Assembly: GCA_964187785.1 (NCBI GenBank)
Contig: OZ076417.1
Location: 36,084,001-36,148,000, forward strand
Reading direction: 5' to 3'
Origin: Amphiscolops sp. MND2022
Taxonomy: Eukaryota
DNA length: 64,000 nucleotides
Each line of letters opens with the position of its first letter. The first letter of the stretch is position 1. Both the position numbers and the translations under genes were made by a program. The notes below the pieces were generated by a model. That model searched no databases. It saw only the letters and a program-made list of their open reading frames with translations, and had not been told where the DNA came from. Below are positions 1 to 64,000 of this stretch, piece by piece.

Positions 1-785
1 ATGCAATTCTTATAGCCTATCTTAATACATGTACTTCAGTGCTCATAGACAGAAAATACAGTGCATTTTTTTCTGATTCAGAACAAATTCTCGATCAAAA
101 CAATTCAGTAGGTTCGGGAGATTATAGGGAGTTTCCGAATGAAAAAAATCCAATAAAAATTAATTCTAAGCTACTCAATTTTCGAAAAAACTGATTTCAA
201 TTTTTCATTATGGGTCGTAGAAATTTCAAATATTTTTGTAAACTAGATAAAATTCTAAAAAACTTTTGTAGCTGGCAAAGGTTTGTATTCGTGACAGTTT
301 ACGAGATATTTGGTTTTGAATTTTGCCATTTTAAGCAATGAGGTTGCGATATTTTAGAACGCTACTGTACTCTGCCAAATGATGAAAATGAGTCACTAAA
401 ATGATGCCGAAAAGTTGAATAGGATGCATGCAATAGTGGTATCTCATACATAGTTCAGCCAACACCCTGAAATTTTTACTTGAACTGGCACCTTTTTTTG
501 CTTGAAGCTTGGATGCTTGGGGTAAAGTACACTGAGTCGGCAATTCATTTGAAGTAGGCAGATGTTTTGAATTAGTCTTTTCTTCGATTTAATTTTGTTG
601 ATACCTTTTACTTTTTCGACTGTCATTGGTGAAAATCCAATGAAACGTGATTTGTTTTCTTAACTAGAAATTTTTATAAATGGCAGAGATTTTTATGTGC
701 CCCCACTTTAAGCTTTTGTGGGTGAAAATGTCTTGGGGATTTTTTGCTGTTTTGTCATGAGTATGAAATGTCTGTTTCGTATCAG

Positions 786-3700
786 TTGATGAAAATGTCC
801 GAGTTGAGAGAAAACTTCAAAGAGATGTCGTGTGCCCTGAATGACACCTTTTACAAGCTATCTCTGTGCCCTGAACACGAGAAAGACGTCAAGTACGAGT
901 TGATGAACTCAAAGGAAGTTCTGGAGAATAAAGGTTACGACCGAGAATGTTACGTTGTTATTCGCAACTCTGAATATGAACCAGTTTTTGATACCGCTAA
1001 ACATCTAATTAGCGGTGGGCCAAAATTTTCGGAAACATAATTATGTTATCGAAACATGTTTTTATTACGCTTGAAATATCTTTGGAATTTTATATCGCTT
1101 TTATAATTCTGAAATTTTGCCTTTTACAGCCGATGAATTATGAAAAATTGCCGACTTTTTTCACAAAAAGTTGTTTGGTTCTTCACTTTCTAGGCAATAG
1201 AATTAGAGCCACAGTAAAAGTACCAAAAAATAATTATCGCGAAAAATTGTTTGTAAAAGCTGGCTTTGTATTTACCAAAATCTGAATAAAATGAATCGTA
1301 CTGTTTTTCAAGAAGTTTTTTTTCCAAAAAATAGTCTACTAAAGACTATGCTGGCTATTTGACTTAAAAACAAAGCAATGCATGTTAAGCATATGTAATA
1401 TATTTAACCCAATATAAAAGTATCATGGATGTTTGAACTGCAGTGATTGAGAACTCGCGCCAACTTGCGTGGCTGATTGCAGTCCTGTTCTCGAAGGAGA
1501 AGCAAGAGGACATCCACTGGATTCTCAAGTGTTCTCTCAGGACCATGAAGAGAGCCATCGCACATGGCACTGCCTACTCCTTCATACCAGAGTATTACGT
1601 CGAGGTCGTGCTTGACTCATACAAGGCGCTCACCAGGTTCTTCTCTTTCGTCACTCCTTTCCAAGGTCAGTGCTGAATGACACGTCATCAAAATGATACA
1701 CAGTTGATTTTGCTTTGTATTGATACGGACCAGTGTATTGTACACGATACACGAACAAGTACCGATACACGAGTATTTACCAAATATTCGAGTACTCGAT
1801 GTATACACGACTTGAAAGTTGTTTACACGATTATACACGAAAATATTCTTTCGTGTATTGACCAATAAGAATGTGATTAATTTAAGGAAATCTAATTATA
1901 TTTCTTGAGATTCTTGCTTGTTTAGTTTGTGTGGATTACGTTCCTCAAATAGAAGAAACGGTATAAAGGCTGGAAATCTTGGAATCCTTGTTAAAATTGG
2001 TTTTGATTCATATAACGTGAACCAATAATTGAAATATTTTCGAGTTTTCTCTTTTTTTCCTAATACACGATACATACACGACTTTGTCAACGAGTACACG
2101 ATACATACACAATTTTTTTTCATGAAACTACCAGAATACACGATACACGAAAAATATAGTACACGTCAATACACTGATACGGACGACTATGAAAAACTAA
2201 AAATGTACAAGTACCGGGTGACAATGCACATGTACTCGCCAAATGGTGTCTCAGACTTCGATTTATGCGGGTTCGAATTGAGTTGTGTTTACGGTATCAG
2301 GGAATGGCAGTTCGGATAGTTTTCTCTGGTGTCCATTCTCAGTAGCAGTTTTGCTCTTGAACTTTAAGTGATATAGACTGTCTGGCACCAGGTTCATGTT
2401 GTACTCGTTTGTTGAACTGCTAGTTTATGTCTTTATGAAATGTGTTACACATGCTCTAAAGTTTAATTACCGGGGGTGTGTACTGCCGTCCGGGCCAAAA
2501 TTGCCTAATATCCATCCTTTCAATAAAAACCCTCGTTTTAAAAAAGTCTGTCCTCACTCAGATTCGAACCCTTTACCATGGAATGGTAGGGGATGATTTG
2601 ATAATCGAACGCTTTGGTGGCCGCTCGTGGTGGTACCATTGAAACATTGTTGATTAATTGCAGGCTCACAGGGCTACATTTCCACTCTGAATGAGATGGC
2701 TTTCTTCTTGGCGCACAACTTCTCTGACGCAGGAGGCAGTTATATCGTGAACAGTGACGTCAAGAACAACATCATAGAATCCCTTGCCTGCTTCGTGTGC
2801 TATCCAGAGTCTCTCAAGAGTCTGGAACAGATGAGTCTGCAGATGAGGAAGGCCATGATCAAGACACTGCTGTCCCCTTACGAATCTAGGTAAACACACA
2901 CAACGAGTACCTCTTGGCCTTTAAAAAGATTATTACAATGACGAAAGTTCATTGGTTTTTTTTCTTCATTGTTAAACTCGGCTAATAAGGAAACGGAATC
3001 AGAGAATGGACCTTTCATCCTGAAAACGTCTCTTTCTCACGGGAAAAACCGAAGGGTAAAACCTTGGTGGTACAAAAACATTCGGTCTCAATGCCGAAAA
3101 AAAACCAAAAGCGAACCGTCTAGGTTTCCAAACGAAAATATTCAGTCCTCGGCAGGCATCGAATGTCCGTCTGCTTGGGAAGTGCCCATCCTATTAAATG
3201 GCGACGTGAACAAAGTCTGTTCGTAAATGTGAACTCATCAGATATATTCTGTAGTCTTACGAAAAAACTAATCACTGCAATTGTCTTACACAATTCTTCA
3301 AAATGTTTTAAGTTTGACCCCTGTGTAATTATGCACGACAGAAATTGTTTCATGAAACTGAACTGAATTCTGGAAGAAAGTTGTTTCAAGTTGACTGGAA
3401 TTGAAAGTGTCCACACAAATGTTTATAATTATTGTCTTGTATACCTAATTGAAAACTGTTCTGAACCTGTCTTGCCAGATAACTTCAAAAGGACTTTGCT
3501 ATATTTCTGGTTTACTCCCTAACAAATTCTGAGAATGTTCAAAATCAAAGTTCTCTTTCAACTTCCAGAAGTTGATAGTTTTAGTCCTTCCGATTAAAAG
3601 CCAAACATAGGCTCTATAGAAGTCGGGCGCTGATCAATCAAGTGGATAATTCAACGTCTCAACCAACAAAGAACGAAAATCAAATCTTTTCGTTTCAGTT

Positions 3701-6700
3701 TAGCTTCGGTATCGGAGGTGCTTCGATTAAAATGTTGAATGCAAGATTTCAATGAAAGTATGCTTCGAGCAATATAGTTTCTGGTGTTTCAAGTTTACAT
3801 GCAGTTTTTCATGAAACCGTTATCTGGCATATCACCCGTCTTTCATTGAATATTGATTTTCAAAATGACTTCTGAACCATGCCTTTTTTGTGCCAAATGA
3901 TTTTGAAGTGGCATTTGTACACTATTGGGTTTTGGATGAGTGAAATGTGTCATACATGAATAGTAAATCAATGGATGAAATAACTGATACAATTCCGTGT
4001 GTTTAGAGCGTGGCCACAAATCAACTGGATCTTAGTGCGTCTCTGGAAGGGCTGTGGCTTCGGATACAGGTTTCTACTTACTAGTAGTTTTATCTTTAAA
4101 TAGTTGCTCATCAGAAAAAGATAGGATCAATCTACAGTAGGGGGTGTTTATAACGGAGAGGTTTATAACGACGAATGTTTATAACGACCATTTTCCGAAT
4201 TCCTGTCATGTAACAAACGCTTGTAACGACAATCTTTATACCCACAGTTTTTATACCGACATTAAAAACAGCCAATCAGGGTCGTTATAAACGGCCCGTA
4301 CTGTAGAAATGCTTGACTAGAAAGAATTATGTTGACTTGAACCGATCAACGTATGCATGTATGAATTTTTCAGAATCATATAGCATTAGGCAAACCGGAC
4401 AGAGACTTCTTTGGTCATAATACCACTGAGTGAAAGCCTCGAAACGAGTGAATAAGTTTCAAAATGAGTGGATAAAAGTGGACTCAAGTATCTAAATATG
4501 AGGTACCAATAGTTGCAAGTCTGAGAAGTCCATCTTTCTTTTATTTTGTTAGCAGTAAGTATATACTGGGAATTTTTCCACGAATCATACTTCCCATTTT
4601 TTTCCTGATTACAATTAGGACAAGTTTAATTGTAATTATAATGGTAATTTCAATGTTGTTATATGGTAATTGTTAGTTAAGTATACTTCATTTATAAATG
4701 ACGAGTATACTTGTCCGTAAAATTGTTTCATGCCTAATTTTGTCTCTGTTAAGTACACGTATTTGGGCATGTTTTGTGTTTTGTGCAGGTATGCATTCCC
4801 TCCACACATGAGTCCTATCCGGTTGCGTCACTGCACCCAAGACTACGACAGTGCCTCGTTCCAGCGTCCGTGTCCCTCGCCAGTGTTCCAACAGCACGTC
4901 GCTGAACAACTCACCCAGGACGATGACACCATGCAACAGTTCATCAACAGGTTAACATTCATTCACACATTTGTACGAATTTTCGAGGTTTTTGGCATAG
5001 AGTAGAAATATCGTATAATTTGTCGGTTTTGATCAAAAAAACTGTTTTTTCCTACTACTGAAGTTCAAGATCGTGGGTTTCTCCTATAGCTGCATATTAA
5101 GGGGCGTTCGAATTGACAAAGCGAATTGTGAAGAAGAATTAAATAGTTGAAGATAGTCACTGGATTAGAATAAGGCACGCTCGAAATCGATTACAACATT
5201 TGAAAAGTATGGTGACTTACTATTGCATACAGGACAAATACGAATGACCAACGATGCAAACGTTCTGGCTTTTGAGCGCGGACCGTTTAAAGAACTGTCA
5301 AAAATTTTTGTAGACTTAATAGCAACCCTTTATAAAGTTTTTTGGAAACAGTCAGTGGTTTTGCCCAAGGAAAAGTGTTAAAAGCTGCTCTGCAATTGGA
5401 AAAATGACGGAGCTACAAGTCAATTGAATAATGCAGAAATTTCTACCGTTTTATTAGTGTTTTATCCATTGTAAATGCGCGGTTTAGCGAATAATGGTTT
5501 CAACGCCAGAACACTGTCGTGAAATTAAAATGTTATTCATAATTCCTTTCAAATTCGATGCCAATTGTCTTGGCCTTAAACCTTATTCTACTGATTCGAT
5601 TCCCCTGCACACATTTATTCCAATCACGTTCAGGTCAATTTGTTTTTTTGTTCAGTGTACTGAATCAGCTCAACTGGGCCTTTTCCGAATTCCTGACCCA
5701 GTTATCAGAAGTGCAGTCGACTTCAGAATATTCTTCTTCGCTCTCTCAAAACAGTCTCAACAGTTCGGGGGTTAGTCAATAGTCAATATCATAGTACCTA
5801 TGGAGGATAGTTTTATTTGCAGCAGTAAACAGTGTCGCATGATCTGATGTCTTCCGTGTGTGAAAACCCAAATGTTTCCGTGGATCAAATGTCATTTAGA
5901 AATCCTACATCCTCAACTAGAATTAAATGCGAAATCGCCACAATACAGGCCCAATTTCTGAACATTTCAGATTTTCGTTCCAAAAAATTATACAGTAGTC
6001 ATCTCACCGACAGTTGGTAGTGCTCAAGCGAATGCTCAAGAAACAATGTTTTTATTGAAAAATTGAGTGTTTTAAGTTGAAAAATTTTATTAAATATATT
6101 TGACAAAGTTGGAAACAAAACGCTCGCGGATATTTTACGTACTAAATATTCTTAAGGCGATTACATTTTCATAAGGCTTCTTAGTCTTAAACGATGCAAC
6201 TCGCAAAAAATTGGGAAAAGTTCGACACTTTTTGGTTCGTTAAAGGCATCAAAAAACTGTCACGTTTCTCTATACAAGAGTGTGCTACGTACCTAAATGT
6301 TTTATTTTGATACTCATACCCGCAAACATGTCCCAGAACTATTCAAAACTTACGTAGAACGTCAACAATTAGTCGAAATATATATTCTACAAAACTAACA
6401 AACCTTCACTTTTATCTGGAAAATAATCAGTATGCGTAAAATAATTGGTATCTTTAATTTAATTGGTCTGTTCAAATTAATTGGTATGTGTTGAATGGGG
6501 AACGTCATACAGACATAATGTAATACGCATTTAATTTTCAAACAATTCACTAAGCTGAAAACGCGTGTCTGATTTTGTCGGAATTATTATTATAACGTAG
6601 TCAGCTATGTTCACATACCCCTAGTGCCCTAAATGCAGGAGCGGAGCGACGTGCCACTTGGCCATGCCTCAATGTTGCTACCTTTCGAAGGGAGCGAAGC

Positions 6701-9700
6701 GACCGAGCCATACAACAAATACGCTAACCTCTTCAAATAAATCAAGTTCCATATATCTTGGCTGCAACAGCACAAAGCTAGTAATTTGGATTCTGCTGTT
6801 TGAGATCTTCTTAAAAATTCCGTTGTATGAATAGTCGCCAGAAGAATTAGATGTGTATTACAATATGTCTGCAGTAGTTGACTCTGTTGAATGATGGTGA
6901 CTTTAGGTAAGTGATAACAGACGCAAACACAAACTGGTGGATACCTGTTTCGAGCTGTCGGTGGGTTTGCTGCGAGTGATAGAGCTGATAGTGGCTGTGG
7001 CGCCCCAGTTGTTCACAGACGCCAATCGACCCAATTCGGAGATACTCCTCAACCGACTCATGCAGCTGCTCAGTCAAGTAAGTACCAACGACACTGCTGA
7101 ACTACAGTGAAAAGCGTGCAAATGTTCTATTGGCGGTCGAACGAAATGGCTGTGAAATGACGAGCAGTTAATCGAAGTCTTAGTGCACACATTAACGACT
7201 CAAAATGAAGTAGATTTTGTCCATTGAATGATATTACAAAAAATCGGACCGTTTTGTCAAGGAAGTGATTTCTTTCAGGACTTTTTTTGATGAATTGAAG
7301 CTCATAGTAGTGTGTTCTTACAGGGAATGCTAAAAATTTCAGACAATCATCAAAACGTACTCCTTGTTCTTTCGAAATTCTCAAAAATTCAGCACTATTA
7401 AGCGGCCATGTTTTTAGATTTGAAAGTGGAATTTCTCCCATATTTCTTCGAACTTTATTGTTTCAGTACTTTTGAAAAGAAAATTAAAGGAAAATTGTAT
7501 TTATTCGAAAGAAAAACATTGTGGAAGCGATCGAAAAGTTAGAAATCACGGATTGTTTTTGAATAGATACTGTAGTGAAACGCTTTCATTCATTTAGCAA
7601 CACTCAGTACGACTGAATATGCAGTTGCGACTGAACTATCCATCTTCAACTAGTTATTGAAGTTCGAAAACTCTTTTGTATTTGTTTTGTATCTGTGTTG
7701 CAGGTCTTGTGTCGCGTGACTGCACACAATGGCTCGTTCCAGCAGATCATCCGTCGCAAGGGACTGGGCTTCTTGGACTCCGTGGGCAACTACCCCATCC
7801 TCACGCCCACTGCCGGCATACTCACCAGACTTGCGTTCCAGAGCCCAGCCAAAGGCCGAGAGGTTGCTACTACTTAGTAATAATATTTCCTATGAATTCT
7901 CTATTGTCATTGGTCGACAGCATCTTTCAATGATGAAACTATTATGTAACTTTGCAATCGACTAGAGTAAATGAAAGTCAAAGCATGCAATTTGTTAGGA
8001 GTCGGAAAAAATTTTCGACTACTTATGCAATCGTGCTGTTTTTTTTTGTTTTTTTTTCTCCCGACCTTTTCATGAAAATTTCAAATTTCTCAAAAACTGT
8101 CCATACGATTTTCACAAAATTTTGCAAAGTCATTCTACACCCAAAGGGGCCCCTGCGTGTGCAAAGGCATCAAAATCGTATGGCCTGGATGTGAGAAACA
8201 TAGCCAAATTTAGCCCAAAAATGGCCAAAAAACAGCCATTTTTCGACTTTTTTCGATTTTCTCAAAAACTGTCCATACGATTCGAACGAAATTTTCTACA
8301 GTTATTCTACACCATATTAGAGTCCTATATGTGCAATGGCATCAAAATCGTATGGCTGGGATGTTAGAAACATAGCCAAAATTAGCCCAAAAATGGCCAA
8401 AAAACAGTCATTTTTCGATTTTTTTCGATTTTCTCAAAAACTGTCCATACGATTCGAACGAAATTTTCTACAGTCATTCTACACCATATTATGGTCCTTT
8501 ATGTGCAATTTCATTAAATTCGTATGGCTGAGATGTGAGAAACATAGCCAAATTTAGCCCAAAAATGGCCAAAAACAGTCATTTTTCGATTTTTTCGATT
8601 TTCTCACAAACTGTTCATACGATTCGAACGAACGCGAGTCAGAAGGAAAAAGACTTAAGCCGACTCCTTTACCGCATATGCGGCTCTGGTTTTATATTAC
8701 CAATCGGTTATATTATCGAGCAGCTAAAATCACGGCTACCTAGCGCTGCAGGCTAAACTCAGAATAGGGCCGAAAAAAGGTTTAAAAAAACAATAGTATT
8801 CATTTCAAATGTTCTCAGAAATGGAGATATTCAAATGTTCTCAGAAATAGAGATAGGTGTTGGAATATTTATCCAATAAAGAGAATATTAAAGTTCAGTA
8901 AGTTCTCCTAAAAACCGAATAATTCTTTTCGAGATATTATACGTATGACTATTTTTGAGTAAACTTGGAAAGATGGTACGTTTAACAAAGAATTTGAAAC
9001 AAATGCTATCTTGAACCACACGACACATAACAAATAAATCGCAAGGGGGAATTTGAAAAAAAAAAATCAGCGACATTCATCACTTTGAACGGAATTCAAT
9101 ACATATTGAAAAGTAATGTTCATTCATTGCATTTTGTCTTGTTATTGTGTTTAAGTTCACATTTATTTGGGCGGAAAATGTACTACATGAAATAAGAATA
9201 TTAGATGGTTTCATAGGCTTAAACACAACAGTTGATAACAGACGGTTGAATAACCAAAAGCAATTTGGAAAGTTGAGAATTATCTATAATCAGGTTTTAG
9301 AATGTATGAAATCACTGGATATACTATAAACCAATCTAAGTTTCACGACATCTAAGCTAGTCTTGTTATTGCTTCATTCTATCAACTGAGAAGGACACAT
9401 AGATTAATGAATTTTTAAGATAATTCAACCTCCAGTAATATTCAATGATATTTATGTATACTTGTGTAATCAATTTATATATTCTCAAACAAACCACATG
9501 ACTTTTATAATAAGCTTCAAGATAGTGGAGAGGATCAGAAGTAAACTGAATGATCAGCCACTATAGCTAGTACTCCACAAAATCGTTTACATTAGTGTGT
9601 AGATGGTGGTGGCGACTGTGGTCTGGGGTATCGGAGTCGTAGCGCCGGTTCCGACAATGGTTTAGTAACCGGTTCGATGGCCACAAAGTGGAATTCGTGA

Positions 9701-12700
9701 ACCTCAACAAATGATTTTTTTTCAACTTTTAATGGTTTGAACCAACCAATCACTCGGAAACCGGCTCGTGAAGGACAACTCACCACTTTTCTCGACGCAG
9801 ACACACGTTTTCTTTTGTAGACTGACCGTCGCAGAATGAGCCAGGGCAAAGATCCACTGTTGGCACATTGTATTTGAACTGCAAATCAGTTGTCTCGAAA
9901 TGAAACGATTTTAAATCTGTCTCGTTCTCTATATCATACGGAGGTAGTTCATTGAACGTTGAACTTTCTAGCCTCAGTTGTTGGCACAGGAATGAATGGT
10001 TCAGATGTCGTTATAAGCAAATTTTGTGACTCAATAATAACTCCTCTGATTCGTGGTTCGATGATCGCAACAACTTTACCTGGCTATAACTCTAAATGAT
10101 CTCGGGTCAAAACACGACTTCTTTATCACTGGATGTGAACAGCGCCAGAACATTGTTTGAGTTTATTTCTCCAAAAAGGAAGAATCGATCATAATTAGCC
10201 TGTTGCAGCTTGTTTCTAGAGGGTGTGGAGTACCTCCCATGTCCAGACTGTTTATATTTGATAGGCTCGGAAGATCTTTTACCACGAAGGAAGGCCAGAT
10301 ATATTTTTTAATCTTCGGTATCATCGCCTGCTGAAAAGTCCGAGAAAGAAATTACATTATATGCTCGAGACAAATTTCTAGCACCTTTAGGATTTAAAGA
10401 CGACGCAAATGCGGCAGTTATTCTGGAATAACAATCTAAAAGAGGAAAGCGTATTGTCTTAATTCAAATGGTAAGTACTGCCAGAAATTAATTGTAACTG
10501 AGTCTTCAGATAAAAGTTCCCAAAATACTTACGGCCAAGCACTTTTGAAGACTTGCACTAATTTAAAATCAAGAGCTAGATGATTCAAATGAATGTTACA
10601 CAAGGAGCAAAGTGAAACTGTATCCTTGGTTGAAGGAGCAGAAAAACTTTTGCGCTTGTGTAAATAGCTTCCGTTAACTGAGAAAAACGTGATAAGGTGT
10701 GAAAAAACGTGAAGCAGTAATCAACACCTGGATAAGAAACTGGGTCTTCGTTAGTATTGGAGATAAAAACAGAAACTTCAAATATATCCTGGGAGTTGAT
10801 TGCCATCGAACTAGAACAATTGGAACAAACTGTATTGGAGTAAAACTGGCCACACTGACTACGTCTTTTCACGTTAGTTTGCCGCTTCTTACACCCACCT
10901 CTGCTTTTTTGTGAGTCGATGGTCAAGTAATGCAACAACAATGTGTCTAGAAAAACCATGCATGAAGACCACATGATTTATTATTCAAACGTTTTTAAGA
11001 AAAACAAGCGATAGATGCAAAACGCAAAATAATCGAGAGTAGTCTCAAAGATTGTAGCAGAATGAACAAAATAACTTGAAACCATGACAACGTTAAACAC
11101 GGGATCATTCGAATCAAGACCCGATTTTTAAGAAAAACACAAATCAACAAGTGGAAACGTGTTTTCGGTGTAACATTTAAATAATTATATGACACATTGG
11201 ATCATAAAAGTCAATAGTTGAAAAAAATTGATTGCCTAAACTGTAGCAACTGAAACTGGAACCTGAATGAGGAAACATCTTCTTCAAATTCGTTAGGTAT
11301 TTTGTGAACTTAGATTACATTTAAGTCAAATGACACAATTAGCAAACAGTTATCGATCAACAGGTACAACAACGAAACGAAAAAAAATGAAATAAAAGAA
11401 GAAATACAGCGGTTCCCACAAATTCAATAAACAATTGAATCACCAAGGAAAAATTTTGTTCTTTATAATACTCTTCAAACACGAAATGCCGTTTTCACCC
11501 AAATGCACTTCGTGGTCATTAACTACAGTAACCGCAGACATTTTAGTTCCCACTCCAAAATAGTGACATTGTGGTGGGACTTGACTAATAATGTAATTTA
11601 ATTGTTTCAGTCGATCAGCTGTACCATTCGTCCTTATTGGAACACCGACAATTGCTACTTTGCAAGCAGGATTCAAGAACTTAATCCGATGCACAGTTAT
11701 TCCAAATAAATAAGATTTCACCAGGCGTTCCAGCTTGACGCACTACATTATTTTTCAGGGAAATCGTTCACGCTGTTTCCACCAAGGAATAATAAAATTT
11801 TATTGTAATGGCGAATGAGCATGGCAAATCTGGAACCATGTACAAACGCATCCAAATTGTCCCTTCGGGCACGGGGACTACTTTTTTTATCGACTTGATG
11901 CATATAAAAGGTTCTTAGAAGAGAATCACCGACAATGAGGGTGCGTGGGAACGGCTTGAATCTGTTGATTCAGTAAGACATTTGAACTTGAATTCTCCGT
12001 TGAAGAAATGAAACATTGTTCAATCTGGAAAAAAACACTTCTTAAGAGGGAGACACCACCAATTATCATTGCCAAGAGGCATCATGAACGATGTGATCGA
12101 AGCTGCAATTGATGAAAGTCAGAAAATGGACAACGAACTTATTTAAAAAATCCGCAATCGTAACACCAAAAAATGACATTTTTCGTTACGCTGAACTCAT
12201 CTGAACGATGGTGGTGGCGACTGTGGTCTGGGGTATCGGAGTCGTAGCGCCGGTTCCGACAATGGCTTAGTAACCGGATCGATGGCCACAAAGTGGAATT
12301 CGTGAACCTCAACAAATGATTTTTTTCAACTTTTGATGGTTTGAACCAACCAATCACTCGGAAACCGTCTCGTGAAGGACAACGCACTCTTCAAGCACAT
12401 GCTGTATTTGTTAATAGCGCACCAGTGTTAATGAACTGAGTGAACTCCTCAACATTCCGTCTGAAGGCTACTAGGTAGAACATATTCGCATCTTGAGGCC
12501 TAATTCTCTCGTGATTCACGATGACCGCTTTAGCGAATTTTATAGAAGTGAAGGAGGATTTCTGGTGAGAGTTGCGTTCTATCGCTAACTGTTGGTTAGC
12601 GAACAAATGCTCTCAAACCCCATGTTCGAAGACCACTTTTCTCGACGCAGACACACGTTTTCTTTTGTAGACTGACCGTCGCAGAATGAGCCAGGGCAAA

Positions 12701-15700
12701 GATCCACTGTTGGCACAATGTATTTGAACTGCAAATCAGTTGTCTCGAAATGAAACGATTTTATATCTGTCTCGTTCTCTATATCATACGGAGGTAGTTC
12801 ATTGAACGTTGAACTAGCCTCAGTTGTTGGCACGGGAATGAATGGTTCAGATGTCGTTATAAGCAAGTTTTGTGACTCAATAATAATTCCTCTGATTCGT
12901 GGTTCGATGATCGCAACAACTTTACCTGGATATAACCCTAAATGATCTTGGGTCAAAATACGACTTTCTTTATCACTGGATGTTAACAGCGCCAGAACAT
13001 TGTTTGAGTTTATTTCTCCAAAGAGGAAGGATCGATCATAATTAACCTGTTGCAGCTTTTTATAGGGTGTGGAGTACCTCCCATGTCCAGACTCTTTATA
13101 TTTGATGGGCTCGGAAGATCTTTTACCACGAAGGAAGGCCAGATATCTTTTTAAATCTTCGGTATCATCGCCTGCTGGAAAGTCCGAGAAAGAAATTACA
13201 TTACATGCTGGAGACAAATTTCTGGCACCTTTAGGATTTAAAGACGACGCAAATGCGGCAGTTATTCTGGAATAACAATCTAAAAGATGAAAGCGTATTG
13301 TCTTAATTCAAATGGTAAGTACTGCCAGAAATTAGTTGTAACTGAGTCTTCAGACAAAAGTTCCCAAAATACTTACGGCCAAGCACTTTTGAAGACTTGC
13401 ACTAATTTAAAATCAAGAGCTATATGATTCAAATGAATGTTACACAAGGAGCAAAGTGAAACTGTATCCTTGGTTGAAGGAGGAGAAAAACTTTTGCGCT
13501 TTTGTAATAGCTTCCGTTAACTGAGAAAAACGTGAGAGGTTGATCAGCGGTAGAAATGCGTTTACAACTGAAGCAGTAATCGACATCTGGATAAGAAACT
13601 GGGTCTTCGTTAGTATCTGGAGATAAAAACAGAAACTTCAAATATATCCTGGGAGTTGATTGCCATCGAACTAGAACAATTGGAACAAACTGCCTGGAGT
13701 AAAACTGGCCACACTGACTACGTCTTTTCACGTTAGTTTGCCGCTTCTTACACCCACCTCTGCTCTTTCGTGAGTCGATGGTCAAGTAATGAAACAACAA
13801 TGTATCTAGAAGAACCATGCATGAAGATCACATGTTTTATTATTCAAACGTTTTTAAGAAACCCAAGCGATAGATGCAAAACGCAATATAATGGAGAGTA
13901 GGCTCAAAGATTGTAGCCGAATGAACAAAATAACTTGAAACTATGACAACGTTAATCACGGGATCATTTGAATCAAGACCCGATTTTTACGAAAAACCTC
14001 AAAATCATTAAGTGGAATCGTGTTTTCGGTGTAACATTTAAATAATTGTATGACACATTGGATCATAAAAGTCAATAGTCGAAAAAAATTAATTGCCTAA
14101 ACTGTAACAACTAAAACTGGAACCTAAATGAGGAAACATCTTCAAGTTCCTTAGGTATTTTATGAAATTAGATTACAATTAAGTCAAATGACACAATTAG
14201 CAAACAGTTATCGATCAACAGGTACAACAACGAAACGAAAAAAAATGAATTAAAAGAAGAAATACAGCTGTTCCTACAAATTCGATAAACAATTGAATCA
14301 CCAAGGAAAGACTTTGTTCTTTATAATACTCTTCAAACACGAAATGCCGTTTTCACTCAAATGGACTTCGTCGTCATTAACTACAGTAACCGCAAACCTT
14401 TCAGTTCCCACTCCAAAATAGCGACAGTCTAGTGGAACTTGACTAATGTAATTTAATTGTTTCAGTCGATCAGCTGTACCATTCGTCCTTATTGGAACAC
14501 CGACAATTGCTACTTTGCAAGCAGGATTCAAGAACTTAATCCGATGCACACTGTTATTCCAAATAAATAAGATTTCACCAGGAGCTCCAGCTTTACGCAC
14601 TACATTATTTTTATTGAAATCGTTCACGCTGTTTCCACCAAGGAATAATATAATTTTATTGTAATGGCGAATGAGCATGGCAAATCTGGAACCATGTACA
14701 AACGCATCCAAATTGTCACTTCGGGCACCGGGACTACTTGTTTTATCGACTTGATGCATATAAAAGGTTCTTAGAAGAGAATCTCCGACAATGAGGGTGC
14801 GGGGGAACGGCTTGAATCTGTTGTTTCAATAAGACATTTGAACTTGAATTCTCCGTTGAAGAAATGAAACATTGTTCAATCTGGAAAAAACACTTCTTAA
14901 GAGGGAGACACCACCAATGATCATTGCCAAGAGGCATCATGACGATGTGATCGAAGCCGCAATTGATGAGATTAAGAAAATGGACAACGAACTTATTTTA
15001 AAAAATCCGCAATCGTAACACCAAAAAATGACATTTTTTCGTTACGCTGAACTCATCTGAACAATGGCGGTGGCGACTGTGGTCTGGGGTATCGGAGTCG
15101 TAGCGCCGGTTCCGACAATGGTTTAGTAACCGGATCGATGGCCACAAAGTGGAATTCGTGAACCTCAACAAATGATTTTTTTTCAACTTTTGATGGTTTG
15201 AACCAACCAATCACTCGGAAACCGGCTCGTGAAGGACAACTCACCACTTTTCTCGACGCAGACACACGTTTTCTTTTGTATACTGACCGTCGCAGAATGA
15301 GCCAGGGCAAAGATCCACTGTTGGCACAGTGTATTTGAACTGAAAATCAGTTGTCTCGAAATGAAACGATTTTATATCTGTCTCGTTCTCTATATCATAC
15401 GGAGGTAGTTCATTGAACGTTGAACTAGCCTCAGTTGTTGGCACAGGAATGAATGGTTCAGATGTCGTTATAAGCAAATTTTGTGACTCAACAATAACTC
15501 CTCTGATTCGTGGTTCGATGATCGCAACAACTTTACCTGGGTATAACTGAATGATCTCGGGTCAAAACACGACTTCTTTATCACTGGATGTGAACAGCGC
15601 CAGAACATTGTTTGAGTTTATTTCTCCAAAAAGGAAGAATCGATCATAATAAACCTGTTGCAGCTTGTTTCTAGGGGGTGTGGAGTACCTCCCGTGTCCA

Positions 15701-18700
15701 GACTGTTTATATTTGATAGGCTCGGAAGATCTTTTACCACGAAGGAAGGCCAGATATATTTTTTAATCTTCGGTATCATCGCCTGCTGAAAAGTCCGAGA
15801 AAGAAATTACATTATATGCTCGAGACGAATTTCTAGCACCTTTAGGATTTAAACACGACGCAAATGCAGCAGATATTCTGGAATAACAATCTAAAAGAGG
15901 AAAGCGTATTGTCTTTATTCAAATGGTAAGTACTGCCAGAAATTAATTGTAACTGAGTCTTCACTTTTGAAGACTTGCACTAATTTAAAATCAAGAGCTA
16001 GATGTTTCAAATGAATGTTACACAAGGAGCAAAGTGAAACTGTATCCTTGGTTGAAGGAGGAGAAAAACTTTTGCCCTTGTGTAAATAGCTTCCGTTAAC
16101 TGAGAAAAACGTGAGAGGGTGTGAAAAAACGTGAAGCAGTAATCAACACCTGGATAAGAAACTGGGTCTTCGTTAGTATTGGAGATAAAAACAGAAACTT
16201 CAAATATATCCTGGGAGTTGATTGCCATCGAACTAGAACAATTGGAACAAACTGTATTGGAGTAAAACTGGCCACACTGACTACGTCTTTTCACGTTAGT
16301 TTGCTGCTTCTTACACCCACCTCTGCTTTTTCGTGAGTCGATGGTCAAGTAATGCAACAACAATGTGTCTAGAAAAACCATGCATGAAGACCACATGTTT
16401 TATTATTCAAACGTTTTTAAGAAAAACAAGCGATAGATGCAAAACGCAAAATAATCGAGAGTAGTCTCAAAGATTGTAGCAGAATGAACAAAATAACTTG
16501 AAACCATGACAACGTTAAACACGGGATCATTCGAATCAAGACCCGATTTTTAAGAAAAACACAAATCAACAAGTGGAAACGTGTTTTCGGTGTAACATTT
16601 AAATAATTATATGACACATTGGATCATAAAAGTCAATAGTTGAAAAAAATTGATTGCCTAAACTGTAGCAACTGAAACTGGAACCTGAATGAGGAAACAT
16701 CTTCTTCAAATTCGTTAGGTATTTTGTGAACTTAGATTACATTTAAGTCAAATGACACAATTATCAAACAGTTATCGTCTCAACAGGTACAACAAAACGA
16801 CAAAAAAATTGAAATAAAAAAAACAGCGGTTCCCACAAATTCAATAAACAATTGAATCACCAGGGAAAAACTTTGTTCTTTATAATACTCTTCAAACACG
16901 AAATGCCGTTTTCACTCAAATGCAATTCGTGGTCAATAACTACAGTAACCGCAGACATTTTAGTTCCCACTCCAAAATAGTGACATTCTGGTGGGACTTG
17001 ACTAATAATGTAATTTAATTGTTTCAGTCGATCAGCTGTACCATTCGTCCTTATTGGAACACCGACCATTGCTACTTTGCAAGCAATATTCAAGAACTTA
17101 ATCCGATGCACACTATTATTCCAAATAAATAAGATTTCACCAGGCGTTCCAGCTTGACGCACTACATTATTTTTAGGGAAACCGTTCACGCTGTTTCCAC
17201 CAAGGAATAATATAACTTTATTGTAATGGCGAATGAGCATGGCAAATCTGGAACCCTGTACAAGCGCATCCAAATTGTCACTTCGGGCACCGGGAATACT
17301 TATTTTATCGACTTGATGCATGTAACATGTTCTTAGAAAAGAATCACCGACAATGAGGGTGCGGGGGTACGGCTTGAATCTGTTGTTTCAATAAAACATT
17401 TGAACTTGAATTCTCCGTTGAAGAAATGAAACATTGTTCAATCTGGAAAAAAAACACTTCTTAAGAGGGAGACACCATCAATTATCATTGCCAAGAGGCA
17501 TCATGAACGATGTGATCGAAGCCGCCATTGATGAGATTAAGAAAATGGACAACGAACTCATTAAAAAAATCCGCAATCGTAAAACCAAAAAATAACATTT
17601 TTTCGATACGCTGAAATCATCTGAACGTAAAAAATCGAACCAAAAAACGAGCTATTCTGAAGAAACGGCAACGAACGTAGCAAACTTCAAGCGATATTGT
17701 CAATGAACTCCAATTTGAAAGCAAGCGATACCAACGAAAAGCCAAATACTACAGTAGACGCATTGCGCCACTATTGAGTGATCTTTCAATGATGAAACTT
17801 ATGTAACTTTGCAACCGACTAGAGTAAAAAAGTCAAAGCAATTTCTTCTATATTACCATTCGGTTATATTATCGAGCAGCTAAAGTCGCGGTTACCGAGC
17901 TAGATATTTCTGACTGACAGCGAGCGCGTATTAATTACTGGATTATGGATCCTCACATTCAAAGTTGTAAATGTGAAAAATCCTTATCACTTAATTGTAA
18001 AGTTCTTCTATTAAAATGCAAAGGTTTGTTGTTCATTTAAATAACAAAGCGTTAAGCCCAAGTTGCTTAATGCTTCAAAGCCCAAGATTTAAATGCTTTT
18101 GGCGAGTCTTACTAGGTTTGCACTGCTTTTGTTGTTGGAGTTATTATTTGAAATTATTGATAAATTTTGAAATTGTTCTACTCATCAATAATAATTTCAA
18201 AGTTTCAATAATTTCAAACAAAACCTGGGTTTTCAGGTGAACGGTCGGGTCCATTTCCTCTATGCTGATTATTTCCCTTGCCACGGCCTCAGTAAACATC
18301 CAAAAATGACCTTCCCCTCCCATGACTTTGAGGAAAAGGGACACCTATTTCCAGGTTGAGTTTTTATCGCTATAGGTGGCAATCAACGCTCTTCTGAACG
18401 AAGCAACCTTCACTCTAGAGTCGTTGGAGTTCATGATCCCCCCACCCGCAGTGCCACCTAGCGAGACTTCGACCAATGACAAGAGAGACGGTACAGAACA
18501 ACAGCCGCCTCCACACTTCGAGAAGTTCTCTTTCTGCAATTACGAAGAGGTCAGTCAGTGCAATATGGTAGTGTTACGTCACGTCATCTTGAATAATTTT
18601 TTTCTTGTTACATGTTCCTTTTTGCATTACTAGGTGACCCACAAAAAGTTGTGCACATTTTTGTTCGATGAAATTGAGAAGAAAATATGAGTGAACAAAA

Positions 18701-21700
18701 TCTCAAATGTACTCATGTATGTTTTGAAAGAATTTTCAATGCTCTCACGGTGAAGAAAGTTATCTAAAGGCTTTTTCTTTACTCAAAACAAGAGTTAAAG
18801 GGGTCCGTTCGGTGAATGAGAAAAATTCGAAGAGGTTGTTTTCATCATTTCATTATGTAGAATTGTAGAAAACAAAGCTCTTTAGGTGCTTCCTATATTG
18901 CATCAGACGAAGTTGTTAAGTTAAGAATGTAGAATTTTTGGTTGAACTTTTTTCCCGAAAAAGTGACGAAAAGCCACTATAAATTTTAGTCGGGTCGGCT
19001 CTTTTCTTGAGAAAAGTGTCTGACTAATACAGTGGCTAGTTTTTTTGCCACACCAGAGCTCACCCTGTATGTACCACTTTTTAGTACAGACTTTAATCGG
19101 TTTAGGGGGAACCCAGCGGTCGTGGGTTCGAGTCCCTGCTTCAGCCAGAAATTTTTTCGTGCATTTGCGAACCGGACGAGACTGAAGGTTCCCCCTTTCA
19201 ATTTTTTTCCGGCACTGTGAGACTTCGAAATTTTTTTGTCTTCAAATGGCCCTCCTTCGATTTTATTGAAGTTCCTCGTAATATTCGGAGTAAAGCGCTA
19301 TATTCGAATTTTTGATGTTATCTCCGAACTACAGTGGTGTGAAGAAAGAATGCGACTTAGCTGCTCAAAAAGGCTAATTTTGCAGTCTCATATCTCCAAA
19401 ACTATTCGAAATGATTCAATTTTGTAAAAACAAAAGTTTCTTGAATTTTTGCGATGAATACAATGGTTTTTGTTTCAAATTTCAACCATCATTGTTTTCG
19501 AAGTTAGAAACATGTGATTTTGGGAGGAAAATAATTAAAAATGCTAATTTTTGAGAAAATGTCAGTGATCCAATGAATATTTTTTGATAAATTTTGCCTT
19601 GCAGATGCACTTAAATCTCTCGAAAACGAAGATGAAATTTGATTTTGGATATATTTGGAAAATGTATATTGGTGGGAGTTTTACCAAGTGTAAGTCTGAA
19701 ATTCCTATCTTAATACATGTATTTTCAATTTTACTGAGCGAAAAAGTGCTCCCATTTTTGTTTTCTTGGTGATTTCCACAAACAAAAACTATCATGGGAT
19801 TGAGAAAAATTAGAGAAATTTTTGGGTATAATTTTCATGTAAAAATTATCCCCGAAAGACGGTAAAATATTAAAAATACTGATTTTTGCGAGCGATCGAT
19901 GCTCGTTAAACCAATGAGCTTTGAGCAGCGAGGCTTTGTGAACCAATCAGATTAGAGAATTCTTTGCATTCTGAGCAACTAGGTCGCATTCTTTCTTCAC
20001 ACCACTGTATGTTGCGTTTTACTGAGGAGGGGGGGGGGGGGGGTGGAGTAGGAGGAGGCGGATTTGCGGAAACAGAGTTTTTAAGGAAAACGTCCTACAC
20101 ATATTTTTGAAATTGCACTTTTTGACCCTTAGATATAGCGCCGACTTTGGACGTTTCCGTCTTGTTGGTATTTATAGTACCGACTAAAAATGACGGCATC
20201 GAATTGAAATGAACGGAATGCCCGTGAAAACAAGAGCTTTGGTGAAAATGATAACCGTCAGTTGTTTCGACGCGGAAACTTTCAAAAAGAATTGAAATTT
20301 ATGATTGAATTGAAAATATGATCAATTAGGCACAATCGAACTTTTTCTAACACCCAATCATGAGTGTTTCTAGAAGTCGACAAGAACACTCGTGTTTTTT
20401 GCTAGTGTGTGCTGTGATCAAAATAAATCTGGAAAAAATCAAATTCTACAGAGAATTGGCGCAGTGGTTGAAGCAGCATGTTCCGTCCTTCATTCCGGAC
20501 ACAACATTTTTATTGCAAAAACATTGAATTTTGAATAACAAATGACGTACTTTTAAAAACGTCGATACACATTCGAGCATTATTTCTGAGCCTTAAGTGA
20601 AACACCGATTAATGACGTTGCCAATTCTTTGAATATTTCTCAAAAACGGAGGTTTTTGCAAGGCAGGTCATGTATAACAAAAGATCGTATTTTTTGACCA
20701 TTTTGATAAAATTTGGTGTTTGGTTTTGTAAATCTGCCCTCCATTTGTTGAGGTTTTCAGTATTTATATATACGGGGACCGTTACTGACACTCACTGCAA
20801 GGAGGCTCTGCAGCTTGCAGCGATTCGGCACTATCTCATCTTTCAGTCATAAAATTGCCCCTTTGAACTCTGGGCCATCATTCCCGTTGCAGACCAACAT
20901 AGTTTCGCTTCACACGGTCCCTTTAACATCAGAGAATATAAAAAAAAGATAGTATCTGATAAATCGATAATCAATACCTTTGAAATCAGCCTCGCACATT
21001 CTTTTGAAACTGTTTCAGATATGCACAGAGGAGATAGAACAAGTTCAACGTCTGCTGGAAATTCTGCGCACAGAGAAGACGCAAGAATCGTTGCGGGGCG
21101 TGGCCACCGGGCGTTTGAAGCCCATTTCGGACGAAGAACTGTGTCCTATATGTTGTGCCTCTGAGATCTCAGTCTCGTTCGTCCCTTGTGGACACACTTC
21201 GTGCAAGGCTTGCATCCAGCACCAACTTATGAACAGGGATGATCAATTTAAAAGAAAAAGAAAAAAAAACACTGAATTCCACTGGCTAAATGAAATCAGG
21301 AACTTTTATTTACAAGAGGTGGTGTACATAAACTTGGTTACAAAATATTAAAAATTTAAAGACGGACGATGTTTTTTTTTGATTAATCATAAACAATGCG
21401 AATTGAATCCAATGAAATTGTTCACTTAAATACTTGTTCATTCAGGAGTTCACAAATGATAATGATTTCAAATCTCCTGAAGTTCTAATCCAGCATTTTT
21501 AGATCCAGCACAGAGATTTTTGTACGGTTCTAGGGAGCTATTTTGCTTTTTCAAACAGCAAACGCTGTCAGTTCAAAATCAAGATTTTTAAAATGCTGGT
21601 AAGGCAACGGGTTGGTTTAACGAACCATCTTGTTTCGCAAGTAAATAGAAATTGGCATCTTTGGCTATTTGAAAGCTTCTCAATTGTTTCTCAATGAAGT

Positions 21701-21821
21701 ATTATGTATCGTTTTTTGTTCATCCCTGTTTTTCAAACTGAACAGAAATGAATGTTTCTTCTGCAAACGACCGGTGGAGAAGTTCACAAAACTAACCCAG
21801 GCATCCAACATCAGTAATTGA
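786..21821 (+). CDS. RNF123: E3 ubiquitin ligase RNF123/KPC1, 3' half (5' exons lie upstream of the window); C-terminal RING finger
   Basis: Exons 786-933, 1444-1665, 2664-2889, 4007-4069, 4789-4950, 5656-5770, 6907-7077, 7704-7862, 18376-18549, 21019-21236, 21746-21821. They total 1734 nt (577 aa plus stop) and every phase is consistent. Recognisable RNF123 motifs: [84 protein letters not shown], and [33 protein letters not shown]. All introns are GT-AG except the last (GG-AG). Confidence 0.93.
1731..2176. mobile_element. hAT-type MITE (446 bp)
   Basis: TIRs CAGTGTATTG / CAATACACTG; perfect 8-bp TSD ATACGGAC (1723-1730 and 2177-2184); many internal TACACGA motifs. Confidence 0.8.
3040..3240. 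repeat. Diverged fragment of dispersed repeat family A
   Basis: Shares the ...caatgccgaaaaaaa... and tctgcttgg motifs and a degenerate B-box-like segment with the family A copies. Confidence 0.4.
4135..4303. mobile_element. Tc1/pogo-type MITE (169 bp)
   Basis: Flanked by TA on both sides; imperfect TIRs CAGTAGGGGGTGTTTATAACG vs reverse complement CAGTACGGGCCGTTTATAACG; internal TTTATAACG repeats. Confidence 0.7.
6545..6781. repeat. Partial copy of dispersed family C (fuller copy at 51444-51783)
   Basis: About 200 bp of clear similarity to 51590-51750 (cagctatg.tcacatacc.ctagtgccctaaatgcaggagcg...gcgaagcgaccgagccat...gctaacctcttcaaa). Confidence 0.75.
7994..8692 (+). mobile_element. Non-autonomous Helentron-like element (DINE/HINE type) with internal ~180-bp tandem repeats
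   Basis: 5' subTIR AGGAGTCGG (7997-8005), 3' subTIR CCGACTCCT (8660-8668), 3' palindrome CCGCATATGCGG (8672-8683), T-rich insertion site, about three internal tandem units. The equivalent site near 17845 is empty. Confidence 0.65.
9592..10435 (-). pseudogene. Orphan protein X, copy 1 (frameshifted, ~250-bp internal deletion)
   Basis: Homologous to 12200-13279; carries C-P-G-S-F-C-D-G-Q and [10 protein letters not shown] in different frames. Confidence 0.6.
10585..10974 (-). other. Cys-containing orphan ORF Y, copy 1 (129 aa)
   Basis: An ORF of equal length recurs in all three units; family not recognised. Confidence 0.3.
11440..11969 (-). pseudogene. SGNH/GDSL hydrolase, copy 1 (frameshifted)
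   Basis: [10 protein letters not shown], PxAR and DHEVHL are present but split by small indels relative to copies 2 and 3. Confidence 0.7.
12200..13279 (-). pseudogene. Orphan protein X, copy 2 (most complete; includes a putative 54-nt GT-AG intron at 12422-12369)
   Basis: 210-aa ORF 12585-13217, then a frameshifted 71-aa segment 12391-12606. Removing 12369-12422 joins FINT|[11 protein letters not shown] in frame. Confidence 0.6.
13429..13818 (-). other. Cys-containing orphan ORF Y, copy 2 (129 aa, central part in a different frame)
   Basis: Homologous to the ORFs at 10585 and 16007. Confidence 0.3.
14298..14825 (-). CDS. SGNH/GDSL hydrolase domain, copy 2 (open frame)
   Basis: The frame is open upstream of the listed Met and gives [18 protein letters not shown] (block I Ser at 14778-14780), PGAR (block II), FLGGNSVND (block III), GVPIR and DDEVHL (block V Asp/His). 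The true start or upstream exon is unresolved. Confidence 0.72.
   Translation of the reverse strand, partial: NNRFKPFPRTLIVGDSLLRTFYMHQVDKTSSPGARSDNLDAFVHGSRFAMLIRHYNKIILFLGGNSVNDFNKNNVVRKAGAPGEILFIWNNSVHRIKFLNPACKVAIVGVPIRTNGTADRLKQLNYISQVPLDCRYFGVGTERFAVTVVNDDEVHLSENGISCLKSIIKNKVFPW
15053..15890 (-). pseudogene. Orphan protein X, copy 3 (same ~250-bp deletion as copy 1)
   Basis: ORF fragments 15241-15477 and 15053-15310. Confidence 0.6.
16007..16396 (-). other. Cys-containing orphan ORF Y, copy 3 (129 aa)
   Basis: Nearly identical to copy 1. Confidence 0.3.
16857..17387 (-). CDS. SGNH/GDSL hydrolase domain, copy 3 (open frame)
   Basis: [10 protein letters not shown] (Ser at 17340-17342), [13 protein letters not shown] and DHELHL all in one frame. 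Confidence 0.72.
   Translation of the reverse strand, partial: NNRFKPYPRTLIVGDSFLRTCYMHQVDKISIPGARSDNLDALVQGSRFAMLIRHYNKVILFLGGNSVNGFPKNNVVRQAGTPGEILFIWNNSVHRIKFLNIACKVAMVGVPIRTNGTADRLKQLNYIISQVPPECHYFGVGTKMSAVTVVIDHELHLSENGISCLKSIIKNKVFPW
17503..17806 (+). pseudogene. Small Lys/Glu-rich (coiled-coil-like) ORF remnant, complete only in the last unit
   Basis: [27 protein letters not shown]... continues, with stops and a frameshift, to ...[11 protein letters not shown] inside the right terminal repeat. Copies near 12085 and 14940 break off at the unit junction. Confidence 0.35.
18984..20166 (+). mobile_element. Family A Helentron-like element with a nested MITE
   Basis: 5' hairpin ttttagtcgg...ctgacta; internal B-box GGGTTCGAGTCCC (about 19123); cggcactgtgagac body motif; 3' end ccttagatatagcgccgactttggacgtttccgtcttgtt. 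Confidence 0.55.
19332..20007. mobile_element. Tc1/mariner-type MITE (676 bp)
   Basis: 36-bp TIRs CAGTGGTGTGAAGAAAGAATGCGAC(T/C)TAG(C/T)TGCTCA with two mismatches; TA at 19330-19331 and 20008-20009. Confidence 0.88.
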
Positions 21822-24626
21822 AACTCATGATGTAATACAGTGGATATGACGCCAGCCCAGTGTTGGTAGGGTGCCAGGTCAGCTAGCCGACGATGTAATT
21901 GGCTGATAAAAAATGAGAGCAGCGGAATTAGCTGTGAATTGGAATTGAAGTGATTTGAAAGGAATTAGGGCTGCATAAAGTTCAAGAAATGAAACTTTTA
22001 AAAAGTGAAAATTCAATTTTCTATCTCTTAACATAATATTTAACGACCTTTTTGTTGTCAAATCGATATTTGATACGGATCTAACTTTTGATTTTGCTTA
22101 CTAGGGTTACATAATATTGAGAATGGTTTTTACTTATATGCAATCATAGTCAATCGTGTCGGTTAACTTTCGGTCGGCCGATTGCACCATCATCTAATGG
22201 GAGTCCAAATAATACGTCATTGCCGACTTACATTATAACAACGTTAATTTGTGTTGAGGTGCTATTTGAAATAGTTGACCGATTGAGTTTCGCCTCGTTT
22301 CAGAGGAACTAAAGTGAATAATTTTTAAGGACTCATTCCTTATTATGGCTGAGATATTTTCAAACTGGTTTTGGCCAAACTTCCTAATCTCCAAACTCCA
22401 TTTCCGCCTAATGAGGATGCGAATGTTATGTGCAGTTTTGAGTTTCTTCTCGAATTTCGGAGGAAAATATGTCCGGTGGAAATACTCCGGTCTCCTTGTT
22501 GTCTTTTTGTAACCCACTAATTGTAACTAAGTTGATACGAAATGGTACGGACGTTATATCTCAGACGATGTTCCCGCTCGCCACGATTAACGACCCAGCC
22601 ACCCACAAAAATTACTTTGTAATCTCAGAGGTGAAAATACAAAACATCTCCCGCACTATCATACATTTAATTTCAATTTTGTTACAATTAGTGTTCTACA
22701 AAGACCGTAGTTAACCTTGGTTTTTGATTGATGTGTTAGGAGAATTACATAAAAAGTAGAACATCTCGTTTTCAACAAACCAACCATCATTCGAACATTT
22801 TGGCGTTTCAAAATTGGTCGGCTACTGTCATTAGCGTGTTTTTAGTTTAACCAAATTGTAAAACTGATTCAAAGGTTTGCTAAATGATTTAATTCTTGGT
22901 ACATAAAGGTACTTTTCTTAGTTAAAATTAAATTGCTTTCAAATATTTGTTCTGAAAATTAATTTTAGTGTTCGATAGACGTTTGTTTTGTGTCTTGAGA
23001 TAGAATGAATAATAATCAAAGAACAAACATCTTTTAACCTCATCGATGAAGTTTGAGCGAATCCGGATATGTAAATATTTGATAGAACACCCCTGTTTCG
23101 TTTTTAAAAAAATTCGCCATGCTTTATTTTCATAACGCTAGATAAAAGTGCTCCTTCCATCAGAGTTTTGACACCGCTAATCAGCGGCCGCGCAGAATTT
23201 TTCAGCAATTTTTTTAGCGATTCAAATGAGCGGCATCAAATAGATAGTCCGAATTCGAAATTTCTGAGTATACACGAAGTTTCAAAATGAATTTCGAAAA
23301 ATTCCAACTTTTAATCTTGTAAAACCCACACAATATGAACAATTCTAGTCTGTCTTGCAAAAACTGAATTAGGAACTTCTAAATCATACTTGAAGTTAAA
23401 CATCTGATAATTTGCAGAAAGTTCTTCAACGGATATTAAAATGAACGGTTTAGCGATTAGCGACAAAAAGCGATGTCAAAGCCCTGCCGTCCATAGAATT
23501 CAACTACAAAATTTGGTGGTTTAAGTGTTCATATCTGGCATATGTGGTATCTAGAACTTCTCTGGCAAAGAAAGCTCGAAAATAATGCTAAACAGTTATA
23601 CTTAATTTTGAAGTTTTGGTACAAGTTTTGAGCGTTTTCGTTAGCACATAATTGAGTCTGCGTTTTCACTCGTATTTCTGAAAAGATCCGACTGTAGATT
23701 TTTGTCTTTCATGAAATGAAACAGAACGAAGATTCTTTTGGAGTTATTGTCCACCCTTATACAAAACACGTCCTCAATATTTCTCCGTCAAGATTTGACA
23801 TTTTTGGCTCATCATTCAAAATTTTCTCAAGCTGGTATTGATATTCAAAAGATCGCATTTTTGAGCCTTAAATGGTGCCAATCGCATCTTTCGTTTTATC
23901 AAACTTTCAAAGTTTTTAGATTTGGTTTTTCTTTTTAATTCGAGGTAAATGTGCTGTGTAGACCAGTTGCTTAGTTCTATAAGTTCCCGGGCAAGATGTC
24001 TTGGGTTCAGTTTCTGCAAAATCCGAACGCGTTTTTTTAGACACGTAAGGTTCCGTGTTTGTATTTTTATCATTTCTGCGATAGCTCAAGATGTCTACTT
24101 TTTTTCCAGTAAAATTTTCGTCGCGCTACTGAAAAATTCAGATATTTTGTTCGACAGTGACTATAAGCGTGAGAATTAAATTTCCCAAGCTGCCGACGAC
24201 AATTCAATCCTAGTGCGATTGAACGAGCGAGTGGTAATTATGCATTCTTACGCTCTGACGTCGAGATGAAGCGAGCAATATTCGTAATTATGCTTTCGTA
24301 CGCCGAGTTTTTGAGATGAAGCGAATGATTGTTAATTATTCGCTCGCCGAGAGCTTCGCCTGCATTCAAATGTGAATGCGAAACTTCGTCTACATTTAGT
24401 AGTTATATTTTCTTAGTCCGAGATTTAAAGGCGGTATAAACTAATACTGTGATTAATTGTGCGCTAAAACGATTAAACAGGAGTGTATTGGTATTCTAGA
24501 TATGATTATATTATTATTGAAAGATTAAAGCAGAAATAATTGTGTGCCCTGGTGGTGCCTCTTTTTGAAAACTGGAACTAGTTAATACTAATCGAAATTC
24601 ACTGTCAGCCCAGGCAATCTTTCGGA

Positions 24627-25059
24627 ATGCCTTAGAACAGAGAGCAGAAAGCTACAAAAGATCTCGCAATTCTGACATAATGACGAACTTGAAGGATTTG
24701 AATGTGATGCATGGACTTTATGATGGTGATATGTATGAAAGATAATCAGTGTCTAGGGAATTAGAAACGGATTTTAAATCAATTGTGCCCCCGAAGAGGC
24801 GAGAACTTACCCGTAGAAGAGTTCAATGCAATGGCTAACTCAATACTGTATAGAAAACAACGAGAGATTTCTAGAAAATTCTGGGATTTTGAGTGAAGAA
24901 CTTAGTAGCCAAATGACCCGAAAACTAGAAGAAATAACGACAAGCCTCAATTCCCATATTTTACAAGCAAATGACGCTGCAATTAGTGAAAAGGTAATTC
25001 CACAGCTCCAACTGAGCTTGGGAGTACTGGGATATGGTTCAAATGAAAAGATGGACTAA
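24627..25059 (+). pseudogene. Degenerate orphan ORF (repeat-borne), homologous to 42763-43317
   Basis: MP*NREQKA..RSRNSDIMTNLKDLNVMHG and LNSHILQANDAAISEKVIP match MPSTRKQKAREKRSKQSDVMSDIENLDVM*G and LNSHILDVINSAIEEKVIP. Confidence 0.55.
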
Positions 25060-25594
25060 ACATGGTACACTGGACTAAACACGAACCCCGAAGTCGAATT
25101 TGGCCACGGAACAATCCAGAATCGAAACAAGACTAGCTTTTATCAAAACACCTTGGGTTGTAATCAAAGGGAGTGCTCAGTTGACTCTCATAATTGCAAT
25201 AAGAGTCGCGACATTAGTACCTTTCTTATCAACGTTCAAGCACTGCTCTAACTTCTACACAACCGCATAAACGACTATTGCTTCAAGCGCTGATGAGGCC
25301 AAAAGAAATTGTTGAAAATAGATATGAGGCAGATTGTTGGTGATAGGAGGATGTGGTATGATGATCAGAATTTAATTGTTTTCATTGATGATTTTTATCA
25401 TCTTTCCATAATACACTTTCTGTAACTTTCTGTGAAATTTGCCGAAATGTTTGAAGCTCCTTGGAATGAGTTTTAAAAGCCATGATAATGAAAATAACAA
25501 AAGGCGCAGTGGCACTGTAATGTTTTTTTTACTGACAAATCACCAAATGCCCAAGTAAAAACACTTTTTTCTCAACTTAGACCCCGATAAAACA

Positions 25595-26842
25595 AACAAG
25601 CCGGGAACGGCCCAAGTTGGCGCCATATCTAAGGCTCAAAAATAGCAAAAGGACTTCAATGTGTCAGGTATTCTCTTCTACAAAACCCACGTGAGAAAAA
25701 AATAGAAAAAAAATTAAAATTTTTTTTGAAAATTTTTTTTGAATTTTTTTTGGTCCTCGGTAAGTCGCATAGTGCCGACAAATGTAAAAGGGGGCATTTG
25801 GGAGTTTTTGAACATCCATTCTTTGGAAAAATAGGAAAAAATGAAGGGGTATCCTTTGGAGACATTTGAAAAATTTGCTAAAAAAGTCTCACTAAGCCAA
25901 AAACAACTATTGTAAGCATTTGAAAAATATATATATATTTAAAAAGTATTCGGTTGAAGTCGCACAGTGCCGAAAAACCCAAAAAGAGGTCATTTAGGCC
26001 CATTAAACGTTTTTTACAAACCAAAAACTTCAAAAAAATGCAAGGGGTACCCTTTGATGATATTCGAAAACTTTCGAAAAAAGTCGAAGAGTGCCGAAAA
26101 AAACCCAAAGGGGGAACCCTTTGGTCTCACCTGCTGTACTTTTGGAAGCTTAAAAATATTATGGTTTAGTGCGAGAATCGAACCCCCGCTCTCCGGCTTC
26201 AGAAATTTAGTCGAAGATGAACAACAGAACAGATGAACAAATTGTAAAAAGTGGACCATTCAGAGTGAGATTGTAAGCTGAAAAAGAAAAACAAGACGAG
26301 AACGTCTAAAGTCGGCGCCATATCTAAGGCTCAAAAAGCGTAAAACACTTTTTTTGGAAAAAAATTGAAATTTTTGAAAAAAATTTTTTCTTTCAAAAGA
26401 AGTCGCATAGTGCCGAAAAATGTAAAAGGGGGGACCCTTCTGGATTTATTAACAAACATTCCGTTGCAAAATATCAAAAAACTCAAAGGGAGGACCCTTT
26501 GGGGACATTAAAAAATTTTCGAAAAAAAAGTCGCACAGTGCCGAAAAAAATCCAAAGGGGGGACCCTTGAGGCACGTCCGGTTTTGTAGGTTACGTTAAA
26601 AAAGTGAAAAATGAAAGGGGGGACCCTTTGGAGTAAAGTTTGCCTTGGGCGGACTTGGCCTCAGGTGCTCTGCTCAGGATTGTAAAAAGTGGACCGATCA
26701 GTGTGAGGATTGTAGTCTGAAGAAAAAAAAAGGTCACTGCTATAGTCGGGCATTTTTCCTTAAAAGGAAAACGCGCCGACTAAAAACTACCCACTGTAAT
26801 AGTCGGGCTTTTTTCCTTAAGGGAAAAGGCGCCGACTAAAAA
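25595..26842 (-). mobile_element. Family A Helentron-like element (two partial units in tandem)
   Basis: Terminus aacaagccgggaacggcccaagttggcgccatatctaagg; second aagtcggcgccatatctaagg near 26309; doubled terminal hairpins tagtcgggc...gcgccgacta (26741-26838); B-box-like segment near 26170. Confidence 0.6.
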
Positions 26843-29599
26843 TACCTAAAAATGGTTCCTTAGTGCTACCCGAGTCATTCACGCAACCCTTACAAACTCG
26901 CTCTCAAAAGCGACAGAAGCAACACTGTAACATTCGATTGCTAGCGCATTTCTTAGTAATAGCTGACCGGTGAAATCAAATTTTTCAAAAGCTATCCAAC
27001 ATGCTCAGTCAAACTGTGATTACAATTTTTACCATACAAATCCAAATATGAACATACTGTGATCATACTATGATGATCATTTTTACCATGATTATACTAT
27101 GGCATAGTATGGTTCGCCATTTTGATTATGGGGTTAACGTGGACAGAGTTGTCGGAAATTTGAGGAGTGGAATCGTCAACGCTGCTCGAATTTTGGACTT
27201 TGAGTTCTTTTGAGACTTTCAAGTCTAACTTCATTGAAGCTGACATAAATGCATTCATGGTGGTAAAACTCTGCTGTCCCTAATTGTTGAGGTTTTGATT
27301 GGTTCAGGTGGGAACTTAGGATGGTGGCAAGGTGTTGTGGTGTATGGGAAGTGTCAAGGTCTGGCGTTCAAATGTATCGCCCCTTCTAATTATCGTATCT
27401 AACCTAGACAGGTTACGTCACTATGTATAAGTATATTGACCCCTCTTATTAGGAGCCCTGCTTATTGTCTCTAAAAATTCATTCAGACCCCCTGGAATTA
27501 GTTCTAATCAGATCCCAAGAAATAACGCGCTTAACATTTCTAGATTTTTTTCAAAATAAATCTGTGGCTCACAATTTTTCAAGAATATAAAATTATAAAA
27601 TTATATTAGCAGAGAATGTGGTACCATTCAAAAAGTTACCATCCAAACTGCCATGACACACATGCATATGTTTACAAATTTGTACAATATGTTACTTGAA
27701 CGAATGGTATAAAAATAATTGAACTACGGAAGACCGATGGCATACGCTACTTTGTTGGCTTCCTTTTTGTGGACTTCGTCTATATTTATATGGGATGTAT
27801 ATAACTAATACTGCGTTTGAGAATATATACATCATAACACATAGCAACTATTTGACGCGACAATTTTATAGCCTCTTGAAAATTGTCTTTCCTAAGAATC
27901 TTCTTTTCTTGAATATATATTTTTTCATATCCACATGTGGAAGAGAAACATATCAATTGAATTCTGTTAGCTCAAATATTTGACACAACTGTAAAAATTG
28001 TATTACCGCCATACTTAGTTCAAAAATGAACAATCAAGATAAGTTTTGATTTTTTTCACTTTCTTGATCATAGTGACACAATTTTTGGATTTCAAAGTTC
28101 TGAAGCTCCCGATTTGCACTGAATTGTTGCAAAATACCGAATCTGCATAGTCCTGTCATAAAAGAATGGAACCCCTAATTGATATCAGTGGTGAAACGCT
28201 CCATTTTTTGCCCATATCTCTGAAACTATTGATTACAAAAAAATGCCTTCGATAAAAATTTCTTGAAATATAATCTAGTTTACATTCATATTTGAATTAC
28301 TTCACACGTTTTTATTAACGATTTGATTTTGTTTTCCCGAAGATGATTAATATTTCTGCATGTTGATTTTTAATCAATTTAATCTTGATTATAATCAGAA
28401 ATATGGTTAAAATATTTCAATCAAATCAAAAGCCAACGCTGACACTGATAGATGAACATTTACTGATAGCAATTAATTTCGAAAGTTTTCCATCTTTTTA
28501 AACTTTCTTTTCTGTCTTAAGGAATATTTATTTGTGTTGATAAGTAATTGGCGGATAACTGAATATGGCGGTTAATCGAGAGGGCTCTGTCCAATTCTAG
28601 CCCCTGTGAACTGCATGTACAACCAGTGGCTCAGCATGGGTCTCCATGGCAACACGAGTGAGGGAGGGGGCTCTTCTTTATGGAACACAATTAGTGGCTA
28701 CCAGAATTCTCACTGGATGGACTTTCTGTCTGCTTCGGACGGGGAAAATTCGGATAACAGGCAAGAAGATTGGAAGATTGAAATCTCACTTCTAATTTGA
28801 GAAAAAAAACTTTGGAATAAAAAAAGGTTCATTGTCATTTGATGATCGATACTGAATATTATCCGAATTTTCAAGAACTTGTCATCAAATTTGACGCGTG
28901 AAGTGGGCAAAATTTCTTTCTTGTGCAAAACAATAAAACTTTTTCAACTGAGATGTAAATTATACCAGGAGAGGTTTCAAAAAACACAAAAAAGCAGAGT
29001 TTATCTAAATTTAACAAGAATCATAAACTGTGGATGCTGAACAAGGTATATAAATTTAGGGGAACTTGGAAAAAACAATTGAGCTTTGTGGACGCTTTGG
29101 ATGACCCTTAATTGCAAAGACTGCGGAGGTTCTTGAGAAGGAAATATTTGTTCAGATCTGAGTCCCAATTGTGAAAGTAGGCATGTCAAACTCTTTAACC
29201 AATCATTTCAATCTATTTACCATGCAATCTTCTGTGTTGGTAGCAGCGATGCCTCTCAGAAACAGGCTCTTCAATTATTCGGACTTCTTATGATGTTTAT
29301 AAGCTCTTGTTTCTTCTTTGCTTGTATGTGGACTGAAATCAAACTTATGCACAAGATGACTTTCAGAAGTTACAACGAAATGAATTCAGTGAGAACCCAA
29401 TTGCTATTGCGCAACTGTGGAGTTTATTTTCTGCTGAAAGCTGTTATCCATGCAGCCGATATCTTACCATGTTTTTTAGGTGGTTGTTCAATCGGTCAAC
29501 CAATATAATCATCACATAAATCTAGTACTTTTGTTTATGCTTATCGATAGGATCGAACGGAGTTTGAAAATTCTTGGAATTCATGACAAGAATTTTGCA

Positions 29600-29970
29600 T
29601 TTTCGTGAAATCATTGATAAGAATCATGGCAAGATTCTGATCAAAAGCGCCAAGAATATTTTCGACCTTGCAAGATCTTGCCAAGAGTTTCAAGAGGAAA
29701 GCTAACAACTTTTTAAAATGAAAATAACCAAAAACGGCCATCAACTGCGGCTTGATCAGCGTACCTATTATGCCGCAGCCGTTCACACTAAAAATAATTT
29801 ATCACATCTTGAATTCAATCGTTTTGTCCTATAACCACCCAGTGTTTGAAACCATGGTATCCTTGCCAAGATCCATGGCAAGTTCTTTGGTAGCCTTGCC
29901 AAGATCTTGCCATGATCTTGATAAGGACGCAATGATTAACCATGTTTGTAGGATTTTGACCATGTTATGA
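29600..29970. repeat. Family B low-complexity repeat built of CAAGATCTTG and CCATGG palindromes (also 33230-33620, 36585-36890, 44450-44500)
   Basis: Recurrent ccttgccaagatccatggcaag / gccaagatcttgccatgatcttg motifs at four loci. Confidence 0.6.
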
Positions 29971-32448
29971 TTTATCTTTAAAGTTTGTACCTTCAGCAAG
30001 GTAGATTATTCGGATTTGATATCTGTGAAAGTAAAGATAACAGTAAGAACTTCAAGTACCGCGCCTTTTTGTTGAATGTCAATATAATTGTCTTTCGTCC
30101 CGTTGACAACCAAAATAAGCATTCTTAGCTGATATGAAGCGACCGCGCAACGTATTAATGCTATACGGCCGCCGCCATCACCTGAAACTATGTGTGAAAA
30201 TTTTAATCGGAAGAAAACTTTGACCTCGAATTACTCGGCAACTATTCCGAATATATGAAAAATTGAAACGTATAAATGTTCCTATTGGACCTGAATACGT
30301 GTTGAGTGAACGTCATTGAACTTTTGGGCAACGATTCCCTACAAAATATGAACTAGAAGTCACTTGGAACTATGGAAAAAATTTCAGTCAAAATACCAGT
30401 TAATACATGTGTTTGATAGTGAAAACTTCACAGTACACGGAAGAAGCCTTGAGTGCAGCTCACCAAAGCGTGTCAGAAAGCAAAAGGAACGAAATTGATT
30501 ACGCGCTGTGAGTGGCTGTACGCATAGCTAATAAGAAACGGCCGCCGCACACTTTGGAATTATCCCCTCTCCTAATGCAAATTAAAAGTCAAGACGCGAT
30601 TTTTCGGAAACGAAAAAAGATATCTACAAACAGTTTGCGAAAATCGATAGCACGTTCCAAGGAGAGCTTGAGTTGAAAATTTGAGCCACGTGCAATAATG
30701 AGAACTTGGCCGGGAGAGGCTTTGAAAATAAGTGCGTGTAAAGTTTCGACCAGTTTCTAAAAATGACTTTCCTTTGAACTTCTTGATCGCTACAAATGTC
30801 GAAAAAGGTTCGGGTATAGCTTAAACTAAAGATAAACAAGTTGTCTAACTTGTGATAAATGGAAAAATATTCAGTAATTTGTGAGATTAGCCAGCAAACG
30901 TTAAAAAGGCGCCCCAAATAGCGAAATGACTGTTTTTCGCGTGTTATCGCCTAGTACTTCACGTACAAGTGCACAATAGCCGCCCCTTTTGTAGCCTACG
31001 TGAGAATTGAAGTGAAGTAGTGAATGAAAGAATAAATAGAGCACTGCGGCGTGCTACCGAGAAACCCCAAGAATTGAATGTTGTGTTTTCGTTTTGCTAA
31101 TAGGATGTTCGACCTCCCAAAATGCTAACCCCCGCACGTTTTGGGCAAAATCGAGCTGAAACTTTCAGGGTAGACGCACAAGAGTATGGCGCACAGTGTG
31201 TAGTGGAAGCGTTTTTCCGAAAAGTGACCTGGTTTTGAGATATTTATCTCTGAAATTGAAGGTCAGGTCACCAAAACTTGAAAAATGACAGTTTCCAGAA
31301 AAAGTGCCAATTTTTGTTGCGAAGAGACCTCATCTATTGTGCACAACACTCCTATTGACTTGACTAGCGTTGTAAAAATATCCCACGCTGTACCCTTCAA
31401 CCTGATGGGGTACGAGCCCTCCAAAGATGAATGTTTTGCAATTGCCGATACCTGATTTCAAAATACTTTACTTTGAAGGCATTTTTCACCGTAGAGGCGT
31501 CAGAAGAGAAAAATAATTTTTTAAACATTTGCGTAGCTTTTGAAAGTTCTCTCCAGTGATATATTTTGTTTTGGCCCACGGTGATCGCAGCATTTAGTTA
31601 TGACCCTCAGATTGTGTCTGTCGAAAATCGACTTGTTCGGATGTAACTTAAAATCGTCTTTCAGGTCTTTGCAAGTTGTTGGGAATTCTTTCCTTCAACC
31701 ATAATCTGCTGGAGAGAGTTGTCAGGAGTCATGTGAGAAAAAGAGACCTAAAAAAGTGATAATGTCAATCATAGAGCCGAACTTGAAGTGTTTGCTAAAG
31801 TGGGAAAAATTGAGTCAGTGATACCTCCCCTTGAATCTGATTGGAAACGAAGTAAAAACACTAGTCATGATTGACAGAGAGGCAGAACCAGGCCCAATTA
31901 GTGATGAGAAAATGTAATTACGATGAATTTTTAGTACTGAAGTAGGAAAAACTGTCTTATTCAACACTTATTCAGGCACCCAAAAAGGAATGATGGCGAA
32001 ATACGAATACTTGAATAACTAAACTGCCGAAAAGGTAACATAAGCCAAAGGGAACTCAATTACGAAAGCGCACAAAGTGAGTCCAACTCCAGAAGACAGT
32101 TTACAACTTTACGGAGTCTTTACGTTCCGCATCAGGCACCGGATTATCAAGATTGCAGAAATACTTCGCTTGGCAGTTTAGCCCGTGCCTTCAGCCTAAC
32201 AACCTGAAGCAGCCAGAGTCGTTGCTACTCTGCCATACCCTAGTAAGAATTTTACGCAACAGCAGGGTGTTTACTGTTGGCCTATCCTCTCTACATGTAA
32301 TACGAGTTCAGTGGCCGTCGAAATCACTGATTGCTTCACTCCAGGACTGATAGAGACGAATTGCGACGAGTTGCTTTATTAGATACCTTGCAGACATCAC
32401 ACCCTATCCTCACGGACAACCTGTTCAACACCTTGCTGAAACCCTTGC

Positions 32449-32833
32449 TTTTTAGTCGGCGTTTTCGAAGAAAATCCCGACTCTTACAGTGGCTAGTTTT
32501 TTTTCGCCAGTTCAACGCGTAACGTCCACTTTTTGTGCATTAAGGCAATTAATGCACATTTACCAATTTTTACCATATTTACTTATTACTTCATTTTCAA
32601 CGCATCCAAAGCGTCTAACATGAGATAAAAAGCGTCCCCCCTTTTACATTTTTCGGCACTATGCGACTTACCGGAATTTCCGAAAAAAAATTAATTCAAA
32701 AAAAATTCGGAAATTTTTTTTCTCAATTTTTAGTTTTTTGAGAGCTTTTGTTGTCTCCAGTTGTAGAAAAAGTGGTTTTCGAGTCTTTTTGAGCCTTAGA
32801 TATGGCGCCGACTTGGGCCGTTCCCGGCTTGTT
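32449..32833 (+). mobile_element. Family A Helentron-like element (both ends present)
   Basis: 5' tttttagtcggcgttttcgaagaaaatcccgact hairpin; 3' ggcgccgacttgggccgttcccggcttgtt (subTIR plus GCCG-TTCC-CGGC stem-loop). Confidence 0.65.
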
Positions 32834-33229
32834 GATTGTTTGTGTTATATGCGTTCTAATTTTAGTTGTCGTGGTTGTGAAATTGTTTTTGTGTCTATTA
32901 ATCGTCTTACTTTAGTTTTGTGTATTAATTGATGTTCAAACTGCTTTTTTCTTCTCGAAAGGATTCCTTAAAACAGCCTAAGAGTAGTGAGACAATCCCC
33001 GGAAAAAGGGTGAAATAACAAAGATAGTTAAAGAGCGTGATTTCCTTGTCGCACTTACCTCCACTGTCTTCGATTGTATTGATTCTTCTCTGCCTTCGAA
33101 GTTAATAAAAATTTTTTGTAGATACTCAGCCAGTTCTTGTCTCGTGCATGATACCTCCGGGTTTTATTGAATTGTAATGGAGCTATTCGCAACAACTAGT
33201 TAAAGCTACTAAAAACTAAAAACCTTACA

Positions 33230-33620
33230 ATGTTCTTGCCAAGGGTTCCATGGTAGCAATTCCGTTTTTTGGTAACTCCCTGTTCGAAACCATGGCATCC
33301 TTGCAAGATCGATGTTTCCGCTCGTCGCTTTAGACGTTAGTCCCGTTTTGCATTTAGAAATTATTCCTTTGTCATTATTCCCGGTCCCCATGGTATTCCC
33401 GGCTTCCGCACATTCATAGACAGGCCTTCCAACTAGGGACTGAGAATTATGACAAACCATGGTTATCTTGTCAAGATCTTGCCATGATCTTGACAAGCGT
33501 TCCATGTATCATGATTTCCCATGATCTTCATAAGGGTACCATGGTTAGCCATGATTTAGCAAGATTAACCATAATCATGGCAAGCGTTCCATGGCTTCGA
33601 ACACTGGGCAGCATGTCAAA
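33230..33620. repeat. Family B palindromic-motif repeat
   Basis: Same caagatcttg and ccatgg motifs as 29600-29970. Confidence 0.55.
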
Positions 33621-34029
33621 AATGATGGTAGCTGATAGTGCGAACAGTAGCGAAGTAATTGAAAACCTTAATTTGGTTTGAATGATATGTCCGAAATGTC
33701 CCATTAATGTTTCACCAAGCGTCTGCGACAAGAGTTTTGTTTGTATTAGAAATTACTTTTGTATGAAGATACAAGACACTCCGCCTAAATGGACTTTATC
33801 GATGTAAAAAATCCTAAAAAAACGTCGTCTCCAAACAACGTGGCTATTCAGTTTCAACTTTGCTTCTTGAGCACAGTATGTTAACAGTTTGTGATCTCTC
33901 TTCAGATGGAACATTCAAGGGGAGTGTTTTTCGATTGCACATTTTGTAAGAAATGTGCCCGACTAAAGCACTGACAATGTTTTCTCTTTTTCTCATTGAT
34001 TTCTCCCAAGACTATAGAATGTATTTGAA

Positions 34030-34580
34030 GTAGTTAGGATGCCGCCAGTAGTTAGGATGTGCGCTTCTCAAGCAGACGGTCGTCGATTCGTGCCCGACGA
34101 AGGCTAAAGAGAAGTTAATTTCCCCATTACCGCGGGGTGGACGCCGAATAAGCAGTTCTGCTTTTCTAAGTCGGCGCCCTTTCGGATACTATCTCCCCAT
34201 AGCAAGCTATGGTACCATATTTGCAGCCAAGTGGTGAAGCGATGGTAGACTTGAAGCTGTGGTTTCAAAGTAACTTGCTCAAGGTCACAAAGGTCCCAAC
34301 TGCTCATCGTTGCTCTTTTTGTTTTGCTTTTCTCCGCCAATTGCGTTATTTTTTGTCATTGACCATACCACTAAGCTAGGGATGAAGGACTTGCTTAAGG
34401 ACCAACAATGGTGAGTTGAGAGAGATTCGAACCTGATACCGCCCCAGTACAGGCCGAATGCTCTAACCACTACGCCATGCTCCCCGCCACCACTACGCCA
34501 TGCTCCCCGCTACCACTACGCCATGCTCCCCGCAACCACTACGCCATGCTCCCCGCAACCACTACGCCATGCTCCCCGCT
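34030..34580 (-). mobile_element. tRNA-derived SINE with a 5x tandem A-box at its 5' end
   Basis: Minus strand: (agcggggagcatggcgtagtggt)x5, then tagagca...ggttcgaatc (A and B boxes), a central GTGACCTTGAGCAAGTTACT motif, and a tail with a duplicated catcctaactac. Confidence 0.7.
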
Positions 34581-36095
34581 AAACATCTTTGTTGGCAAAT
34601 CTTGACGTATCAAAGTGTCTTTTTGAATTTTTCAGTACTGTGAGACTTTTCCTTGATATTTTCTCATTTGATCGAAGGGTTTTTCTTCGGTTTTCCCGGT
34701 TTCAATTTCCAAAAAGACGTTTTTCAAGAGTAAAGCTAACCATCTTTGGTTTTGATGATTCATTGTGCGACCTTTCGATTTTTTTCCAAGCAGTTTGTTT
34801 TTTAACTGGTTTTCATTAACTCTGGGTGTTTTTGCAAAGTTATGAATTTCTCATAAACGACACCATGATCACATTGATACTGCGCGTTTTGAAGCGCGTT
34901 TGAGACAGCGTACTCTGGGAAGCACTTGTTTTGCGCAAAGAAAGATCATTGATATAAATCAAAAATGTCCCAAGATTGAATCCTGCGGCACACCTGTTGT
35001 AATTTTAAACAATCCAAAATTTGGTCACAAGTTTATGCTACATGATTCTTTAAATATGTTTAAACTATTTCAGTTTGAATTCAAGTCTGAGTGAAATAGT
35101 CATAATTTTGTCAAGTGAAAATGACTGAATTATGAAAACCAACTGTATGTAAACATTGCCTGTCGGCAAATTCCACAATGGAATAAGAATAAGGAATTAA
35201 ATAATTAATTAAATAAGGAATTTCAAGAATTAAATAATTGAAACAGTCTCTCAAAATTTCATTTCCAATTCAAGGAAGACCCACCAATTGAGCGACCACT
35301 TTCTGAATTTATTTAGCCAATCAACTTTTTGTGCAAAAGTTTCTCGCAATTTTCTTGAGCTTCTCCTACTTAGCTTACTTCTTTCTGAGATTAATTCGAT
35401 TACGTAACTGGCAGAAAGAGACTCGTCCTGAAAAATTTGGGTTGTCTCTCGGCTGCCAATCAAGCAGTGAGTCTAGCATCACGAGCACTTCTATTCCTCG
35501 TCAGCCAATCAAATGCTTATGCTTGCCCATATTCATCACAGGGTTGTTGTTCGTGGCTTCTAGTAACAAGGGTTGGAAAATAATTGTAACTTCTTTGGAA
35601 ACTGAAAAATGACTACTTAAACGTTTTCGATGAAACTTCGGTGTTTCTTCGATGATTTCGAATAGATAATTCGATAATTATGAACTCTTCAACACAAAAA
35701 GTTTTTTCCCAAAAGGTATTTGGTGATCAGTAGGTAGAGTGGGCCCGCTCAGATTTGTGAATTTGTGAACGCCTCATTTAGTAATAAACACCCGGAATAT
35801 TTTTTGCTTGCAACTATGGGTCGCTAGTAAATGTGATAATGTGGTTTGGATTACAAATGACATGGTACTTGCGTGACTTCTGGTGAGTACTTCCCAAAAT
35901 TTTGAATAAGAATTTTCTAGAATGCTCGGGTTCACATTTTATAAGAATCACCAATCTTTTTTTATATATCGAACGTTAGCAGATATTTAGCATATATAAA
36001 TAAATTGAATGTATTTTTTATTGCGAGAAAAAGTCTTTAGCCACAAGAAATCAACAAGCTGAATCAAAATTTTGAGAACTTCCCATTTTTGTCAA

Positions 36096-38060
36096 ATGTT
36101 TTCCAACTCCTGTTTTGAAGATTCTCATCATGAAAACAGCTACCAAAATCGGCGACTGCTATTCTCAGAGTCCAGCCAGAAATCTGGCGATGAGCTATTC
36201 ATTCGAGCTAGAATCGATCTTTGGATCCTGGGAAGCTTGCTTAGCATTTTATCTCAGTTTATTCTTGTTATTTACGAATCAATTCTGGCACACCGAATTT
36301 ATCGATTGCGAGACGAACGAAATTTTGGTCAAAGTTTGATTCACTCCTTTTTGACTAAATGTTGCCTCCTATGTCTAGCCTATCTTGCCTATACAGTGTC
36401 TATAGTCTCTCAAGCATGGAATAACATTTTCCATCATTTTGCATGGCTTTTGGGAAGTGCCATGCAACTTACTCTTTTGATTATTTTTCTATCAGTTTTC
36501 ACCCGAGTTCTTCAAAAAATTACAAAAATGTCAGACAGCTTCGATGGGAAGATGAACGGTAGCCCTGGTTGAGAAAAAAATGTTCCTTGCGAGGACCTTG
36601 CAAGAATCTTTCAAGATCTAGCAAGATAATGCATTTTCTTTGCATTTCTTGGACCAATCTAGCAAGAACCTTGTTTAAAATGGATCCTTTCCAAGATCCT
36701 TGCGAGCAATGCGTTCCTTTCAAAAATCTTGCAAGAATCTTTCCTTTGCAAAGCCATACAAAGAATGCATTCCCTTGAACGATCTTACAATGATAACATT
36801 TCCGTGAAAGATTCTTGCAAGGAATACCTTTACTTGCCGAATCTTTCAAGGAATTTATTAAATGCAAAAATCTTGCAACATTCTTGCAAAAATATCATTT
36901 TTCTCAACCAGAGAATTCACCAGCTAATGATCATTACGAGAAAAAGAATCTACTTGAAATGAAAAACGACTTGGTAGTTTCTGAAAACAGTCCGTCTAGA
37001 AAGTTAACGACAGAGGAGAAAGTTCTGTCGTGGATGGGAGGCGATAATTACCGAACGAAGACCGAGAAGTTGCGTTCATCTCGACGAAGCTCGTTCGGGT
37101 TTTCACGAAAGCCATTTTCTACCGAGAAAAACAATCATGGGAATGAAAAACAAGAAGCATCGACGTCTCAGAATAACGGGAAGCTACTAGGTGAATGAAA
37201 ATGTTGAGAAAAGTTGATTAAAATTTTGAAATGCTACGCAACGGATGAATTGTTTGCAATTTATTTTTAAACTTTGATCTGCAATTTTTGATGGAAATGT
37301 CTGCTGGTTTTGAAACCCATTCCAGTCAAAAAAAAATTAATATTTCCAAGTGTATTTACAAAGAGATGACAATATCAACTGTAATCGCTACGAATTGAAG
37401 CTAGGTATTTCTCATTTTTTCCCGTTTCGTAACCATCGACACTTATAAACTAAACCCAATTCTGGGAAGACGTTTTGTTCTTAGCAGAACTGCCTATTTG
37501 TATTAGATTTTCAGACTTTGGGTGAAAGTTTTATACAGCTAACCTCAATTTGCCTAAAATGCTTTCGTAACACACTATGCAAAACGTATTCAAAATAATT
37601 ACAATTGTACAATGTAGTGCTGCAAAAAATAGATAAATTATTGAAGGGTTTTTCTACGTCTCAAAAAAGTGTTCACAGGGTCAAAATCTCAAAGACGTTC
37701 GCAGCCTCAAATAAAAAGTATTAGCGCACTCGAATTGAAGCTTGTTGAGCAAAAACTGTGAAACAATCTGTATCTTAAGACGAATTTTCTGTTCACCTAG
37801 TTTCGGTTTCTGAAGTCGGGTCTCAAGCCGAGAGCGTAAAGTCATTGGTCACGAAAGAGCCGAGAGCCTTGCCTCCGAAAGAAGTCATTCGACTAGAGAT
37901 TGCAGCGTCTGAAAACGAAAGCGAACTGGAAATGTGTGATAGCAAATTCAGCGAGGGTCTTTCAAGTCTGAATGAAGATTTCTACCAATTTGAAAAACGG
38001 GTGGGGATGAAAAAGAGTGAGAATGATGATGTCGACAAAAATGCTGGAGAAACAGTTTGA
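36096..38060 (+). CDS. Unassigned multi-pass membrane protein with a long low-complexity C-terminal tail (5' end uncertain)
   Basis: Three ORF segments join in frame through canonical phase-1 GT-AG introns: ..36558 | 36912-37190 | 37801-38060. Exon A encodes about three hydrophobic helices. A family B repeat sits in the first intron. Confidence 0.6.
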
Positions 38061-38759
38061 TCTAACTTTCTATTCATTACCTTAATTCTCCAGTTAATGC
38101 AAGTTTCGGTTCAAATAAAATTTTGATCAGTCTTTTTTCCTGGCACGCCCTAGTCGAGATTGCTTGAACTTTTTACATGCTGCATGGAAACATGCAGGCT
38201 AATTTTTTATAAAACATGGAAAATTCCGGGACCGTGCATGGAAACATTTTGTAGGATTACAATGCAGCCTTCACTATTTTAATTAAAACTGAAAACAATT
38301 CCACTTCTTCGCCCCAGCGATCACTTTTTTTCACGCGTAAGTTTCTCATGTAAGTACCTTATGTAATCACCGTTAGCCAAATAGCACGCTGAATAAGACG
38401 CTACTTTGAAACTTATAATGTGACTGAAATTTGTTTACATTGAAAGCGCGGAAAATTGATTAAGGTCTCAGCTGCTTTCAAAATTAGAACGCCGTCATTT
38501 TGAAACCTGCAAAACGTCGCGGCGCAGAATTGCCGCCAAATTTAAGATGCATTTTATAAGCAGCTTGATAAAATTAAATCGAATCAGTGAAGACTTAATG
38601 CATGGACATTTCTTTGAGAATCTTAAAAAATCATTGAAAATTAGCTTGGTATCTTACAAAAACGTAAAAAATTCAAGCAGTTCCAACCAGGGCGTTTATT
38701 TGCTCATGTTGGAAAAGTTTTCTATATTCCTTTTATGTACGCAAAGCTAACTGTTGTTC

Positions 38760-39400
38760 AAAAAACATGGAAATTTGTCTGAGCTTGAAATTTTTATTGA
38801 AATTCTTTCTCCTTACAATACTAGAGCTTGCATTTTGTTTTCTGAACTGTGTTGCTCATCGGTTCGCTCACTTTTTTCGGTGTATTGTTTTGTTCGTGTT
38901 TGTCGTTATAATATGTTTGGTTCAAGCCACTGCTAGTTGTGGTTTTGTGTCGTACTTACTTTCGAGTTTGTTTCGGTTTTGTTTTCCTTCCAGAAAAGAA
39001 TATGGCACTTTAAGTCCGGCATCTTCTGTTAGAATTTGTAATATCTTCATGACCGCGTTATCAAACTCGCAGTTTTCCCTAGTTTTTAATATTATGCCCA
39101 TACAATTTCACCTGTTTCTTTGATTTTTGTGTGATTCCGAAGAAACCGGTTTTTGGTGTAGAATTTGCTCCGTTCCGGTTTGTAATGTAACCAGAAAAAC
39201 GAATATACCTGATTGATGCCCATTCGATTTGGGTTGTTGTCTCTAACGGTTTCTGTCCTTTCCACTATCGCTGCTTCGCCCAATATCCCGATGAATACAC
39301 CTTTGATACGGAGTTCCATATCGTCTCTGATTTCTTCGATTCCTTCTTCCTCGGTTGTAATTGTGTTCAAGTCGTTGTCCGAAGTTTATCTTTTTTAGAT
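38760..39400 (-). pseudogene. Degenerate ORF remnant, possibly retroelement gag-like
   Basis: A protein-like 92-aa piece (39092-39370) flanked by in-frame stops and frameshifts; no diagnostic motif recognised. Confidence 0.3.
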
Positions 39401-39790
39401 GAAACGTCTCCATCATAGTTTTGTTTTGGTATTTTCTCTTTTCTTTGAATATTGGTAAAATTATTTTTGGTGGGGTTTTGTTGTTTTTATGTTAATACTC
39501 TCATTCGTTTCCTGGATTTCAACCTTCTTTGCTTTGCTAACTGCACCATCTTATTTCTCGTATTTATGCTAAAGAATGTGAATTATGTTCGAATCTGCTC
39601 GCTGTCAATCAAAAGTGTAGTGAATTATCGCATAACAACTACGTTTGCTTAGACTAGGCAGGTGCTCAAGTGTCAGGTCTTGAGGCTTCCACGCGTCAAA
39701 TGGCACACAGGACGTTTGCTTTTAGGACATTTGATTCTAGTGTTATTGCTACCAGAGTCGTTTCGCAACTAATGAGTTTGCTGCTATTTC

Positions 39791-40335
39791 TTAGTCGGCG
39801 CTTTCGTATTCTTTTTAGTCGGCGCTTTTCGTAGAAAACGCAGACTATAGCAGTGACTTTTTTCTTTTTTAAGACCAACGAAGTGACAGATTTCATAAGC
39901 TTTATAAGCTGCGTCCACTAACTGCCACACTTGTAACTTCTACTGCCACTTACTTTAGAGATAAGTTGGATATTTTTTGATGTCTGCCAAGCAGAAGGAC
40001 GTAGGTTCGAGTCCCGCCCATGACCAAAATTTTTTTGTGCAGGTTTTTTTCGGCTTGGTGAGACTTTTTTCGCAAAATTCTTAAATGTCTCCAAAGGGTC
40101 CCCCCTTCTTTTTTTTCTATTTTGCAAAAGAATGGATGTTCATAAACACCCAAAGGCCCCCTTTAACATTTTTCGGCACTATGCGACTTACCGGAGACCA
40201 AAAAAAATTCGGATTTTTTTTCAATTGTTTCCTCACGCGGGTACTGTAGAAGAGAAAACTTGACACATTGAAGTCCTTTTGCTATTTTTGAGCGTTAGAT
40301 ATGGCGCCGACTTGGGCCGTTCCTGGCTTGTTGTT
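39791..40335 (+). mobile_element. Family A Helentron-like element (both ends present)
   Basis: 5' ttagtcggcgc hairpin region, internal GGTTCGAGTCCC B-box (about 40004), 3' gatatggcgccgacttgggccgttcctggcttgtt. Confidence 0.65.
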
Positions 40336-42206
40336 TGTTTTTAAGACCGATTAAGACAATATATAAGCTTTATAAGCTGTAACGTATTCCGGATATAACG
40401 TTCTTAGGAGTACTCGTCAAAGCTATAAAAAGTGCCGAGGAGTCCCCTTGGACAATAACAAAACCCATACCAGATTTAACGCAAACCGTATATAACGAAA
40501 TCCGGAAATAACGTATACCGGAATTAACGTTTCTTGGAGAATTTTCAGTCTCACAAAAGGGTCCCCTCTCTAGATTTTTTTGAGGCGCAAACCCGATTTA
40601 ACGCAAACCGGATATACCCGGAAGGATGCTTCTGTAGCAAGCCCCAAGAAACTCAATACCCAGAACGTTTCACATTATTTATGGCAAATGCCAACTCTAT
40701 AGCGGATTTTAAGTTCTGTTCCTCGCTTCGCTCTTTTATAACAAAATAACAATAATGTTTACTCTTCCTAGAGACCTAACAGTTTTGCGAGAATGATTAA
40801 AGTGAAATCTCCGGAACTGAGTCTTCTGTGGATCGACCCGTTCACACCGTAACTTTTTGATTGTAAAATAATGACCAAAAATTCACAAAAAATATCTCTT
40901 GCTTGCCGGGATTATACTTTAAAATTGCAAAAACTATCGTATAATAAAATATAAACAATAGTATTATATATTTCCAAGAACCTGTCGTGGAATATGTGTC
41001 CAATGGTCCCTTCTACGTGAGAAAAGAAACCCGCTATCTCCAACATTTTTTTCGTTGCACCAACAAACAAATCCATTCTTCGGATGGTGACATCAAAATC
41101 TTTCGCTTACGTATCTTTCTGGCTATAGAAATGAAAAGTAGATAAATTTATCTGGTTGGCTAAAATAAGACAATTAAACAAATGATTTTATTGAATTCAT
41201 CCAATTCTAAATACTCCAGATGACTTTCTTTGGATTTCAGATAACCCAAAAAGCCAATAACAATAAAATTTTATCCAAATCTACTAACATGATGATAAAT
41301 TCGTGACATTTTTCACAAATAAATAGAAAAAAATATTCGAGGTCCCGATTTGTTGCAGCCTTTCGTGTGCATAATTTTTTGGCAGACAGAAATGGAGATG
41401 TTCTAAATAGCACCAATGTTTGCGTAAACCCAAAATGTCGCATAATGGTTCGTCAAGTGCTAAATTAAGCATACACAAGTAAGTAGGTTCATATACCCTA
41501 ATTTAGAGCAAACTTCATTTGTTTCAACGAGATCATATGATGTCATAAAAACTTGTTCGAACTTTGCTTGAAGAATTGGTTTAACAACTCAAGATGATAC
41601 TCATAATCATTGCATTCAAGTTGAAATCAGAAATATTTAAGAATTTGCTTGATTGAGATGATAGTGATGATAATGGTTGGGGGAAGGGTGAATGTATTTG
41701 TAAGCAAAAATGTAATTTTTTGTCACGTTTAAATTTCCTGCACTCTTTTATCGAGCTTGATTTAGCCCAGTCAAACATGATAATCGAAGATTTGATTGTA
41801 AGACCAAATGAAACATGTTTTGTTCTTTGAATAAAAAACTGCTTTCTTCGATAGTCAAAAAAGTCTCATCCATCTCGAAAAGCCGAAATATTATTCTCAC
41901 ATCGTGTCATGACCTCAGTCCAAAAGGTCACGAAGCAGGTCAAAAGTTCATGATGCAGATCAAAAGGTCACGCAGTGCATCAGAGGGTACTACATCTAGG
42001 GTCAGAGTTGATCACGTGATGTTGCTGGTTAAGTAGCACCTGAGTGTTTTTGTGGACGGGTGATAACCTTGGGGTCATCTCGAAAGTCATCTTGGAGTTG
42101 GGATCAAGTATCTTTAGCTGTCCCTCACCTTTCACGCTGAGCTCTGCGGTGCATGGTTGGCGTCACTTTTACATGTTTAGAAGTATTTTGACATCTGCAT
42201 TCGGAA

Positions 42207-42600
42207 AAGGTGAGCAACGGCATAAGTCGGCGCCATACCTAAGGCTTAAAAAAAGCACAAGAACTTCAAAGTGTCAAGTATTCTCTTTTACAGTACCCGA
42301 AAGACCCAGAAGTTCGACCGAACTGGCGCGATAAAAGGGGGAACCTTTAGGATTTTTTAACATCCATTCTGTTGCAAAAAATCAAAAACATTTGAAGGGG
42401 GCCCTGTGGAGATTTTAAAAAATTTTCGAAAGAAAAACGAAAAATGAGAATTTTGAGCAGTCTCATAGTGCCAAAAAATCTGAAAGAGGAGACCCTTTAG
42501 TGTCGCTCGGTATTGTATGTAACGCTAAAAAAGTAAAAACCTTTTTGGTTCAGTTTTCTGGGCCAAATGGTTCAATTTGACACCTTAAAATTTTGTAGAA
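42207..42600 (-). mobile_element. Family A element, partial
   Basis: aagtcggcgccatacctaaggc terminus and agtctcatagtgccaaaa body motif. Confidence 0.55.
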
Positions 42601-42762
42601 ATTTTTAGAATTATTTTGGTCAGTTCGTGTGCATTGAAATAAAAAAAGTCAGTAGTATAGTAGTGTTCCACTTCTAATCGACCTCTTTAGGGTCGCGTTT
42701 AGAAGAGATAGATTTAGAAGTCGCGTTTCACTTCTAAAGTAGCTAATCTACCTCATGTTCAA

Positions 42763-43317
42763 CTACCTCCTACTGTCGTAACCTTCATCATCAGTTTGAT
42801 TAGAGTCCACTGAATTCTCTTTACGGTGTTTTATCCGGTTACTACTCATTGCTACTAATCTGGAGAAGTCTTTCTGAACATCATGAGCCGCTTGGCTAAT
42901 ATTTTCTGGACACAGTCCATTTGACCGAAAGTACCTCTGAGGGCGTACTTGACTAAAATTACTCGGATGAGGTCCATCTGACCGAAGGTCCAAATTTGTG
43001 TTTTTAGCTGAATTTTGGCATTTTTGATGCTCGGAATCACCTTTTCTTCAATTGCAGAGTTGATTACATCTAGTATGTGTGAATTTAAATCTAACACTGG
43101 TTTTCAAAAGTGACTTAAAAATCCCTCCAATCAAGTTTGTTTCAACTTGCTGTCTCCTATACTCTAAGTCAAAATCTGCATCACAGGCATTTTCGTCTCT
43201 AACTTGATCATTTCTTTGAAAGTTCCCTCACATAACATCAAGGTTTTCAATGTCTGACATTACGTCAGACTGCTTTGAACGTTTCTCTCTTGCCTTTTGT
43301 TTCCTAGTTGAGGGCAT
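42763..43317 (-). pseudogene. Degenerate orphan ORF (MPSTRKQKAREKRSKQSDVMSDIENLDV...)
   Basis: ATG at 43317, a premature TGA and frameshifts; homologous to 24627-25059. Confidence 0.55.
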
Positions 43318-44739
43318 GGTGAAGAGATGATTGGGCTAAATGGTTGAATTAACCTTATAGCTTTCAATATTAAACTGAAGGTATCTAAATGAAATCACTA
43401 GATAATCAAACGTTGAAAACAATACTATGATCAGTTTAGACTGCAAGTCAAGTTTAAGATTTCTGGTCGTCTTGATTCAAGTATTCGTATCAAAAGTTGT
43501 GTCCTCGCGGATTAAGCGTCCTGGTAAATATAGTCCAAGCACCGTGACACGCAATATTTTGGTGGTCATGATATAAATATAGCAAATGATGTCATATTCT
43601 AAAAATAGCGATACCCCAGTATAACGTCATAATATCTATAAATAGAACATAACGGTCTGTGACGTGACGTCACCTTGCTAATAGGTTTCTAGAAGGCACA
43701 TTGAAGGTGGATATAAATACATGTGCTAAAGTGGCAACACTTCATGTTTCACTAATACTACAAAACAAACATTTGACTAAGCGTCAAAGTAACTGCATCA
43801 ACAAACTATTAAGCTACATATATTTGAAAGTGGACGTAACGTCCTGTTGACCATAGTAAACAACTAAATGGATAAGCACTGCGTCTGATTAACTGCTGGT
43901 ATGACCATGCGTCAACTGGACTGCAACGCGGTATCAGTTGAACGCGTGTCCAATTTGGCAGTAAAAAGCACCGATTAAACAGCATTTACAGTACTCAAAT
44001 TTATTCACTGAAGTTAACAATGATACCTATCCAACGCAATTTTAGGTCTTGAGTAATTGTTTACAATCGCATTAATGTAACATTTCAATTAATAGCTTAA
44101 AAATGGTAACCTCAAAATACAAGTACTATTGGTATGCCGTCATTTTGACTTTAGGTCAAAAATAGCATTTGGCGGAATTACGTAATTAGTAGCTACAATT
44201 CAGCCAAATTACATATTTTGAATATAAAAATAGCACAGTGAGTACAAGGCGAGTGTTTTAAAGGTTGTTTGAGATAGGTAATACCCCAGGTGCGGGTAGC
44301 GTCTCGTAATTTTTCGGCATTACTTGGTATAGGGTACCATCGCAGGCGGCAGCTTGCGACACATACTATCAGAAGAATTGCTCCAACGCGGAAATGAGTC
44401 TAATCAAATTTGCGGACACAGCTAAGGGCATTATTAAAGCCACGCAAATTCTTACTACATCTTGCAAGATCCATGGCAAGATTCTTACTAAGATCTTACC
44501 AAAATGTATCGTTATCATACTTCTTCAGGCCAGTTTGAAAAACTGAAAATTGTCATAATAGAATGTTGGTGGTGAGGGGGATTTAATAGCCTAAAACAAT
44601 TATACAAGATGGAACTGTTTTTGAATTCGCTTATACAACCCTGGTGATTTTTAGTAGTTCAGTTGAACAATTTGTTCAACAGGAAGGTTGTTGTTTTGAT
44701 GGTCTAGACTTATCTTTTAGCTTGTTTTCACATGGGGAT

Positions 44740-47700
44740 TTACAGAACAGATGCAAAAGATATGTGTTTTGGTTTTTGTCGCCAACCATGCAGATCGTTG
44801 CCCATTTCTTCTTCAGGGGTGACTAACTGGACAGTCTGGGAGTTGATCTTCCTGTGGAATCCCCTCACCGGGGAAGTTGCAGAGGAGCCCATCCGAAGTC
44901 TCTTGTGGGCGTGGTACCCCAACACGAACAGAGACGAGTAAACTGCCACACCTGGAAAAGTAGCACATCTGGTTTCATCAGTCAGGATTGCTGTAACTTT
45001 TACTTTTTACAAGTTGCATACATGCAGTGAGAGTGATTTTCAAAAAACATACAAAATTCAGAGAACGCCGTGGAAAAGTTTGTAAAGATTCCCTGATTTG
45101 AGAAAAACTTTGTAGTAGTCTCTCGTGCTTCAAAAAAATATTTGAATGTTTTTTTTTTTCAAAATTATTGAAATTGATTTGTAAAGAGGATACGATGTGA
45201 TGGGATAATGAAACTCTACTGGCCGACTTTGGTCGGCTTTTTCAATTAGATTTTGCCGAGAAAATCATGTATCGATGTTTATAAGCAACGTTGAACTTCA
45301 AGAGATGTGATTAGCCTTTATGATTTGGTTTAATCAATTCTAACTGTAATCATAACTATGTAATCAATATCTAACTGTAATCATAAAACAATATCGCTCA
45401 GGTAGAAAATTTCATGCCGTTTTTAAATGAGTCGCATGGAGCTGTAAGGTTTTACGTATGCATTTCGTTAGTTCTGGCTCCATAAATGGAGTTCAAATTT
45501 GAGTAGATCAAAATAGGATGTATATCAGCGCCTGATCGGAAAATTCTCACTAAAAACCAAATTAAGTTTTTTGAGAGCAAATTTGGGATATTCCATTGGA
45601 AAACTTACCCGTTGTGTACCAAAGTGGAAATGCAAACATGGCATCTGCGTTCTCTGGAAACGTAAACTGGATGATGGCAAAACTGATTGCGACATTCTGG
45701 AAACCGGTCTCGAAGCACACCGCCCGGCACTGGGGTTCTTCCAGTCTCACTACCCTGGAGATGCTGTAGCCGAAGAAGAACCCTGAGAGAGCCACCTGAA
45801 AAAAGAAGAAAATTGAAAACCACGAATACTTGGTTATAATCAAGGGTTCGACTTATTTAGGACAAACTTTGAGTTCTTTTGCAGGAAAGTTCTTCCGACT
45901 CCGGTTATGGTTGAGTGAATTTGAATCATGTTCAAAGAACTCAGCAAAATAGTCGGCTCTTTTCTGCCCCCAGTTTTTAATTGGTTTGAGTGAAAATGAA
46001 ACATTTGCCCATAACAGGAAATTAGTTTCTATTGGAATGGTTTTTCGTTTCAACAAAACATTTTCAAAAATTTTGGCTGTGATTATGTTCGAATTATCCG
46101 TTTTTGGCGACTCAAAAACTAAAGATGCCAATTTCCTAATCCGCATTGCGTGGCTTCATAAGGAGAACTAGTATGAACGAAGTTTATCTACGGATCCTAA
46201 ACTGACACTTTGAAATCTTTTCACCAACTATCCAGAAAAATTCTGTGTTGGGGAATTGAAACGGACCACTTATTCAATTGAATGATATTTAAAAAATAAA
46301 AACATTAAATACATATCACAATTGTTTCCAAGTCCTTGTTGTTTCCAACAGGAGTATCAATATCTAGAAATTTACATATTAAAAAATGCTAACTAGGAAT
46401 CCGGATATGATGATATCTCTCCCTACTGATAGTATGTGGGGGTACATGATGGCGAAGCACACCCCCGAAGCTAGGAGGGTCAACACGATCCACACTCGAC
46501 TAAACTTCTTGAAGTTACCCGCCCACGTGGGTCTGTATCGACTCAGCAGGGCCCCTATCGCCACTGGGATTATCAAGGACGCTAAAAACAAAAAATTCAA
46601 TTATTTTGACTAATTGCCGGTAAAAGTAACAAAATCAGTAATCAGTAGTATCCAATTCCTAATTCTTGCAACACTGGTGATTTGAAGAATCCGTCAACCT
46701 GACAATCGACTTTTCATGCAGACCGCAAAGTTTTCTCTGGTTAATACTGTTTTGTAATACGAATTTGTTTGACATCCTAGAGTGTCTTATATTTTGATTT
46801 TTATAACTAAAAAAACTTTCAAATTATGATAGATTCGTGAAAATATTTTGGCAACGCTTCTTCTTTAATGGCAGCTCAGAAAATCAATATTTATCTGTGT
46901 CTATTGAACTGAGATAGTTTTTGTTTGAAATATGACAAGATGTCGTTTTTGCTGGCTTACAACTCTATCAAGCTTCAAGTATTGTAGGTACTTTGGCTTT
47001 TGATAAAAAGAATGAACACTTTCCCATTTAGAGCAAAGCAATTTGGAGAAGGTTTTGATCTAATTTTGAACCAGCTTCGAATAAAAGATGAAAACTCAAC
47101 TAAAACTACTGAGAATTAGGAGGCCTAATTTTGTCTCAAAACAAGCAGAATATGGTTAATAATCCGTGTCAGGTCACGTCACGTCAAACGCTGTAGAGCT
47201 AACCACAGTAACACTCACTGATTACAGAAAAATACACGAGAAAATGACTAATCTGCCTTTAGTGAAATTAACAACAAAAAAACGAGCCCTGAGGAAAGGA
47301 TGTGCGGTTCTGCATGACGGGAAACGGAGATTTTTTCAAACACCGAAAAGCAATTGTTTCTTTCTATGACATGAATGGAGAACTTCACCTATGGAAAACG
47401 CAGATAAGCATGTATTCGTAATTTCTTTGACCCTCAAAAATGTCACTTTCGGCTGCGAAAAGATTAGAGGTAAGAGGGGAAAAATGCGGTTCCTTTTAAA
47501 CGTTCATTTTTGAAAATTCATAAGCAGGAATTTGACAAGACCTATACGTGGTTTGCTGCGAAATTTGCTTAAAAGGGGTTTCTAACTTATTTTCTGCGTA
47601 AAACGTGTAAATAATCAATTACTTTATTTTTAATATCATTTCTTGCCTGTAGATTTTCGTACTTGGCAGCAACTTAAAAATTTCAACGAAACACAAATCA

Positions 47701-50700
47701 TTGTAAGAAACTACAATAGACTAATCGGGACCTCCACTGAGGAAAGTTACATCTAAAATGTGCCCAAAAGTCATCCATGATGAAATGAAACTAGCATACT
47801 CATGCTGAGAACCCATGCAATCTTATTCATGGCCATGTAAACTTACTCGACTCCATGCAAGGCTATGCATGCATCATGTAAAACAGTATAAAAATTGCCA
47901 TGGCCATGAATGAATTATGAAGAATTTACAAACAGTGACATTGCCATGCATGCACCATGTAAAACTGTATCAAAAAAAATGTAAAATTGTATCAAACAAG
48001 CCGGGACCGGTCCAAGTCGGCGCCATATCTAAGGCTCAAAAATAGCAAAAGGACTTCAAAGTGTCAAAGTATTGGTGAATTGGGGACCCTTTTTGGAAAA
48101 AAAAATGAAGGAAAGTCTCACAATGCCGAAAAAACTGAGAGGGGGGACCCTATTCCTTGGGCCAACGGGAAAAATTTGGCGCCTTCTTAAAATTTTGTAG
48201 AACTTTTGGGGTAGAATTATTTTGGTCACTTCAGGTGTATCGAAAAAAAATGAAAAAACACTGACGAAAAGCCATGACTAGTCGGCTCTTTTCAAGAAAA
48301 ACACCGACTAAAAACGACATGGCCATGCAAGCACTTTTAAAAACTATATCAAAAAGTAACGTAATCATGCATGGAGTTACATTGAGTCTCAACTCCAGTA
48401 TTTTTTTTACATGCAAGTTCGCTTCGAAGCGAACTTTCATGCAAAAATACTCGATCGCTATTTAAAATACCAACGCATATTCAATTTTCGATACCGCAAG
48501 ATCTCACTTTACAAGACGTACGCTGACGGTTTCGGTGCATCAGTAAAGTAGATACGTTGTCCAAAAGATTAAAATAGCTTCTTCTGAACTTGAACAAAGG
48601 CTAGCCTCTGTGTGACTGAACCTCATTTGATTGCATACATCTTGGGCAAATAGTTCAGCTGAACTTTTCAAATTGCTACATCACAGCAGTTTCATTCTAT
48701 TTTAGACTCTTATAGTGAACGCGGTGTCAATGAGTCTCAAAACAGCCAAGGCCTGAAAATTACCTTTTCACACCAAAAAGGAAAATGAAAAATGTACGTG
48801 AAGTATTTCTAAAGGGAGATACTAAATGAAAAAGATTAGGAGATCAATGTTTAGCGTAACGTCAAACTCAATTCATCAGACTATATCATTTCACAGAATT
48901 TCACGATTCAATGCAAAATATTCATGGTAGTTGAAGTTTGTGAAACGCATGAAAGCTACTATTAAAGTTTTAGAAGTCTGAGAAGCTAGACTAGAAAAGT
49001 CACTGTCACATGATCATCACAGTTTCGTATGTTAATTTTTTTCATATAATTTGCTCTCACTAGCCTTCAAGCCTTTTAGTGTTTGGCTACAGAAAACATT
49101 GATGTTTAAAACAACATTATATTTGTGGTCTGGAGGTCTTTCTAATTCTCTCGAGTTGTCTGCAGCTCTGGATTCACATACATTTTTGGCATCAAAATTT
49201 GCTGACATCAATATAACGAAGAATTCATGTGAGAAAAACTGATCGTTAGAAAGTAGTAAAATTTTGACAATGAAAAAATGCTATCAAAAGAATTCCAATA
49301 AAGCACAAAAACTCCCTAGACATCGCTGAGAGATTGATTCAAAAATGTTGGAGAGATTTTGTAGGGTGTGAATCAATTAATAAGAACCACTGAAAAGTGA
49401 GAACATGTTTGAAAATCAGGGAGGATTTATTAGCAATGAAAGGCTAAAAAGTTACCTAAAAACATATTACAACTTTCAACTCATTCGTATGATGGAGTAG
49501 GTATAGTTACTCAAATGACAAAGATCTAAAAAGTTTACACAAAAACTTTTTTAAAGTGAAGTTTTTGGAATTTTGCACTAACGGAGCCATAAAAGTCTTA
49601 GAAACGAAAAAACGTGAATTGCCGATGTTCTCGTTTCGGTGATAACATAAGCATCAACCAATCAAAATAGAGATAGATGTGAGTAGTTTCAGCCAATGAG
49701 AATGGAGAAAGATTGTCGTCGTCACTCACCAAGAGAGATGGCCATCTGTAGATATGCAGGCTGGATGTTGGTGCCCACGAAGACTGAGGAGAACACCCAC
49801 AGACTGAGAGGCATCATGAAAAAGGCACAGACCGTAGACAGAAAGGACATGGTCACACTTAAGGCCACGTCGCCTGAAACAGGGGCGGCTATTATTGTTA
49901 AAGTGATCACAGCACTTTTGTATAGTCTGATCAAACCGCTTTTCCATTGAGAGTCGCTCTCGGATGAACTTCCGGACCGGATTTTCCCTCCAAAGCAGCC
50001 ATTGGATCTTTTTTGTAAAACCCCAACCCCACAGTAAGTGTGAACATGTTAATACAAACCCCCCCCCCCATTATGAGCGATGGGTTTCAACCGCAGTTAG
50101 AGTTATGAAATACTGTAGTTTGATTGCAATTTGATTGGTTGTAACTGTTAATTCAATGATAATTTGACTTGACTGCTTAACCAGGGGGATTTAAATAAGT
50201 GGGTGGGGGAATTAAGAGAAAAGATCTCAGCCATTTTTAACTCACAGTTTGGAGAGTTTTTCCTTGACCCGAATATCTTCACAATTGCGGGGCAATTCTG
50301 GAAGATGTTTCAAAATTAGGGTACATATACGTCGATATTGTTGAAATCTAGTTCATAATGCTGGAAATTTGTTCTAAAAACATGCTGGGAAGTTGGCGTT
50401 CAGTATGGAAAAACCGATTATACGTTGTCTTGATGCTGAGGGGGGAAAATGATTATTTTTTCTCAAGATTATATCTGTGACGTCATAAGTTACCATCGGT
50501 GATGTGGGTGAGAAAATTACTCATGACTCCCCCTGGACAACAGCTGTTGATGAGGGCGGCCATCTGGACATCTCGTTCCAGCTGCATGGCCCTGCAGATA
50601 GCCAGAGTGACCAGAGGAAGCACCCCGAACTGACACAGGAACCCAATCACTGGACCCACTGGTCTCTTCAACACCTTCAACAGCTCCTTTTTGGTCAAGT

Positions 50701-53700
50701 TGATGCCTGCAAAAACAAACAAGGTTTATTGCCCGGAAAAACAAACAAATTAATGTCTGGAAAAATAAAACCCATGTGTGGCCCTGACAAAATTGATGTC
50801 TGGAAAATCAATTCAATATCATTCGTAATGTAACTATACTGCATTAACTACTAATTAACCCCAAAATAAACCTATGCTGATGCACCGAAAAGTGAAATCA
50901 ACCTGTTTTGAAAGTTTATGCATGTTCCAAAAATGATTTTAATTGACAAAAAATTTGAATACAGCAGCGGCCCACATGTTGTGTTGATGCAATTAATAAC
51001 TCTTTATATCAGAACTAAAATTGATTGATGAAATTCTGAAAATTAAAAAAACCTGGAAACGCTCAGAAACGCATTTTGATAGCAATATTTTTCAAAAACA
51101 GATTCAACTCTCCGACAGGTATATTGTTAGATAACAAACAACTGTCTTCAAACTCTATATGGTCGAAATAGTCAGAACTTTTTTTACAATTGCGTAACGA
51201 ATGAGCAGTTCAGTACCTGGAAATACCCCATGTGACAAATTCAACTATGCCAAGCCGTAGGAGGGCAAAAGAGCTGTTTAGCTCTACTTACAGCAGAACA
51301 GTCACGAAGCGGAAATCCCTTGAACATACTTTACGCAAAATGTACAATAGGCTGAAATGGATTGACTTGATACCTTATGACATATGCTAGATGAGTTTAA
51401 CACAAATGCGGGCTCATATAACCAAATTAATTATTGATGGGAGCGGATCACTAAGCCGACCAAATAAATTCATTCTCAGCGCGTGATTAAATTCTTTCTG
51501 AACGTGTGATTAATATCATTCTAAAATTTAATTGGACAAAAATATATACGGATTATAAATTATTTAAACAAAACAGCGTTAATGGAACATTACGATAACG
51601 TAATCAGCTATGGTCACATACCTCTAGTGCCCTAAATGCAGGAGCGAAGCGAAGTGGAGCGACGTGCCATATGGCCATGCCCCGATGTTGCCACTTTGCG
51701 AAGGAAGCGAAGCGACCGAGCCATGCAACAGATATGCTAACCTCTTCAAAGAAATCAATTTATTTGGTCAGCTTAGTGAACCGTCGGCACTGTGCACCGC
51801 TCCCGTATTGATAACATGCAACTGTATTCCATTTGTTGGAATTGTTATAATTTGTTAGAATAGTTAGAATTGTATATATTTTTTTAAAAAACCATTCAAC
51901 AAATGAATGAAACTGTTAAAAATTGGTTCTTGAGGGCGATGAGTTGAAGAACGGGTTCTCTCATTAACCGTCTGTTTTCATTATTATTATTTATAATATT
52001 ATTATTTTACATAAACTTTCTTCTTTTCGACCACAACACGTCTCAGCAGGGGTCCTCAAAAATTAATGGGAGGGAAATTAATTTCCATTAATGGGTTTCC
52101 ATTAATGGGTTTTTCATGTCTACAAATTCCATTAATTAATTTTTAATGATGCCGTTAATTTCCATTTTTAATATTTGTACATTTTAGTCAAAATCATTCT
52201 ACATTAATAGTAAATTTTTAGGCTATTATTAATGATTTTTCAGTTACGAAAAATTACGTAATAGCGTGGCTATGGCTCATAGCTTCATTTTATTCGAAAC
52301 TACAGTTTCACCCTAATTATCAAGAACAAACTAATAGAAAAATACCCCTAGTGAATAAAATTTTTTATTTCTTGAAAACCATTAATTGCCATTATTGAAT
52401 AATGAATTTTTATGTTTTCCCTTAATGGTATAATTCATTTTTGAGTTGAAAATTGTAAAAATTAATTTCCATTAATTTTTGCGGACCCTTGCGTCTCAGT
52501 GGATTTCGTGACAATAATATTGTCTAATCAATTAAAGTAACGAAGAGCCTTAATCTAATTGCCTTGTTTTGAATTCTTGTGACGAAACTGTGGAACCAAA
52601 AAGTGCAACCAATTTGTTACATGTTATCATATATTCCACAACTGTTTTTGCTGAAAATCAGTCAACTGAAAGTCAGTCAAATACATCTACAAAGCTATGT
52701 TGGCGGAATCCAATGATTTGTTTACAGACTAAAACCGTCCATGAACTTCGATGTACTTTTTCACCAGTGAAGACATCGATGATATCAGCTGAAATTTCCC
52801 CGGAAATTTAAAACTAATCACATTTCAATCAAACTTTCTCCAAATTTTCTAAAAGCAATTTTAAGTGCATATAATTGTTTGATGAAAAGTATGACCATTT
52901 AAACAAGTTGAGTCTTACTTTCAACGTGTGGTACCGCTTTTTGACCTAAGGTTGATTGCTAAACAAAATTGAATATTCCCCAAACTTCATTTAGGTTTAT
53001 TTTGATCCTTTTTTCTTTTCTATATCACTTTTTTGAGACTGTATCTCGACTGTATTGTGGAGTTTTGCGAAATCGTCGTGTGTATCTTTCTGTACCGTCA
53101 AACATCAAACGTACATTTCTCGACAAACGATCTGGTTTTCAAACATTTTCAAATTTTTCTGTACTAATGCAAGACGGGGATATCATTTGGAATGGAAACT
53201 ACCATGGAAAATTTTCGGTATTTCGTTTACCGTTGTTCACGGGCCACCTAGTAATAGTCTAAGTTTCAAAAAGCAATTTTAAGCACATGGAAAGCCATTA
53301 AAAACTGAACGCACAAAATATTCACTCGTAATTCACAAAATATTTAAAATCGTAATATTTGTCAATAAGGAACTGAAAATGTTTCACTTTGCCTGCCAAA
53401 CATTCTCTCATTACGTAATCAAATCTTCAACATAGAACGATCCGAACTTTCAGGAAAAAGTCTAGACGTTATGTTTTACACTTCTGAGTTTATTGGCCTC
53501 GAATAAAAGTTGTCACATTGAATGACCGACAAGCTGAATGCTCAGTTGCTTGGAAACATTTGTTGATAAATATTTAGAACTTTGAGAGCTCAAAGTATTT
53601 TTATGCGTTCCGTTTATGGTTCACCTAGTAATCGTTCCAGGGATATGAAAACAAGATTACCAGAAAACTCAACACAAGAAAACTCAACACAAGAAAACTC

Positions 53701-56700
53701 AACACAAGAAAACTCAACACGCAAAAACTCAACACAAGAAAACTCAACACACGAAAACTCAACACATTTTAAGCATTTAATAATCGTGATATATATTATA
53801 CATCTATATTCCTTGTTCGTACTGCTCATAATTTATGCATTTTTTTAAATATTTGTGTTTGCGTTTAAACTCTTTCCATCGTTTTTTTTTCATGGTTTGG
53901 GCCAATGTAAACAACGTTTCAACGTGAAAAACAGTTTAAAATTGGAAAAAGTCAAAGGGTACCCCCTTGCATTTTTTTGAAATTTTCGGTTTGTAGAAAA
54001 CGTTGAATGAGCCTGAATGGCCTTTTTTTGAGTTTTTCGGCATTTTGCGACTTAAAAAATACTTTTTTTTCGAAAAAAAATTTCAAAAATAATTTTTTTG
54101 AAAAATTTTTTTTTCCAAATTTTTACAATAGTTGTTCCTTGAATATTTTTGAGCCTAAGATATGGCGCCGACTTGGGACGTTCCCGTCTTGTTTTACTTT
54201 GTGTTGAGTTTTCTGGGTTGAGTTTTCTTGTGTTGAGTTTTCATGTGTTGAGTTTTCCGTACCCCGAAAACAGCGTCCTACCACAGCCTTTTTCTGATCA
54301 TTACTTTTTACTTTTGTTTTTCGCATTGTTTTTGTTAATACGTAATACTTTCGATTCTTTAATGACGAGAAAACATTGTGCTTACACCTTCGACTAATCA
54401 GGTTTCCGAGGCTAAAACTGTTCTTTTTCTTTTAAACTTTTTCGTCTTTTGAACTCTCATAGCTACACTATGGTACCAAAAAGCTAAGTACAGCTGAATT
54501 TTTTGAATTTTTTTCAAGTCAAAAAAAATGAAAACATTTGTGAACAATTTCAATCAGTTACCGGAAGTTGTGCTTCGAAAATGGTTAAACCGCTTGATTC
54601 ATTTTTGGTTTGCAAAATTGTTACTCTTCGCGAGATTGGGTTATCTTACAATCAAATCAAAGAGAAATTGGGTTTGAAGTCACGATCAACAGCACAGTCA
54701 GCTCACAAGCGCTTTTTGAAAACCAGTTCTTATTCTCCAAAAAAACCACCAGGAAGACCGGAAAAACTTAGCAAAAAAGACAAAAGATTAATTATAAGAA
54801 GCGTCAAAAACGATCCCAAAACTACATTACAAAGAATCAGGGTAAAGTATAATTCTTTTGCAACCTCAAAAAGTGTCTCAAGATCTACAATTCGGCGAGT
54901 TCTGAAGAAGTATGGGCTAGTTTCTAGAGTGGCGGCTAAAAAATTTCAGCTCAATAAAAAACAACGAACAACGAGGAAAAAATGGTGCTTGCGAATGTCC
55001 AAGAAGCCGCTCGGTTTTTTGTCCAGCCTTGCACTCACTGAAAAAAGTACATAGTAAAAAATTTTCAATTTTGGGAAGGAAAATCTTTCACTCGTATCCA
55101 GCTTTTTTTCCATCAAATTTGCTAACTGGAGTCGGCGAGCAACAGGCGCTGTAGCGTAGTGGTTAATTCCAATGGGTGGCATCCCGAAGACACGGGTTCG
55201 ATTCCGCGTACGGCCCAAATATTTTACGATCGTCAAACATACACAGAGTCCGCAAATAGACGAAAATTTTCAGCAAAAAAATCGGAAATTTTCAAAAAAA
55301 TCTCAAAGTTTCGGAATTTTCCTAATTTTTTTATCGCAACACCAAACGGCCCCTCCTACAAATTTTTCGGCACTGTGAGACAATTTTTTCTCAACACCAA
55401 AGGGTCTCCCTTCGAAATTTTTTGGCACTGTGAGACAAAAAAATCAAAAATTTAGAAAAAAAATCGAAATATTTCAATTTTTTTTGTTTCACAGGGCCGA
55501 AAAAAATTCACAGGGTGACCCTTTTCTTCTTTTTGCGAAATCGTCTAAAAACACGGGACAGCCCTGGGGTGGAACCCACAATCTTTGGTGTCAAAAGTGA
55601 GAATTCAACCGGCTGCGCCAAATCTACTTGAATTCGAACAGTTAAAAGCGGCGACTAAAAAAATAAATGTCATTGTAATAGTCGGGCACTTTTTGATATA
55701 AGCGCCGACTAAGAACCGTAAACAATTGGGGAACAGCGTAAGTCGGTGACCTGCTTAAGCCTCAAATTTATCGACAAAGTGTTTCAACTTTTTCTGACTT
55801 TTTCTTTTGTTTTTTATTATCGCAGATTTTTGTAGTACTCTACTTTTGCTATTCTTTTTCTCATGAAGTTTTACATAATAATCTTGGCTGGATGGAAAAG
55901 GATTCTGGGAAAATGTGGTTTTCACTGATGAAACTCGTGTGCGTCTGAACAGTGACGGTATTGTAAGAGTTTTCCGAGAAAAAGGATCGCGTTTCCACTC
56001 AAAAAATATTCAAGGGCAGAACACTGTTAAACGCTCGCTTATGTTCTGGGGAGCTATTCGATCGGATGGCAGGAAGATGCTAATTAGATGCCCGGCAACA
56101 CTCAATAGCAGCGGCTATGTCGAAATTCTTGAAAAGTATGACAGAAATTTGCACCTACCGGACATTGTTTTCCAGCACGATAATGCCCCAATTCACAGAA
56201 GCAGAGAGGTTTCCAACTATCTAAGTGAAAAGAAGTGGGATGTGCTCGAATGGCCTCCGTATAGTCCTGATTTGAACCCCATGGAAAATATTTGGGCTAT
56301 ACTGAAGAAATCCCTGCAAGGACAAACTCTAACGTGGGAAAGTTTGGAAGAAACAGTGATTGATATTTGGAACAATATCAGTCCCGAAATTATCCGAAAT
56401 ATGTACGCATCTTATGAGAGTCGCCTCGTAAAAACTATAAAAAACGATGGAAATATGATTGGTTATTAGTGTGTTTGTCTCCTAATTTGATTATATTTTT
56501 TTTCTGTTTAAATTTCAAATTTTCCTCTCAGTTTTTAAAAATTCAACAGGTGTACGTAGCTTTCTGGTACCATAGTGTATTTTGACAGCTTTCAAAAACC
56601 TATTCCCGGATTTTCTCATCATCCGTTTCTGCGCAACGTCAATCCACTAAGGTCTTGAAGACGTACGAAACGATTTTCGTCTCAGTAAGAATGTATGTTA

Positions 56701-57283
56701 TTTCCCTGAGCCTATAGGAAATTATTCCTAAATCAAAACTCTGTTTTCGAAACAAATCCTGGAATTTCTTCACATGTTTCAGCGAATCCATTTTGTACCA
56801 AAAATTTAATCAGAAGCAGAAATCTGTCCATAAAGTAAGATAAGAATCTCAGTAACACTTGTCGTAAATTTTGGCATTAGAAAATTTTTCGGTTTTTTCC
56901 AAGTTGCAGTCCATTTATTCCCCATATGGTTTTACTTGTGTTGACGTGCCATGCATTTTCATGCATGATCATGTCAATTTCATGCTTGCCATGCATGATC
57001 ATTCGAACGTCTGATTGGAAAAATATGAAGTAAAATCGAAGGAAATACTATCGCAGTGCCACTGCGCGTAGTGGATTTTTTTCATCTCAGACATCATCAA
57101 AAGGTAGCATTCATTGCATTACTCACCACTGTTGATCATGATGGACATAATGGCGACTCCCATGAGTACCCCCACAGTTATCCTCAGACCGTGCATTAGG
57201 GCATCCACTTCCTTCTCCATCATCTCTGTGGTCGTCGTGACGTCATTGGTCCAACTGCTGCTATTCTCGGCGGAAGTGTTCAT
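44740..57283 (-). CDS. SLC10/SBF-family sodium:bile-acid symporter-like protein
   Basis: Exons 57283-57127, 50706-50494, 49873-49730, 46581-46394, 45795-45609, 44951-44740 (1101 nt, 366 aa). All introns are GT-AG and phase-consistent. Family motifs: LKRPVGPVIGFLCQFGVLPL, CCPGGVMSN, DGDVALSVTMSFLST, RAVCFETGFQN. The orthologue cannot be named; an alternative last exon 42143-41980 is possible. Confidence 0.9.
47994..48314 (-). mobile_element. Family A Helentron-like element (short, both ends present)
   Basis: aaacaagccgggaccggtccaagtcggcgccatatctaagg at the left end; agtcggctcttttcaagaaaaacaccgact hairpin at the right end. Confidence 0.65.
51444..51783. mobile_element. MITE-like element, family C
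   Basis: 27-bp TIRs CGG(A/T)TCACTAAGC(C/T)GACCAAATAAATT; no clear TSD; the interior is shared with 6545-6781. Confidence 0.6.
52047..52491. mobile_element. hAT-type MITE (445 bp)
   Basis: TIRs CA(G/A)GGGTCC(T/G)CAAAAATTAATGG; perfect 8-bp TSD CGTCTCAG (52039-52046 and 52492-52499); ATTAAT-rich interior. Confidence 0.85.
53660..54259. mobile_element. Foldback-like MITE with tandem 15-nt subrepeats in its arms and a nested family A fragment (about 53950-54194)
   Basis: About seven copies of AAAACTCAACAC(A/G)(A/C)(G/A) on the left and about four inverted copies on the right; TA at both ends. Confidence 0.65.
54581..56469 (+). CDS. Tc1 transposase, in two pieces: 54581-55013 and 55901-56469 (333 aa when joined)
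   Basis: HTH and GRP motif in the first piece; VFTDE, FQHDNAPIH and SPDLNPME in the second, with 34 residues between the second D and the E. No stops or frameshifts in the joined frame. Confidence 0.85.
55146..55216 (+). other. Degenerate tRNA-like Pol III promoter segment inside the Tc1 insert
   Basis: gctgtagcgtagtggtta (A box) ... gggttcgattcc (B box); cloverleaf pairing is poor, so it is not called a tRNA gene. Confidence 0.55.
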
Positions 57284-57617
57284 TTTTCACTGCCGAGTGT
57301 GTGAGGAGACTGAAACGCATGGCCTTAGCAGTGGAGACGTTTCTTTTTTGGTATAATTAGCCTCAAAAATGAAAGGTTCAAAAAGACAACGTTTCGAGAA
57401 AAAAAATGTTCTAAAAATTAGTTGACACTTATAATTGTGCCTTTCTGGGTCTTCAGCTGCTAAGTTTGTGCGCTATTATTTCATGAGCAATTAAAAGTTT
57501 CAGAAACGACTTATGTAAACAAGCTGGGAACGGCTCAAGTCGGCTGTAAAACTTTAGTGATCGAGCTTCTCTAAAGTTCGTTTTGAAGAAACGAAAAGAT
57601 CCAAACAATGTATTTTT

Positions 57618-57955
57618 TGGTTGATGCTGATATCGGCTATAAATCGAGGTATCAATGCTTTAGGAATAAATGTTTTAATCAAATAACAAACGGCAAAAGA
57701 ACATAAACGAAACAATATTAACAAATATTAGTAAACAACGCTTTTTGAACTGAATAGCAAGGCCTTTTCAAGAGCATTTTTCAAGGTTATTTGAATATAT
57801 TTTATGGTAAAAATACAAGTTTTAACCGAAACATTTACGGACCCGTCCGGGATTCGAACCGTAGACCTTTCGATTGGAGAGCTAGTATTACTACCTCTAC
57901 ACTAAACCGTCTTTTTATTTGTTTGTTTTAAATTAGCGATATTGCTACCGCAACA
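57618..57955 (-). repeat. Putative 3' LTR of the Bel/Pao element (distal end approximate)
   Basis: Minus strand: PPT-like gggcccggagga followed by TGTTG at 57955; ATTAAA near the far end; candidate CA ends at 57618 or 57609. The 5' LTR is outside the window. Confidence 0.55.
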
Positions 57956-58147
57956 TCCTCCGGGCCCAAGAAGATGATCTGTCGGAACAAACAAAAAAAA
58001 ACAAAAAAAAAAACAAAAAAAGAACTCCTTTTTTTTCTCAACTTTTTTTTCATGTTTTTTTTTCGTGATCGGTTCATTACACAAATACAAGCTACATGAG
58101 TCATAGAGATACATGTGGTTAAACAGAAAAAGTACAAATGTTACGAG

Positions 58148-61100
58148 TTACAATTCATTCGTAGGAGAAGGGGAAGGAAGGACTGGGGCTAGTTTCACGA
58201 CCGGACGGACAAGGTTTCCAGACGTGGTTCTAACTTCAGCCGAGCGGGCGACGGCATCGCTGCCAAAGTGGAGTTTGACTATACGTGCGAGAGGGTAGTA
58301 GCCTCTCGGACTTGTGGCTTCCACGATCCAAACGAGATCTCCGGTCTTCAGTTGTTTGTCAGACTGTGCGGACCATTTCGCGCGGCGATTCAAAGTCGGT
58401 ACGTACTCTTTTAGCCACCTGGTCCAGATGGCATCAGAGTATGCTTGCGCGCGTGCATATCGCTTGCGGTGGTCGAAATCACACTTAGAATGAGACGGCA
58501 GAGATGAGCCAGCGGTTCCAAGCAGGAAGTGGTTGGGTGTCAAAGCATCCATATCAGTGGCATCTGCGCTTGCTGGAACTAACGGGCGAGCGTTGAGGCT
58601 CTGCTCTACGAGACAGAAAACAGTTGTTAAGATTTCGTCTGTCAAACGTCTGTTGCCAAGTATCGCATAGAAAGTGTGTTTGAAACTTCTCACTAGCCTT
58701 TCCCAGACACCGCCATGGTGTGGGGCGCTAGGAGGATTGAACTTCCAGTTGATATCTTTCTTGACCATAGACTCAGTAATTGCTTGTTGATTCCAGTTAA
58801 GAACGTTCTGAAGGAGTTCTTTCTCAGTCGCAACAAAGTTAGTCCCGTTGTCCGACCAGATAACGGAAGGGTTTCCCCGACGGGAAACAAATCTCTCAAT
58901 TCCCATGACGCAACTACTAGTGTCCATAGACGGCACAACTTCAAAATGGACAGCGCGGGTAGTCAAACATGTGAAGAGAAATCCCCACCGCTTCTCTGTG
59001 GAGCGTTTAACTGAAACGTAGAAGGGACCAAAGTAAACTAATCCAGTGTTCGTGAATGGTGGCGATGCAAAGGCAAGGCGTTCTTTTGGCAAATCAGCCA
59101 TCATCGGTGTCAAAGTTTCCGCTTTGCGTTTGCGACAAGTTACGCATCTGGATTGTATCGTTCGCAGGGCAGTTCTCAATTTGACAATGGCATACTTCTG
59201 CTGTATCAAGGCTCTCAGGTACTCTACACCTTGATGGCAGTGTTTCTCGTGTAGGTGCTCAAGGAATAATCGAACTGCAGGGTGGCGACTGTCAAGCAAG
59301 ATGGGATGTTTGATGTCAAAACTGGCAACTTCGAGTTGTTTAGTTCGACCTTGTGCTCGGAGAAGACCGTTTGGACCGATGAAGGGAGTAAAATCTTTTA
59401 TTACTGACGGTTTACTAATCGGCAAACATTTCAGCAAAGCTTTCTTCTCGCTCGAGAAGGATTCCGATTGTACCAAGTAGAAAAGTTTCTGCTCAGCAAA
59501 TTCAAGTTCGGCAGGATCTGTTATGGACCCTGTTTCTGTTCGGTTACCAGAGAATTTCGGCAAAAGACGCAAAATGTAAGCCAAAATGCGCAAAAGTTTC
59601 TCGTAAGAGCTGTACTTTTGCCACTCAAGAGTTAGGGCATTGAAGACTACATTCGCAATATTTGCTGTCGTTTCTTGGTAATTGAGTTCGCAAGGTACTT
59701 CGTCGCGGTTGAGTTTCTTCAACTTTGTCTTCATAAGTTCGTCTGATGGCTGGAAGGGCCACTCAGAAGTCCTTAAGAAGGCGGGACCTTTGAGCCATGT
59801 GCTCTCTAAAAGAGCTTTTGCTGATAGACCACGGGTGCCTGCGTCGGCCGGATTGTCGGTTGTTGTTACGTGGTTCCATTCATCCACTGTCGTCAGCTCG
59901 AGTATCTCGGCAACTCTATTGGCTACGAACACGGGTTGTTTGTCAATGGAGTGAAGCCATTGTAGTACAGTGGTGCTGTCTGTCCACATTACCGTTCGTT
60001 CGATAGTTAGGGTGAGCGCTTTTTGAACTTCATTTTTCAATCGGGCTGCGAGAAGAGCTGCTTGAAGTTCTAACTTCGGTATCGTGAGTGCTTTCATTGG
60101 AGCGACGCGAGCTTTCCCGAATACAAAGGCTAGTTCGGTTGTCATACCTTTGCTGTTGTGCACCTTCGCACGGAGGTAGGCAACTGCCGAGAACGCATTT
60201 TGAGAGCTGTCACCGAATATGTGCAACTCAGCCGTTGCAATGTTGCCTTGAAAGTAACAACGTGGGATTGTTATTGTACTCAAGGTGGGAAGTTCTTCAG
60301 CCCAACCGAGGAATTCCTTACAAATGTCTTCCGGCAGGTTATCGTCCCATTGTTGCCCGCTCAGGCGCCAAATATCTTTTAACAAGAGTCGGGCTGTTAC
60401 AGTGTATGGCGCAACAAGTCCGATGGGGTCGTAGACTGCCGAGACAAGGCTCAAAACAACACGTTGTGTTAGAGGTCGGTTCAAGTCGGGGCTGGTTCCG
60501 CGGCTGACAACTAGTGTGTCGAACCGGTGGTTCCATTTCAAGCCTAAGACATGAGAGTTTTCGTCTTCGGCTGCCAAGAGTTTCTCATCGGTTTTGGTAC
60601 CAATTTCGATTTTCGGGTCGAGGCGGTTAGATAAGTTGGGAACGTTACTGACAAACTTGGTTAACGTGAAGCCGCCTTTCGATAGCATTTTCACAAGGTC
60701 ATGAGCTTTCTTGGTTGCTTCTTCAACGGTTGCGCTCGACTCAAGGTAATCGTCCATGTAAAAATTGCTTTCGACACTTTTCGCGGCTTCTGGAAACTTC
60801 TTGCGGTTATCACGTGCAGTTCGTTGAAGCGCATAGTTAGCACAAGTTGGTGAATCCTTTGAACCAAAAATGTGGCGTATGTACTGGTACACAGCGACGT
60901 TTGTTGCTGGGTCCTCCCGCCACAGAAAACGAAGAGACGGTCGGTCTTGAGGAATCACGCCAACTTGCAAAAACATTCCTTCTATGTCAGCGGAGACAGC
61001 GTACGGATGTTGTCGGAAGCGCATTAGCACGTGAATCAATGTTTGCAACAAATCTGGACCTGTAAGTAGAGCGTTGTTCAGTGAAACACCGTGGAATTTG

Positions 61101-64000
61101 GCTGCGCCATTGAGTACACGGCGTACTTTCCCAGGCTTGTGTGGGTGTAACACTGGGTGGTGCGGTAGGTACCACTCACGAGGGTTGTCAACTTTGAAAC
61201 AGTCGGACTTGTCGACCTTAACGATGTATCCCTTGTCGAAGTCGTCTTTTATCGTCTGAGCGTAGCTTGCTCTCAGATCGGGAGTACGTTCGAGTCGGCG
61301 TTCAAGGGATTTCAGTTGCACTAGTGCTGAGAAGTAGTTGTTCGGAAGACTACTGTCATCATCAGCCCACAACATACCGACTTGATATCGGCATCCGTCA
61401 TGATATGTCGTGTCTTGCAAAATTTTTGACGCTCTAGCATCGGCGGCTGAGCGAGGGTCGACTTGTTTCTTCGCTGCAAAGGATTCCATTTCGTACCAAC
61501 TCCGAAGTTGATCGGCCAACTGGGAGTCACTCTCACTTTGGATCACAGCTTTGAAGCACGTCGAAACGAGTCCTGAAGTCGAAGGCAATGGTCCACTCAA
61601 AACCCAACCCAACGGTATTCGAACGGCAATTGGAGAATTTTTTCGGTCGGATTCAAAATACTCCAATGGGCGGATTGAATGGAACACGTCTTGACCCAGT
61701 ATCATTTCGACATCTGCGTAACTGTATGTCTTTAGAGCAATGGGCTCCAAGTGAGGGTAGATTGTTTTCAGAGAGTCCACATCGATGACATCATTTCCAA
61801 CGTGCAAAGTCTTTCTCACATAGGGTTTGACATTGAAAGCAGAGCAAGAGCCACCCGAATGAACGGGCGTCAACTTGAGCTCAACTATCTCAGTGTCAAC
61901 AACCTGTTGTGAGTTTATCCCATGGACTGTTAGTTTGGTTGGTACACCTTTCAGGTTAAGCTTTGTTGCAAGTTTTTCAGAAATCCACGAGTGACTGCAA
62001 GCAGAGTCACACAAAGCTAGCACCTTTGCGGAGTTAGTTCCGGTATGTACTTCGACCTCTGTGATTTGGAGAAGTCCTTTCATGTCGGTTACCGAGCACA
62101 CGCCGGAACTTTCACCAGTTTGACTGTTTGGTGTTGTGGAGCTACAAGAACTAGTTACATGGTTTCGTGACGTTTTCGGAGTGGTTCTTGGTTGGAAGAC
62201 TCGTTCGGCACCGTGTAACAGAGTATTATGAGAACTTGAGCAGTCATCTTTATTGCACTTGCGTGGTTGTGGACATTGACGGAAAGAGTGGTTTCCTTTA
62301 AAACACGAGAAGCAAAGTTTGTTTTCGGCAACTACCTTTGCTCTTTCGGTAGGTGTTTTACTGAGAAACACGTGACATCGCCATAAAGGATGATTTTCTT
62401 TGCAAGCAATGCAAGCTAATTGCACTCGATTTGTCTTGGATGAAGTTCCAGTTGAAGGTGCACTAGAACTAGCCGCGGCGAACACTTTCGCTCCAGTCTT
62501 GGTGCGTGTAACAGTAGGAGCACTTTCGTCAGCCTTCGGTTTCGCTGAAGACACTTTCATTCTTTCGTGTGCTTCGGCTTTATCTTTCAACCAGTCGTTG
62601 AATTCTAAAAGGGTCGGTCGGCTCCAATCTTTCTTCACAGTATGCAGAGACCAAGCTTCCTTCATGTTAGGAGGAAGTTTCTGCACAGCTTGACCCAATA
62701 AGGCTGCGCTTGACAAGTCGTGTTCGTATTTCAGCGAGCGGAACACGCCAACCATAGCGGAAATTGTTGCTGAAAATGCGATCACATTATCGCTGTTATG
62801 CATTTTTAATGGCGGGAAGTTATTCAGTTTGTCAAGATGAGCAGACACAACTGCCTGTGGTTGCCCAAATTTCCGCTCTAGCGTCTTCAGTGCATCTTGG
62901 TACATAGTCCCACAGTATGCAAATTCCGCAATCGCTGTCTTCGCTTTGCCCGTCACGAGTGTTTTCAGATACGTAAGCTTCACATCATTCGAAAGTGGTG
63001 CGGAGTCAATGGCACTCCTAAACTGACCTATCCACTCATGCCATTGCAGTGGATCTCCGTTGTATTGCGCCAGTTTCCACTCAGGAAGATGGTCCTTTTT
63101 CGCAGCGGACAAAAGTTGAGCAAGATCGTTCACTGTTACTGTCGTTGGCGTCGGTGGTGGAACGATCGGATTTTGAAAGTTCGGGAAAGTAGGAGCCGGT
63201 ATCAGTGTCGATGTAGGTTGTATTGTTGGTCCGGTAACTGTAGAAACTGTAACGGCTTGAGGGTTGCAGTAATAAGTGGTTCCTCCACTTCGAACTGGAA
63301 CAACTGGAACCGAACTGGCGGTAGTCACGATCGGTGCTGCGACGCTGCCTGAAAGAGTGAATTGCCCTCCAGTAGGTGGCGGGGCAGTATATTGTGTTAT
63401 TGGAAGGCTGTTTCCAGCCGGGAATGTCCAAGCAGACAAGTTAGGAACAGCATGGCTGGATGGTATGGTGAACAGAGGCTGTGTTGTAATCGGAATAGCA
63501 GGCTGTTGCGTCTGCGAAGGCAAATTTGGGGTCTGAGATACGAGGGGCACGGTTGTTGATGTTGTAAGAGCGGCTGCAGACGGCACGTGTCGAAAAGGTA
63601 GGTGATTGACCGCAGCCAGTGACGGAGGAGAGCTGTTTGGTATAACTGGCATGGAAAAGTTGACAGCGGCAACGTTGAGCTGCTGTTCAGGCGGGAAAGT
63701 GTTCAGTCCAGATGCAAGCGCTGCGAGTTGGTTAGGGTAGCTGCTTTGAACAACTTCTGTTATTAGTGTTGTTGAAGCAACTGGCGGATTTGAAGATTCG
63801 GCTTCTGCGTTGGCCTCAGTAGTTACGGCTTGTGGCGGTTCCGAATTAACATCATTGACCCAGTCGGACACTCTCTGGGATGCGGTTTGTCTACTGTGTT
63901 TGCTAATGCGAGACAGTGTTTCGTGGAATTCATCAGGCGCTTCAGAAAGGTTTTCAGTCAACTCCAGTTCGGTAATTCTTGCTTCCGCAAGTTTTCGTCG
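58148..64000 (-). mobile_element. Bel/Pao LTR retrotransposon gag-pol polyprotein (>1937 aa, frame open to the window edge)
   Basis: Domain order: gag (YNGDPLQW.EW..QF, DUF1759-like), three Cys/His knuckles, protease LCDSACSHS, RT (HHPV, ADIEGMFLQV, FGSKDSP, YMDD), RNase H (IFGDSS, ARVAP, LELQAA, WTDST), integrase (WSDNGTNF, GGVWERLV), and a C-terminal DUF5641-like region. Confidence 0.96.

Follow-up and report, generated by a model that had tools for sequence, protein, structure and literature searches.

Tandem Gene Remnants in an RNF123 Intron

The 64-kb stretch of DNA analyzed here (designated below as the window) carries an RNF123-like gene on the plus strand. Two exons matching the TPR_RNF123 profile (positions 45–87 and 85–139) were found at 6937–7870, precisely at approximately 6937–7100 and 7695–7870, upstream of the element-bearing intron, and a RING exon was found at approximately 21130–21250. 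As these exons lie on either side of it, the tandem array described below is placed in an RNF123 intron, as the initial annotation of this DNA had proposed. The array consists of three head-to-tail units on the minus strand, namely unit A (9603–12207; 2,605 bp), unit B (12208–15063; 2,856 bp), and unit C (15064–17627; 2,564 bp), which had also been recognized initially. The element is antisense to RNF123; in its own orientation unit C comes first, unit B in the middle, and unit A last. The pairwise identities among the units ranged from 94.3 to 96.9% in global alignments, and approximately 245 bp of the X gene (see below) are kept in unit B and missing from units A and C. No further copy of the unit was found elsewhere within the 64-kb window. 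A second contig from the same sample (ctg185063; locus L003) is collinear with the window (98.8% identity over 18.9 kb) and is the second haplotype carrying the same three units, so that the copy number is not a quirk of a single contig.

Each unit contains, as noted in the initial annotation, the remnants of minus-strand open reading frames (ORFs); their order is an SGNH-like hydrolase, Y, and X. The SGNH-like remnant of unit C (16860–17455, minus strand) covered 196 of the 197 residues of the reference protein P0008 in tblastn with 75% identity, one frame change, and one stop; that of unit B (14301–14893, minus strand) was 78% identical to P0008 with one frame change and one stop, and that of unit A (11443–12037, minus strand; tblastn) bears two frame changes and three stops. 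The SGNH-like ORF of the window was mapped by tblastn to a gene for a 206-aa protein in L001, the closest intact relative, and the blocks GDS, G, GxN, and DxxH are conserved in this order between P0008 and the L001 protein (41% identity). The ORFs in the window themselves start after block I and matched no Pfam family, the profile matches were below the threshold (Lipase_GDSL_2 with an E-value of 0.18 and acyloxyacyl hydrolase with an E-value of 0.86), and the structure model was of low confidence (pLDDT of 38). The identity as an SGNH hydrolase, which the initial annotation had put forward, is thus plausible by the motifs only.

Y was found at 15912–16121 in unit C (one stop), 13301–13713 in unit B (one frame change and one stop), and 10457–10699 in unit A (one stop), all on the minus strand. 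In units C and A, it corresponds to residues ~80–160 of a giant ORF of 2,391 residues encoding a RepHel-GIY-YIG protein, and in unit B to residues ~20–160; tblastn placed Y at residues 20–160 of the giant ORF of L001. In all three remnants, the rest of the giant ORF was removed by one deletion of ~8.4 kb. Judging from these alignments, Y is the N-terminal zinc-finger region (the first ~160 residues) of a RepHel transposase of ~2,400 aa. As only this part of RepHel is kept, the copy in the window is non-autonomous. The units had been described as transposase-free, which is correct in that neither a reverse transcriptase (RT) nor a transposase domain or recombinase can be seen in the three units, but Y itself stems from a transposase. 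A small plus-strand ORF had also been noted in every unit. It is 71 aa long in units A and C, but interrupted in unit B (the longest open stretch being 40 aa), and is probably a chance ORF because it lies opposite Y on the other strand and matched no family.

The most complete remnant of X is that of unit B (12224–13265, minus strand), which covers 342 of the 346 reference residues with two frame changes and several stops, seven being the upper limit because the matched stretches overlap, and encloses a 210-aa ORF (12585–13217, minus strand). The remnant of unit C (15080–15876, minus strand) covers 263 of the 346 residues and bears an internal deletion in addition to one frame change and two stops; that of unit A (9619–10421, minus strand) shares this deletion and has one frame change and four stops. 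None of the nine gene remnants is intact, so that the locus no longer has a coding function.

A Probable Single Insertion and Its Ends

On the 5′ side, the array is preceded by a unique leader of 152 bp (17628–17779, minus strand), which is 92% identical to positions 9556–9709 of the relative L006; the similarity ends where window position 17779 meets L006 position 9556. On the 3′ side, the array is followed by a unique tail of 863 bp (8740–9602, minus strand) with 77–92% identity to positions 10935–11973 of L004, and the similarities to L004 (up to 11973) and L001 (up to 11935) end at window position 8740. Since the similarity to full-length copies in the same genome continues beyond the array on both sides, by the lengths of the leader and the tail, we regard the whole as one insertion and the units as not being separate elements. 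Delimited in this way, the insertion spans 9,040 bp (8740–17779, minus strand).

A 5′ terminal motif starting with ACTCAATAGTGG was found at 17763–17779 and occurs once in the window; two other matches with three mismatches are at the chance level. Likewise, a 3′ terminal block of ~35 nt (8740–8773) finishing with CAGCGCTAG occurs once in the window. This block is common to L004, L001 (four sites), and L003, and is conserved even between families with only ~60% identity in X. The parent family thus has the ends 5′-ACTC...CTAG-3′, with CTAG at every 3′ end seen, as judged from only three independent 5′ ends and four to seven independent 3′ ends. Neither a 3′ hairpin nor a stem-loop was detected at four 3′ ends (z-scores of 0.08 to 0.89, none below the shuffled mean), and the best match between the termini as inverted repeats did not exceed those in shuffled sequences (117 of 500 reached it). 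C, G, and A were found immediately before the 5′ ends, and the element is not flanked by A...T. T follows CTAGR at four distinct 3′ ends with the exact motif, which is suggestive only.

Full-Length Relatives Encode a Giant RepHel-GIY-YIG Protein

Full-length relatives elsewhere in this genome measure ~12.4 kb and encode, in order, the SGNH/GDSL-like hydrolase (~200 aa), a giant protein, and X (~350 aa). L004, L005, and L006 are full-length but decayed copies that have the SGNH gene followed by the giant ORF and, in the case of L004, by X. Each unit of the window corresponds to L004 positions <1–1538 joined to 9957–10920 (75–92% identity), being what remained of the ~12.4-kb element after the internal deletion. 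The initial annotation had suggested, among others, a non-autonomous derivative of an undescribed element, which agrees with an internally deleted copy having full-length relatives in the genome; Helitrons, mentioned there in passing, were the correct lead, and the Rep-Hel gene to be looked for in longer copies was found as the giant RepHel. No other copy with the same ~8.4-kb deletion was found.

The giant protein (2,300–2,800 aa) comprises an N-terminal extension of ~1,000 aa with several Cys/His (zinc-binding) clusters, an HUH/two-tyrosine Rep domain, a PIF1-like SF1B helicase, and a C-terminal GIY-YIG domain. Both PIF1 (E-value of 2.6e-12) and GIY-YIG (E-value of 4.3e-07; 30.6 bits against a cut-off of 22.6) exceeded the Pfam cut-offs, and the sequence matches in PDB were PIF1 helicases (E-values of ~1e-10) and SLX1 (E-value of 1.5e-04). 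The Rep domain of L001 alone fell below the Pfam threshold (E-value of 0.015), and its identity rests on the alignment with the relatives that pass it; one of these, P0020, scores above the cut-offs for all three of Helitron_like_N, PIF1, and GIY-YIG. All 37 family proteins in the alignment have H1153 and H1155 (HUH), Y1329, and the Walker A residues G1795...K1801, and 36 of them also have Y1333. From these sequence features, the giant protein is identified as a Helitron-type RepHel transposase. The family comprises at least 52 close clusters, and the precomputed Pfam domains included GIY-YIG in at least 27 of them, which come from host-associated metagenome assemblies, and Helitron_like_N in 24. 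GIY-YIG is absent from the copy in the window because it lies in the deleted part. An OTU domain was found in some relatives.

X Is Predicted to Be an RPA-like Protein

In tblastn, the X remnants matched the L001 gene that follows the giant ORF, and an X-like gene occupies this downstream position in L001, L002, L004, L007, and L008. X had been described as an orphan protein, but it belongs to a family of 130 representatives. None of the 50 members searched matched Pfam, there was no profile match in PDB, and X could not be assigned to the Pfam RPA families by sequence. The AlphaFold2 model of X had a pLDDT of 92 and a pTM of 0.91, and the best Foldseek matches were RPA, CST/Teb1, LEF-3, HIN, and POT1 (probabilities of ~1; 0.97–1.00 for RPA, CST, LEF-3, and Teb1). 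X is confidently predicted from the model to be an RPA70-like single-strand DNA-binding protein of ~350 aa with tandem OB folds. This architecture is shared with RPA70, archaeal RPA, and baculovirus LEF-3, but there is no detectable sequence similarity to these proteins and the global TM-scores were 0.2–0.3, so that the likeness is at the domain level and not in the whole-chain geometry. A four-cysteine cluster (C191, C196, C206, and C208) is conserved in X, comparable to the zinc-bearing OB domain of RPA70. An RPA-like single-strand DNA-binding protein is a known accessory of Helitrons.

Origin of the Tandem Array

Taken together, we conclude that 8740–17779 is very probably a single dead insertion, antisense in the intron, of a Helitron-like rolling-circle transposon, the 2.6-kb inner segment of which was later triplicated. 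In the first step, ~8.4 kb comprising nearly all of the giant ORF and a spacer would have been lost with both ends kept. The inner segment with the SGNH gene, the giant-ORF stub, and X would then have been triplicated in tandem, most likely by an ordinary error of host replication or recombination, after which the units would have exchanged sequence with each other and decayed by mutation. The unit junctions show microhomology of 1 nt at most.

The array could instead be a by-product of rolling-circle transposition, in which Rep failed to terminate or re-initiated and laid down head-to-tail copies. Tandem arrays are known for Helitron-like elements, and in L001, a locus of the same family, at least four tandem units of ~1,436 bp, each ending in the 3′ terminal block, lie right after an autonomous copy. 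A read-through concatemer should have a terminus at every junction, but the 3′ block (8740–8760) and the 5′ motif (17763–17779) occur in the window once each, the terminal motifs are absent from the unit junctions, and at the junctions the end of X abuts a position 152 bp inward from the 5′ end of the element; we therefore regard this origin as improbable. The initial annotation favored a transposase-free cassette amplified in tandem, possibly derived from an endogenous virus or circular DNA; on this reading, the 2.6-kb unit itself would be mobile or derived from an episome and would have integrated as a concatemer. The dense ORF remnants, the integer number of units, and the lack of a transposase domain inside the unit fit such a cassette, but the similarity to the 12-kb RepHel-encoding relatives spans the whole unit and overruns the array on both sides, Y belongs to the transposase, and the protein collection has the cassette only at this locus and its allele. 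No sign of a virus or a circular-DNA concatemer was found, nor was a capsid, polymerase, or integrase gene found in any related locus. We consider this origin highly improbable. An endogenous virus or Polinton-like element was rejected as capsid, DNA polymerase, and packaging genes were absent from the called genes and Pfam matches of L001–L010, and the retroelements bearing SGNH domains (CR1/L2 ORF1, Ngaro, and Penelope-like) were rejected as no RT or recombinase was found in the units or the related full-length loci.

Mis-assembly of one unit into several can occur with tandem repeats of a few kb. There is very little chance of such an artefact here: two contigs of the same HiFi assembly (~91x and ~110x), 98.8% identical, have three units each, and the units differ by 3–6% and by indels, one of which is 245 bp long. 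The duplication in place of a normal host gene cluster has nothing in its favor beyond the presence of ORFs; all of the remnants are broken and their homologues adjoin RepHel genes on many contigs from at least three samples, and we give this explanation virtually no credence.

Comparison with the Known Helitron Classes

The relatives share with Helitron-like elements a RepHel with HUH and two tyrosines upstream of the helicase and a PIF1-like SF1B helicase C-terminal to Rep. Helitron-like elements make no target-site duplication and, likewise, the flanks of the window copy share no repeat, as judged from this single complete copy. Nevertheless, the parent family, with RepHel-GIY-YIG, a downstream RPA-like gene, and ACTC...CTAG ends, does not fit canonical Helitron, Helitron2, or Helentron, and only a passing mention of it was found in the literature.

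Canonical Helitron (HLE1) is characterized by 5′-TC, 3′-CTRR, a hairpin 10–20 nt before the 3′ end, and insertion at A^T. The Rep and helicase, the CTRR-type 3′ end (CTAG), and the lack of target-site duplication are common to HLE1 and the parent family, and an RPA-like gene downstream of RepHel has been reported in HLE1 as well (PMC11417382). On the other hand, the family was not assigned to canonical HLE1, as the 5′ end is ACTC instead of TC, there is no significant 3′ hairpin, the flanking bases are not A...T, and the N-terminal extension and GIY-YIG are additional.

The family resembles Helentron/HLE2 in the giant RepHel with an extra C-terminal nuclease, in the accessory OB-fold or OTU genes, in having non-autonomous derivatives reduced to the ends, and in its association with tandem repeats. 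HLE2 (Helitron2/Helentron) is characterized by terminal inverted repeats of 12–16 nt, a 3′ stem-loop, insertion at T^T, and DUF6570. In the parent family, the inverted repeats were insignificant, no stem-loop was found, the 5′ end is preceded by C, G, or A, and DUF6570 was not detected in the family proteins, so that it was not placed in HLE2. Nor was it placed in Helentron, as GIY-YIG takes the place of the AP endonuclease (Exo_endo_phos), for which all 52 family clusters were negative. With P0063, a protein of the canonical Helentron type, the identity was only 22% over 32% of the query region (E-value of 7e-08). The AP endonuclease of Helentrons is thought to supply the target or second-strand nick, and by analogy GIY-YIG probably does so in this family. 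In intact relatives, if they act as Helitrons do, Rep would nick the 5′ end, the helicase would unwind in the 5′ to 3′ direction, the RPA-like protein would coat the displaced strand, and the transfer would stop at the conserved 3′ block ending with CTAG.

OB domains of RPA, HIN, and Ssb-like types have been reported in Helitron-like elements (PMC11417382). The only published Helitron-like family that we found reported with GIY-YIG is HelenSM92 of Sphagnum magellanicum, in which the domain occurs besides RepHel (HELIANO paper; PMC11417382). HelenSM92 belongs to the HLE2 of plants, has TT target sites and short, clearly recognizable terminal inverted repeats, and carries a GIY-YIG that was described as captured (PMC11417382); compared by description, GIY-YIG here forms a stable part of RepHel at its C-terminus in 27 clusters or more. 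The gene combination was not recognized initially, but the SGNH gene has a precedent in teleost fish, in which the SGNH hydrolase gene texim lies just upstream of the Helitron coding region and moves together with it (PMC4021074). By description, the gene order is the same as here, but the texim Helitrons were not described with GIY-YIG.

Implications

The relic itself is ordinary, non-autonomous, and without evident function, while its parent family is barely described. The relic explains away the cassette of unknown nature, and its value is as a pointer to the giant RepHel family, yielding at least 52 giant RepHel clusters, at least 27 of which have GIY-YIG, and the 130-representative RPA-like family unrecognized by Pfam. 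We consider it quite possible, if somewhat short of probable, that these represent an undescribed major Helitron-like lineage, in which RepHel (2,300–2,800 aa) carries GIY-YIG as a stable C-terminal fusion and is accompanied by a highly diverged RPA-like gene of its own and, in one subfamily, also by an SGNH-like gene, with ACTC...CTAG ends outside HLE1/HLE2, as an independently arisen endonuclease-bearing counterpart of Helentrons. The current classifications (HLE1, HLE2, and Helentron) and annotation tools, which rely on the AP endonuclease, DUF6570, and canonical ends, will probably overlook or misclassify such elements. The family could give new profile models (X, the SGNH-like protein, and the N-terminal ~1,000 aa) for the annotation of invertebrate-type genomes. 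If the lineage is separate, it would be a second independent rolling-circle transposase with an acquired endonuclease, and the contribution of the nuclease could be compared between the two.

Three tandem units within an RNF123-like gene

Repeat finding and self-BLAST delimited three units on the minus strand, namely unit A (9603-12207), unit B (12208-15063) and unit C (15064-17627), in agreement with the head-to-tail arrangement described in the initial annotation, and detected no additional copy elsewhere in the 64-kb window. The units are 94.3-96.9% identical to each other in a global alignment, and unit B is longer than the other two by ~245 bp. In each unit, the remnants of three minus-strand ORFs were found in the order reported previously, i.e., an SGNH-like ORF (~150 aa open), Y (129 aa) and X (up to 210 aa). 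No Pfam match was obtained for the ten ORFs of the units even at E <= 1, and the Rfam scan of the window detected no family. The small plus-strand ORF is open in units A and C and interrupted in unit B; as it lies antisense to Y, it is best taken as a chance occurrence.

RNF123-like exons were recognized on the plus strand by two TPR_RNF123 matches (~6937-7100 and ~7695-7870) and a RING finger match (~21130-21250). Thus, the array lies in an intron, antisense to the host gene. The region 11585-14217 (2.6 kb) is 100% identical to positions 470662-473294 of the 477,958-bp contig ctg185339_91x in the ENA sample ERZ25074608. In the same sample, ctg185063_110x is collinear with 5026-23883 at 98.8% identity and carries three units as well. 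We rejected an assembly artefact, as three units are present both in the window, which matches ctg185339_91x, and in ctg185063_110x. The two contigs correspond to two haplotypes, or one of them is a very recent duplicate. By collinearity, ctg185339_91x would end near position 6921, and the window goes on to position 1, so that the window may stem from a different assembly of this haplotype.

Two other transposable elements were noticed in the window. An uninterrupted ORF of 1,937 aa (58148-63961, minus strand) belongs to a BEL/Pao LTR retrotransposon with the DUF1759, RVT_1, Peptidase_A17, Integrase_H2C2 and DUF5641 domains; this copy looks young and explains the increase in G+C (to 47-48%) toward the window's end. 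A Tc1/mariner-type transposase is split into two plus-strand ORFs (54503-56469), matching HTH_Tnp_Tc3_2 (54503-55054) and DDE_3 (55915-56469), respectively.

The units as remainders of a deleted RepHel element

The homologues of the 210-aa X ORF were few but clear. Two are full-length proteins, P0003 (346 aa) and P0005 (362 aa), whose genes are located directly downstream of a giant ORF with matches to PIF1 helicase and GIY-YIG (2,391 aa in locus L001; split in two in locus L002). In the tblastn comparison of the L001 proteins with the window, the SGNH ORF corresponded to the 206-aa gene that precedes the giant ORF, Y to residues 20-160 of the giant ORF itself, and X to the gene downstream. 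In the DNA comparison, every unit is equivalent to positions <1-1538 of L004 joined to positions 9957-10920, with 75-92% identity; L004 is a full-length but decayed copy from the same genome. Each unit is therefore the remainder after one internal deletion of ~8.4 kb, which took nearly the whole giant ORF and a spacer. Two more full-length copies in this genome, L005 and L006, are heavily broken. The earlier proposal of a non-autonomous derivative was right.

The gene remnants of the three units can encode no working protein. The SGNH-like remnant has two frame changes and three stops in unit A, and one frame change and one stop in each of units B and C. The giant ORF was cut to its first ~160 residues by one large deletion in all of the units, and this remnant bears one additional stop in each of units A and C, and one additional frame change plus one stop in unit B. 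The X remnant carries one frame change and four stops in unit A, two frame changes and up to seven stops in unit B, and one frame change and two stops in unit C, with an internal deletion found in units A and C alike.

Ends of the insertion and origin of the array

Past unit C, the similarity to L006 continues for 152 bp in the upstream direction, to position 17779; past unit A, that to L004 continues for 863 bp downstream, to position 8740. The 3' limit is a block of ~35 nt with the last bases CAGCGCTAG, which occurs once in the window (none expected by chance). L004 and L001 share this block, even though the sequences adjoining it there are unrelated or cannot be aligned. At the 5' limit lies a motif that starts with ACTCAATAGTGG and also occurs once in the window. 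In L006, we found one full copy of this motif and, 96 bp upstream of the real 5' end, a partial one with three mismatches (9460-9476; ~30 nt alike), possibly a 5' end on its own or the result of a local duplication. Neither a 3' hairpin nor a 5' structure gave a signal above shuffled sequences when six termini were folded as DNA. As an inverted repeat, the 5' end matches the subterminal 3' block at 13 of 16 positions, again not above shuffles, so that no terminal inverted repeat is claimed. No target-site duplication was seen at the flanks of the insertion, and a T^T target site was rejected, being contradicted at the 5' side by a third 5' end.

At each of the two inner junctions, the end of X abuts a site 152 bp inward from the 5' end, with microhomology of at most 1 nt and no terminal motif. 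The simplest reading is a single insertion of 9,040 bp, in which an inner segment of 2.6 kb would have been triplicated, presumably through an error of host replication or recombination. The initial annotation had suggested an amplified cassette, possibly derived from an endogenous virus or circular DNA; this idea was not borne out, and the feature is an ordinary relic of a dead transposon in which a local triplication took place. A simple unequal crossover was also considered for the triplication. Units A and B are closest to each other over the first ~600 alignment columns, and beyond these units A and C are closest, their common deletion included. With the units in the order C-B-A, such a mosaic does not match the product of one crossover in a two-unit array, and it indicates later exchange among the units.

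Besides the window, a tandem array was observed at L001 (11936-17650), in which at least four units of ~1,436 bp follow immediately after the 3' end of an autonomous copy. The 3' block closes both the autonomous copy (11915) and the first three units (13351, 14787 and 16208). The family is thus able to form tandem arrays bearing termini, unlike the array in the window. A second RepHel element, ~26% identical, starts at 17848 in the same locus.

A tandem repeat of 172 bp x 3.2 was found at 8079-8632. We do not regard this repeat as a part of the element, comparable to the repeats associated with Helentrons: both L004 and L001 cease to resemble the window immediately past CTAG, and the match of the repeat in L006 is at an unrelated place. 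The repeat and its flanks (8048-8691) are separated from the element's 3' end by only ~48 bp and match L006 at 4025-4398, far from the element therein, and thus represent a separate interspersed repeat with an internal tandem structure.

Protein X is a putative OB-fold protein

A full HMMER scan retrieved 130 X representatives at E <= 1e-3. The alignment of 50 X proteins contains a single invariant column, C191, and C196, C206, C208, G193 and D197 are nearly invariant. Neither Pfam, searched with the 50 family members, nor the PDB, searched with a profile of the X alignment, yielded any match. As proposed in the initial annotation, we predicted the structure of X with AlphaFold2 and compared it by Foldseek. 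The model is confident (pLDDT 92; pTM 0.91), and its best matches are all tandem OB-fold proteins binding single-strand DNA, with probabilities of 0.97-1.0 and E-values down to 2.5e-06. The partners comprise eukaryotic and archaeal RPA, Tetrahymena CST and Teb1, and baculovirus LEF-3, as well as HIN domains, POT1 and RADX. The global TM-scores are low (0.2-0.3), as expected if the orientation of the domains differs. An X-like gene is present downstream of the giant ORF in L001, L002, L004, L007 and L008 (hhalign E-values of 1e-47 and 8e-37), which include relatives with a giant ORF of ~34% identity and a third sample. No X-like gene was found in L009 and L010, the most distant relative bearing OTU. 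RPA-like genes are known accessories of Helitrons (PMC11417382, PMC6431247).

The SGNH-like protein and the upstream slot

P0008 (197 aa), an intact relative, shares 41% identity and the four SGNH blocks, in order, with the 206-aa protein of L001; the ORFs in the window start past block I. The statistical support is weak: Lipase_GDSL_2 was matched at E 0.18, and the best PDB profile match was acyloxyacyl hydrolase (E 0.86). The PDB sequence search with the SGNH-like ORF returned noise only, and the AlphaFold2 model, made from an alignment of five sequences, is unusable (pLDDT 38). The gene lies inside the ends of the element in both the window and L006, and is confined to one subfamily. At L007, the position upstream of an intact giant ORF is occupied by an unrelated gene (4783-5487; 234 aa) with no Pfam match. 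The upstream accessory slot is variable, whereas the downstream RPA-like gene is conserved. In fish, an SGNH gene (texim) located immediately upstream of Helitron coding sequence has been reported (PMC4021074).

The parent family and its place among Helitron-like elements

Using the part of the L001 giant ORF from Rep to the C-terminus as a query, we retrieved 52 clusters with lengths of 1,300-2,900 aa (E <= 1e-85); metagenome assemblies of ENA or JGI are the source of nearly all of them. Precomputed Pfam domains include Helitron_like_N in 24 clusters, GIY-YIG in 27 and OTU in some. Canonical Helitron and Helentron proteins appeared in the same search only at E-values of 1e-8 to 1e-5 with ~22% identity. 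The genome hosting the window retains an intact copy of 2,411 aa (P0020 at L007), in which Helitron_like_N, PIF1 and GIY-YIG are all above the Pfam cut-offs; the Rep match of L001 alone is sub-threshold (E 0.015), besides a weak match to REP_ORF2-G2P. PDB sequence matches were PIF1 helicases and, for the GIY-YIG part, SLX1. In the alignment of 37 family proteins, the residues invariant or nearly so are H1153 and H1155 of the HUH motif, Y1329 and Y1333 with three residues between them, the Walker A residues G1795...K1801, and several N-terminal clusters of Cys/His, among them C69, C72, C110 and C113 in the region surviving as Y. The bat Helitron transposase of the Helraiser work reportedly has two tyrosines with the same spacing.

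The parent family shares the RepHel core, the CTRR-type 3' end and the lack of a target duplication with Helitron-like elements. It differs from canonical Helitrons (HLE1) in the end signature (ACTC at the 5' end, no hairpin detected), and from HLE2/Helentron in having no significant inverted repeats, DUF6570 or AP endonuclease. A Helitron-like element with GIY-YIG has been published for one moss family, which the HELIANO paper mentions in one sentence, and no other was found in the literature; as Repbase was outside the scope of our search, "undescribed" is a qualified statement for the parent family.

A cluster of nearly identical Logan contigs (P0059; 8.09-8.12 kb) consists almost wholly of a RepHel-type ORF of 2,605 aa. 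These contigs may be assembled transcripts, which would hint that a distant relative is expressed. Different contigs carry several intact giant ORFs (2,361 aa; grouping at 90% identity). As several clusters have multiple intact copies on different contigs, some lineages underwent a recent expansion in other genomes. It is the parent family, and not the relic in the window, that is of moderate interest.
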